Shown: positions 1 to 64,000 of the stretch, piece by piece
Position numbering within the stretch: position 1 is the stretch's first letter
Layout of the letters: every line of letters begins with the position of its first letter
Assembly: GCA_950097015.1 (NCBI GenBank)
Contig: CATNEN010000015.1
Coordinates: 1,364,001-1,428,000, forward strand
DNA length: 64,000 nt
Origin: Macrostomum hystrix
Taxonomy: Eukaryota > Animalia > Platyhelminthes
Direction: 5' to 3'
Notes under the pieces: model-generated
The model's input: the letters and a program-made list of their open reading frames with translations, nothing else
Database searches by the model: none
Told to the model about the DNA's origin: nothing
Made by a program: the position numbers and the translations under genes

Positions 1-1158
1 GTGTACTGTACAATCGACGTAGGATGATCAGGCGGCCGCATGTCGGAGAGATAGAACGCGCAGAGAAGCGGAGAGAAGACATCACCTTGTGCGACGCCTG
101 CTCGGAGAATCCGTGATTTTTTTGAGTCCCGAAACTCAACACGGGTAAATCTGCCATGGAGATAGGTATGCATTTCATCTGACGAAAGGCGTCTGTCTGC
201 TGATTAGTGACATTTTAGCCTGTGCTTTATCGATTTGACATAACAGTTTTACTCCATTTTACTATTTATATTAGTAGCTAACAACCTGTAAGCCGTGTGT
301 AATTCTAGTTATTGTGTAGCTATTAAGTTTTTAGGCCTTGCTTTTTATCTTCTGGTTAGGTCTTCTGTGTGCGCATCGATATTGTCGGTTTTGTTTTACT
401 CAATACCTTTGTGTATTTTAACTGTGCGTTCTTTTCATTCGGAGACCTGAAAAATGAATTGGCATCATACTACTGCTGTTTGCAGTGAGTAGTAGGATAA
501 GTGTAGCTTATCACCAGCTTTCCTCAGCGCTTTGGCAGCTGGATCAGTTTATTGGCAGCATTGGCTTTCTGATAGACTTTGATTACTGATTTTCCACTCT
601 ACCTACTGAGCCTCAGTAGCGTGATGCGCGTGATTGTCGGTTTTAATCAAGACAGTATTAGCGTCATGAGCAGTCAATGTGCAATTAAATGCTCAGACTA
701 ATGAGCTCGAGGTGGCCTGAGCAGGCTTTTATTTCAGAAGGGCAGAGTTCCTTACTCACAGCTAAAGTATAGACTCTCATATGAAACAGGTTTCCATTTT
801 ATTGGGCTTTCTCACAAGACGAGCTACTTCATTGTACTTTTCGCTAACTTCGGTTTCGGGCTGTCTTCGAAAGCCTTAAATCTTATTAAAACAAACGGAT
901 TATTGAGCAGCGTGAGCACAGAGTTAAATATATTTACTCCGATCTTACTGAATTAATCAATATAATCATTTCACTAGTGTAGTTGTGCATTCAGCAAGCT
1001 GAATAAGCATGGATTTTTTCTGAATATTATTGCTGCTATTATTTCAGATAAGGCTGGTGAATATATTGTTACAGCACAGTGGAAATTGAGTTGCCACTGG
1101 CTGAAGCGGAGCAGTTCAGTTTTCTGCAGTCCATGGCCGATTCATCAGCTGCTGCTGA

Positions 1159-3625
1159 TCACACCTCCAGCAGAAGCCGCACTGAGCGGAGAGACAACAT
1201 CTCGGATTTGGTGTACCATACCATGTAGGTCCAGTCTAATGTCTCTCTTGAGGGAAAAAGTCCGTTGGGACCGAAGTGATGGCAACGGTTGAACCACCAC
1301 CCTGCCTTGCCCCAAACATTCGAGCATGAGTCGCTGGAGTGTCTGTCATTGTCGCTGTCCATGGTGGAGAAGCGCGCTCTATTGCTGCTCGCCATAGCAT
1401 CGAATCCGACAGTGGACCTGTCCCACAGCATCTCTCGGTACGTCATCTCATATTTGGTGCTGGCGCCTCCCACCTGGAATCCAGCAAACTCAGCATGCAG
1501 CTCAGTCCCATTCCACAGCTTCATCTCCACTCTGAGTTTGGCACCGCCTGCGCTGAGCGAGTGGATGGCGGAGAGACCTGCGGGATCGGACAGAAGTCGG
1601 AGGCGCTGATGTGAATAGCCAGATTCAGCTGACAATCGATAAACAGATTTTGCAGTGAAGCTGCTTGCGGCTTTGAGTTTCCCGTCCTGTTATACTACAG
1701 TGGTCCTTGTCTTGGAGGTGAGCCAAAATTACATCCTCTACGAGCGTATTTAGTCCCGTTTCATTAGGGTCAGTTGGCTTTGCTGTCCCCCTTGGACCTG
1801 TCTAGCAAATCATGCCTCTCACAACAGTGGTCTTCTTCCCTTGGTACCAGGTATCTTGGCCAATCAGTCTCACTCAAAGCTACCAAGTGCATCAGCGGTA
1901 GGGTAGTTGCGGAGAGATGAGGTCCAGTTCTCAATTTTCTAACTCTCGGATGCCGGTACCGCCTTCATGAGCTAGAGGCTGGAAAAGGGCGACATTAAAA
2001 TGAAATGACCACAAGCAGCTCTCTGACCTGTCCAGAAGTCGGAGTTGTCGCCGAAGCCAGTCTCGTACTCAGCCCAGTTGCGCTGGAAGCTCACAGTCCC
2101 AGTGAGTCGCTGCTGAATCTTTACGAAGCATCTGCCGTCACGCCTGACTAGAAGCGCTTCAGTTTCAGAGATCGGACCACAGTTAGTAGTGCAGCACAGC
2201 TTGAGGCACTGCTTGAGACTTGAGCAGCTCACTGCTCTCGTGGATGGCTTCATTCGCCAGGGCAATAATTCGACACTCGATTCAACGCTGCAGTTGTCGG
2301 GTAAGAGAAAAGTCGCTCGCCATTTCGTGTGACGCCAGAAATCGGCTGGCTCCGACTCCAGCGATGATCTGAAACCAGAGGAAAGCTTACTGGCTTTAAA
2401 CATAAAACAATTAAGTCACTGGCTATAGACATAATCGAATTGAGTTAAACCAAAGAAGTCTTAAAAAGTTCCAGTACCTCAACCCGCGGCATTGTTCCAA
2501 AGTTTGGCAATGCACAAGCAGCTGAGCCGACCTCCAGTCTGCAGACAACCTCAGCGGACCGATTGAGAAGCGAGAACTCAAGGCCGAGCTCACAATGCTC
2601 TCAGCACTCCACAGTTTCATGAAGGTGACCGAGCGAGGAAACAGATCAGCCAGCTGAGACTTCACAGCTTCCAGTGTGACCTCATCTTCCAGCACTACAT
2701 CCAGCTTGAGGTAGTACATGCTACGGCTGTAGTCATACATGACTGACTTGCTGCTCAAGCTGCTGATGTTGTGGCAGAGCAGAGGCTCGATGAGTAAGTG
2801 GCCCTTGATGTCGAGTCTCTGGTGCACTCGAGCAGTGCAGCTCTCGAGGTTGATCGAGCGAACAAACCGCAGTGGACGACACGAGGAAATGTTGTACCGG
2901 CTTCTGTACAGTTCTGGCTCAAAGAAGATGTAATTCTTTTGCAATACATTATAGCTGAAACTGTGGCATTCTCTGTTCGCAACAATGGATGCTGAGAGCC
3001 GCACTCGAGATAAAGCAAGTCGTGGATTTGAGCTGATGTTTGAGCTGAAGACCACATGTGGCTCGATTGATTGCAGAAATCGCATTGACGAAAATCCCTG
3101 CAGCCACGTGTCATAGGAGGCTCTGTTGGCGGTGCTGTCGCTGCCAGGGCGTTCTTTGAATCCGAGTCTCAGAGTTGCGATGGGTTCGTCAGGACTCCAC
3201 AAGAGTCCAACACCAACTATTGATGAGTTGGGGTCAAACGAGAGGCTAATGTCTCTGACTGCCGCAAAACTCACAGACCTCGGTGACAGATGCCTGAGCT
3301 GACGTTGAACCTCTTCAAGCATGTTGGCATCCCTCAGGACAACAGGCACACTCACGTACAGCTGTTGAGTGACTGGGTCGAGTCTCAGAAGCAATCTTTC
3401 AAGCCTGTCCGTCACGCACATGACCGGCTCGACTGCCAAGTGAGGACCGTCGCTCGCTCCCGTGTCGTGCACGAACAGCGCGCAGCCGTTCACATTGAGC
3501 TGGGCGACGAAGCGGAGCTTCGGTGAGCCTGTGGCTGCGCACTGGGAGACCTGGCCAGCTGCCAGCGAGCAGAGCAGCAGAGCCAGCGCTGCAGTTTCCA
3601 CAACTTGCACACTGAAGGATTTCAT
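1159..3625 (-). CDS. Secreted fibrinogen-related-domain (FReD) protein A: signal peptide + two copies of an unrecognised ~90-aa domain + Cys-rich PAN/apple-like segment + fibrinogen C domain; exons 3625-2478, 2368-2028, 1577-1159 (635 aa)
   Basis: FReD motifs FQRNWAEYETGFG-FWTG|LSAIHSL, FSTMDSDND, GWWFNRCH. GT-AG junctions give a continuous frame (1908 nt). Hydrophobic N-terminus LALLLCSLAAG. Confidence 0.85.
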
Positions 3626-5863
3626 TGCATTGCACAGAGATTTGGTTTGAAAGCTTTCTATTTAGAGTTATGACGTTGCAGTTTGTGCAGAGCGTGAGGC
3701 AGTCAGGACAATCCGTGTCTGAGCTACTGTTAAATACTCTCTGCTAGGCATGGGGTGGTCGCTGCAGCACCCGATGCGTTCGCAAGGACTTAACGATTTT
3801 GTTTATGCTGAAACCGTGACAAACAATTCCATTAATTGCTGGAATACTTTCTTACATCCTTGTGATTGCAGCTTAGTGCGAAGTAACTGTGGAGTGTGAA
3901 CTGCCGAGCAAACAGTTCAGCGCTCAAAACGGTGCTATTTTTATTATATTTTTATCCGATGGAATAAGTTGAACTACTCCTGTGTATTTTTCCGATTTTT
4001 CAAATTTAACATTTAATATTTCCCGAACCTTTACCAGTTTTCCCAACGTGTAATATGTCAATCGATAGAAAGTATCAAGATCGATCTATTAATTCTTCTT
4101 TTAAGTCATTGTACGTAATTTCTCATACGATTCTAACAAACCCATAGAAGCGAAAAACTAAAAAGCTGTGTTACGCTAGCTTCATCCCAGGGTGCATCTT
4201 GCCACTGAAAAAACCAAAAGCATAAAAGATGCGCAACAAGTGTTTCTTCAGAATGAGATTTCAACATTTTTTGCGCTTTGGGCAAAAACCCTGAAAAAAT
4301 AGAGTGAAAAGCTTTATAATTCAATTTTGGCATGAAGCATACAAAAATCATGCTTTTAGGAATTATAGTTTCCGATAGAAAATTGTGATAAAAATCGATG
4401 ACTAAATTTTCAGTTCTTCAGAATGTTTTTAGTAGTACTATAATAGTAGGTAGTGTGAAGTCACTTTGCATAGAAAGTACCTTTGCCTCCGTTCCCTGCG
4501 TTTTCGCCGTTGATGTGATCCTGTGAGTGGTACTGCGACTCTTCCCGGTCGTTATGGCCAAAATGGTGCCGTAACTCACTCAGTGTCTCCTTGAATATCT
4601 ATATATACTCGTATATATACATATTGCTGATTTCACGCCTTTAGGTTTCTAGCAGTTGTGTTACTATATTAATACTGTCAGTAGACGTCGACGTACATCC
4701 ATGCTGTCCCTAAAATATTTTCGCAATCTTACCAATGTTATTCTCCCTCAGCCAATGAGCGTGCGAGCTCTCTGTTTGCTCAATTTATCGATCGCCCTCG
4801 TTTTCAGTCGGCCTAGCCTATTTAACTAGGCCCCCTGAGCCTGCCCGCGCTCCCACTCTTCCTCCACCGCGCCTCCTTACCTCCGCACCGCCTCCCTAAC
4901 GCACTGCCTTTCCACTGTCCTGCCGTTCTGTTTCCAGTGCTGTTCTGTTCCTATTTTTGTGCTGCCACGCTGTACCAGGATGTGTTTAGCCTATCTTCTG
5001 CTAGGCCTTCTGTTCTGTTAAAGTAAATAAATTACGATTATAATGCCCACATTTATGACGAAAGTCAACAGAAAATTTGATGGTCCTATACCTCTATCGT
5101 TACGGGCCCCCACAGCACAACTCGTTGTACGTATTTATGCAGAATTTTAAATTGGCGCGGAAATTACCGTATGAATAGCCTCAATATTGTTCGTACGGTA
5201 CTGTACGAATAGCCACTTCCAAGAACGAAAGCGATAACGAGCATAAAAAATACGAATAGCTTACGAGTATCTTTTTAAAAAAATCTAAACGTAATATAAA
5301 TTTCAGAGATGCCATTGTGATTCAGCGGAGTGCCGCTTCGCCGCCCTGATCGGCACCATGTCTAAACGGCAACGTCTGACGATCCGATGTTGTTGACATG
5401 TCAACAAATGAAATTTGTAATGAAATTAGTGACATTATAGCTGTAGGGCCTAGCTGTAGAATGTACAATTACAATTACAATTATATTTGTACAATTGCGA
5501 ATTAAAATTAATTTAAATCACTAACATGTCATGTCACCGTTCAGCGGGCGAGTGCTGAACTATATCGCATTCCCTAATATAGTTCACCGTACGCACGAAT
5601 ATTGGGAATGAAGGAAAAGCTAAAGAGGAAACAAAACTAAGTAATTACGTATTACTTTTAATCTTAATCTAAATAAAGCTATTTACAAATTTAATAATTT
5701 GGCTACTAATCACGAAGTGGTGTGTGTTGTACTGTTGTAGGCCTATTTAATAATGAATCAAATCCCACAGAATGGCACCAAAGTTGTTATTTGATTATTT
5801 AATAAATTCATCTTTTATCTTATCGCTGACACCAAAGTTGTAGTAGGCCTAATATTACAATAG

Positions 5864-6106
5864 TGTGTCGGAGAGTGCACTCTACCCCAGACAGCCGGCC
5901 CCAGACATCACACCACTGTCTGGGCGGATGCGTCACCCCTGCTCGCGCAGTCGCATTGGTTTGCGATCCTCAGTGGGGTTGGGGACATGGAGAAGTCGCG
6001 CTGGCCTTTATAAGGCTCTTTGCCTCAGGCACAGAGCCCTCACACCTTTTTGCGAACTCAAATAAACACGAACTCGTTAGCACAGCCTACTCGGCAACCC
6101 GCTACA
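5864..6106 (+). mobile_element. Solo LTR (243 bp) with 4-bp TSD ATAG
   Basis: TGT...ACA termini; ATAG at 5860-5863 and 6107-6110; internal TTTATAA and AATAAA. Confidence 0.7.
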
Positions 6107-6396
6107 ATAGCTTACTAATGCCACCAAAGTTGTACTAGGGCTATCTTTTATCTTGCTGCTGTTATCACAATCTAGCAGATATGTTTTAAACTGGCGGTCC
6201 TTAAATGGGCAGTTTAACACTTAATATTCCTCAACGTTATTCCCTTCGTAAGCTTCAGTACTCTAATGGTAGCGTTCACTTCACACGATCTGGTAGCGTC
6301 TGTATTGCACGAGCGGTAAATTAAGCAACTGAATGGATTTCTCCAGTCAATTAGGCGTCCCCGAAATTAGACTTTAGCAGTTTCCTCTTGGTAATA

Positions 6397-6460
6397 TTCT
6401 TGGTATAGTTCTTAGTATAGTTGTTAGTATGGTTCTTAGTATGGTTCTTAGTATGGTTCT
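6397..6460. repeat. 12-bp tandem repeat (ttcttagtatgg), about 5 copies
   Basis: Units read directly; they differ mostly by G/A. Confidence 0.85.
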
Positions 6461-7614
6461 CCGTTTATTTCTTAGTATTCTCCTCTCTAATAAAATGAAT
6501 AACACAATATACTTCTTTCACAAGGCACTACTTTTTATATCTTGGACGCACTTCTTGACTCCTGAGACTCATGAAACGCTTTTTCACAAAAGTGAAAGGC
6601 TTTTTTCAGTCTTCTAGTGGCGGCTATTTTACAGTACGTGTTTAAAACAAAAGATATTTACAGCATAACTACTATTTGGTAATAACTACTATTGGTAAAG
6701 TGAATAGAAAAACAAAATGTTTATTTTTGCGCGTATTTTTAACTTTTTTACATTTTTATACGTATAAACACAACACATATTAGAACATATTTACAAAATA
6801 AATAAAACGTATTTAAACTGTTATCACTTGCATCGTGTAAATACTCTCCACCAGATATTTCATTCTGTTATAAAGTTCTGTTTGAATTTCATGATCTTGA
6901 TTGGCAAGTACTATAATTTGTTACCAATAATTCAATTGCGAGTAGATATTTGCAGGTAATATATGTTTTAAGCTTGTTACTTATGTATCTACGCAGTACG
7001 ATTAAGTGAGTTTTTTCTACCTGCAGAATTTTAGCTCTAGCCTACTATAGCGCTTCAAGATTTATTTCTCTTCTTCTTCACTTGTTGTTTTCCTATAGTT
7101 TGTCTAGCGGTTTATTGCAGTCTAAAAGTCTTGAAGGCTATAACTCCTAACGACTATCGAAGCTCAGTATTTCGGCTGGTCGTAGTGATCTCTCTAGATC
7201 GTTATCGCTGATTCTACTTAATAAAGAACGCAAACACAATGATTTTCTAGTTTATCTAAACGGAGCTCGAAGTGAGTCTATAACTAACTCGCGCGGCGAA
7301 TCTTTTTCCGCGCTCCGCACCGATATATATAGTGTCTTTAAAACCCCTCGATCCGAGGGGGAGATAATACCATAGCAACAGTACGCATGAGAATTGGGGT
7401 TGAGTGAGGTCGCAGCCTCGAGTCTAGTACAGTTATTATCATTAAACTAGTTGGTTGGCAGGCACGCCAACCCCTTTTCTTTCATCGATCCCGCCTTCTT
7501 GTGCGGTCTCGGCCTCCTCCCGATCTCGTTCCCGATCGGGTCCGGGCGGCTCCAGTTTCGGCAGGGTTGGGTCGATGCAGGCAGCTGCAGGTCGGGACAG
7601 GCCGGGTTGATTCC

Positions 7615-7720
7615 GGGAGCTCCACGTCAGCACAGCTGCGTTCCGGTCTCGGGCCATTCCACGTCAGCACAGCTGCGGATCCGGTCTCCGGCAGCTCCAC
7701 GTCGGCACAGCTGCTGTCCT
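7615..7720. repeat. Three ~41-bp imperfect direct repeats (core ccacgtcagcacagctgcg)
   Basis: Core seen three times in a GC-rich patch; possibly a retroelement remnant. Confidence 0.7.
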
Positions 7721-8116
7721 GCCGAACCGGGCCTGCGCTGAAATGAATAGTTGATCTCTGGGGGCGGATTTTGTCTAATCATTCTCCTTTCGGTTGCTCG
7801 TACTTTCTGCTGTTGCTATTTTTGGCTTTTGCTTCCTACTAACGCCCACTTAAATTCCATTCAGATTTCTAAGTCTTATACCTACAGTGTACGTTATTGA
7901 AGCCAAAAGGGAACTTCCATTATAGGCTAGACAGTTCAGATTAGCCACAGTACTCTGGCGTGTTAGCTCATGTGTACATTAGTGCGCTGCACTTGGAGTG
8001 TACAGCGACTGAGTGTACAGTCCTACTCGTTTTTGGCAACATATAAATTCCCTTCCTTCTTAGGCCACGCAGAAAGATTCGTTGCCTAATTCAATCTGTA
8101 ATTAATAAGACAAGCA

Positions 8117-8737
8117 ATGGCTTCATCCCCAGAGTTACAGAAAGTAGTTATTGAACTCTATGTAGTCCAACGGCCGTTGAGCAGTAAGCGCAATGATCAA
8201 GTCTCCGGTCACAAGGTACCTCACCAGGGCTGTGTGGCCGTCACAAAGGACGGCGATAAGTACCTCATTGAGAAAGGTGAGTGGCATGAATATTTTCTCA
8301 AAGATTTTTTGTAAAAGACGACTTCAGGATGTCACCATCAGGATCAGCGAAGCGCTGACTCATGTACCAGACCCTCCTCCTCAGGTGTCGCCCCTGACGA
8401 CTTTAATGAGCTCCACCGAATCGGAGGCGAGAAGGGCAGCCGCATTGTGAAGATCAGCAGCATGCTGCCCCCGGGTTTCGAGATCGTCCAGACGGTGACT
8501 GTGTTATGTGAGGCCACGCTGCATCAACTGCTCGAAGCGAGCGGGTGCGGCTACAACTTCCTCTGCAGCAACTGCTGGAACTCCACTGAGAGCATGAAGA
8601 AAGTCGTGACTGATGACCTTCACCTGCCGTGGCAATTTGGAGCTGGACTTTCGGTCGGCGTCATAGCTGTTTTTGCCATGGTGCTGTTTGCCGTTGGAAG
8701 ACTGGTTCTTGGCGCTGCTACGGTGAGTTTCTGTTAG
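8117..8737 (+). CDS. Small LRAT/HRASLS/PPPDE-like permuted NlpC/P60 protein with C-terminal membrane anchor; exons 8117-8276 and 8385-8737 (possible further intron from the donor at 8723)
   Basis: Phase-1 GT-AG intron joins the two ORFs in frame. H-x-G motif (PHQGCV), Y-x-x-L-x-x-N-C motif (YNFLCSNC), hydrophobic tail LSVGVIAVFAMVLFAVG. Confidence 0.55.
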
Positions 8738-8962
8738 CCTTCGCTGTCACTCAAAGCCTTCGCTGTCACTCAAAGGCTTGGCTGTCACTCAAGCCTTCGC
8801 TGTCACTCAAAGCCTTGACTGTCACTCAAAGCCTTCGCTGTCACTCAAAGGCTTGGCTGTCACTCAAAGCCTTCGCTGTCACTCAAAGGCTTGGCTGTCA
8901 CTCAAAGCCTTCGCTGTCACTGAATCCTTCGCTGTCACTCAAAGGCTTCACTGTCACTCAAA
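8737..8962. repeat. 19-20-bp minisatellite (gccttcgctgtcactcaaa / ggcttggctgtcactcaaa), about 11-12 units
   Basis: Read directly. Confidence 0.95.
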
Positions 8963-9407
8963 GCTGAGAAGTTTACAAATCGCCAAATTTCACTTTATCG
9001 CCAATTTCAGCGTCAGTAAGCTTCGAGCTTTGAGACTTCGAGTCAGCTTTGCTATGAGCTCATTAGCAAAGCAAACTTAGTAAAGCGACGATGATGATTG
9101 AAGCCAATGCTAGAAATCAAGAAGCATGGGTAACTCGCAAACAGTAAAATTAAGACTGTTTTATCTCTTCACTCATTTATCTGTTTGCCTCTATATACTC
9201 GTACTATATATTACTTATGACACACCCGAAGTAGCATATTGGTTCCTAACGCAACTAGGTACGAGCTACATAGCCGGGCTCGACGAGTGCAAAAAAATCT
9301 TATTAGCTTTTAATAAATCTTCCTGATTTCAAATATTAATTTTTTTCTGCTACTGGCGAAATAGCGCCCACCGTTATATTGAAATACTAATTTACCTACC
9401 TGGTGAT

Positions 9408-9748
9408 TGTTCGGATGGTTATTATTTGTCGGGCTGCGTTGTTCTGCAAAATTATTATTATTATTTTTCTCGGCCTAGGTACATGGATGCCAAGGTTGTG
9501 TCGGCCCTTACTGTACGTTCTTTCCGCGTGCGCCAGCCACCCCATTTTTTATAGTATATCAAGCGCTGCTGGACGTTCAATAAGATTAAAGGTGTTGTGT
9601 TTTTTTGTTTGTTTGTTTTTCAATTAAAGATTGCCTGCGCGAGATCGCAGCGTTGACTGCAGGCTTTACGGAGGCCTGACCTAGTGTTAGAACAAAAAAG
9701 TTGATATCTTTGTTTCCTTCCGGTTCTCTTGTCTTTGACTGAAAAACA
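9408..9748 (+). repeat. 5' LTR of the BEL/Pao element
   Basis: Matches 16072-16412 with no difference found by eye. Confidence 0.95.
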
Positions 9749-9751
9749 TAG

Positions 9752-9769
9752 TGGTAGCAGAGCGTGGTT
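9752..9769 (+). promoter_or_regulatory. Primer-binding site (TGGTAGCAGAGCGTGGTT), complementary to an initiator-Met-type tRNA 3' end
   Basis: Starts 3 nt after the 5' LTR. TGGTAGCAGAG is the complement of the animal tRNAiMet 3' end (CUCUGCUACCA). Confidence 0.8.
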
Positions 9770-9775
9770 AGGAAA

Positions 9776-12700
9776 ATGCCAAAGGAAACAGAAGAATCTG
9801 AAGACCAGGCAAGCGCGGCCGCAGAGGAGCAAGAGCTTCAACTAATGGAGGCCAAGGCCAACAAGACCAAGGCAAAGACTGCGTTTACAAAAAGCAGAAA
9901 TCGGCTCGTGCAACGACTTGCAGCTGGGGCCAGCGATTTTTCTGAAGTGCAGCAACTCGCGACCACGCTGGAGCATCAGTTTGACGACGTCACGGCTGCA
10001 CTGGAGAAGCTGCTGGAGATCGCCGACGACAATATTCCGATGCGTCACCAGACCCTGAAGGAGATCGACACCGTAGAGAGCGATTACGGTGAAACAGTGA
10101 TTCTAATGACGGAAATGCTAAAAGGCGTTAGAAAGCAGGCTGCGGCTGAGGAAGAGGAAGGTGCGCGACTGGCGGAAAGGGAAGAACAAAAGCGATTGGA
10201 ACAGCAGCGTAAAGAGGCGGAGTTGAGGGCTCTAGAGCTGGAGAGTGCGCAGATAGAGCTTGAGAATGATTACCGGCGGCGGAACGAGCAGCTAGCAGAG
10301 GAGTTGAAGCGGCTAAGAGTTGTTACCGGCAAGGCAGACGGAGTTGGCGCAGGCACAAGCTTAACTGAGAGGGCCGAGTTAGAGAGAGATGAATCAGGTG
10401 GCAGGGGTAAGCAGGCTGATGGGACTGCCCACGAAGGGGGGTCTGAAACGCGATCGATACAGCCAATGCCTAGCCCAAAAACCCCAGCGGCTGTACAGTC
10501 ACGCTCGCCCAATGTACATCAGCAGACTGTGCATCCACTGAGTACGTCGAGAGGGGCAGAAGTTGAGGCACAAGTGAGCAATGATATGTGGCGCCAATTG
10601 CAGCGAGTTGCGATTCCTAACTTCGCCGGTGATAAGCGACAGTATGAAGGTTGGAAAGCCGCGTTTTATGCATGTGTGGATGCGGCACCCTCTTCTCAGG
10701 TGTACAAGTTGCTGCAGCTTAGGCAGTGCCTGCAAGGTGAAGCGTTGCGGCTCATAGCGAACTTAGGGCATTCAGAATATGCGTACAAGGCAGCACTGGA
10801 GAGACTGGAAAGAGAGTACGGAGGAGAGCGGCGTAGGCTGGTGCTAGTAATAGAAGATTTGGACAGTTTTCGTCCAATTGTGATGGAGAGCGCGCCTCAA
10901 CTAAAGAAGCTGGCGGACTTGTTAGATGTCGCGGTGATCAATCTGATGGAAGCAGGGCGAGAGTCGGAGCTTAATAGCAACGGTCTTCTGCATCTTCGAG
11001 TGCAGAAAAAGCTACCGACGGACACGCTAGCCCGCTATCATAGATGGATAGGAGACAGCGGAAGAGCTGACACATTGAGCGCTCTTCATCAATGGCTGCT
11101 GCGCGAATCGGAGTACCAGACGGTCGCTATGGAGGCTGTGCGAGGAATCGCTGCTCAAGGCGCATCAGGCTTGACAAAGCATGATAATAGTAAAAGATTC
11201 CCACCGCCGCAGCGTACGGAGACACTTCGAACTCACTTTGGAGAAACACCGGAGACTGGAGCGATCAGTGAGATACGAAAGAAGAGCTGCCGTTTCTGCG
11301 AAGGACCACATGGCGTCTGGGACTGCCCAAAGTTTGCTGAGCTGGATGTGGCAAAGCGGTGGGCAAAGGCTCGTGAGAAGAGGCTTTGCTTTCATTGTCT
11401 AGGTGTCAATCACTCCGGACTAACTTGTCGTCGCGCCAGACCTTGCGGAGTAGACGGTTGTCTTGGGAAACATCATTCGATGCTTCATCAAAATCGGGAA
11501 GCGAGGCCACCGGTGAGTAGAACGGAGGAAGCGTCAAAGAAGGCGGCGGTGTCTGGATCATGGTTGAAGAAGGAGCGCACGATGCTGGCTGAGGTGGCAA
11601 AAGAGACCGCGCTACGGACGGTGCCGGTAGTGCTAGTTGCTGGTGAACGTCAGGTGCGAATCAACGCGTTGCTGGATGATGCGAGCACTCGTACGTATCT
11701 CAATGCGGATGTAGCGGCCGAGCTAGGTCTAGAAGGAAAACCGCAGCGAATCAGTGTCAAAGTGCTTAACGGAGGAATCGAGTCGTTTGAAACAGCACCA
11801 GTCGAGGTCACGGTTCAAAGTATCGACGGCGCATTTGAAGCAAGCGTGGTAGCGTTCACGGCAGAGAAGGTGACGGGCGGCATGAAGGCAGTTGATTGGA
11901 GCAGACTGGCTGAGCACTGGGCGCACCTCCGAGGAATTCCCTTTGATTCCACAGCAGGCCGTCCAACTGTCGATATGCTGATTGGAGTCGACAATGCAGA
12001 GATGCATCTGGCATGCAAAGAAGTCTGCGGAATGCCTGGTGAGCCAATAGCAAGGCTAACACCAATCGGATGGACCTGTATCGGTCAAGTGGATCAGGAG
12101 GGAGGCAGCAACCAGAGATTGGAATCGTTCCTCTGTCACGAGTGCCAAGACCAGGTCAACAGTGAGATACAGAAGTTGTGGACGATCGATGACGTGCCAG
12201 ACTCTGCTGCGCTGAATGGTGGCAGGGGTACGCTAACGAAGGATGAGCAGTGCGCGTTGAAAGCAGTAAAAAACTCGATGACTATGGTGGACGGCAGATA
12301 TCAGGTGTCAATTCCATGGAAGGCGCGGGACTGTGAGCTGCCGAATAACCGAGAGATGGCGGAGCGGAGACTGGTGAGCACAGAGAAGAGGCTGCAGCAA
12401 AGAGAGGGATTAACAAGAGAATATCAGGCGGTGCTGGACGGTCAGCTGGCAAAAGGCTATGTCAAGAAGGTCGGAGACATTAACGAAAGTCAAGCCACCA
12501 ATTGGTATCTGCCGCATTTTCCTGTCATCCGTGAAGACAAGGATACCACCAAGGTGCGAATGGTCTTCGATGCATCGGCGCGTAGTCAAGGAAAAAGTCT
12601 GAACGACATTATTCTGCCAGGGCCAAAGCTGCAGAATGACCTCTTTAAAGTGCTGCTACGTTTTCGTCGTGGTCCCGTAGCGGTCGTCTGCGACATCGAA

Positions 12701-15517
12701 GAAATGTATCTCCGCATACGCATTGCACCAGAAGATCGAAGTTTCTTGCGTTTCCTGTGGCGCGCTGGACAAGTTGACCAAACACCGGAAGTTTTTGAGT
12801 TTCAGAGTGTCGTATTCGGTGTCAATTGCTCGCCGTTTCTGGCACAGTTCGTGTCGCAGGAGCATGCCAGGAAGCACCAGGTGCTGTTCCCCAGAGCAGC
12901 GGAGACGATTCTGAAGTCCACTTACATGGACGACAGTTTAGACTCAGTGAACGACGTAGAAGAAGCAATTGCGCTCCGCAACGAGGTGTCAGCTCTATGG
13001 GCCAAAGCCGGGATGAGAGCACGAAAATGGATGTCGAATTCGGCCGAGGTGCTGGAAACGATCCCGGTGGAAGATCGAGCCATAAAAGCGCAGCATGTGA
13101 TTCGCGGCGAGACAGCTTCATCGAAGGCGCTGGGAGTGACCTGGACAGGCCACGATGACATGCTCTCGGTCACTGGAAGTGAAGTCGGCAAGACAGCGCG
13201 AGTAGAATCAAAGCGACAGCTGCTTAAACGAGTGGCGAGTGTCTTCGATCCGTGCGGCTTTCTCAGTCCGTTCACGATTCGCGGAAGAATTCTCCTGCAG
13301 GAGATTTGGCAGAATGGAGCTGACTGGGACGAGCCGTTAGATCACCAAACTGGTGCGAAAGCCACACAATGGGCTGCTGAGATCGTGGCGCTAAGCTGTC
13401 TAACAATCCCAAGATGTCTATGGCCAGATCCAAGCAAGAAGGCGGTGCTGCACGTTTTTGTCGATGCGTCTCAGCTAGCATATGGCACGGTTATTTACTT
13501 GAGGAGCACGACCGGAGCTCAAATCTGCGTACGGCAAGCGGCAGCGAAGGCACGGGTTGCTCCACTGACAACCTGCAGCATTCCAAGACTGGAGCTCATG
13601 GCAGCAGTGCTTGGCGTTCGGCTAGCTCAGACGGTAGCAGAGGCACTCAACTTGGAGTTAAAGGAAGCGGTGTTCTGGAGTGACAGCACTAATGTGCTCT
13701 GGTGGCTGCGAGGTCGGAGTCGGATTTTTAAGCCTTTCGTAGCGAACCGGGTTGCGCTTATTCAAGAGGTGGTGAGGACCAACCAATGGCGACATGTACC
13801 AACTGATCACCATCCTGCAGATGTCGTGTCACGAGGCTGCAGCGCGGAAGAGCTTTGCCAGTCCGCAGTCTGGACGGAAGGACCCGCTTTTTTGAGAGGG
13901 GAGGAGGAAAACTGGCCGGAGAAGCTGGTTCCAATGGCAGATGGTGGAGATCAGGAAGTGCGGCGGGAAGCGATGAAGAGCGGTTCAAGTGTCGCCATGA
14001 TGACGATGTTGGCTGATGAAGTACCAGAGGTCGAGTGGCGACTGGATCCAGTACGATTTTCCAGCTACAAGAGGCTGCGCAGTGTTACGGCTTGGGTTCG
14101 GCGCTTTATCTTTAATTGTGGAGTGTCACTGGGTCAGCGTCGTCAAGGTGAACTAAGTGTCGACGAACTGCAAGAAGCTGAGGAAGCTATTCTTCAAAGA
14201 GCGCAGGATGAAGCATTCCGCGCTGAGCTTCGTCAAGTGCGTGCCGAGAGGTCGGTCCTACCAACCAGTCATCTCCGCTGTCTGCAGCCGTTTTTAGACA
14301 GTGCGGGGCTTTTGCTCGTAGATGGCAGACTGATGTTCGACCAAAATCTGCCCTACCAGGCCAAGCATCCAGTCATCCTGCCGAGGCGAAGCTGGACTAC
14401 GAAGTTGCTGGTGAAGCACTACCACGAAGAGCAAGGGCATGGTGGGACGAACCAGACGTTGTCCGCGCTTTCAACTAAGTTTTGGCTGATCGGTGGTCGC
14501 GAAGCTATACGTGAATGGGAGAAGGAGTGTGCTCACTGCAGAAGGCAGAAGGCAGTGCCGCAGGTGCAGCAGATGGCGCCGTTGCCGGAAGCAAGGCTCA
14601 GAAAGTCCCTTCGAGCATTTAGTTGCGTCGCAGTAGATTACGGAGGCCCATTTGAGACGGTGCAGGGACGTGGAAAACGACGCCAGAAGAGGTACCTGGC
14701 CCTCTTCACCTGTTTGGAAACGAGAGCAGTGCACCTAGAGATGGCGTATGGTTTGGATTCGGATTCTTTTTTAAATGCGTTCGCCCGAATGATCAATCGC
14801 AGAGGAAAGCCGGTGGAAGTATTTTCCGATAATGGTGGAAACTTTGTGAAGGGTGAAAGAGAGCTGAGGAGTTTCGAAAGAGAGCAGCAAGAAAAACTGA
14901 GACGGTCAGCAGCCGAGCGTGGCATCAAGTGGCATTTCCAGCCTCCATCCGCGCCCCATTTTGGTGGGGCTCATGAAGTCATGATCCGCGCCGCCAAGCG
15001 AGCCGTGCACGCGATTCTCGGCAACGCTGACATCACGGACGAGGAGTTGCACTCCGCCTTCACTGGTGCTGAGGCCCTAATCAATGCAAGGCCATTGACG
15101 TACCAGACCTCAAATCCGAAGGACGACACTCCGTTGACACCCAACCATTTTCTACATGGCCAGCTGGGCGGCGACTTTGCTCCGGAAGCCGAGAACGAAA
15201 GCAACCAAGGTCTACGACGACGGTGGCGACGTGTTCAGGAGCTTGTGCGGCACTTCTGGCACCGCTGGTTGCGCGAATGGGTCCCCAGGCTCAACGCGAG
15301 GTCCAAGTGGTTCAACGAGCAGCCCGACCTAGCCATTGGAGACATCGTCCTGGTGCTGACACCGAACGATCCGCGAGGACAATGGCCGCTCGGACGGGTG
15401 CTCGAAGTTTTCCCTGGCCGGGACGGCCGCGTGCGAGTTGCGAAGCTTCGAACTAGCGGTGGGCCTGTGCTGCGGCCAGTGACTAGATTGTGTCTCCATC
15501 AGCGTGATGGTCAGTGA
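9776..15517 (+). CDS. BEL/Pao Gag-Pol polyprotein (~1913 aa from ATG 9776)
   Basis: Three Cys/His knuckles (CRFCEGPHGVWDC, CFHCLGVNHSGLTC, CGVDGCLGKHHSMLH), protease LLDDAS, RT YMDD, Pao RNase H (FVDASQLAYG), integrase HHCC and DDE (VDYGGP, SDNG); no stops or frameshifts. Confidence 0.97.
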   Translation: MPKETEESEDQASAAAEEQELQLMEAKANKTKAKTAFTKSRNRLVQRLAAGASDFSEVQQLATTLEHQFDDVTAALEKLLEIADDNIPMRHQTLKEIDTVESDYGETVILMTEMLKGVRKQAAAEEEEGARLAEREEQKRLEQQRKEAELRALELESAQIELENDYRRRNEQLAEELKRLRVVTGKADGVGAGTSLTERAELERDESGGRGKQADGTAHEGGSETRSIQPMPSPKTPAAVQSRSPNVHQQTVHPLSTSRGAEVEAQVSNDMWRQLQRVAIPNFAGDKRQYEGWKAAFYACVDAAPSSQVYKLLQLRQCLQGEALRLIANLGHSEYAYKAALERLEREYGGERRRLVLVIEDLDSFRPIVMESAPQLKKLADLLDVAVINLMEAGRESELNSNGLLHLRVQKKLPTDTLARYHRWIGDSGRADTLSALHQWLLRESEYQTVAMEAVRGIAAQGASGLTKHDNSKRFPPPQRTETLRTHFGETPETGAISEIRKKSCRFCEGPHGVWDCPKFAELDVAKRWAKAREKRLCFHCLGVNHSGLTCRRARPCGVDGCLGKHHSMLHQNREARPPVSRTEEASKKAAVSGSWLKKERTMLAEVAKETALRTVPVVLVAGERQVRINALLDDASTRTYLNADVAAELGLEGKPQRISVKVLNGGIESFETAPVEVTVQSIDGAFEASVVAFTAEKVTGGMKAVDWSRLAEHWAHLRGIPFDSTAGRPTVDMLIGVDNAEMHLACKEVCGMPGEPIARLTPIGWTCIGQVDQEGGSNQRLESFLCHECQDQVNSEIQKLWTIDDVPDSAALNGGRGTLTKDEQCALKAVKNSMTMVDGRYQVSIPWKARDCELPNNREMAERRLVSTEKRLQQREGLTREYQAVLDGQLAKGYVKKVGDINESQATNWYLPHFPVIREDKDTTKVRMVFDASARSQGKSLNDIILPGPKLQNDLFKVLLRFRRGPVAVVCDIEEMYLRIRIAPEDRSFLRFLWRAGQVDQTPEVFEFQSVVFGVNCSPFLAQFVSQEHARKHQVLFPRAAETILKSTYMDDSLDSVNDVEEAIALRNEVSALWAKAGMRARKWMSNSAEVLETIPVEDRAIKAQHVIRGETASSKALGVTWTGHDDMLSVTGSEVGKTARVESKRQLLKRVASVFDPCGFLSPFTIRGRILLQEIWQNGADWDEPLDHQTGAKATQWAAEIVALSCLTIPRCLWPDPSKKAVLHVFVDASQLAYGTVIYLRSTTGAQICVRQAAAKARVAPLTTCSIPRLELMAAVLGVRLAQTVAEALNLELKEAVFWSDSTNVLWWLRGRSRIFKPFVANRVALIQEVVRTNQWRHVPTDHHPADVVSRGCSAEELCQSAVWTEGPAFLRGEEENWPEKLVPMADGGDQEVRREAMKSGSSVAMMTMLADEVPEVEWRLDPVRFSSYKRLRSVTAWVRRFIFNCGVSLGQRRQGELSVDELQEAEEAILQRAQDEAFRAELRQVRAERSVLPTSHLRCLQPFLDSAGLLLVDGRLMFDQNLPYQAKHPVILPRRSWTTKLLVKHYHEEQGHGGTNQTLSALSTKFWLIGGREAIREWEKECAHCRRQKAVPQVQQMAPLPEARLRKSLRAFSCVAVDYGGPFETVQGRGKRRQKRYLALFTCLETRAVHLEMAYGLDSDSFLNAFARMINRRGKPVEVFSDNGGNFVKGERELRSFEREQQEKLRRSAAERGIKWHFQPPSAPHFGGAHEVMIRAAKRAVHAILGNADITDEELHSAFTGAEALINARPLTYQTSNPKDDTPLTPNHFLHGQLGGDFAPEAENESNQGLRRRWRRVQELVRHFWHRWLREWVPRLNARSKWFNEQPDLAIGDIVLVLTPNDPRGQWPLGRVLEVFPGRDGRVRVAKLRTSGGPVLRPVTRLCLHQRDGQ

Positions 15518-16058
15518 TTGCTCAGAAAGTGACTGTCTTGTGAAAGTACAAACTGTTAATTAATGTTGTGTTTTTTGGATTAATTGGTGTTTCTGTTGAA
15601 TTTCTGATGCTGTTGTTAGTGGTTTAACCGTTGCCTTTTGCATAGTCTTTGCATGGTTTTCCTGCTATTGTGGGTATTAGGACTAGTTTTTCGCTTTAGA
15701 TCGTTTATGTCGCATATTTGCACTAATAATGTCTTGTGTTTTCAAGGATTTCGCTGGTCAACCATTTTTTTGCGCAAAGATTTCTGTCGGTTATGGTTTC
15801 TTTAAAAATGCTTTACAGCTATGAAGTAGTGAAAATTTTGCCTTTGTGATTTTACAGTGTTTCATTATTCCTTTTGGTGTTGGTTGTCATTAGTTGCGGG
15901 ATCGGCGGTTAATAGTTTCATGAGCCTGTAATCCGCGTTCCTAATGTTTTCTCGGTTTTGAGTTTATCAAGTTTATCATATTTGCTTTTTTGTTTTGTTG
16001 CACGGCTTCTTTGTTGTGTGGGATTTGGTTTTCGCCTTTTTGCTGATAGTGCTCTATC

Positions 16059-16069
16059 AGGAAGGGAGG
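16059..16069 (+). promoter_or_regulatory. Polypurine tract (aggaagggagg)
   Basis: Lies just upstream of the 3' LTR. Confidence 0.8.
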
Positions 16070-16071
16070 TA

Positions 16072-16412
16072 TGTTCGGATGGTTATTATTTGTCGGGCTG
16101 CGTTGTTCTGCAAAATTATTATTATTATTTTTCTCGGCCTAGGTACATGGATGCCAAGGTTGTGTCGGCCCTTACTGTACGTTCTTTCCGCGTGCGCCAG
16201 CCACCCCATTTTTTATAGTATATCAAGCGCTGCTGGACGTTCAATAAGATTAAAGGTGTTGTGTTTTTTTGTTTGTTTGTTTTTCAATTAAAGATTGCCT
16301 GCGCGAGATCGCAGCGTTGACTGCAGGCTTTACGGAGGCCTGACCTAGTGTTAGAACAAAAAAGTTGATATCTTTGTTTCCTTCCGGTTCTCTTGTCTTT
16401 GACTGAAAAACA
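16072..16412 (+). repeat. 3' LTR of the BEL/Pao element
   Basis: Copy of 9408-9748, followed by the TSD GTGAT. Confidence 0.95.
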
Positions 16413-16854
16413 GTGATCATTTGCATCGTTAGCCCGATGCTCTCGCCTGTGAAATCGCATTCAGGTTTCGTGTGAGAATTTTTTTTACGTTTGACTAAAG
16501 TTTGATCGGTTTTGATTTGCTACCCTCAGCAAAAATATATAGGATTTAATAATTGGAACCAACTTTAAAGAGTGCAATGTGATCAAGTGTCAATTTATAA
16601 CTTTAGAAAGTTTGCCTCTAAAAATACTACTTACTAATTGAACAAAGTAGTATATGCCTAAATGCCAAGTTTTATAGTGAGGCTCAGAAAGCTCTACAGT
16701 AAACGAATCAAGAAACCTGCCTGCATCGCAGACTATCATTCGGGTTCTCAATGCCGTTGTTCTGTCCTGTAGGCCTAGGGCCGTTTTATCATCCTGCTGA
16801 GGGCAATTGTGGTGTTGGGTGCCTTTTCAAGTCGGCGACCAGATGCGAAGCAAA

Positions 16855-17201
16855 CTATAGAGCCATGTCATCAACTCTGCGAGTCAGTGACGTCATTAGC
16901 CCGACGATCTGCAATCTCGAGGACGCCACAATACCGTCAAAGTTTTCATTATATTCTGTTCCCACCGACCTGTCTGATGCTGCCGTCAGGTAGCGCTGGC
17001 GGCAGCATCGCTATAGAGCCATGTCATCAACTCTGCGAGTCAGTGACGTCATTAGCCCGACGATCTGCAAGCTCGAGGACGCCACAATACCGTCTGCCTG
17101 CCATCACGCCGGTGTGAGATTGACCTTGGCAACGCAACGCCGCCAGCGCTACCTGACGGCAGCATCAGACAGGTCGGTGGGAACAGAATATAATGAAAAC
17201 T
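16855..17201. repeat. Interleaved direct (84 bp: 16855-16938 / 17011-17094) and inverted (63 bp: 16941-17003 / 17139-17201) duplication
   Basis: Arms compared by eye; the inverted arms are perfect reverse complements. Confidence 0.9.
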
Positions 17202-18469
17202 GGGGCAGAGACGTGAGCAGTATGTGACTGTTAGCAACGCTGATGTGCTTGACACAATCACAGAGTTGCTGTGCTGGGGTCAGGTCATTTATACTTTAGT
17301 CCTTTATACAAGGACAAGACCACTAGGAGTTCTAGAAGTACTACTATAGTTGTCCTTTGGTTTATGCCTTTTTGGCGTTGACTTATGAACATGCGCTGTC
17401 GCCACACGCAAAAGTACATCAAGCGCACGTTATACATGAGCATGAATCAATCAATTGAGCATCAATCCTTACTTAGGCATTAAGGACTACAGCTTCAGAC
17501 TTATGTAATCATATCACTAATACATTTTCAAAAACATCGTTTCAAGCAAGTTCCGTCAAAGGATCTCTTTGAATCTCTTTGTAAATTAAATGAAATTAGT
17601 AATAAAGCATGAAGTCCACAGTGCGTAGAAGCGGCTTTTGCATGACATCGATGGGATTTAGTCATTGCTCAGCAGAACGCTGCGGTCTGAGTCTCATGGT
17701 ACTCAGATAGGTCGCATGCCACAGGCTGCCAATTGAACTCAACTGAAAGAACTCAGCCTGCCAGTTTGGGTCGGGTTATTCGCATTCCGTGCACGCAGCG
17801 GGTATTGCCAACAGCAGGCATTGGGGCCGGTATCCAACATAACTGCCAGAGCCACAGTTGCTGCTGCATACGTGATTGGCATTCCCTTGTTGCCACCCGA
17901 TACTGCGTGATGACTGTCAGTCATTTGACATGCATTTCAGTGGGGGCATTGTGTGCGCATTAGTGTGTGTGGGAGCCCGTGCATACATGCGCATTAGCTG
18001 AGGTTTGGCTATTGTTTAGAACCGCTAACTGTGAGGTCCCTGTGCTCGCATGAGTTGCTAAATGTGCCAGATATTTGAAACCAAACAGCTCGGGTGACTT
18101 GAAGTGGGCAGGTTCAACTGTCAGTTTCATTGTTCAGTAACTTTTAAAAGCACCTGCAAGACACCCGATCCTGTTTTACCTACACTCAAGTGTAATTAGT
18201 CCAGTGGGGATGGGACATGGGATAAAAATTTAACATCGCCTCACCCCCAGCTTGACCTTTCATTATGATAAAACGTGCTCGTAAATTAGCTCAGAGTTTA
18301 ACTATTACTGATGCGAATCTTGTCAGGGCTTGTGATAAGTGATAAAAAGGCCGATCAACAAATATATATGTTATAAAAATAATAGTAATAATATTAAACT
18401 AATGCAGCTGCCCCCAAAGGGCAAGATGGGCATCCGACAGCACAGTCGCAGCTATTGCTGTTCAATCTA

Positions 18470-18600
18470 TAGACTGGGGAGACGCCACACATCCTTTGAG
18501 CCAATGCAAAGTTGGATTCGTGAATCGAACCCCTGACCTTCAAGTTGAACTTCCGGTCTCTCGATCAGAAGTCGGACTGAGCTGCTCTAATCAATGGACG
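18470..18600 (-). mobile_element. Truncated SINE family 1 fragment
   Basis: gacgccacac core and B-box complement (gaatcgaacc) shared with the other copies. Confidence 0.55.
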
Positions 18601-19461
18601 ATAATTGCTTCCAAAGCAAACTAAAAAACGCAAAACTTTGTTTCATTTCACTTTCTCTGTTTCAATTTCATTTAGTTCAATCAATTCCAAGTTGCTTGAC
18701 GACTATTGGACACATTAATTAATGCCAAAAATCCTAAAATAAGTTTACTAGCTAATGATACCGAGCTTTAGAAAGCTTTATACTAGAATATTTGCCTTCG
18801 CTGAGTAGGATAAGTTTCTGGACATGCTGTTGAGTTCTAGTCAATCTAGCAAGCGGTGTGAATCCGCAGCAGCTGCCACTTGAACACGACCGGTTCTGAC
18901 ACTCGGCTCCTGGTTCTAGATCCTGATGCCGGAGCGATGGGCACAGCGTGGCGCTGCTCGGCATGCACCTCTTCACGATCGATGGAGTCGAGATCTGGGA
19001 TTCGAGTGGAATTGGTGTTCAGCAAGGTTAAAGGTGAGAATAAGCTGAGCGGGGCTGCAAGACACAAGGTAGAGCTAGTGGTCACACTTTTTTGGGAACA
19101 TCATTTACGAATATGATCTAAAAAAGCAAACTAAACAAGGGTCATAAACATCATTAGCATTTTGCGCACTGCAAAATGCACCAAAAAACCGGATTTTGCT
19201 ATTGGCAGTAGCCGCCGAACGCATTGGCAGTGGCTCCTCATATGGCTCGCAGAAGCATTCTGATTGGTTGCTTCTGTATTCCCTGAATATTTTTCCGAAT
19301 TTAACATTTCCCGCCGCAATATCGCTGCTGTATTTTCACTCCTCTCATATCAAGAACCGCAAAGTCAGACGTTTGGAAGCGAACTCTGCTCAAAATAAAA
19401 AGTAAAATTAGGAATTGCAGCCAGCAGACCTGCAAGCTGCTTGGCGCCTAATCTGACAGCC

Positions 19462-22400
19462 ATGGCGACTGCGGGTTGGTCTTCTTCAATGCCTCGGTTT
19501 GGCAACAAAAATTCGACCGCAGCATTCAAGCAGCTGCTGGTCTTGTTGGTTCTGACATTCTGCTCGAGCTCTACTCAGGCGCAGCGAGATCCAGCGTCTG
19601 AGCATCAGCTGCAACTGCTGCTTCAGAAGCAGCAGCAACAGCAGCAAGAGACTCCCTGGCGTCAGAAGCTGACAAATTTTACAGGCAGAGATGGTCGCAC
19701 CCACTACTGGCCGATCCAGGACCAGAAGGTTTTCACCCCGGGCGACATCTACCTTGGCGGGCTCATGATGGTACACGCGCGCTCTGAGGACAAGGTCTGC
19801 GGCCGAGTCATGCACCAGGGCGGCCTGCAGGCCCTGGAGTCCATGCTCTTCACCATCGACTACATCAACAACAATGACATCATTGGCGATGGATTGAAGC
19901 TGGGCAGCTACATCAAGGACGACTGCGACAGGGATACGTATGGTCTGGATCAGTCTGTGGACTTCATCAAGGGTGAGCACAGGATTCTGTCTCAGGGGTG
20001 GCCATAAGCAAATTTTTGTAGCCCAGTGATTAAAACCTTCGAGCCTTATGTCAATAGCTCAAACTCAGCCCAAGCTGCCAAATGGGTACGATATCTCAGC
20101 TCTGTGGCGGCATCCCAGTCCACGGACTGAATAACTGTACACAGCTTTTGGAAGCGCCGCGCAATGGCTGGTCGTACACAGTGGCGTAGCCAGAATTTTT
20201 TCCTAGGGAGGCCGGGCCTGTGGGAGGACGCCGCTACCACAGGGGCGCCACATAGTTTCGTCAGCCGATTGGGGCGCCGCAGCCACCTTGCCCCCCTTAG
20301 CTACGGCCCAACTAGGCGTGATTTCTATTTCAGGCGTTAATGAGCTCTCAAAAAACTTGTAACTGACTATCTTTAGTTGAAGTGCAAACAATCTGCTACT
20401 CAGAAAAAACCCGCTTATCCAAACACAACCAAATCTCTGAGACTGCGGATTTAGCCAAAGTCTAGACACCGACAGCTAGTCCAGCATCCCTAGGGAAAAT
20501 CTGAGCAGCTTGCTAGAATTGCGGTGAGCTACTCTGGGAAAGATTAGGTCTGATGTCAGCGCGCAAATCCCGTCTGATTTTGCAGCGAGTGAGATTTCCA
20601 GCAGCAGAATGAGGCCCACGGGAAGTTTAGTACAGCTACACCAGCCCTTCTCTCCGTGCCGCTTTTCTATTGATGGATCGGAAACTGGGCAAAGGTTGGG
20701 AATCGGTTAGACTAGACGAGGCTGGAAGAAAGGGTCTATCACTGCACCTCTTCCGCAACTGCCGCCGGGGGGTGCTAAGTGGCCCTGTCAGACACCCCGT
20801 AAGTGGATGATGATCGCTGGCCAGGGCATCCTTGGCGCCTGTCAGGGTCACTTAGATGGTCATCAGGCAAACAGGCTTTCCTCCTGGGATGTTGAGCTAA
20901 TACCCGAATGAATTCTGTACACTTTTGCTGCGGAAAAAGTCATAGCGGCTCACTAATATTCGCTACTTTCAAACCTACATCTTTAAAGATAATTGTACCG
21001 ACAAATTAAGTTAGTCGCATCAATATATTAAGAAAACTTTGAACTGCATCTTTCTACTTTGTGGAATCGAACCCCGGACCATTCTGCAACTCTTGCAATA
21101 TGCTGCAGGAAGGTTTAAGTCTGGCTAAAATGAAAAAAGTCAGTGAACTGACTGATAATTCAGCAAACTGATGAAGGATGCAGGTTTCACTTCAGCACAG
21201 AACAAGGCCATTTTAGCTCACAGAATGACAGAATGAAAACACTGGCCAAGTATTGCCGGCACCAATGCAAATGGCTGCCCTGTGAATACGATTCCGTAAA
21301 TTGTTTATCCAAAGCCTGGGTGTGTGGGAGGGTTATTGAATAATGCATCGCCCTTGGCGTAGCCGCAATTCTTGCCTTGATATTCCCTGCATCCTCGCCT
21401 CGCATTGTGGGTCTCTTACAACAGGCAATAATATTTTACTTGCAATGTACGGTATCAAATCTGTCCTTCGCTATCCCAAAACAGTTTCAAAGTAAAATGC
21501 CTAAAATCCATTTAGTCCTTAGTGAATGAGATTTCATTGGCCATCCCTACCGAAACGACTTCCTGGCCGCAAACGAAAATCCTATCTTTACGCTTCATTC
21601 CAGTAAAACCCTGAAATTAAGTTGGGGATTCGCCCTCTCCCAGTCACGAGCTACATTTTTATTCTCGCTCCTCTGAGCTTTACCGGTTTTTAATCCTTCC
21701 AGAAGCCATAATTAATCTGACTGACAAGCCCGAGCTTAAAAGTTGAGAAACTTTAGGAGTAGAGCGTTATTTTTCTTCCACAGAAATTTTCCAACAAGAA
21801 GAGTGGGGAGTCAGTGAGGCTCAAACAGGAAAAACCCGACGTCCATGGAAAGCATTATGAAGCAGAAATTTCAGTGATTAGACAAGGCCTAAAAAAGAGA
21901 GCAGTTTTTTTATAAATTGCCGGAGTGGACAGGATCAGATTCATGGCTGATTCCCAACCAACCCAGCCCACCTGTCCATCAGGCGGGACGCCGGGGTCGC
22001 ATATCACGCGAATCGCTCAGTTCTCTGCCCCCTCTATCCAAATGCGCTCCCTCAGCTCCTCTGCTTTTCAATTTCCCGCTCGAAGCGGCTAGATGCGCCA
22101 CCTTTGTGCCTCCGTCAATCCAAGTCTGAGATAATTTTGCAGGGCCGGGGCTGGCAGTGCGGCGACAGCTCTTACTCATTCAGCTCACTATTCTCAATGT
22201 TTTACTCTTCTCTAGCTTCCAAAATGTATAGTGCACCTCATCATTTGTCTTAACTCCTATGCGATCTGATCTACTGTGTGAATTCCAATCGGCATCAACT
22301 TTCTCACCTGCCCCCTTGCACCTATTCTCGGCGCAATGAGATCACGAATTCGAGAAACGTCGATAATCATCCGCCAACGGATCTCTTTCGAGCAATCAGC

Positions 22401-25400
22401 AGGCGCTCTTTGATGTTACTGCCGGGCTAAATCGAATTGCAGCGAACCAACAAAATCCAATTGCTCCCATGTCAGAGACTAATATAGATGCGGCATCTTC
22501 CGAGTCAAATGACCGAGGAATCCAACCGGCGTGTCTCCCTTGACGTCTTCTTTCGCTGCCTGCCATCGGTGGAATTCGATTCTCTGGCAGTCAAGCGTTC
22601 AACCGTTAATTTCTTTATTATTATTAACACTCGCAGAGCACAGAACAGAAATTCCCTCTCGCATCAGCTGCGGCCGCTGAGCAGCAAACAGCGCCACGCA
22701 CTCACGCAGCAGCAACAGCCTTCTCGGAGGGCCGTCTCTGGTCCCATCTAGTGCGCGTGAGCCAGCTCGTCCCTCCCAGCTCTGTTGTGAGCTGCAACGC
22801 AAGTCAAGCAAAAACTGTCAGCAATAGAAATTCTCAGATAGCATTTTTTTACAATCGCGAAGATCCCCGCTGTGGGAAACGCTCCATTGCGAAGAGGTAC
22901 TTTAGCGCGCCCAGGAGTGGGCACTCGGAGATCTTGTCAGAAGGGCCGGCATGAGCGCAGGGCTAAATCACCCGGACACACACGGGCCTTCCAGACAGCT
23001 TCTTGAGCGCTGTGCGCGGCCGTTGTACTCACAGGCAGTCAAAACAAAAGCTTCCGACGCGGTTTTGTCTGAAAAAAAAACAATCAATCAAAGAAATTTC
23101 TTGGGATTTCCGTTATACGTGCGTTTTCTACAGCTATATTTTAATTCAAGTTGCAATAGTCTGATAGTCTTCATTGACGTCGAATAACACAGAGTTTCTA
23201 CTCCAGCTGTTAGCAATCTGGTTTGGCTGTACCTGGCCTATTTTTCCTACAGAATTTCATAAACATATCATTCATTTAAGTTCCTTCCAACAAGCCAAGG
23301 TAGAGTTTGTGAAAGAGAGACTTTCTGAGAAAAAATGCCTTCAAGTCAAGGACTACATCGGGAGTTTTCTGTGTAATTCTAGTCGACTAAGGTGCACGCG
23401 AAGGACAGTTTGAAAGCTAAGGGTTGAGTTGTGCTCACCGGCTCACTATCGTCACCGGTCTCTCTCTTTTCCCCTCTATACAATCTCTATTGTGTATTGC
23501 TGCTGCAGACTTTCGATTGAGACCACAGAAGTTTTGCTTTAAAACAAATTATGAAGGTATTTTGTGGGATTTCACAGGGATGCCAGACTACTCCTTTGTC
23601 TGAACCTGTTCTCGCCCCTCCACTCTCTGATCCCACAGTCTTAATCTGCAGCAGAGTTTCTGAGTTCTCCGCACACAGTTCTACCTTCCGCATCATAGCA
23701 ACCAAATACCTTCTCCTCCTGATTTTCAGCTCACCTGTCCCGCCCTCACTAAGCCATCCAGAGCAGATGCTTTCAGGCCCGTTTAGAATTCATTTCGCCT
23801 CGCAAATGCGGTCTCTCCAAGTCGATCTCGCCCTCCCGCGGCGCTCCCTCACCCAGCTAAAAAACGAATTGCCGGCCTCCAGGTGGCAAGTGCGGATGTC
23901 ACGCGGCGGCTTTCACGATGGCTGCTCTCCGAGTGTCTCCGGCGCACTCGACCTGAGGCCCAGCCTGTACAATAATTTCTGCTCTTCCGGACATGCCGCG
24001 AAAGCGGAGGAAAGATTTGAACCGATTTGGAAGCCGAGAGAGCTAGATCAGGCCGGAAGAGAGTCTTTTGAGATCGTATCATTCGCTCAATCTAATAATT
24101 GCACTATCAGGGCCATGCCGCTGTTGACAGCCACTGAGTTCCAGCAATCTAAAAATGATAGGCATACTCGTCACATATGAAGTCAGCTTGGTAGAAGCTG
24201 TAGTTATCATTCTCTCCCGAACACAACACCTGCCTTGAAGGTGAATTAAGCCTCAATCATCTGTCGGTTAGTCTCATCGCTACGAGTACTCTACTTTGCC
24301 ATGTCATTGTGAGATGTCACGACGCATGAGGGCGCGGGAAAAAAACTAATTTCTGACGTCATTTTTTGTGCATGCTTCCTCGAGGAAAGAGCAGCGGTGA
24401 GCCTGTCATTCTGTCCGTGATGCCGTCTATCTGTCTGTCAAGTAATCCCTGTTTGCTACGCACCGTTCATTAGTATCTTTCAAGGCACGCGAAGTCTTAC
24501 TGTAATTATTATTATTTTGTTCCTCAGCGTTTTATCTCTTCATAATCTGAAAAGCGATGTCCCCACCCCCCAGATTCCTCCCCAGCAATCTCTAACCCAC
24601 CCCTGTGCCTCCTCTCAGGCCTGTGGTTTCAGTCAGCATGCAGGGTGTGGTCTGCGGCCCGCCCCTGCTCCAAGACAGCTGCGGGGCCGCTAGGGACGAT
24701 GCGATATTCAGTGCCAGCGGGGACAGGGGATGACTGCACCGCTGTACCGCTCAGGGCCTGTAGTTCGGAGAAAACTTGCTGCACTAATGGCGAAGTCAGT
24801 GCTCGACATGCGATGCTAGGCGCTGTCTTACAGTATCCAGCCAAGTCCTGAACCAATCCCAAAACAGGTCTCTCCGTTTTGCAGGTTGGTTAACGTCAGA
24901 TAGAAGCCTGCAGTTATTATGTGGGAAACAGGTTTACTGGTCTAACATTTGGCAGCCACATTCCACACATATATACGAGTATATATTTATATGTTAATTT
25001 TATGTAGGCTATTTCATGTGGAAGATTCCCATCTTTCAAAGACCTTCCCCAGAACTATTGATGGCTGTGGTAATTCAGTTCCATAACAGCCAGCCGCTCC
25101 ACCCTCGCATGTCAAAGAAGTCGCTGTCCTGGTATTCATGTTCTTGTCTTTGACCGTCGAACCAAAAGGCCATGCCATGCTGCACTGAAGTCCGGTGTCG
25201 GTTTCAGCTCAAAGTTTTCAGCTCAATGAAGTCTCTGCTCTTGGTTCTTCAAAGGGAGATTTGGGGTTTGCCCAAGTATGAGTAGCTGGCCCATTAGAAG
25301 ATGGATAATGTGGTTGCCTGACAGACATTAACACGGAATGCTTCCTTTGACTATCAGGGGCTTTTCCGCAAAATATTTTGCCATATTCCATTACTGAATT

Positions 25401-28400
25401 GAGACTAAAATTCGAAGAGTAGCAATACAAACCATTATTGAGATTTTAGGTGGACGAAGGTATTCGATAATGCGTAGTCAAAACACTTATAAGACACTCG
25501 TGGTGACGCGCATTAGTTCAAGTTGCTAGTACTTTAAAAGCCGTTAATAGAAATTTTTCTCCAGGCGGTTTGGCTTCGAGATATCCGGTAAAACTGTTTT
25601 GTAAGCCAAAATCAGTTGTTCCTCGCCGCCATTCTACAAAGCCGTGCTGTATTTCAGCCTTCTAACACCTCTTAGAATTAATTGCAGTCACGATCCGGCC
25701 GAATGGGGCTTAAAGATCAGCTGGAACTCAGTAGATGAGGCGCCTTTTTCGTCAGCTTCGGATGCTGCGGTGATGTCGAGTGTGCCAGGATCCGGGCTAA
25801 ATGCTGCGACAAGCTTCAGTGCGGGGCCCATTGAATGATCTCAAGTGGGCGAAGCCGTGACTGGCCGCAATTAGTGACTGAGCCAGGGCGACAGTTCAGT
25901 TTTTAGTTTGTGAGGCAGGCCGGCTCTCGAAGTGATTCTGTGATTCTGAACTTACAATTTAGTTTATTTACGCCGTCACATTAGTCGACGCGACGCGTTT
26001 AAGCATAGAATAGTGCAAATTTTGTCAGTTTGATTCTTCTGGGGCAGAAAACCCGCAGCTATTTTTAGTGTCCCTCCCTTCTAAAAGTAAAGCGATTAAT
26101 CCAAGCTAGATAAATTTCTAACCCGATGGTGGGCGCTAAGCGATCCATTCCAGAGCATCTAGTCCATTAAGGTCTCACTGAATCGAACGCCGGACTGTCA
26201 AATACTTTTCCTCCTGTGTCCAAGCAGACAAAATCTCACCTGCAGCTCATTCCGCAAAGATCCGGTTCTGCAGTTGCGATGGTGGGCGGGCCTGAGCACA
26301 GGCATATCGCTGGTCAGTTACAAGCACTTCTGTCTCAGCCGGCTCCTTCTGTGAACACCCTCAGAGCTCGCGGGCCTTCCCTCATCGATTGTTGTGTCTC
26401 GTGCTCATTCTTGAGTCCAACGCTTTCTGTCTCTGTCCCTCCCGGTGGGTTTCATTTCACTCAATAGGGATTGAGGTCCCCAGCTAAGAGGTGGGGACTA
26501 TGAATGACACTCGGATAAGTGCGAGGCAGAGCGTCGATTTTCCGCTGTCTCACAGTGGAACTCTGAGCGGACTCAACAATTTTTCCTCTTTCTTTCAATT
26601 TGAAAGGCAATCTCGGCTAGTGTTCTGATTTTATGAGAAGTAGCGAAAGACACAATGGAAAATCATGGCAATTCCACTTCAGCTTGAATGCAGTTCGACT
26701 AAAAGCGGAAGGGAACTCACTGCCTAGCTTAGTCGATGCATTGCAATGCCGTGTACTATGTTTGAGGAGCCTATTGGGTCTGAAAGTCGAGACAATTAGA
26801 ATCGAGAACATATTTGTTTCCGAATTTCGATACATGACACTTAGCTACTCAAAGAGTTCTTTGGACTCATTGTTAAACCCAGTCCGAATTTGTTCGATTG
26901 CATGGGCAGTAGCAATCAAAAAGTGGTACATGGACAGCAATCTAAAGTTGAGCTTCTTTTGATAAAAGATAACGAATGCTTTTTACCTGGGGCCATCTAG
27001 GTTTTGCCAATGGATTTTCAATAATCAAGCATCCAAGATGGAGCGGCCTAGAGATCAGAGAAAAGTTGGTCGGATAACTATTTCAATAATTTTCTGTCAA
27101 CGGCAGAACTAGCAATATTGGACCTTTGAAATCTGATGAGTTGCAGAGGTAAATGTCGTGGAATGACATTGACTTGCATCGATTTCTGGCTATGAGATGA
27201 GTTGAGTCAGATTCTTAGGCTGCATGCAACTCAGCATAGTGGCTGAATCTACAACGCGTTGGAAATTTTCTGGTGATTTTATGATTCATTATGGACAAGC
27301 GATTTGAAGGTCGGGGGTTCGATTCCCGACACCATTTAAAATGTTTATGCCCTTTAGCAAGGCACTTAACTCTGCATGGCTTTAGTTCACTAAGCTGTTA
27401 ATTGGGTACAAGTGTTAGCTCGGATAGTTAAGTATGGGTATGGCATCCTCCCAGTCCATGGACTGAAAAGTTGTACGCAGCCTTCAGATACGCCGCGCAA
27501 TCGCTGTCGGCTGCACATCTGGCTCAATCGGGGCAGGTGTAATGAGTTATTAATTGTATTTTTAATATTTAAAATCAATAGTAAGTCATTCAGGTCGCAC
27601 CTATACTATAATAATCTTGCAAAACGTCATGAACTGCCTTTTTGCAGCCTCGCCCAAGGTGATGTCTGGCCAGGCGGAGTGTCGCAACCGGCACGACAAC
27701 ATCCCGCTCATCACTGGAGTGGTTGGCGCGCCATCATCGATAACGTCCAATCATGTAGCCTCCTTACTCAAACTGTTTGACATTCCACAGGTAGGCAAGG
27801 CTGGGATGAGCCTAATGAGCTCTCAACTTCTAGAATGACCAAATTAAGACAAAACTTCTCCCTTCCAGATCAGTTTTTTTTCAACTGCTCCGCAACTGTC
27901 CAACAAGAACAGATTCCCCTACTTTCTGCGCACGATTCCGTCAGACAAGTACCAGGCGGAGGCGATAGTCGAAATAATCAAAGTCTTCAACTGGTCCTAC
28001 GTCTCCATAGTTTACGAGGACTCCAAGTATGGCAGAGAGGTTTGTTGACTCCGAGTTTTCAACCGAAGCGTTGAGAGGGGCTATACCACGAAATTATCAG
28101 ACTGGGAACGCAAATTAAATAATGGTTTGCTTATCCAGCAGGTGTAAATGGACCAATGAAAGAAAAGGTGTAAATTATGCTGGCTCTCTGGTTCAGACAT
28201 TCACTCAGTGAGAAAATATTACTCAGTGAAATAACTCCCGAACTCACAATGCTCCCGAACCCGCCAGGCTTTCGAAGAGCTGGAGAAGCTGTTCCGCTTG
28301 AACGGCATCTGCCCGGCCAAAGTAGAAACCCTGCCGCGAGACTCGAAGCTGGCAAAGATCAAAGACTACTATGACAAGATCGAGCGGTTGGTCAAGCATC

Positions 28401-31400
28401 GGAACATGTTTCAGGGCATGGGGGCATCCGGTGAGTGGAACATGTTTCAGGGCATGGGGGCATCCGGTGAGTGGAACATGTTTCAGGGCATGGGGGCATC
28501 CGGTGAGTGGAACATGTTTCAGGGCATGGGGGCATCCGGTGAGTGGAACATGTTTCAGGGCATGGGGGCATCCGGTGAGTGGAACATGTTTCAGGGCATG
28601 GGGGCATCCGGTGAGTGGAACATGTTTCAGGGCAAGGGGGCATCCGGTGAGTGGAACATGTTTCAGGGCATGGGGGCATCCGGTGAGTGGAACATGTTTC
28701 AGGGCAAGGGGGCATCCGGTGAGTGGAACATGTTTCAGGGCATGGGGGCATCCGGTGAGTGGAACATGTTTCAGGGCATGGGGGCATCCGGTGAGTGGAA
28801 CATGTTTCAGGGCATGGGGGCATCCGGTGAGTGGAACATGTTTCAGGGCATGGGGGCATCCGGTGAGTGGAACATGTTTCAGGGCATGGGGGCATCCGGT
28901 GAGTGGAACATGTTTCAGGGCATGGGGGCATCCGGTGAGTGGAACATGTTTCAGGGCATGCGGGCATCCGGTGAGTGGAACATGTTTCAGGGCATGCGGG
29001 CATCCGGTGAGTACTTGAGTGAGTACTTGTGCAGCCGACAGCACAGCGGCGCATCTGAAGGCTGTCTACAACTGTTCAGTCTATGGACTGGGGTAGCCAC
29101 ACCACCCTCTTTTATCCCAGTTGATGCTGGTACCCATTTAACAGCTGGGTGAACTGAAGCAATGCAGAGTTATTTGTCTTGCTAAAGGACACAAATCGAC
29201 ACAAATACCAGTGGAAATGGGAATCGAACCTCCGACTTTTAAGTCGTAAGCCCGACGCTCAAACCACGTTTAAAATCTGGCTATAACCCTTTTAAATATT
29301 TTTAATATAAGTTTAAAAAAATTAACTGTAGCAAGATGCAAGAGTGCAACACTGAATGCCTTGAATGTTGCACTATTTCATTCACACAGATTAATGGCAT
29401 TTATTTGCTTGATGGCTTGATCTTGGTCAGTTTGATTTAGTAGACGACAGATCTGAAAAAATCAAGCAACTTCGTTTGGAATTTTTAGCTAGACAAACAC
29501 TTTGGCCAAGATAATGGACAATGGTCTCGACTATTTGCAGATTGTGAAGATAGCATAGGCTGCTGTCAAAGCTAACCCAATCAGTTCTCACAGCTGCCAC
29601 GACCCCTGCACCCAGGTGTGGTCATATTCGGCTCAGACCAGGAGGTCGGCGACTTCATGTCGGCGGTGCGCGACCTGAACTACACGGACAGGTTCAGCTG
29701 GATCGGCTCGGACGGCTGGGGCGCCAGGCCGCTGGTGTACAAGGACAACAATGAGAGAGCGGTGAGCTGGCTTTGACCTTGGCTTGATCCTCATGTACAC
29801 TATCGAATAGGCGAGTTCGCAGGCGTTTCATTTGGCGGTTCAACGACTTGAATGTCAGGAGAAATTGGATATGAGTTGGCAACGTTAAAAAGTTCATTGT
29901 ATGCTTCACCTAGGACTGTAATTTAAAGTCATTTCTATTGCGCCTGTCGCCATACTTTTTAGCTCATTATGAGAATACCTTACACTGAGGCCTTTCTGAT
30001 CTCAGTCTAACTCGGCAATTATAACGAATCTTCAAACCGAACCAGACGTCACTGAATTGGCATCTTTAATTACTTTCTAAACGGATATTAATCGCGAAAA
30101 ACAAGCCTAGTATTTTGACCAGCGATATCCTATTGCGCTGATTAATTAGATACTGGTCTAGCAGTTTTCAAAACATCCTGTCTCGTTGTCTCTGGCTGTC
30201 TCGTCAGCTCGCTGGTTTCTAAAAGTAGCAGTTTTTTTCCGTCCTGAATTCGACCCTGTGTCCCCTTGTGATCCCTGTGAGGACATGGATTGAGGACCCA
30301 GTGATCCTCAATTATCTCTGATCCTCATGTCATGTTGTAGGGAAGTTGAAATTTTAACAGGCTACAAACAGACGGCAAAGCTTTCACTAATTACTTGACA
30401 AGATCATGTGCCAAGAAGTCAACACCTGTGCGGATACAGAAGATGCAGGCGCGAAAAATCACCACTGCGATTTACGTTTCGATAATTAGTGAGGCGTTTT
30501 CCTGCCAACAAATTCGCACCAGCGCCTCATTAGCTGCACTTTTCGACGTGCGCGAAGCGCGTAGGTGGAAGTCGAGCATGCGCAAGATTCGTGATAATCA
30601 ATCTTTTCACGATCTGCGCCTGGCATTGTGGCTTCTGCTGTTGTTGTTCTCCCCACCGCAGCGCAGAGTGCTGTCCGCATGGCGCTGTCAGCAGGAATCA
30701 GCGGCTACTTATTCCTCAGTGCACGATGGGCCACATGCATTTCATCAACCCAGACACACCAGTTGTCACGGGCCTTCACGCGGTGCGGCAGCGGGTTGAG
30801 CCTGACACCATTTGGACAGTGAAAACTGCAAACCGTTTCCCATTCTCTTAAAATCTGAATTTCAGTACTTTTAAAAGTTCGGTTATAGAAGTGTAAATTT
30901 GAATGAACTTTGAGTGGTAAGTGTCACATTTATCTTGGAAAGCACTGTCGGATAGCACTATCGACAGTCACAGTTAAAAAATATTCATAAATTAGAAATC
31001 AAGAAACGAAGCGATTCATGGGAGAGGGTGAGGGTGCAGTGGGAAAAGTGGATAGAAAGATTTTCAAAAATTCTCTAGCATCACACTAGAATTCGGTGAG
31101 CAGCTATCCCAGGGGATTTAGAAGAGCTGGGCTACAATTTGTACTCGGAGCTGGCCCGATACCGCTGGCCTTTGGCGTGCTTCTCATTTCTGTGGCGAAA
31201 GCTCCCTGCAGAGAGTCCCAAAAGCAATTTAGCCGAAGGCGCTATCTTAAGGTCTGGGGCTCTGATATTTAACAGAGGCCTGTCCATGCACGCGACCCCG
31301 GCACTGACCGCTTCAAAGGCGACGACACTTTGAGATGCTCTGAATTAAGTAGTGAAGCCTGGGCCTGTGGCGAAGGGAAAAAGACGAACGGCCGAATGTG

Positions 31401-34247
31401 AACCAATCCCAACTGCTAAACTGAGGCGCTTCCCAAAAATGCTTTGAGTTCTCTATTTCTGCTCCAACGCTTGGTTATTGTCATTCTTTCAGTTTCTATT
31501 TCTGCAATAGAAGAATAATCCCAAAACCAACACCAAGGCTTTACCTTAAGCGTTTCGAAATTGAAATAAAAAGATCGCATGTTCGAATTACCACAAGGGG
31601 ACAAATGTTTTATCCTTCAGCACAATACTTGCGGTAACCCCAATCCCATTGCTCTTGATAATTTTGCTAAGGTAGGGGTAGCAGCATAAAAGCTCAGGTA
31701 GAATTGCGAATGAGCGTGACGAACCACAGTGCATGGAGTGAACTGTCTTTGAATGGGCAGCCTAAAAGCTGGGGCCGAGCCATCTGAGCCATCTGGGTTA
31801 GCAACCGTTTCTATCTATCTCAAGCCAGCAAATTATACGAATCACAAGGTCGAAGGCGCTGTCACTGTTCAGCCGCTCGCCGGACCCATCAAAGGCTTCG
31901 AGGAGTACTTCCTGGGGTTGACACCGGCTAGCAACCATCGGAATCCATGGTTCTCAGAGTTCTGGGAGGATTACTTCGAATGCCGGCTGCCAGGCGCCAC
32001 GGAGACGCCCTATAATGTGCTGTATCAAAACAAATGTGCGCCTGATCTGCGAATGAGCCCACAGGACTCCAAGTTTGCCATCGAGCCGCAGCTGCAGTTT
32101 GTCAGCGATGCCGTGATGGCGTTTGCGGTGGCGCTTAGGGTAACTCTCATCGAAATCCTACGAAGCATTTTCAGTTCGTCTCCGAATAGACGAAAACTCA
32201 TTTAGTTAGGTTGGTATAAAATAGACAGAAAACTGAGGCTGCAAAATTATTGATTTTCAGAACCTCAGAAAGAAGCTGTGTACCTCAGTGGTAACGAGAC
32301 AGTTCTGTATCGAGCAGCTAGCCTCGAAAGGTTCGGATCTGCTGCAGGAACTCCAAGAGGTTCGCTTCACAGGTCAGTTGTTTTTGAGCGTAGAACCAGT
32401 TACAGAAGGAAAAATGTCCACTTACAACTACTTGCAGTAGTAATGACATTTTTACAATACTCGATAGCGAAAAAAGTTTAAGGCTTTGAAGATGGCACGA
32501 GCGATTTAACACTGAATTACGCAGGTCTCACTGGCATGGACTTCCAGTTTACAAAACACTCTTTCGACGGTCCGCCGCGCTACCGGATTCTCAACTTCCA
32601 GCGGTTGCAAAAGGCTGACGCCTACCACTGGGAGGACGTCGGCCTGTTCAACGGTTCCTCGCTGATAGTGTGGCACGACCGGCTGCGATTTCGGGACGGC
32701 GTCAGTCAGCCGCCCGTGTCGGCCTGCCAGCCCGAGTGCACGGCCGACGCGAAACGTCAGATTACTCCGGGCGAGTGCCGCTGCTGGGTCTGCGTCCCCT
32801 GTCCGGAGTACGCAGTCGTCAGCAGCGACCGCGAGCAGTGCGTCGACTGCGACAAGGGCCAACGACCGTCCGCTGACCGAGCGCAGTGCGAGGATATCGC
32901 GCTGGAGTACCTGACCTACGGTCACCCCATAGCAGTTGTCGCGCTGGTGTTTGCGTCTCTTGGTGTTCTCGTCACGTGCTTCGCCATCTCTGTTTTCGTC
33001 CGCCATAGCGACACTGCCGTGGTCAAGGCGTCAGGCAAGGAGCTTTCGTTTCTGCTGCTGCTTGGCATTTTGCTGTGCTACCTGATGACATTTGTGCTTT
33101 GCGCTCGGCCCAATGACTGGCTCTGCGGCACGCAGCAGTTCGGCGTTGGCTTCGCGTTCTCCATTTGCTACTCGGCTCTGCTAATCAAGACCAACCGCAT
33201 TGAGCGGATTTTCCGCGCCGGCCGAAGGACCATCAAGCGGCCCAGGTTCATCTCGCCCCTGTCGCAGGTGGTGATGTTCTGTCTCGTGACCGCTGCGCAG
33301 ATTATCGTGCTGGCCGTGTGGATGCGCATCGAGGCCCCCAAGGCGGTTCGGCACTTCCCGTCTAGAGACAAGCACCAGCTGGTGTGCGCTTCGCTAGTCG
33401 GCTCGCTGTACCTGGTTGGCCTGGTGCATCCCATGCTGCTCATTGTGGTCTGCACATTCTACGCCTGTTTGACGAGAAACATTCCGGAGGCGTTCAATGA
33501 GAGCAAGCATATTGGCTTTACGATGTACAGCACGTGCGTCATCTGGCTTGGCTTTGTACCATGCTACTTCTCAACGGCAGCCTTCATTCACATTCGCATC
33601 GCCACACTATGCTTCTCGATTTCCCTCTCTGCCACCGTGTCACTGGCCTGCTTGTTTGGCCCAAAACTCTATATCATTTTGTTCCGTCCGGAGAGAAACG
33701 TTCGCCAATCTATGATGGCGAGCACGCGCAGGCAGCATTCAACTAGGGACGGCAGCGTTATGCAACATGTCAACAACAACAGCAACAGCAATTGCGGCGG
33801 TGACCAGTCACAGCAAATGCTTCTCACTACACCGATAGCAGCTACAAGGGGCAATAACTGCCAACAGCCAAGAGCTGACATCAGCACACAAGCTGACGGT
33901 AAGTCCTGACGTTGTCACGCCCAATACCAGGTAGTGGCGCCCCTCCCCGAATATAAATTAAGCCTCTGTGTACAACCAATAATTTACAATCAATGCGCAT
34001 TTCTGGGGCCACATTTTCAGTGGAGCTGGTCGGTTTGCTACAAACTCCAGCCTTCGAGTCCAACGAGTCTGGAGCGAATTCCGACAGTCCGTCTCGCACC
34101 CAGTCCTCTACGCAGACGCAGCGCATCTACCGCAACGATTGCATCACGCAGACCAGCTTCCACTCGATCCGCGAGATGATGCTCAATGCGGAGATCAGCC
34201 GCAGGATCTACTTTCTGTCTGAGAGCACGGAGGAAGTTCAGCTGTGA
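19462..34247 (+). CDS. mtt: Class C GPCR of the metabotropic glutamate receptor family, mangetout/mXR-like; exons 19462-19972, 27648-27790, 27869-28039, 28268-28430, 29616-29761, 31849-32139, 32261-32372, 32525-33898, 34021-34247 (1045 aa using the first donor of exon 4)
   Basis: Signal peptide; Venus-flytrap motifs GDIYLGGLMMVH, GGLQALESM, DDCDRDTYGL, GVVGAPSS, RTIPSD, GSDQEV, WIGSDGW, RNPWFSEFWE, QLQFVSDAVMAFA; Cys-rich domain; 7TM with KTNRI, FNESKHIGFTMY, FGPKLYII. All nine junction phases are consistent. Confidence 0.9.
20179..20309. mobile_element. Possible small MITE with imperfect ends (cagtggcgtagcc ... gctacggccc)
   Basis: Ends resemble Harbinger-type MITE termini; no clean TSD found. 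Confidence 0.35.
27305..27552 (+). mobile_element. tRNA-derived SINE family 1 copy
   Basis: B box ggttcgattc, core gcaaggcacttaa...ttcac..agctg..aa.tgggtac, 3' end ctgcacatctggc..aat.ggggcaggtgtaat. Confidence 0.8.
28401..29012 (+). repeat. 36-bp tandem repeat x17 (ggaacatgtttcagggcatgggggcatccggtgagt) spanning the exon 4 / intron junction of the GPCR
   Basis: Donor-like CCG|GTGAGT at 28431 and every 36 nt to 29007 (16 x 36 = 576). Confidence 0.97.
29030..29270 (-). mobile_element. tRNA-derived SINE family 1 copy
   Basis: Reverse complement of the family consensus, including the tRNA-like head (gaatcgaacc). Confidence 0.8.
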
Positions 34248-35539
34248 GCTCAGTGCAGCTCACTGCAGTTTCACGACGATACTGGCCGGTTTGATTCGCT
34301 CTCAAAATCCGATCGAATTTCTCATGGAGAGACTCGAACGGTCTTAAATGATTAGCAAACAGTTTATCGATCTACTATAGCACCTTCAAGACATGCTCAC
34401 TGTGGATAAAGTGCATTTGCAAGACTACACCATTCACAATCGTCTATTGTACAGTGCGTGAATCAGTTTTTATGACAATTTAAATGCAACAAACTACTCC
34501 TATTTTAGACCGCTATAATTTTGTCTAGCAACCATCGATATGGTCATCGATAACTGGATGACGCAGATCGTTGCTGCCACCACGTGCACGTGGAATCTTT
34601 GAGGCATTGAATATTTTCAAGAAATTTTACTTTTTTTCTACTCTGCTCGTTTAGCTTAGTAGTACCAGTATTTTCCAGAGCTGTTAATAAGCTTAATCGG
34701 AGTTCTTCGCAGCTTTCTGTTGCTATGATATAAAATATACTGGTGGATCCACGGTAAGACCAATCAAAGAATATTCGACTACGAAGAACGTACATATCCG
34801 TACCTGGCCTAACTTCAGACTGCATGTGAAAATTACAAGCTTAAAGTGTGCAGAAGTTTAAAATCTCAGACAGACCCGACTAACACGAGCGTAGTTTGAA
34901 GCGAACATTTAATTCCAGCTACGTTAATCGATTGGGAATAATGGAGCCAATGTATCTGCTAAGTCAATCATTGGGCTTATCTTGAGTAGGAATGAGTAAT
35001 TTTAGGCATAAGTTTCTTTAAAAATGAATCAATCGAGAAATTCCTTCGCCCATTATTTAAAGCTGCACTCGCATCGAGACTGCATTTTACCACTAGCAGC
35101 TTCAGCCCTAGCTGACCATGAAAACTTGCCAGCTCTCATTGCCGACATTTCCGTTCCGATCAGCGAAATAACTTAGTGCGAGATTGAATAGCGACCGATT
35201 TGTCCAGCTTAATTGTGAGTATTGTTATTTTTAGGACTATCGAGGAACTCAAGCCGCTGAGGAAAGCCTTGCACAAGAGAACACTTCGCTTGCACACACG
35301 AAGCAGCGAAATGCGCCCTTTGCTAAGATGCTGATGACACTTGCCCGTTTTAGATTGTTTGCTGCAACGGCTTGAAGTGCAGTCGAAAAGGTAAAGACAG
35401 CCCGTCGAAAAACACCTATTGGAAGCACCTTAAAAGGCCATAGTGAAGTGCCCAGACTTGATGGTGCTGCTGCAACCTGACTGCTCTGGCAGATGCCTGC
35501 AGGTGAATCAATAAGCCAGTCAATTGTAACTTTCTGACG

Positions 35540-35745
35540 CAGGGTGCGTACAGCTGTTCAGTCCATGGGGGACGCCACACCCACCCTCAATAACCCCAGC
35601 TAATGCCGGTACCCGTTTACAACTGGGTGAGCTGAAGCAAGTAATGTACAGTTAAGTGTCTTACTAAAAGACAGAATTGTTCCAATGGAGTCAGGAATCG
35701 AACCACTGACCTTTAAATCGTAAGTCCGATGCTCTAACCAATGAG
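35540..35745 (-). mobile_element. tRNA-derived SINE family 1 copy
   Basis: gacgccacacccaccctcaataaccccagct core, ctgggtgagctgaagc, gaatcgaacc head. Confidence 0.8.
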
Positions 35746-35877
35746 CTACAACAAATTATCTAAAATAGGTGAAAAAGAAGAAGCGGGACCAGCAGTTTCC
35801 ATTACACATTTGTCATCTGAGTCGGCCAAGCGGCGATTTTTTTCCAAAGCAGTCTTTTGCCTGTTTGCGACAAATAT

Positions 35878-37990
35878 GATTGGAGTGGGCTGGGGTTATG
35901 GAGGATGGGTGGGGTCAGTGTTCTGGAGTGGCTGGGGTTATGGAGGATGGGTGGGGTCAGTGTTCTGGAGTGGCTGGGGTTATGGAGGATGGGTGGGGTC
36001 AGTGTTCTGGAGTGGCTGGGGTTATGGAGGATGGGTGGGGTCAGTGTTCTGGAGTGGCTGGGGTTATGGAGGATGGGTGGGTGGGGTCAATGTTATGGAG
36101 TGGCTGGGGTTATGGAGGATGGGTGGGGTCAGTGTTCTGGAGTGGCTGGGGTTATGGAGGATGGGTGGGGTCAGTGTTCTGGAGTGGCTGGGGTTATGGA
36201 GGATGGGTGGGGTCAGTGTTCTGGAGTGGCTGGGGTTATGGAGGATGGGTGGGGTCAATGTTATGGAGTGGCTGGGGTTATGGAGGATGGGTGGGGTCAA
36301 TGTTATGGAGTGGCTGGGGTTATGGAGGATGGGTGGGGTCAGTGTTCTGGAGTGGCTGGGGTTATGGAGGATGGGTGGGGTCAATGTTATGGAGTGGCTG
36401 GGGTTATGGAGGATGGGTGGGGTCAGTGTTCTGGAGTGGCTGGGGTTATGGAGGATGGGTGGGGTCAGTGTTCTGGAGTGGCTGGGGTTATGGAGGATGG
36501 GTGGGTGGGGTCAATGTTATGGAGTGGCTGGGGTTATGGAGGATGGGTGGGGTCAGTGTTCTGGAGTGGCTGGGGTTATGGAGGATGGGTGGGTGGGTCA
36601 GTGTTCTGGAGTGGCTGGGGTTATGGAGGATGGGTGGGTGGGGTCAATGTTATGGAGTGGCTGGGGTTATGGAGGATGGGCGGGGTCAGTGTTCTGGAGT
36701 GGCTGGGGTTATGGAGGATGGGTGGGTGGGTCAGTGTTCTGGAGTGGCTGGGGTTATGGAGGATGGGTGGGGTCAGTGTTCTGGAGTGGCTGGGGTTATG
36801 GAGGATGGGTGGGTGGGTCAGTGTTCTGGAGTGGCTGGGGTTATGGAGGATGGGTGGGTGGGGTCAGTGTTCTGGAGTGGCTGGGGTTATGGAGGACGGG
36901 TGGGTGGGTCAGTGTTCTGGAGTGGGCTGGGGTTATGGAGGATGGGTGGGTGGGGTCAGTGTTCTGGAGTGGCTGGGGTTATGGAGGATGGGTGGGGTCA
37001 GTGTTCTGGAGTGGCTGGGGTTATGGAGGATGGGTGGGTGGGGTCAGTGTTCTGGAGTATGCTGGGGTTATGGAGGATGGGTGGGTGGGTCAGTGTTCTG
37101 GAGTGGGCTGGGGTTATGGAGGATGGGTGGGATTGGGTCAGTGTTCTGGAGTATGCTGGGGTTATGGAGGATGGGTGGGTGGGTCAGTGTTCTGGAGTGG
37201 GCTGGGGTTATGGAGGATGGGTGGGATTGGGTCAGTGTTCTGGAGTATGCTGGGGTTATGGAGGATGGGTGGGTGGGTCAGTGTTCTGGAGTAGCTGGGG
37301 TTATGGAGGACGGGTGGGTGGGGTCAGTGTTCTGGAGTGGGCTGGGGTTATGGAGGATGGGTGGGTGGGTCAGTGTTCTGGAGTAGCTGGGGTTATGGAG
37401 GACGGGTGGGTGGGTCAGTGTTCTGGAGTAGCTGGGGTTATGGAGGATGGGTGGGTGGGTCAGTGTTCTGGAGTGGGCTGGGGTTATGGAGGATGGGTGG
37501 GTGGGTCAGTGTTCTGGAGTAGCTGGGGTTATGGAGGACGGGTGGGTGGGGTCAGTGTTCTGGAGTGGCTGGGGTTATGGAGGACGGGTGGGTGGGTCAG
37601 TGTTCTGGAGTAGCTGGGGTTATGGAGGATGGGTGGGTGGGTCAGTGTTCTGGAGTGGCTGGGGTTATCGAGGATGGGTGGGTGGGTCAGTGTTCTGGAG
37701 TGGGCTGGGGTTATGGAGGATGGGTGGGTGGGGTCAGTGTTCTGGAGTGGGCTGGGGTTATGGAGGATGGGTGGTTGGGGTCAGTGTTCTGGAGTGGGCT
37801 GGGGTTATGGAGGACGGGTGAGTGGGTCAGTGTCCTGGAGTATGCTGGGGTTATGGAGGATGGGTGGTTGGGGTCAGTGTTCTGGAGTGGGCTGGGGTTA
37901 TGGAGGACGGGTGAGTGGGTCAGTGTCCTGGAGTATGCTGGGGTTATGGAGGATGGGTGGTTGGGGCCAGTGTCCTGGAGTGGGCTGTGG
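35878..37990. repeat. G-rich minisatellite, 42-bp base unit (ggagtggctggggttatggaggatgggtggggtcagtgttct) with +4-bp variants, roughly 48 units
   Basis: Read directly; strongly G/T-skewed top strand; the long ORFs here are repeat artefacts. Confidence 0.97.
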
Positions 37991-38701
37991 ATATATTGAC
38001 AGACTAATCAACGCGCTGCGGCAGAGGGCACCCACTTTACTACGCATTAGAAATACAACATGAGGCGGTTCAAAAACGAAAAAATGACGAAAAAAGTTAG
38101 ATTTTTCCTTGCCAGGCTCTCAATACCATATAGATTTGACTACACAAATGCGAGCTTGTTATGAAACTGGTAACCACTGGGAGTTAACTGCTTATTTAGT
38201 GCATGCCGTGTATTGCTCATATTCAGCTTTAGAGTACATGTTAAAATGACAAAAATAAGCGCAAGTCGCAGGTGCAGAACTGGAGCAGAAACAGAAGAAC
38301 AGCCAATTGCATCGACCCCAAGGCTTGTCAATTGTTTCAAAGTACATGGTACAAGCTAAGGGCGAGACAGATTTCAGGGTATGATTTAGCAAAAGAAACG
38401 CGCTGGAACCTGAAATGCTAAACAATAACGATTAGCACAACACTGAGGGCCACAATTGTGCTGCTGAGAAATATGAGACAGAGAGAACGCAGAGACAATG
38501 ACCTACTCGAATGAGTAAATATTTGAGAACAGTGGCAGGGATTATTACAATGTGACACAACAAAAACACTTGGGCGTAGGGCAAGCTGTTTGATGGGCCA
38601 GTCTATTAGTTAATTAATTAAAGAGGGCTTACACTGGTAGTTAAACAGCATGAAAAGATAATAGGAATAAAAATAGGCCCCGCTTGAGCAGCTCCGAGTA
38701 C

Positions 38702-41700
38702 TCAAGCCTTGCGCTTCTTAGCGGCTGGCTCATCGCTGCCATTGTTGGCGGCCGCAGCCGTGGAGCCCTTGGGCCGGCCGCGCCTGCCAGTGACCTCGTC
38801 GCCCATCTCCTTCTCGATGAGGGTGATAAGGGTGTTGCAGCGCCTCTGCAGCTCCATGGCTGTCCGCGACTTCAGGAACCAGTCGAAGCGGAACTGCGGC
38901 GTCTGGCGGACAGCGTGGCGCAGCAGCTCGTAGGCGTTCTCGGTGTCCAGGCCCAGCTTGTGCAGGTAGCAGATCAGGAAGCGGTCCTCTTCCTCCGTGA
39001 ACGCCTTGCCCTGACCAGGTAAGCGAGTTACTGTTATTGTTGTTTTGTTATAATTACTTATCATTACTAATAGTAACACTAGACCCGCAGCCAGCGAGGA
39101 GGCAATTCTGCCTCGCACAATTCTACCGTTCGCAGGCACACGCTCACACAGGTGCGTACATCTGCCCTGACTTTCTCATCGCCGGCCAGTGTACACTGTC
39201 ACTTTGCCCTGGAGGTTGGCCCTCAAGAGCATTAGGTGTACGACAAACCCCAAGCCTTCTCTCCGTGGCTGCGCCCCAAATGAATTCGCAGCGGAATCGA
39301 GCTCATGGACCTTGGTGCAAGAGGCAAACGCGTTAATCGCTCTGCCACTAAGCCCCATAGGTAAGCGAGTTAGATTGGCTTCAATTGTCCCTGCTGAAAA
39401 TAATTAACACACTTTTGAAATGATTGTACATGGATTAAAAACTTTGGGCATTTGGCATTGATTTAGTTCACCCAGCAGTTAATTGAGTACTAGGTAATTG
39501 AGGGTGGGTGTGGCGTTCCCACAGTCTACGAACTAACCAACCACGGGAGTGCTGTCGGGTGAACATCTGGCCCAATTAGGGCAAATGAAATCAGGTAATT
39601 AGTAAATTATTTAATAAATAATAAAATAATTTAGGTTGTTCATCTTTATAAATGTCTTTAATTTGCCTATGCAAATGGGAAGATTGATCAAGGAATTGCA
39701 GAGCTATGATAAAAATTCCAAGAAACTTTTGGGTCACCCCTCGTACAACGAAGCTTGGCGTGGCAGTATATTTTTCTTACTTTGTTAGTTCCATAGTGAA
39801 TCTTGAGCTGATGAAATGGAGCCCTGTAGCGGCCCATCTTGACGTCCAGGGACCGCTTGATGGCCTGCCGGCGAGCCAGCTTGGCCTCGCCACGCTGCAT
39901 CTGAGTCAGAATGCGCTCATTGTCCGTGAGCTCACCATGCCGGCGCCAGAACACCTGGGCGTATTCGCGCACCTCCTCTGGCGTCTTGCCCTCCACCTCG
40001 TGGCAGATCTTGTCCAGCTGGTCGCGGCCGTGCTTCTCGTTGGCCTTGACGAATTGTTGAAAGTCGCGACGACTCCAGTTGGCAAAGCCCTGCGGATCGG
40101 GCGGTTGGCGAACTTCCATGGAGGGTCACACGACACACGAGAGTAAGTTCCCAGGATTTAGGACTGGGTCAATTTATTCAATGTATTCCAGCTCCAGACG
40201 GGTTCATTGCACAGAAATGTTAGTGTGACCAGACAGATTAACAGTGTTATCTGTCTTTTTTTTTGTATCCCCTAAAATATTAAACCAATTGCTGGGCTCA
40301 ATTTTCCGCTCTATTCGACGAAAAAAATCGTAAAGGGCGAAAAAATTCGATTCAGATGTTGAACTTTCACGAAAATCGAGAAGTAGGCAGTGGGTATTCG
40401 GAATACCCCCGAGAGTCTTTCCCCAGGGTAAAAATGGCGTCGTCTTTCTACTGTTAAAGCGCGAACCTGCTCAAGCAGAGACTCCTTCTCGCGCTGCTCA
40501 GCATCGGTCAGGGGCTCGGCTTCGTCAATCTTGGCCTGCTGCTCATCGCGATCCGGCTCGCCAGGCGGCACCCGATAGTTGATGCTCTTCCTGCAACGGC
40601 GGCACATCATCTATTTTTAGTAACACGGTGAATCCCAGCTTCACAGAACCCAGGCTCCATCTCGCACTGAACTCACCGGAAAGCCAGCACCTCCTGCTCC
40701 AGCAGCTCGATAAGCCTGGACGGATAGAACTGGAAGTCCTGCACTATCGGCTGCTTGGGCGGCCTCGGCGCCTTGGGAGCCTTGGGCTCAGCCTGGCGCA
40801 GGGCTTCCTTGAAGTAGGCGTCAACTGCGTAGTTGGCCTTCCGCTCCCGCTTGGGCGGTTCGATCCAGTTGGCGGCAATGTTGGCCTGCCGGCCCCTGTA
40901 GTCCTCGCCCTCGAACATGTACGTACCAAACTGATCACCGTCAGCGTCCATGGTGAAGGAGCGGAGGTTGGACTCGCCCAGACCGGCCAGCTGCTTGTTC
41001 AGCTCGTCCGTCTTCAGCTGACTGCGCGCCAGGATCTGGTCGATGTCCTCGTCGGTGATCTCCGAGTCTTTAGAGCGGAAGATGTGCTGAGCTCCGTGCC
41101 GGATCATTGTCAGCACCTCGTCTTTGCCTAGCTGATTGGCCTTCTGGTCCACTAGGCGGCCCTGCTGGATGACCAGGCTGTCCAGGCGCAGCTTCATCTC
41201 GGCTCGCCAGATGATGCGCTCCTCGATGGTGTGCTCGGTGACGAAGCGGAACACCCGGACCTGCGAGCCAGAGGGCAGTTGCAGTGCTATTCGCATGAAA
41301 CTATCATCTCAACCAGAAACCCGTCTGTACGAATTTTCGCCAGATTGTTACCTGCTTCTTCTGCCCGATACGATGCGCGCGATCCATGGCCTGCAGATCC
41401 ACCTGCGGGTTCCAGTCGGAGTCGTACAGAATGACCACATCAGCCGTGGCCAGGTTGATGCCCAGGCCGCCAGCTCGGGTTGACAGGAGGAACAGGAACT
41501 TGTCCGAGTTGGGCGCGTTGAAGGCCTCGATGGACTCGTGCCGCTCCGAGTGCGGCGTCTGGCCGTCCAGGCGGCAGTAGCGCAGGCCCCTGTAGTAGCA
41601 GTAGTCCTCCAGGATGTCCAGCATGCGGGTCATCTGGCTGAAGATCAGCACCCGGGAGCCCTGATCGCGCAGCTTAGGCAGGAACTTGTCCAGCAGGACC

Positions 41701-44700
41701 ATCTTGCCGCAGTTGTTGATGATGTGTTCGTCGGTGGTGTAGGGCGGCCCAGGCTCAGCGCCGTCGAACAGGTAGGGGTGGTTGGCGCACTTCCTGAGCT
41801 GCATGAGGATGTTCAGCAGGCGAGTCTTCTCTGTCTTGCCGGCTCCGTTAACCACGTCGATGTCCTTCATGAGCAGGCGGGTGTACATCTCGCGCTGCAT
41901 GTGGCTGAGGCCAATGTAGATCTTTGTCTCCTTCTTAGGCAGCAGGGCCTTCTCTACGTCGGCTTTGACGCGGCGCAGCAGGAAAGGGCGAAGGATCTGG
42001 TGCAGGCGGCTGTGGGCGATTGTGTGATGGTCTATGTCTATGGACTGGTGCGACCCAAGTTGGTAGCCATTTTACAGCTAGTTTAACTGAAGCACTGGGG
42101 AATTGGGTGTCTGGCTTAAGGACAAAGTCGCTTTAAGGACAAGAAGGTTGTTGCTTCATGGTTAGAGCGTTGGACTCACGACTTGAAGGTCCGGGGTTCG
42201 ATTCTCAATCTCGACTTTACTGGAACAATTTGTGTCGTTTAGCAAGACACTTAATTCAAAATAGCTTCAGTTCACCCAGCTTTTAAATGGGTACCAGCAT
42301 TAGCTGGGATAATTGAAGGTGGGTGTGGCGTCCCCCCAGTCAGATGCGCCGTGCAATAGCTGCGGCTGTGCTGTCGGCTGCACATCTGGCCCAATTGGGG
42401 CAGGTGTAATCAATTATTATTAAATGCATTATCAAGGACAAAAAGCGCTTTCCATTAGAAACCTTAACTCCTCGGTTAGAAGTGTGAAGTTCTGAACCAC
42501 TGCCCCACTACACTGGGCAGACTCATTATTATGCAGAAATGCGACTTTTTACTCACCGAATGAGGTCCTGCTGCTGGTCCAGGGACTCCGGGTTGAACCA
42601 GGAGTCGAACTCCTCGCTATTGCTGAACACATCGGGCAGCAGGAAGTTGAGGAGGGCCCAGAGCTCGTGCAGGTTGTTCTGCAGCGGAGTGCCGGTCAGC
42701 AGCAGCCGGTTAGAGGACTTGAGCTCGCGAATAATTTCGGACAGCTTGCTCTTCTCATTCTTGATGCGGTGCGCCTCGTCGATGATGATATAGCGCCAGT
42801 TGAACTTCTTCAGCAGGGCCTTCTCGCGGATGATCATCTCGTAGGAGGTGACAAGAACGTCCCAGTCTCCAGGCAGGATGGTCTCCTTGATGAGGTTGTT
42901 GCGAGTCTCCTGGTCGCCAATTAGGCAGACGGATCGCAGCGTCGGCACCCAGCGCTCGATCTCCTTCATCCAGTTCTGCAGGGTGGACTTGGGCGCGATG
43001 ACCATGTGTGGGCCCGAGTGTTGCCTGTAGTGCTTCATGAAGCCAATCAGGGAGATGGTCTGCAGCGTCTTGCCCAGGCCCATCTCATCAGCCAGGATGC
43101 CGTTGATGCCGTTCTCGTACAGGGAGATCATCCAGTTCAGGCCGCGGATCTGGTAGTCGCGCATCTCGCCGTTCTTTACATACCAGGGGCTGGTGTCGAA
43201 GCGCGAGATCTCGCCCGGGTCGGCGCTCTCAGCGGCCGTCTGCGACAGCAGTTCATCGTCTTCCTCCTTCTCGGTGCGCCGATGCCGATGGTCGCCATCT
43301 TTGGACAGCTGGCGCATGAGACTGCTGCTGCTGCCAGCCTCAGCCAGCTTCAGCTTCAGCGGGCTGGTGACCTTGCGAGAGCGCGCCACGCCAGCCGCGG
43401 CTGTGCCGGTTTCAATGAAGTGGCTGAACAGCTCAGTCTGCTTGATGAGGTACTCGAAGCGCTTAGTCCTGTCATGCTCCAGCTTGTTTTCGAAGGCGGG
43501 GTCGCGATGGCCCGAGCCGGCATCTGGGGCGACGAATTTTTGCCTGGGCTTACCATCAGCACTGGGAGTCCACTGGCCAGGGTGGGAGAATAGGGGATAA
43601 GGCCATAACTTTGCTTACTATGCAGACGATAAATAATTGGCTTTTGAACCTCTACACCTTAATATACAGCATATTGGTGGTTAAGATCTTTAAAAGAAAA
43701 TATTAGCATAAAAATTTCTTAAGGGATATGTGTAAACCATTTAAATTGGGAAAACTCATGATAAGCAACTAGATAGTGGAAACTTAATGCACCTTTCCAG
43801 AACTGTAACTTATCTGTTACTCTAGACAGAACTATAGCATCTATATCTTCAAAGATATACTGGTATATAATTAGAAAAAAAGAAATGGCTACATCCTGAA
43901 GCTATAGAACCTGAATTAAAATATAGCTATGGAGATTTAGGCAGCACTCATCCTCACTGTCCCATGCAAAAAATTCTGAAATAAGCCTCATGGTAACATT
44001 CCATCAGTCATCATTTGCTACTTTATGCGAATGCTACAGTGATAATAGCTGCTGACCCCAAAACTAGATTGTATAGACTGGTAATTTAAACACATTATAC
44101 CATAAATTTTATAAGTCAGTTGTGAGAGTTAAATTATAAAGCAGTGATAATTTCAAATAACGCACAACTTAAATCTCACATTAAAACTGCTTTCGAAAGT
44201 TAATTTTCCTTATTATCTCTGTTTAAGTAAAAAAACTTATAAACTGAAAACTGAAAATATAAACTGAATCACAGATACAATGCAAAAAAAGTTTTTTTTT
44301 CAATGCGTTAGTCTGAGTCTGAATACAATCCATTTTGGTTTTGGTAAAAACTGCTTGGGCATATTAATAGGCCAAATGAGTAATAACTTATTGCTATCCA
44401 AGTTAGCAAAAAACTGTTTTCTTAGGCTATAATATTTTACACACAAATTACATTTTACAGTCTTGTGCACTGTGTTTTCTCTTCTGTCTATCAGAATTAA
44501 AACTTAAATGTATATACAAATATGCATACTTAGGATACATTTGGGCTTACTAATTACTCTCAATTTTGAGCTACAAATTTTAACTAATAAATGTCAATAG
44601 AATGATTTTTAAGGAAGTGTTAAAGCAATGATGGTCAAGCATTATGCAGGATGATTGTCAATATTGAACTCTAACTGGTCAGGTACAAATCCAGGTACAG

Positions 44701-45350
44701 AGCTTCCTATACCAGTCTAATACCACTCTAGTGTAATGCAGCAGGCAGTTAACATGTTGAGAAATTTTTAATTCAACATATTCTATGGTCACCCTTGTTT
44801 CTTGGTTGACTTTAGCTTTTTGTACCTTATATTATAAAGGAAACAGTGATTTTGTGAATTTTATACAAAGTACTAACACTAATTCATTTAAGGAAGTTTG
44901 TTTCTGCCCCTCTCCACTTTGGTTCCTGTATTGGCAAGTGTATTAGATTAGAATAGGAGACATTAAGTTTTGTTATTTGCCATTTGTCATGTGCTGATTC
45001 CTTAGCTGAATCCTGGTTCATGGTCTTGTTTTTTTTAATTCAGCATATCATAATCTATTGGATAGAAACAAACATAACTTGTATGACAATTTTTGAACTA
45101 ATTATGATAAGTGCTAAAATTAAAAATTTATTTTTTACTATGTTCAAAATCAAAATTTGGAAAAGCAAAATCTACTTAGGATCGATCTTCAGTCAAATAT
45201 AAAGTAAAATTCAACATAAGGCAACAATAGGCCTAAGGCTTAAACAATAATACTATTTTCATTTAAATACATTTTATCCTTAGGCCTACAAATAGATAAT
45301 GAAAGGCCATTTAAAAAGCAATTCTCGTCACTCACCTCATCATCCGACAT
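38702..45350 (-). CDS. ISWI: ISWI/SNF2H chromatin-remodelling ATPase; exons 45350-45336, 43572-42557, 42009-41352, 41260-40677, 40590-40467, 40089-39781, 39010-38702 (1004 aa)
   Basis: [62 protein letters not shown]; HAND-SANT-SLIDE ([28 protein letters not shown]); junction phases consistent. Confidence 0.96.
39062..39360 (-). mobile_element. tRNA-derived SINE family 2 copy (ISWI last intron)
   Basis: Head gtggcagagcg...gagctcgattcc on the minus strand; body shared with 48586, 54317 and 56927. Confidence 0.8.
39460..39605 (+). mobile_element. SINE family 1, partial copy
   Basis: ttcacccagc...gagggtgggtgtggcgt...catctggcccaatt. Confidence 0.7.
42146..42425 (+). mobile_element. tRNA-derived SINE family 1, near full-length copy in an ISWI intron
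   Basis: A box tggttagagcg, B box ggttcgattc, core gcaagacacttaa...cagttcacccagct...aaatgggtacc, AT-rich tail. Confidence 0.85.
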
Positions 45351-46145
45351 TTTTTAAAATTGACTCTGCCTGGCTGTTTGAAGCAAAGTATTTAAAATAA
45401 TGCGAAGTGTTTAACTGTTAAAATTTAAATAGGCCTATAGGAGCAGTAAAGGACAGTCTAATTAATTATATAACAAATACGTATTACTTTGTAAATATAT
45501 TTTAAATTTATCAGCGTTTAGTTTTGTTGATTAGTTTATCTGTGTTTTTGCTATAATTTCTATTAGCATTAACACCACATAGGCCTAGCTATATTACACA
45601 GAGCATGCAGCAAGCCCGACCACAGCTCTCAACGGAGCAGTTGTTTTTTTTTCTTTAAAAATCAAGAAAGTAACATAGTCAAAAGAGCAATAATAAACAA
45701 AAAGTGTTTCTACTGTCTTCTTTTATATTTTTGTATTTTTCTTATATTAAGTTCGGTAATTTTATGACACTTTTTGTTTAATTTAACGTTTTATACGTTA
45801 AAAAGAAAGCCGAAAGTTCATTAGAATAATGGCGGCTCGGAAACTATGTTTTAATGTGTGTCAACTGAAAATTTCTTGCATAGCGAAAAAATTGCGAATA
45901 TGAACTATATTTTCATGACCGCGATGAAAATGACCATGCGCCACTAAATTATATTACAACTATACCTATTTTAAAACGTATATTTCAAACTGTATTTATC
46001 TATGTATCGTTGTTTGAATTCAAGGTAATAATTATGCAATGCGAGATATTTAGCAGTCTTGCTAGTTCATGGCTACAATGATTTCATTTTCAGAATTTTT
46101 TAAAATATACATTAGCTATCTACTATGACTTGTGTGTACATTGCC

Positions 46146-46325
46146 TAGCTAGGCCAGGATAATTGAAGGTGGATGTGGCAACCCCCAGTCCATAGACTGA
46201 ACAGTTGTAGGGGGCCTACTCAGTCTTCAGATAGGGGCCTACACCACAATTGATAGCTGCAGCTGTGCTGTTGGCTGCATAGGCCTATCTGGCCCGATTG
46301 GGACAGGTGTAATCAGTTATTATTA
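46146..46325 (+). mobile_element. SINE family 1, 3' portion, interrupted by GGCC-type micro-insertions
   Basis: Aligns to 27440-27550 and 42300-42420 apart from short insertions at TA sites. Confidence 0.8.
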
Positions 46326-47506
46326 ATTAATTATCTGGCTATAACTAGCCCTTCTACTAGTTATAGTATAGGCCTATTAGCTAAAATTCAATAATTAAAT
46401 TAAAATAATAACAATGGTAGGGGCTCCAGTGAGAATTAAAAATAAAGAATTCTATATTTTTGGTTATCTTGTGTTACAGATCTTGCTTGTCTGAGTTAAA
46501 AGACACCTCACTCATCAAAATTTGTCAAGTAATAAAAAATTTATAACAAATTTTGATCAACATTTTAGTTGTTTTCATAATTTATTTTTCCTATAAGGGG
46601 CTGTGATCCAGATGACCAGATAGATTTGACTTGGAAAACAAAAAAAATGCAATAACTTTATTTTTAATGGATTTTTTAAATTCCAAAAGCATATAGTACA
46701 TTTTTTCGTTATCTACACTATTAATATTATATATATATATATCTTCTATTAGGCCTAACACTCAGCATTAAAGTATTAAATTTCGATTTTACATTGATTA
46801 GGATTACTATGCTGACAAGATGTGTTTATTTGTTTACAATATAAAACTCATTTGGCTTTAAAGAAGTGGCAAAGCCATACCTATTCCATAGCTTAACAAA
46901 TAGACATCGCACAGACATAAATTTACTAGGCCTATTTACAGTCAATTGCAAAAGCCATCTGAAATGCGTAAAGGGGGTACATTAGAGAAACATGTTTCCA
47001 GGCGATTCCACTAAAGGTTTGAGTATATCATATTCTACATTAAATTCTACATTAAATTTTAATGGGATACACTTGGAAAACACTAAAAACAATGATTGAA
47101 AAAAAAAAGATAATTTCAACCAAAAAATTCACAAAGTAAAAAACAGTCTTTTACTAAAAAAGAATTGTTAACATTGATTTTTATATCATCTTTCAAATAC
47201 AAGTACAAAAATGTTTCTGAATAAAAAGAATTTCGAATATATGTCAAAAGAAAGAGTCTTTCAAACTTATGCTTAGAATTAAGGTTTCATATAGAGCAGA
47301 GCCTAATGGGAATTATGTTTGGTTAACATTTAAATTTAGCATTGCTAGGCCTATCAGTAGGCCAAGCTACAACTGTGATGTTGCCTTCATATATTTTTTA
47401 ATATTAATTTTAACATTAGTCTGTTGCCGATGATATTTGTTAAGCAGAAATATTTTACAGAGTGTATTGAACATGAATGTTAAAATCTCTTCAGCCGTCA
47501 CAACTC

Positions 47507-50302
47507 ATGAATGTGTCAGTCATTGTGATTGACTCTGATGATGACAATGAGCAACAGCCTATACAGCGGCAGCAGCAGCAGAGAGCACTTGTCACCCCAG
47601 CCTCCTTAGCAGCTGCAGCTGCCATAAAAGCCAGAGCAGTTGTGCCCCAGCCACCACCCCAGCATGCCAACTATGCTGGCAGCCTTCAGAGCGTCAAGCT
47701 CGGCGGCTTCGTGCCTCTCAACTGTACCGTCACCACCGCCGCCGCCAATGCCCACTCGCGCCGCTTCAAAGAGACTCCGCGAGGCCGAAAGTCCACCGGA
47801 GGTCTCTGTGTCAGCTCGGCCATGCGCCAGCTGGCCTCGCCCCCGACACCTCCGCCAACCCCGCCAGTCAAGCTACAGGCGGTGGTCAGCAACGGCCGCC
47901 TTGTGCCCTCCCCATCGCCTGCCAAGCCGCTGCCGCCAGCCGCAACCTACGAGTCTGTGATTGAGAACGAGAACAACTACATTGACTACACTGAGTACTT
48001 CTACTGCCGCGAGTTCGACCCCACGGAATCCGTGACGTCATCGGCGGCCGCTGCGCCCATCACGCAGGGGCCGTTCACCTACGCCTGCTGCGTCTGCCCC
48101 GCCCGGCTTCCCAGCGCCCACCTGGCCGCTGAGCACATCCTTGAGCACCTGCTCAGTGCCCGAATCCAACGCGCCAGCTTGTCAGCGCACACCCGCTGTC
48201 CCCGCTGCCTCCGCAGCTTCGCCACTCCGGCCCGCATGCAGCGGCACCTGAGTCGCGCCCACCCCACCTCCCAGCCGGACGAGTCCGCCCTGGTCTGCCG
48301 CGTCTGCGAGCTGCACTTCGACACAGACGCCCAGCTCGCCAGCCACCTGCACTGTGCGCATCCGCCTCGGGACATGCCCTACCGCTGCGAGCTGTGCGCC
48401 CACCGCTCCAGCTGCCACGCCGATGTTATTCGGCACTTTTACTCGTTCCACGCCACCAGCGGGGAGCTGCTCTGCCAGTTCTGCTTGAAAGTGTTCCGAT
48501 TTCAAAGCGGTGAGTTGATAAAACTGTCCGGAATGAGCACCAGCAGGTCATGTGTGCTTCACTATCAAGAATAAAAATAATTTTAGGAGGGCTGCGGGCA
48601 ATGGCACATCATTTACTGACACCAGACCCGCAGCTAGTGAGGAGGCAATTCTGCCCATTCCGCTGACTCCTGAGCACACACAGATACCTTGACGCTGGCA
48701 CACACTCACACAGGTGCCTTGGGGGTCGGCCCTCAAGGGCGTAAATTGCACGAAAAGCCTACAAGCCTTCTCTCCGCGTTAAACGCTCCGCCGCTGAGCC
48801 CTGAGGATCGGTTTAAGAATCACCGTTTGTCCCAAACAGGCCAGATGTGCAGCCGAAGCACAGTCGCGGCGCATCTGAAGGCTGCATGCAGCCGACTGTT
48901 TAGTCCATGGACTCGGGGGGATACCACACACCCTCAATCCGATGCACTAAACACTAGGCTACGTAGTTCATAAACTTTAACAAGCCGTACCCTGATAGAC
49001 AGAGACAGCACTCAATGTTGACTTCTGCGGGCTTTGACCGACCCTCAGGTCCCGGCCAGTCAGCCACCCAGTCGCTAAGCTCCTATTACACCCACCTGCG
49101 CGCACACCTGGCTGATCAGTGCGGCTCAGACGGTGACGCGAATAGCAACGCCTGCTCCCGCTGCCGGTTGCACTTCCTCAGCCGGCGGAATCTGCGGCGC
49201 CACGCCGACTCCGATCACAATGGCAAAAGCTTCAACCTATTCGAGCTGACCGCGCCTGCTGCTTCAACTGCCGCCAACTCAGCCGCGGCAGCTGCGGCCA
49301 TCCGCAGTTTAAACGCGGCGCCGGCATCCAGACTGTGCGGCCTCGCTCAGCTGAAATATCGAGTCCGCAGGCAGCAATCCTGCCTGGAATGCCAGCGCCC
49401 GATGTGTCTGACAGGCGAGTTCGAATGTCTAGCATGACTTCTTAGAACAGGTGTAAACAGGTAAACAGGTGTACAGTGCAAGTGATAACAGACAGAGGGA
49501 TTCCAACCATCGCAGGTCACTATCATCGCGAGTTCCTCTGCCCGGCCTGTCGCTACGTCACCTGCTGCGGCGACGCGTTTGCGCGGCACGAGAGGCGGCA
49601 TCGAGCGGGCGTCGCCGGGCCGTCCGCCCTGACCAAAAGTGCTTCAAGGCCGGCGCTTGGCGAGGTCGGAGTCGGCGCTGGCAACAGCAAGTCGGCCTAC
49701 GCCCTCTACTGCCGCTGCGGCTTCGTAACTGCTGACGGCGATGCCATGGCCAGGTGAGCGAGTCTACGAGATGGTTCTCATTGCTATTAGACAGTCTATT
49801 AATTATCCCAAAAGCATGACATGTCTCCAATTATCCCAATAGTTCCCAAAGCAACACCGGTCTACAATTATCTCAATAATTCCCAAAGCAATCCACCGGT
49901 CTCCAATTGTCCCAAAAGTTCCCAAATCAACACCTGGTCTCCAATTGTCCCAAAAGTTCCTAAAGCATCTATAATTCTCACCTGTGCATCAGGCACGTGG
50001 CTGTTGGCTGCCGTGTCAGCAGTGGGGTGAGTCGAGGCTGTTCCTCTGCATCAGCGGGCGCTACTCAGCGCTGGCAGGGCTACAGCAGTGTGCGCCTCAT
50101 CCGTCGGGCACGTCATCGGAAAACCCGCCAGCTGAGGCGGCAGCAGCGGCTGCGCAACGCTTTGAAGCCTGCCGCAGCGCAGGACGGAGCTGCCGGACCA
50201 ATCAAGGTGCCCTTCGAGGCGGTGATGGCTGATTTGGCGGTTCCCAGCGGAGTGCCACTGCTGGAGTCTGTGGGCTTGGGCAAGAGAATCGTTGCCATTT
50301 AG
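47507..50302 (+). CDS. POGZ/ZNF280-like multi-C2H2 zinc-finger protein without a transposase domain; exons 47507-48509, 49049-49414, 49516-49753, 49993-50302 (638 aa; 5' end uncertain)
   Basis: YRCELCAHRSSCHADVIRHFYSFH..LLCQFCLKVF and CRYVTCC match the POGZ/ZNF280 finger cluster as I recall it; phases are consistent using one GC-AG intron. Confidence 0.75.
48586..48830 (-). mobile_element. SINE family 2 copy
   Basis: gacccgcagctagtgaggaggcaattctg...ggccctcaag...aagccttctctccg shared with 39080-39280. Confidence 0.75.
48855..48950 (-). mobile_element. SINE family 1 fragment
   Basis: gcagccga.agcacag...gcgcatctgaaggctg...ctgtt.agtccatggact. Confidence 0.65.
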
Positions 50303-51230
50303 TAGCGCAGAGTCATCGACTGGCTTTGGACACTCCCACCGCTGAAATTTTGTATTTTGTATCTGTATTGAAATGTATCAGTGCTCCGAAAAATTATTTA
50401 AATTAGCGCTTATGCTACTTGCAGATTGTCTATCTCAGTAGTATGTTATACTCATTTGGCTTAAAAAGTAATACTTGCCCCCTATACCATGTCTGGTTAG
50501 CCGAATCTTGTATGCCATCTGCCAGCTAATGGCACGGCTTTCAAAAACAACTTCCTAACTGTCAGCAATCAGAGTTGCCTATTTGTCTCGGTGTCTTATT
50601 GTCAGATTTTTGTTAATTTAATTGAATTATAATTTAAGTAGATGATTATTTGTATTAGTCCGCATCGGGAATTTCCATGATCCTCTTGTCCCAAAGTCTT
50701 CCCCTCAGTCAATATAGCTTTTGCATCGCTGAATAAAAATAGTATTTGTTTGGCTAGCAAGGCTTGGCAGCTGATCGAATCTAGCTTATTTCCATTGCAA
50801 TATTTGCACTATTTCTCGATCGCTAATGCAAGTCAGAGGGTGCTGCCCATTCTCCTATGCCTGCTTGTTGTCTATGGTATTTTTCTAACGACGGGTCCCA
50901 ATGGGATCTCCAGTTTGTTGCACTTCTATGCTTATGCTTGTAAATAGTGCATCGAGGGCCCGATCTCGCGTGCCAACCTGCCTGCACTGTGCGACTGTCC
51001 TATTTATACCTGCCTGTTATTGCTAAGCCAATCTGCACATTGGCCTCTGCTATGCCACATTTCATTATCTGTAATGCTAATATATGTTGCTTGCTTTATT
51101 AACATTTGCTAGAGACACCATTTGTGTGGTCTGACCGTCCAAACTAAACTGCTTTGTTCCGAGTCATTTTATTCTCATTCGTTTCCTGCTTTCATCTGTT
51201 ATTAGTATCTGGATTCCACGTTTCCTTGTG

Positions 51231-51947
51231 GATTGATATTCCCAATATCCCATAGGTTGATATTCCCCAATATCCCATAGATTGATATTCCCCAATATCC
51301 CATAGATTGATATTCCCAATATCCCATAGATTGATATTCCCCAATATCCCATAGATTGATATTCCCAATATCCCATAGATTGATATTCCCCAATATCCCT
51401 TAGCTTGATATTCCCCAATATCCCATAGATTGATATTCCCAATATCCCATAGATTGATATTCCTCAATATCCCTTAGCTTGATATTCCCCAATATCCCAT
51501 AGATTGATATTCCCAATATCCCATAGATTGATATTCCCCAATATCCCTTAGCTTGATATTCCCCAATATCCCATAGATTGATATTCCCCAATACCTCATA
51601 GATTGATATTCCCCAATATCCCATAGATTGATATTCCCCAATATCCCATAGATTGATATTCCCAATATCCCATAGATTGATATTCCCCAATTTCCCTTAG
51701 CTTGATATTCCCCAATATCCCATAGATTGATATTCCCCAATACCTCATAGATTGATATTCCCCAATATCCCATAGATTGATATTCCCCAATATCTCGTAG
51801 ATTAATATTCCCCAATATCCCTTAGCTTGATATTCCCCAATATCTCGTAGATTAATATTCCCCAATATCCCTTAGCTTGATATTCCCCAATATCCCATAG
51901 ATTAATATTCCCCAATATCCCTTAGCTTGATATTCCCCAATATCCCA
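51231..51947. repeat. 24-25-bp minisatellite (gatattccccaatatcccatagatt, variant ...cccttagctt), about 29 units
   Basis: Read directly. Confidence 0.95.
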
Positions 51948-52680
51948 TTTACTCTATGAAGAAACTATGCCGTGGTGGTATTCAGCACAAACATAGTAGG
52001 CAATATTTCAGAAACCAATTTCCTGCTAAATACGTACAGAAAATACAGACGTTATCTCTGGTTGGTGACTTAAAAAACGTTAGTAAACTAGTCTTCTCGA
52101 TTCTCACTTCTGACCTTGGCTGTGATCCTGTCAACTGCCGGTTGCTTATCTCTGCTTGTGTCGTGTTTGGCATGTAGTCTAGACAAGAGGTTGATTGTAC
52201 TGCACTGGCCTATTCGCATGCGTAGTGACGATTACAACTTGTTGAAAAGTTGATAATGACTGGAAAATTGAGACATCCGATGGAAGGAAAGCTGAACGAA
52301 AATGCGTTTAAAATAATAAATGACACCAAAGGCTAATAGGCCCGTCTGAACACATGTTGAAACTGGAAGATGACACACATTGTTTTGAATGTCTCTGTCG
52401 AGTTTCTAATTTCGCAGCCAGCTAATCTTGCCGATTAAATCTAACGCTCGCTAACTATATCGTTTTTTTTCTGCAAAGCAAACAATTGCAATCACAAAAC
52501 ACGCAGAAGTCTGGTTTCAGAACAGCTAGCGATAAGGCAGACAGCTATTTAGGGACAGTGGGCCCTGAAAACTGCTGATAAGCTACTGCGCTGCAGGACT
52601 GCGGAGAAGCCTCACTTCGGGGACAATAAGCTCCAGCTACTATATCCGATTGTCAACTCCCTCTGTCTCAAGTGTGAGCC

Positions 52681-55600
52681 ATGCTGCTTGAGTTCAGCGA
52701 ACTACTGGACAAGAAGCTGAGCGGGCAGCGGTGGACCGAGGCTGATGTGCAGCTGCTGGTGCGCCTCGTCAGCTCCGGCCGTCTCTCTGGGCCGCAGGTC
52801 GGGGCGGCGCTTATGCTGATCTTCATCCGCGGCTTGGACTTCCAGGAGACCGTACACCTAACCTCCGCCATGACCGCCTCCGGTGATACCCTCACCTGGC
52901 CTGAGTCAGTGAGGGCACTGGTGAGTACTAACATAGATCTGACCGCTAGTTAACCCAGTACCAGAAGTAGTAAGAAATAAGGGAACGCAGTACCAAAGGT
53001 TCTCGCACAGCTGTCAGGGAGTCCACTCGAAGAGAAGGTAGTCAAAGCCAAACATGACGATCCTAGATAAAAATTAACACCAAGAGTAAACCTGACGGCG
53101 AGTGACAAAGACCTAATTAATAACGTCACTGCCGTTCTGCGCAGGTGGTGGACAAGCACAGCACAGGCGGTGTAGGTGACATGGTCAGCCCGCCCATGGT
53201 CGCGTCGCTGACGGCCCTCGGCCTGAAGTTGCCGATGATCTCGGGCCGGTCGCTGGGCCACACCGGCGGCACCATCGACAAGATGGAGTCGGTTCCCGGC
53301 TTCAACGCCAGCCTGACCACCGAGCAGATGAGCAGCGCCATCTTGTCGGAGGTTGGCGGCTTCATCGCTGGGCAGACGGAGGCCATGGTGCCGGCTGACC
53401 GGGTGCTGTACGCCGCCAGGTCCGAGACCGCCACCATCCGCTCCGTGCCGCTCATCACCAGCTCCATCCTGAGCAAGAAGGCCGCTGAAGGCATCTCCGC
53501 CTTGGTGATGGACGTCAAGTTCGGCAGGGCCGCCTTCATGAACACATTTGAAGACGCTCGCAAACTGGCCGAGTCCATAGTGAGCTGAGCTACTGCTTCT
53601 GAGCTGTTTAACAATATGCAAGCATAGACTCAGCCAGGTGCGAGTTCTAACCAGCACACAGTCTCACTCCACGCATCGGAGACTTTTTGTCAATGGGAGG
53701 TCGATTCTGACGAACCCGTGGGACAATCGGGGTGCTACCCACCCTGTACCAACCACCTCGCTCTGTTGTGGGGTGTGAGAGAGGAGGCAAGCCGCCTCTC
53801 GTTTGGGGTCCTTCTTTTGACTGATTTCTGAGCTGCTGTCACTGTCAGTTAAGGTTCGGTAACAAGGCCCATTCTGTCGATATGAGTGAGACCATAGCGG
53901 TTCCTACGTACGTTTCCACGTATCTAGGAATTTCCAGATAACTTATCTTTGGGGACAATTCTTTTCTAGGATTCGGTGCCTAGCTCTTAAAATCAAGTAA
54001 GTGCACAATGGATACATGACAACAGTGAAAAAGAAAATAAGGCCAACATCTCTGTTCTTGAAGAAGTTCCCGAAATGCTGGATGCCGAACGGGGGGTCAA
54101 CATCTCTCCTGGCAGAGCTGGTAAACGCATCTCGCACCAATGTCCCTGAGCTTGATTCTGCGGCGAGGCCACATTTATTTGGCTATTTATTTATTTATTA
54201 TTGTGGCTTGTCATGCAATTTACGCCCTTGAGGGCCAAACTTTCAAGGTGCAGCGAAAGTGTAAACTGCCTGACGATGAGAAAGTCAGGAAATAAAAAAA
54301 ATGTTATCATTGCAGTAGGGCTGCGGGAAATAACACATCATTTGTGACCCGCAGCCAGCGAGGATGCAACTCCTGAGCACACACGCTCACACAGGCGTGT
54401 ACATCTGCCCTGACTTTCTCATCGTCTGGCAGTGTACACTCTCATTGTGCCTTGGAGGTTGGCCCTCAATGGCGTAATTTTCACGACAAGCCCCCAAGCC
54501 TTCTCTCCGCGCTGCGCCCCAGATAAATGTGGCCTCGCCGCGGAATCGAGCTCAGGGACAATGGTGCGAGAAGCAAGCACGCTAACGGTTCAGCCTCGGA
54601 CCCACTGAAAGCCGGGGAGCATTTACCCTCCTGTGTGAGTGTGTGCCTGCATACAGTATCTGTGTGCTGTTCAGGAGTCAGCGGAATGGGCTGTGGGTTT
54701 ACTGCCAGCAGTCCAGTGCTCACAGCCCTCCTGCAAATTCATGAACCAAACATGGCCTTTGTAAAACGTCCTCAGGAGCAGACGGGCCGCGGCTACGGCA
54801 TGAAGGTGACGGTGTTCCTGACGGAGATGGACCGGCCGCTAGGCCGCTGCGTTGGCAACGCTGTGGAGGTGGCGGAGGCGCTCCAGGTGCTGAACGGAAG
54901 CGACGCGGCCTCGGCCGGCCTGTGCGAACTGGTGGCCCGGCAGAGCGGCTGCCTGCTGCGCCTAGCCGGGAAGGCCGAGTCGGACGAAGCCGGGGCGGCG
55001 GCCGTACGCAACTCATGGCGCGACGGCTCTGCGCTGCTGGCCATGCGCCGCATCCTGGTGAACCAGGGCGTCGCCGAGTCGCTGGCCGACCAGCTGTGCC
55101 AGCGTGGCAACTTTCCCGTGCGGGAGTACCTGCGCAGGATGGGGCGCGAGCCGGCGATCTCTACGCAGCTGCTCTGCCCAGCTGATGGTGCGAATTTCCG
55201 ATTCCTAATGTCCCACTGGTTTATCAGCTGCTTGCAAAAGCAAATTGAATCCGTTGTGCGAAAATGTCAATACTGTTTTCTCTCAACTCATTCGATTCTC
55301 AAACTCCCCACGCTCGCAGGCTTCGTGTCGGACATTGAGGCTCTGTCCCTGGCCAAGATCTGCCACCAACTGTGCCACCCGGAGCGGCTGGGCGGCGCGC
55401 TGGACTCCGGTGCCGGACTCGAGCTGCTGGTGGCCAAAGGCGACGCTGTCAAGAAAGGTGCGCGCAATTTGTAGACTTAGCCCCGGTGGATTCGATAAAG
55501 GGTGACTATTGAGCCGATAGAGGGGCTGTGGAGCACTTTCGGGGCAACATAGAATGTGAATGCAAGGCTTCAGTGATGATCTGATGGCCAATCAGAAAGG

Positions 55601-55862
55601 TGGATGATTGTAGGAGCTACTGATCGAATAGCCAAATATGTAAGCAAGAGAAGGGAACCATTGGGTCGAGGACTGGTTATCGAGTCGAGAGTCATCCCAA
55701 CTTCTCCATAATGCAATTTTCCCAGGTGACCCATGGGCTACCGTGTACCTGAGCGAGCCGCTGACCGAGCCGCAGCGTCAGGGCCTGGCCGCCTGCCTGC
55801 AGATCAGCGAGGAGCCGCCCAAACTGCAGCCCCTGATCCGAGAGGTTTTCCCGCTACACTGA
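52681..55862 (+). CDS. TYMP: Thymidine/pyrimidine-nucleoside phosphorylase; exons 52681-52920, 53145-53579, 54776-55187, 55320-55457, 55726-55862 (453 aa)
   Basis: [80 protein letters not shown]; four GT-AG introns with consistent phases. Confidence 0.92.
54110..54730. mobile_element. Three SINE family 2 pieces in alternating orientation (+ 54110-54290, - 54317-54606, + 54628-54730) in TYMP intron 2
   Basis: Shared motifs cccttgagggcc/ggccctcaa, gatgagaaagtcagg/cctgactttctcatc, cggcgaggccacattt/aaatgtggcctcgccg. Confidence 0.75.
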
Positions 55863-56289
55863 CTCGCAGCTTCCTGGCTCTGAGCCTGCCCAGCGGGCTT
55901 TATAATAGAATTGAAATCCCACCGTAGGAAATTTACATAATTAATAGGTAAAAATAACAACGGACTGAGTCTACTTTCTCGGTTGTGATTAAGAATTTGG
56001 CCAACTGGAAATTTTTAAGTTTGGATTTTTTGTAACTTTTGTTTATGCTATGCTGCTGGTCCTACAGCATCAACAAATACAATGTACTGTTGTGCACGTG
56101 CGCTTGCACTGCTCAAGTGCACTCGCCCCCCGCGCAACAAGTGCACTCGCAGTTGTTTTTGGCGTTGTTGTTTTTGGCGTTAAAGGCTCAGCGGTGTAAG
56201 CCGCTTAGCCGCCATTGTGTTGGCTGCGCGCTGGTTGGCTGGGCCGCCCTTTTTGGTCCTCGCCCCAGGCTGCCCCTCCCCCAGCTGCG

Positions 56290-56400
56290 CCGTGATTGGC
56301 CTGTGGGTGGCTGGGCCGGGGTGGTGGGTTGGGGTGGGGCGGGGGAGGGGGCCCCGGCCCTTGGTGAGCCGTGTCCTATAAAGGCGCGGCCGGGGGCGGG
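56290..56400 (+). promoter_or_regulatory. Pol II promoter-like cassette: reverse CCAAT (56295), GC boxes (56336, ~56393), TATAAA (56377)
   Basis: Motifs in canonical order within a GC-rich island; no downstream gene identified. Confidence 0.45.
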
Positions 56401-56926
56401 TGGCTGCCCCGTGCGCGTGTTCACGCTCTACAACGCCTGACTACTGTTTCCATAACCCGTCCCCCACGCACAAATAATAACTAAAAATAAATATCGACCA
56501 CCCGGTCTGCCAGCCGCAATCAGAAGTCCGCTGCACGAAATTGACTACACGCGCGAGTGCGAGTGAACCAGAAGTAAGTCGCTGCCTTGTCTCCTTCATT
56601 TCGGGGGCTGTAGTGGGGACCGTCCGTGTGTCCTGACGCCGACTAAGGAGGGGGACTAGACCAGGTAGCCAGCCAGGGGTCACCCTGTACTGTACACCCG
56701 CTGTACTTAGACGCCAGCTCGTGCGCCCTGACGCCCCGCTGAAGGGTGATCGACATCACAGCGTCCCGACGCGTGTGCCGGCCACTTGGGTGCGTCCTGA
56801 TGCCCCAGACTTAGGGTCCCGTGCGGACACTCGCGCCCTGACGCAGGCCAGCACGGGCCCGCGTACTCTGACCCTCCTAGGGGCACCCCTCCGGGAAGTC
56901 GCGAGTACAACAGTACGCTGTAGAGG

Positions 56927-57310
56927 GGTGAGTGGCAGAGCGGTCTAACGTCTCGCACCGGGAGACGGGACGCGTTCATGTCCCTGAGCTCGATTCCGCG
57001 GCGAGGCCGCATTCATTTAAGGCGGTGCAACGGAGAAAAGGCTTGGCTGCTTGTTATGCATAGGGACTACTATAGTAGTTGTAGCTAACTACTATTAGTC
57101 CTCGGTCGTGCAATATACGATGCCCTTGAGGGCCAGCCTCCAAAGCACAGTGAAAGTGCACACTGCGTTTCCAAGCGTATCTGTGTGCCTATGTGCTCAG
57201 GAGTCAGCGAAATGGGCAGACTTACCTCCTCGCTGGCTGCGGGTCTAGTTTTATAGAATGGTGTGCCATTGCCCGCAGCCTTCCTACAATTAAAGAAATA
57301 AATAAATAAA
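56927..57310 (+). mobile_element. SINE family 2, near full-length copy with (taaa)n tail
   Basis: gtggcagagcggtctaacg head, gagctcgattcc B box, body motifs, aaataaataaataaa tail. Confidence 0.8.
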
Positions 57311-57769
57311 CTATAAAGAAAAAAATATATACGCAGTAGAGGCGCATGTGAGGTGGCCAGCCAGCTGAAGGCTCCGGCGAGCAAAAGAGTTTTACTATGT
57401 AGATCTATCTCCTAGATGCATAAAAATGCACCAAATTCCACTGGTCTTAACTGGCGTCTGGGATGGCGATTGCGCAACAGTGTAAAAATGTTTCTTGATC
57501 TCAAACAGGCTTAGAAGTAATCATTCTCAGTTGGCTCTGCCTGTTCAAGGTGCGCTTCGAAAGCTTGATGTTTCGAACTTGAACAGGCCCTAGAAAGTTG
57601 CCTTAATGGTGACTTCGCTGCGGTGTCTTAAGTTGCCATGTCGTTGCCTGGTCGCGCTGAAGTACGACAGTCCAATCATAGCCAGCGTCAACAAGCTAGC
57701 GAATATTGATGCTGATGCTGAGGCAACATAGTCAGCTTTCAGCGCTCTGCAGCGAGTTGCGAGCTGGCC

Positions 57770-58030
57770 AGTTTCTATCAGCTGCTATATGAAGCCTTAC
57801 GTTGACACACTCACACTCAATGAAGCTGTTTCCCAACTGGCTAGGTGTTCGGCGTTCAGCATCATAGGAACACTGACGTACACCTGCTGCCTCTGCAGCT
57901 TGTCGGCGACGCACATCGCCGGCCTGATGGCGAAGCGTGAGCCGTCGCTCTCCAATGAGTGGTGCGCGAACAGCGGCAGCCTCGGACGCTGAGCTGGGTG
58001 CAGGAGTCCGAGCTAATGCACTTAGAGACC
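57770..58030 (-). pseudogene. Decayed remnant of the first N-terminal domain of the FReD family
   Basis: Minus-strand translation TQLSVRGC/(frameshift)LFAHHSLESDGSRFAIRPAMCVADKLQRQQVYVSVPMML aligns to AQLSVNGCALFVHDTGASDGPHLAVEPVMCVTD...QQLYVSVPVVL. Confidence 0.7.
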
Positions 58031-58364
58031 GGCTACCAGCGAGCAGATCAGATTGGCCAATGCAGGAGGCGACGACATTGATGCAATTATGTTTCCATGT
58101 TCGCGATTGTACGAAAACTCTGATAATCGTACGAACTGTGACTTTCTGTAGAGTGGATGCAGCTGGATATTGGGGTGCCACTCGAGCCCCCAACTAAAAA
58201 GCTAAATGCGATTTGCTGATGAACATCCGTTGCTATTAAAACCAAACAGCACATGGTTTGTGGACGGACGTAGGATGGCTGATGCATGGGTATTTTTAGC
58301 TCTAAATGTGCGCTTGACTGTAAACAACATAGAGTGTCATTAAAACCTGAGCAGCCACCCTTTG

Positions 58365-58510
58365 GCATGAGCAGTCACTCGCTCCCGTATCGTGCACGAA
58401 CAGCGCGCAGCCGTTCACACTGAGCTGGGCCACGAAGCGGAGCAGCGGTGAGCCTTTGGCTGCGCACTGGGAGACCTGGCCAGCTGCCAGCGAGCAGAGC
58501 AGCAGAGAAG
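58365..58510 (-). pseudogene. Truncated 5' copy of FReD gene A (signal peptide + start of first domain)
   Basis: Near-identical to 3450-3590 (LLLCSLAAGQVSQCAAKGSPLLRFVAQLSVNGCALFVHDTGASD); similarity ends abruptly. Confidence 0.85.
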
Positions 58511-59357
58511 TTCTCGCAACCGCTGTGTTACTCGTAAATGAAGAAAGTACGTATACCTTCTTCATAACAATTGAGAACTTTTGAGAATTGAGGCTTACTT
58601 ATCTCCTTTACTTCCAAAATCACCTCCCAACGTCTTTTATTGCTATTAAAAAATTTAAGAATGCGTTAAAGAATAGAAATGTATTTTATTTACTGTAAGA
58701 CTAAAAAGCCAAGATTGTACGTAATCTTAACGGAGTGACTCAAGAGTTAATGCAATAGCAGTTAGTGATTAACTTACAATTCAAATTAAATATTTTTATT
58801 AATAATATAAATCATTTGTGATAACGAGTCTGAGTTTCCAACCTTCGTTTTTGCTGAGCTATAGTCAGTATAAGTTCCTCCAGTTCCTGTTAAAGTACTT
58901 CTTTAAGTAGCACACAGAAGCTGTCCGCTTTCAAAATGAGGACCCTGGATCTGAGAAAATTCGACAAATAGGCATAGGCCAATTTTGATATCTACGAGTA
59001 TTTAATTTTGATTTTGATTGTTGCCCCGTGTTTAGAACACAGCAACGAGGGCGTCCATTGAGGACTTTAGCAAAATGTAGGACACACGCAGGCCCCTTTG
59101 CATGAGCGCGAATATTTACAAAGTGTCCATATAAATGAATTCTGATCTAATGTGATTTAGCTGCTTCACTGATAGTAAAACTACAGAACAATTTTCTTAG
59201 TTTCTGGGAGCAGTTAGTAGTTGCGCAAAGTTAAACAATGAGATATTGATATTCAGCTTAGTGCACACAATGTCCATTTTTATCGGCCTGAAGCCGTTAG
59301 CAACCTGAGCTAGATGTTACTGAGTGGCTGCCAATGTGAAGTTCCCTCTCGGACCAA

Positions 59358-61521
59358 TCAAATACGCAGCATCAACCGCACCTCGCGCAGCGCCAGCCAA
59401 TGACGGCGCGAGTACCACGCCATGTGCTCATCGTCAGATGAGCTCCTCGTTGCGAAGAGTCCGTTCGGGTTGAAGTGCATGCAGCTGTTGAACCACCAGC
59501 CACCCCTGCCGTAGCCTACTGAGCAGGACTCGCTGCGAGAGTCACTGTCTGAGTCCATGGTGGAAAACCGCGACCCATTGTTGTGCTCCAGAGCGTCCCA
59601 GTTTACACTTGACCTGTCCCTCAGCATCTCTCGATACGTCATCTCATATTTGGTGCTGGCGTCTCCCACCTGGAATCCAGCATACTCAGCATGCAGCTCA
59701 GTCCCATTCCACAGCTTCATCTCCACTCTGAGTGTGACACCGCCTGCACTCAGCGAGTGGATGGTGGAGAGACCTGCGGGTTGATTCAGGCTAGCTGATT
59801 TTTGTAAAAAATCAAAATAGCTCATTTTAAGTTCATCTTAAAAGTTTCTCTAAAGACACAAACTGAACACTTCGACATTCGATTTACAGGTGATATTCTT
59901 TTTAAATTTTTCTAGCAAAATACAGATAACAACTTTGGTCAACTCACCGATCCAGAAGTCGGAACCATACCCGAATCCAGACTCGTACTCAGTCCAAGCC
60001 CTCTGAAAGCTCACGCCTCCGGTCACTCTCTGCTGGAAGCTCATGAACCACCTGCCGTCGGGCAGGGAGCGGAAAGCTTCATAAGAAGCAACACCAGCTC
60101 TTATCATGGTGAGAATCTTGGAGCAAGACTTATGGCTTGAGCACTGAATTGTTGCACCTGACGCCCTCATTCTCCGGGATGATATTTCTCTGGTGGAATC
60201 GAGAGTGCACTGATTGGACAGAAGAGAGGTCATCTTCCACTTCAGATGCTGCCACAGGTCCACGGGCTCCGAGCGAGCAGCGAAGCTGGGGTCAGAAATG
60301 AAGCAGCGAATATGAGTTAGATTGGGGGAAATATTTTCAGCATGCACAGTGCTTCTACCGACCTTAGACCGTCACACTGGCTGTAGCTGTAACAGTGAAT
60401 CCGCAGCTGAGCAGTCTTCCAGTCTGCCGATACCATCAGCGGACCGATTGAGAAGCGAGAACTCAAGGCTGAGCTCACAATGCTCTGAGCACTCCACAGT
60501 TTCATGAAGTTGATTGAGCGAGGATACAGATCAGCAAGCTGAGACCTCACAGCTTCCAGTGTGGCCTCATCTTGCAGCAGTACATCCAGCTTGAGGTAGT
60601 ACATGCTACGGCTGTAGTCATACATGACTGACTCGCTGCTCAAACTGCTGATGTTGTGGCAGAGCAGAGGCTCGATGACGAAGTAGCCCTTGATGTCGAG
60701 TCTCTGGTGCACTCGAGCAGTGCAGCTTTCGAGGTTGATCGAGCGGATGAACCGCAATTTTCGACACTGAGTAAATTTTTCGTATTTTTTCCGGTTCATT
60801 AGTACGTCAAAGAAGGCCCTTTTCTGAACCATTGGTTGGCATTCGAGACGCTGTTTAGTTGCATTCGTCACGATGTGCGCTGACAGAAGAATTTGGTCCA
60901 GAGCCTCCAACTGGGCTATGGCCATTTCAGTCCTGTGAAGCAGAAGAATATATTTATTCCGCATTCATTAAAGCTACTGTCTACTTGATAGAACACTGTA
61001 GAGTGAACTCACGCTAAATAAAAAGTGCCTCCATCCATTGTGCTTCGGATTCGGAGGCTGCCCACTGCTTCATCAGGGCTCCAAATGAACCCCACAGTGT
61101 GAACAGATGCATTTTCCCTTGCAGAGACTTTTATTTCAGTGACAGGGGCGAAGCTCACGGATCTTGGCGACAGATGGCTGAGCAGACTTTTGACATCCTC
61201 GAGCATTCTATCGTCTCTCAGCACCACAGGTATGCTCACGTACAGCTGCTGAGTGACTGGGTCGAGTCTCGGAAGCAAGCCTTCAAGGCTGTCCGTCACG
61301 CACATGACAGGCTCGACGGCCAAGTGCGGACCGTCGCTCGCTCCAGTGTCGTGCACGAACACCGCGCAGCCGTTCACACTGAGCTGGGCCACGAAGCGGA
61401 GCTGCGGTGAGCCTGTGGCTGTACAATAGGAAATCAGACAGAGCTGTAGGGCAAACATCAGCATGGGCAGTGCAAGCGGCAAATTATCCGTAAAGTGAGA
61501 CATTCTCTGTTCCTTTTTCAT
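59358..61521 (-). CDS. Secreted FReD protein B, paralog of A; exons 61521-61013, 60932-60363, 60285-59948, 59773-59358 (610 aa)
   Basis: Same architecture and shared intron positions (GLR|, FWxG|); FReD motifs FQRAWTEYESGFG, FSTMDSD, GGWWFNSC; frame continuous after splicing (1833 nt). Confidence 0.8.
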
Positions 61522-62756
61522 GAACAAACTGTGCCTTAGCGATCAGTGGGGCCTATTATTTTCTAAACACTTGTTGGGTTCTTATATACGTTATGCTGGA
61601 AAGCACGGAAATTCTGATTGCCGTGGGTGCCAAGGTTTTGTGATGATCATGGATGCATCATGTCAGTTTACAGAAGTCAAGTGCGAATTTGTAACAACAA
61701 TTTGCAACTGCTACACTTATTTCAAGTCGCTCAGTGCACCGAATTTGTTTTTAACAGGCTGGTTGTTTTAGCCGCGTGATATTTTCTAAGTTAGTTGTTT
61801 TGCTGCAAAGTGCAAAAACTTTAGTGCAAAGGAAGTGCGCGCTCCAAAGACATGGCAGCAATGCGCACACCAGAAGTGTTACCTATGCCGAGAGTGACAC
61901 AAATTGTTTCTGAAAGCATCAAACTGTACTTTTCAGAGGCCCTTCTGCAGCTGATGGAATGCTAAAGCTGAACCTGCTCTGCTTAAAAAAACTTGGTCAA
62001 CCGTTTTAAAAATTGCTGTGGCAGGCAATAATATGTATACCAACGCTGGGTTGCTCTGTGACGTCCAGTGTCACCCAGGGCTGTGTCACGCAGACACACA
62101 CTCCAAGACTCATTGTCTTTGAGTTTAAACTTTCGCTGTTCCTCGCATGAAAAATGAACCAAAAAGACACAAGAAATCTTTCCTCAGCAGCGCCCAGAAA
62201 ATGTGGTGTCACCGCGGAATCGAGATCAGCAGACACTTTAACCCTTCTGCCACAGCCTTTGATTTGGCATTGATGAGATATGATACAGAGTTCGTTCGTA
62301 TATATATATTATAGCTTAGATAAGCCAGAGATGAGTTTTTTTAATAATCCATTGATTAATATAAAGCGCACGCGCGGGTGCTGATTATTATTCTTCGAAA
62401 ATAATTGCCCTCAAAATTCCCATTATCAAAAGCAAAAGCGAAAGCAAAGACCAAGGTCTAAAAATGTTCTTGTAAAACTATCGAGACAAATATTTATGGT
62501 GAGGAAGTTGATAACTAAACAAACAAAGGGAAGAGAAAAAATGTTCGGAAATAAAATTTAAATTTAGCCAACGGGGAGAGAAATTTGCTGATTTTTTTAA
62601 CACCTAAACCTTATTAGGGCAGCTGTTCTCTGATTTTAGATACCTCCGTAATATAATTAGCTAGGGCTTCAGTGGTTTCCCTGTCATCTCGTTCCATTAA
62701 ATAGTTTTATTACCCAGTCAGAAATGGTAGATTTACGCACTCGCAAGACTATTTAC

Positions 62757-62816
62757 CAAGGACTTCTATATAATAGCATCTGTTATTATATAGATGCTAT
62801 TATATAGAAGTCCTTG
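62757..62816. repeat. Perfect 25-bp inverted repeat with a 10-nt loop (caaggacttctatataatagcatct)
   Basis: Arms 62757-62781 and 62792-62816 are exact reverse complements. Confidence 0.9.
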
Positions 62817-64000
62817 CTATTTACGAACTATTTACAACAATTTACGCATTGATTTATGACCAAGTGTGTGTGCGCAAGACCAGCTCCTTCGGCCCATAGA
62901 CAATACCCGTCTGGGATTTACTGCATAGTAGCTCAGAAGAGGGATGGCACGGAGATCAAGTGGGGCAGCATTTACCGCACAGTTGCGGAATTTATTACAC
63001 ACTTCAATATATTTCTTTGATGGCCTTTGGGCCATAAACTATACACGAGCTTGAGACGTTTACGCACACTTGGTTATATGTCAATGAGAATATTTTTCTA
63101 GCTTCGCCATCGGAACCATTAGAGCAGACCACAGATATAATCATTTTATTATTATATTTGTTTTATTGTCTGTGGAGCAGACAGATATTTTTTACTTCTT
63201 CAATGTATATTTATAGGCATATTTATATGCTCATATGTGCTAATATGTGCTCATATGTTTATTTCGAAAATCAGACAGCACTTTATGTTTAGCCAATCAC
63301 AGGCAAAGCGATAAAACAGAACTATTAAACAGTTTGCACCTGGAGACTGGCTGGAGTAAAATATGTTCTCACAAAAGGATTCTGACATGAAGTTAAGGGA
63401 ATTCATGCAAAAAATTGGAATAACGAATCGTAAGATTAGGATAATTGAAGAAATTATTGATAGGCACCAGTAGGGAACAACAAACTCTGGGCCAGTAAGA
63501 GTCGACTTACAAAATCGAACCGCTTGGCTAACGAAAAAAAACTGAATTTTCCTAAAAAGTTATTAAAAATGCCTACTCTAAGTAGACTAATTGGCACGTA
63601 AACAATATCGGTGCTAAATTCTACAAATCGGAAGATCCTAAATGTGACCTTAATAGGTGGAGCGCGACGGGGGCGGTCATTAGCTACTCATGCTGTCTGT
63701 GTGTGCTGCCACTGCAAACAGGCCAACTTAAAGCTGGTAAGCTGTTGTGTTGACAGGAGTTTAATTTTAAATTATCAACTTACTAAATGTACCTAACGGC
63801 TTATGCTAACACTATTTGCCTATTCCTGGGGGCGACTCAGGTACTTATATCCTGCCATATTTCCCTACGCTTAAATGTTTTATATATACAGTGTCTTCCC
63901 CTTTCATTGGCCAATATTTTCCTTAAAAATATGCTTCAATGAAGTTATTTATATTGCTTGACTCAAATTTAACACACAGCAAGGAGAGATCCGCCATGCT

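Follow-up and report, generated by a model that had tools for sequence, protein, structure and literature searches.

Recurrent TA-duplicating GGCC insertions cluster beside two divergent transcript starts in Macrostomum hystrix and resemble transposon excision scars

This study analyzed a 64-kb stretch of Macrostomum hystrix DNA (hereafter the window, with all positions counted from its first letter), in which the 5' ends of two chromatin-regulator genes lie at a cluster of short repeated sequence motifs. One gene is ISWI, which is read on the minus strand, and the other is a C2H2 zinc-finger (POGZ-like) gene, the open reading frame of which starts at 47477 on the plus strand. The zinc-finger exon had one relative only, a Macrostomum lignano protein with 74% identity, and a search of the ISWI exon for close relatives found none. 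Public contigs of four runs (X1 to X4) were placed on 43500-47700 of the window. The contigs of X2 to X4 proved to be partly cDNA, as indicated by their Nextera and template-switch oligo ends and by a joint 43572>45336 with CT..AC, and the short-read contigs of two runs were identical to the window over 43500-46496. The Pfam search of the large open reading frames in the window returned a BEL/Pao retrotransposon and a family-3 GPCR.

The two transcript starts are embedded in an AT-rich block with a GpC observed/expected ratio of approximately 1.5, and CpG ratios were 0.17-0.43 in the flanks of the core. The original prediction had assumed a background of approximately 30% GC; this value describes 43600-47600 only and does not apply to the window, which has 48% GC. 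Much of the right part of the block consists of repeats, and 46038-47165 behaved as a high-copy repeat with a contig depth of 1000-15000. This part includes a SINE copy in which four of the four consensus CpGs were lost and the sequence had drifted toward A+T. No further copies of the repeats at 46380-47165 were found in the window.

The motif of the cluster is the palindromic 8-mer TAGGCCTA. All nine exact copies and the two long forms that had been claimed for 45228-47353 were recovered at the predicted coordinates (Table 1). The stretch 45200-47400 contained nine copies compared with 0.036 expected under a first-order Markov model, and the 4-kb AT-rich block contained nine compared with 0.053 expected, which is a 169-fold excess; the earlier chance estimate of approximately 0.02 for an exact 8-mer was thus of the right order of magnitude. 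Across the window, 12 exact copies were present, and shuffles of the 64 kb gave 0.62. TAGGCCTA was the top-ranked 8-mer by excess in the AT-rich block, and no other TA-N4-TA palindrome was enriched in 43600-47600. The 57-bp inverted pair at 45228-45288 was rejected as a feature in its own right, because its 3 bp of complementarity beyond the palindrome were not significant among approximately 10 neighboring pairs. Our search of the literature, which covered the motif as well as the promoters and transposons of Macrostomum, found no description of TAGGCCTA.

Table 1. Positions of the genes, repeats and motif sites in the window.
Feature	Position	Strand	Remarks
AT-rich, CpG-poor block	43600-47600		sharply bounded; 31% GC, neighboring exons 57-72% GC
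ISWI intron 1	43573-45335	minus	GT..AG; joint 43572>45336 in three runs
ISWI 5'UTR exon 1	45336-45623	minus	contig 45336-45623, depth 314
Core separating the divergent RNA 5' ends	45624-45880		258 bp; no motif; CpG observed/expected 1.44
Transcribed leader	45881-47476	plus	RNA 5' end at approximately 45881, from a template-switch oligo junction
Repeat-derived DNA	46130-47165		received six sites
High-copy SINE copy	approximately 46130-46327	plus	(ATT)n-like tail; three to four insertions
Second high-copy repeat	approximately 46417-46650
TAGGCCTA	45228-45235		ISWI intron 1, 107 bp from the donor
TAGGCCTA	45281-45288		ISWI intron 1; 11-bp inverted pair with the 45228 site (TAGGCCTAAGG / CCTTAGGCCTA)
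TAGGCCTA	45430-45437		within the ISWI 5'UTR exon; carried by spliced RNA contigs
TAGGCCTA	45580-45587		within the ISWI 5'UTR exon, +43 from its 5' end
TAGCTAGGCC(A), non-canonical	46146-46155		5-nt insertion relative to other SINE copies
TAGGGGGCCTA	46208-46218	plus	SINE; TA duplicated plus GGGGGCC at the TA of GTTGTA/CGCAG
TAGGGGCCTA	46232-46241	plus	SINE; TA duplicated plus GGGGCC
TAGGCCTA	46280-46287		insertion in SINE; other copies read GCTGCACATCTGG
TAGGCCTA	46369-46376		directly past the SINE tail
TAGGCCTA	46750-46757		adjoins a (TA)n run, in repeat-derived DNA
TAGGCCTA	46927-46934		single TA in contigs of runs X3 and X4
TAGGCCTA, 4 bp on TAGGCCAA	47346-47365		112 bp upstream of the zinc-finger gene ATG
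Second, more decayed cluster	4808-6143		GGCCTAGCCTA, TAGGCCCCCTG, TAGGGCCTA, two exact sites, TAGGGCTA
TAGGCCTAGGGCC, two adjacent units	16770-16782		single site outside the clusters

The SINE copy provided evidence for the insertional origin of the sites. The region was compared with the window by using BLAST, and six further copies of the SINE were recovered. The alignment showed three additional blocks in the focal copy, namely GTTGTA[GGGGGCCTA]C.., CAGATA[GGGGCCTA]C.. and GCATA[GGCCTA]TCTGG (equivalently GCA[TAGGCC]TATCTGG), none of which has a counterpart in the six other copies and each of which is flanked by TA on both sides. The three interruptions claimed for this SINE are therefore real, and the consensus is free of the GGCC blocks. 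A fourth claimed case, TAGCT[AGGCC]AGGAT, withstood the comparison as an insertion and failed as an example of the canonical form. The contigs agreed with this result: in run X1, 22 contigs that derive from other copies of the SINE stopped at the end of the 46287 insert or at most three bases after it, and the consensus immediately before that insert reads ..GCTGTCGGCTGCAC.

Two observations outside the SINE extended this result. The X3 and X4 contigs over 46851-47085 had exactly six letters fewer at 46926, leaving a single TA in place of TAGGCCTA; four to six other letters in these contigs also differed from the window, and the TA-only sequence may represent either an allele or a close paralogue. 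In addition, the loose end of an X3 contig at 46475 revealed another copy of the second repeat reading GTGTTA-GGGGGCC-TACAG where the window has GTGTTACAG. The site without an insert is accordingly a single TA, and the extra bases have TA on both sides, as in a Tc1/mariner footprint. The SINE alignment, the paralogous empty sites, the contig that reads only TA at 46927 and the recurrence of the five-G product at a different TA together bear out the proposal of repeated, independent G(n)CC insertions with TA duplication. These findings demonstrate that the TAGGCCTA sites are insertions accompanied by duplication of TA.

We further analyzed the range of inserted products by tallying all TA-G(g)-C(c)-TA forms, with both strands of the window included, against a second-order model. 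The GGCC form occurred 12 times (0.43 expected), and the GGGCC, GGGGCC and GGGGGCC forms occurred once each (0.19, 0.04 and 0.01 expected, respectively). No enrichment was observed in the window for the GC form TAGCTA (14 observed, 11 expected) or for the GGC/GCC form including TAGGCTA (8 observed, 4.4 expected), and the symmetrical (3,3) form was absent from it. The enrichment was thus confined to the series TA-G(2-5)-CC-TA, which is nested and varies on one side only: the two Cs are constant, and the number of Gs ranges from two to five. The 4-nt GGCC accounted for 12 of the 15 window sites, and the three longer products exceed the usual scar size of 2-4 bp. The five-G product was encountered three times, namely at 46208, in the other copy of the second repeat, and at 4827, where it is reverse-complemented with one change. 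Its appearance at several unrelated TAs marks it as a recurrent, discrete outcome. TA is the target of Tc1/mariner elements, and ISL2EU uses AT and PIF uses TWA (PMC4482050). The bases beyond the TA varied on both sides across the 15 sites, the flanks of which are unrelated; because the third base is variable on either side, neither TWA nor TTAA is the target, which is TA itself. Adjacent double units were present at 16770 (TAGGCCTAGGGCC) and 4810 (GGCCTAGCCTA), as if the TA of an existing scar had been hit again.

The sites were then placed relative to the transcripts. All 11 focal sites lie in transcribed flanks, those of ISWI at +43 to +395 and those of the zinc-finger gene at +327 to +1465; two of them are in the mature ISWI 5'UTR, and none is in the 258-bp core. 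The promoter-region placement given in the original prediction consequently holds for the flanks of the divergent starts and not for the core promoter. Eleven of the 15 window sites fell in a stretch holding 7.6% of the TA dinucleotides of the window (P = 5e-10), and within the AT-rich block the left part had no sites at 170 TAs, compared with 11 sites at 249 TAs in the right part (P = 0.002). TA density alone is insufficient to explain the clustering, and a bias toward active transcript starts that surpasses TA density is supported.

The state of preservation differed between the clusters. One-mismatch variants of TAGGCCTA were as frequent in the window as chance predicts (19 found, approximately 20 expected), and the focal cluster contained a single one beside its nine exact copies. 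The host SINE copy has in the meantime lost all four of its consensus CpGs, and since decayed copies of the motif do not exceed chance, the sites should be either young or under constraint; very recent events and purifying selection acting on a bound motif would explain this pattern equally well. The 4808-6143 cluster, most of which is decayed or variant, speaks against a constraint that holds everywhere. It includes TAGGCCCCCTG, the reverse complement of the five-G form, and TAGGGCCTA, which is flanked by a 9-bp direct repeat. At site 5444, the GGCC is bracketed by a 9-bp direct repeat, TAGCTGTAG, instead of by TA alone.

The feature is real and strongly non-random, and a very dense field of excision scars next to the two divergent active starts is its most likely explanation. 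In its specific form, the account that we favor and consider somewhat probable is that each TAGGCCTA site is a scar left by the excision of a Tc1/mariner-type element that is specific for TA, has GGCC(C) ends and inserts beside active starts. Such an element would enter at TA and duplicate it. On exit, the transposase would cleave the non-transferred strand at a position a few bases into the element, and these bases would be retained between the two TAs by end joining. The predicted element ends are 5'-GGCC(C..) and (..G)GGCC-3'. Retention of two bases from each end, or clean ligation of a self-complementary 4-nt GGCC overhang, would yield TA-GGCC-TA as a uniform product, and retention of more of one end would yield the nested GGGCC, GGGGCC and GGGGGCC forms. 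If the ends were GGCCC(CC)...(GG)GGGCC, several split points would give the same GGCC, adding to its dominance. The element would preferentially land within a few hundred bases, in either direction, of starts that are active and expressed in germline or stem cells, and frequent excision would allow scars to accumulate with no resident copy. The transposon, its ends and its chromatin preference are what we infer from the scars.

Among the observations, the nested, one-sided G(2-5)CC series favors retained transposon termini, because variable retention of one fixed terminus is expected to give variation on the G side only. The receiving DNA is itself a landing pad of mobile elements, which lends the excision account further support. 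The original prediction had pointed to elements with terminal inverted repeats, a TA target-site duplication and GG/CC termini; none came to light within the 64-kb window, where TAGG...CCTA pairs with inverted ends, TA-flanked inverted repeats and TA-flanked GGCCCC/GGGGCC ends gave no convincing element. Three starts resembling TA/GGCCCC.CTGA (at 4829, at 38676 and in the reverse complement of 61548) were dismissed, since they belong to the 3' end of a gene or to paralogous exons. Pfam identified no DNA transposase, including none of the Tc1/mariner type, among the large open reading frames of the window, and the Rfam search returned no match. An element of low copy number that excises often leaves scars without copies, and its absence from 64 kb is thus not decisive. 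The scar account nevertheless has a price: 11 scars and no resident copy in 2.1 kb would require an unusually high turnover, and both the 5-7 nt scars, which are longer than the usual 2-4 bp, and the 9-bp direct repeat at site 5444 speak against it. We know of no classical Tc1/mariner element with a strong preference for transcript starts.

A different explanation is that TAGGCCTA is a bound palindromic cis-element of the 5' regions of broadly expressed genes, perhaps seeded by scars and co-opted, and kept by selection. We consider this reading unlikely as the primary one. It would account for TAGGCCTA being the sole enriched 8-mer of its kind, for the clustering at the 5' ends of two chromatin-regulator genes, for the predominance of exact over one-mismatch copies (9:1) in the focal cluster, and for three sites spaced at 149 and 150 bp. 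Selection alone, however, offers no account of insertions that duplicate TA, three to four of which fall within 140 bp of a young SINE. The site-free 258-bp core, the sharing of clusters by G3-G5 and broken forms, the largely decayed state of the 4808-6143 cluster and the lack of the 46927 site in the contigs of other runs also weigh against it. Binding of the palindrome is possible as a secondary use of scars. A more elaborate proposal, which we regard as quite unlikely, has two versions: either a transposon targeted to start sites, or a transposase domesticated from it, writes the palindrome into the first nucleosomes of genes expressed in germline or stem cells, where it is then bound and kept as a genome-wide 5' mark, or TAs are broken and filled in without any mobile element.

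The latter version can also be framed by itself, as transposon-free break repair with nucleotide addition, in which a nuclease such as a domesticated transposase would make a staggered cut at TA near active starts and G would be added before joining. The lack of a source element in the window, the variable length of the G run and the concentration of events in the transcribed flanks of active starts are all compatible with such a process. Yet untemplated addition should spread lengths on both sides, and there are invariably two Cs; the G run, moreover, ends at five in three independent cases, and the (3,3) form is missing. To our knowledge, no TA-specific break-and-fill activity of this kind has been described, and we judge the process decidedly unlikely. 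The original prediction had offered both a transposon and a repair or addition activity as the source; the insertions stand, and with no element in the 64 kb these two alternatives are not decisively separated. Also considered was an extremely 5'-truncated retroelement ending in ...GGGGGCC and inserted by target-primed reverse transcription at a TA-specific nick. The products are indeed nested, with a common GGCC end and a variable other end, as 5' truncation gives, but a dominant 4-nt copy, a constant 2-bp duplication and the lack of longer members in 64 kb would be atypical, and no element with a GGGGGCC 3' end was seen in the window; we view this origin as highly improbable. Chance, an assembly artefact and a motif carried in the repeat consensus are refuted by the 170-fold excess, by the agreement of the short-read contigs of two runs with the window and the presence of the sites in RNA contigs, and by the block-free SINE consensus, and their probability is negligible.

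Several more specific mechanisms were set aside. Telomerase-type addition (TTAGGG-like, TAGG/CCTA) is contradicted by the G4 and G5 forms and by the missing (3,3) form. The footprints of PIF/Harbinger (TWA) and ISL2EU (AT within AATT) are excluded by the variable bases outside the TA. A hairpin (P-nucleotide) footprint of the hAT/Transib type is rejected because GGCC is shared by 15 sites, the flanks of which are unrelated, and is not copied from these flanks. A core-promoter palindrome of the DRE type should lie within approximately 200 bp upstream of the start, and none of the 11 sites is in the core.

Should the sites be scars, a cut-and-paste element that turns over very rapidly in the germline and strongly prefers the flanks of active transcript starts is, or was until recently, present in this flatworm lineage; such a preference, if true, would be uncommon among elements that target TA. 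The scars of Tc1/mariner elements typically measure 2-4 bp, and some members of the superfamily show a bias toward open chromatin (PMC7913693). In the regeneration model Macrostomum, Minos gave no integration by transposition (PMC5730564), and transposon mutagenesis is considered the most promising forward-genetic approach in this genus, for which an efficient protocol is still needed (PMC8629357). The element would thus also be of practical interest for Macrostomum. Scars would also constitute a fossil record of open chromatin in the heritable cell lineage. Exact palindromes added to the 5'UTRs and first introns of housekeeping genes would be raw material for new regulatory sites, and palindromes that were bound and kept would, if this is true, represent the de novo birth of a class of cis-elements from excision scars. 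If no element exists, a mutational process that is so far unknown would be indicated.

In flies, the DRE (TATCGATA) is bound by DREF at housekeeping promoters. TAGGCCTA resembles it in being an 8-bp palindrome of the TA-N4-TA type, and the DRE likewise shows enrichment near the 5' ends of genes with broad expression. The two differ in that the DRE occupies the core promoter and is not known to originate by insertion, whereas at the present locus the core is empty and the insertional origin is evident. Among the textbook cases of Tc1/mariner excision, the footprint of Tc1/Tc3 is TACATGTA, that of Sleeping Beauty is TAC(A/T)GTA, and Minos leaves TA, four terminal nucleotides and TA. The sites described here share with Tc1/mariner footprints the duplicated TA, the few constant bases between the two copies, and a dominant product accompanied by minor forms; with Minos they also share a net insertion of 6 bp. 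They depart from the superfamily in containing GGCC instead of CA..TG or CAG, in reaching 7 nt, and in their density of 11 per 2.1 kb and restriction to start flanks, neither of which has been reported for it; the donor of the present sites is, in addition, an inferred one. A preference for the surroundings of active starts and for AT-rich DNA is shared with P elements, piggyBac, Tol2 and mPing (PMC7913693 for piggyBac and Tol2). These elements produce 8-bp, TTAA or TWA duplications, whereas the target here is TA. The lesion at this locus is thus of a known kind, and its density and location are unusual.

The loss of CpG in the AT-rich block at 43600-47600, which contains the divergent promoter of ISWI and a C2H2 zinc-finger gene, was specific and patterned. 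For intron 1 of ISWI the observed/expected CpG ratio was 0.17, for the plus-strand leader of the zinc-finger gene it was 0.43, and it reached 1.44 in the 258-bp core separating the two divergent RNA 5' ends; the GpC ratio was approximately 1.5 across the whole of the block. All four consensus CpGs were gone from the SINE copy located within 43600-47600, whereas three of three were kept in the copies elsewhere, and the adjoining coding exons exhibited no CpG depletion. This distribution resembles the product of germline CpG methylation, or of another C-to-T process, that would be limited to the transcribed flanks. At the 5' end of the ISWI cDNA contig from run X2, a public contig set (window 45623), 24 extra letters were identified that had no match within the window; they could stem from an exon lying upstream, from a spliced leader or from chimerism of the contig.

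The consecutive motif sites at 45281, 45430 and 45580 were separated by intervals of 149 and 150 bp, a spacing of approximately one nucleosome that could have arisen by chance. At 5437-5458, the arrangement TAGCTGTAG-GGCC-TAGCTGTAG placed a 9-bp direct repeat around GGCC, extending beyond TA alone. These flanks are unaccounted for by a simple model in which the sites are excision scars of a TA-specific Tc1/mariner-type transposon. The three paralogous CACCAAAGTTGT segments at 5770-6160 provide a further local comparison of empty and filled sites.

The BEL/Pao element was inserted very recently. The 2-kb block at 36000-38000 is a G-rich tandem repeat with a GC skew of +0.76, in which CpG was nearly absent (0-4 per 400 bp at a GC content of 57-60%) and which long overlapping ORFs spanned in three frames.

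Positions of repeat and transposon features in the window
Feature	Position	Description
CACCAAAGTTGT segment	5790	followed by plain TA
CACCAAAGTTGT segment	5842	followed by AGTAGGCCTA
CACCAAAGTTGT segment	6134	followed by ACTAGGGCTA
Minisatellite	8717-8983	19-bp unit x about 14
BEL/Pao LTR retrotransposon	9408-16371	
BEL/Pao gag-pol ORF	9764-15517	open, 1917 aa
BEL/Pao LTRs	9408-9707, 16072-16371	100% identical over at least 300 bp
Minisatellite	51231-51948	25-bp unit x 29; also 74-bp super-unit

In the first 400 letters of the Macrostomum lignano EFA promoter (PMC5730564, Supplementary Data 1), a sample far too small for judging a related scar type in this sister lineage, the palindromic motif TAGGCCTA was absent, and TAGGCTA and TAGCCTA were present with 23 bp between them.
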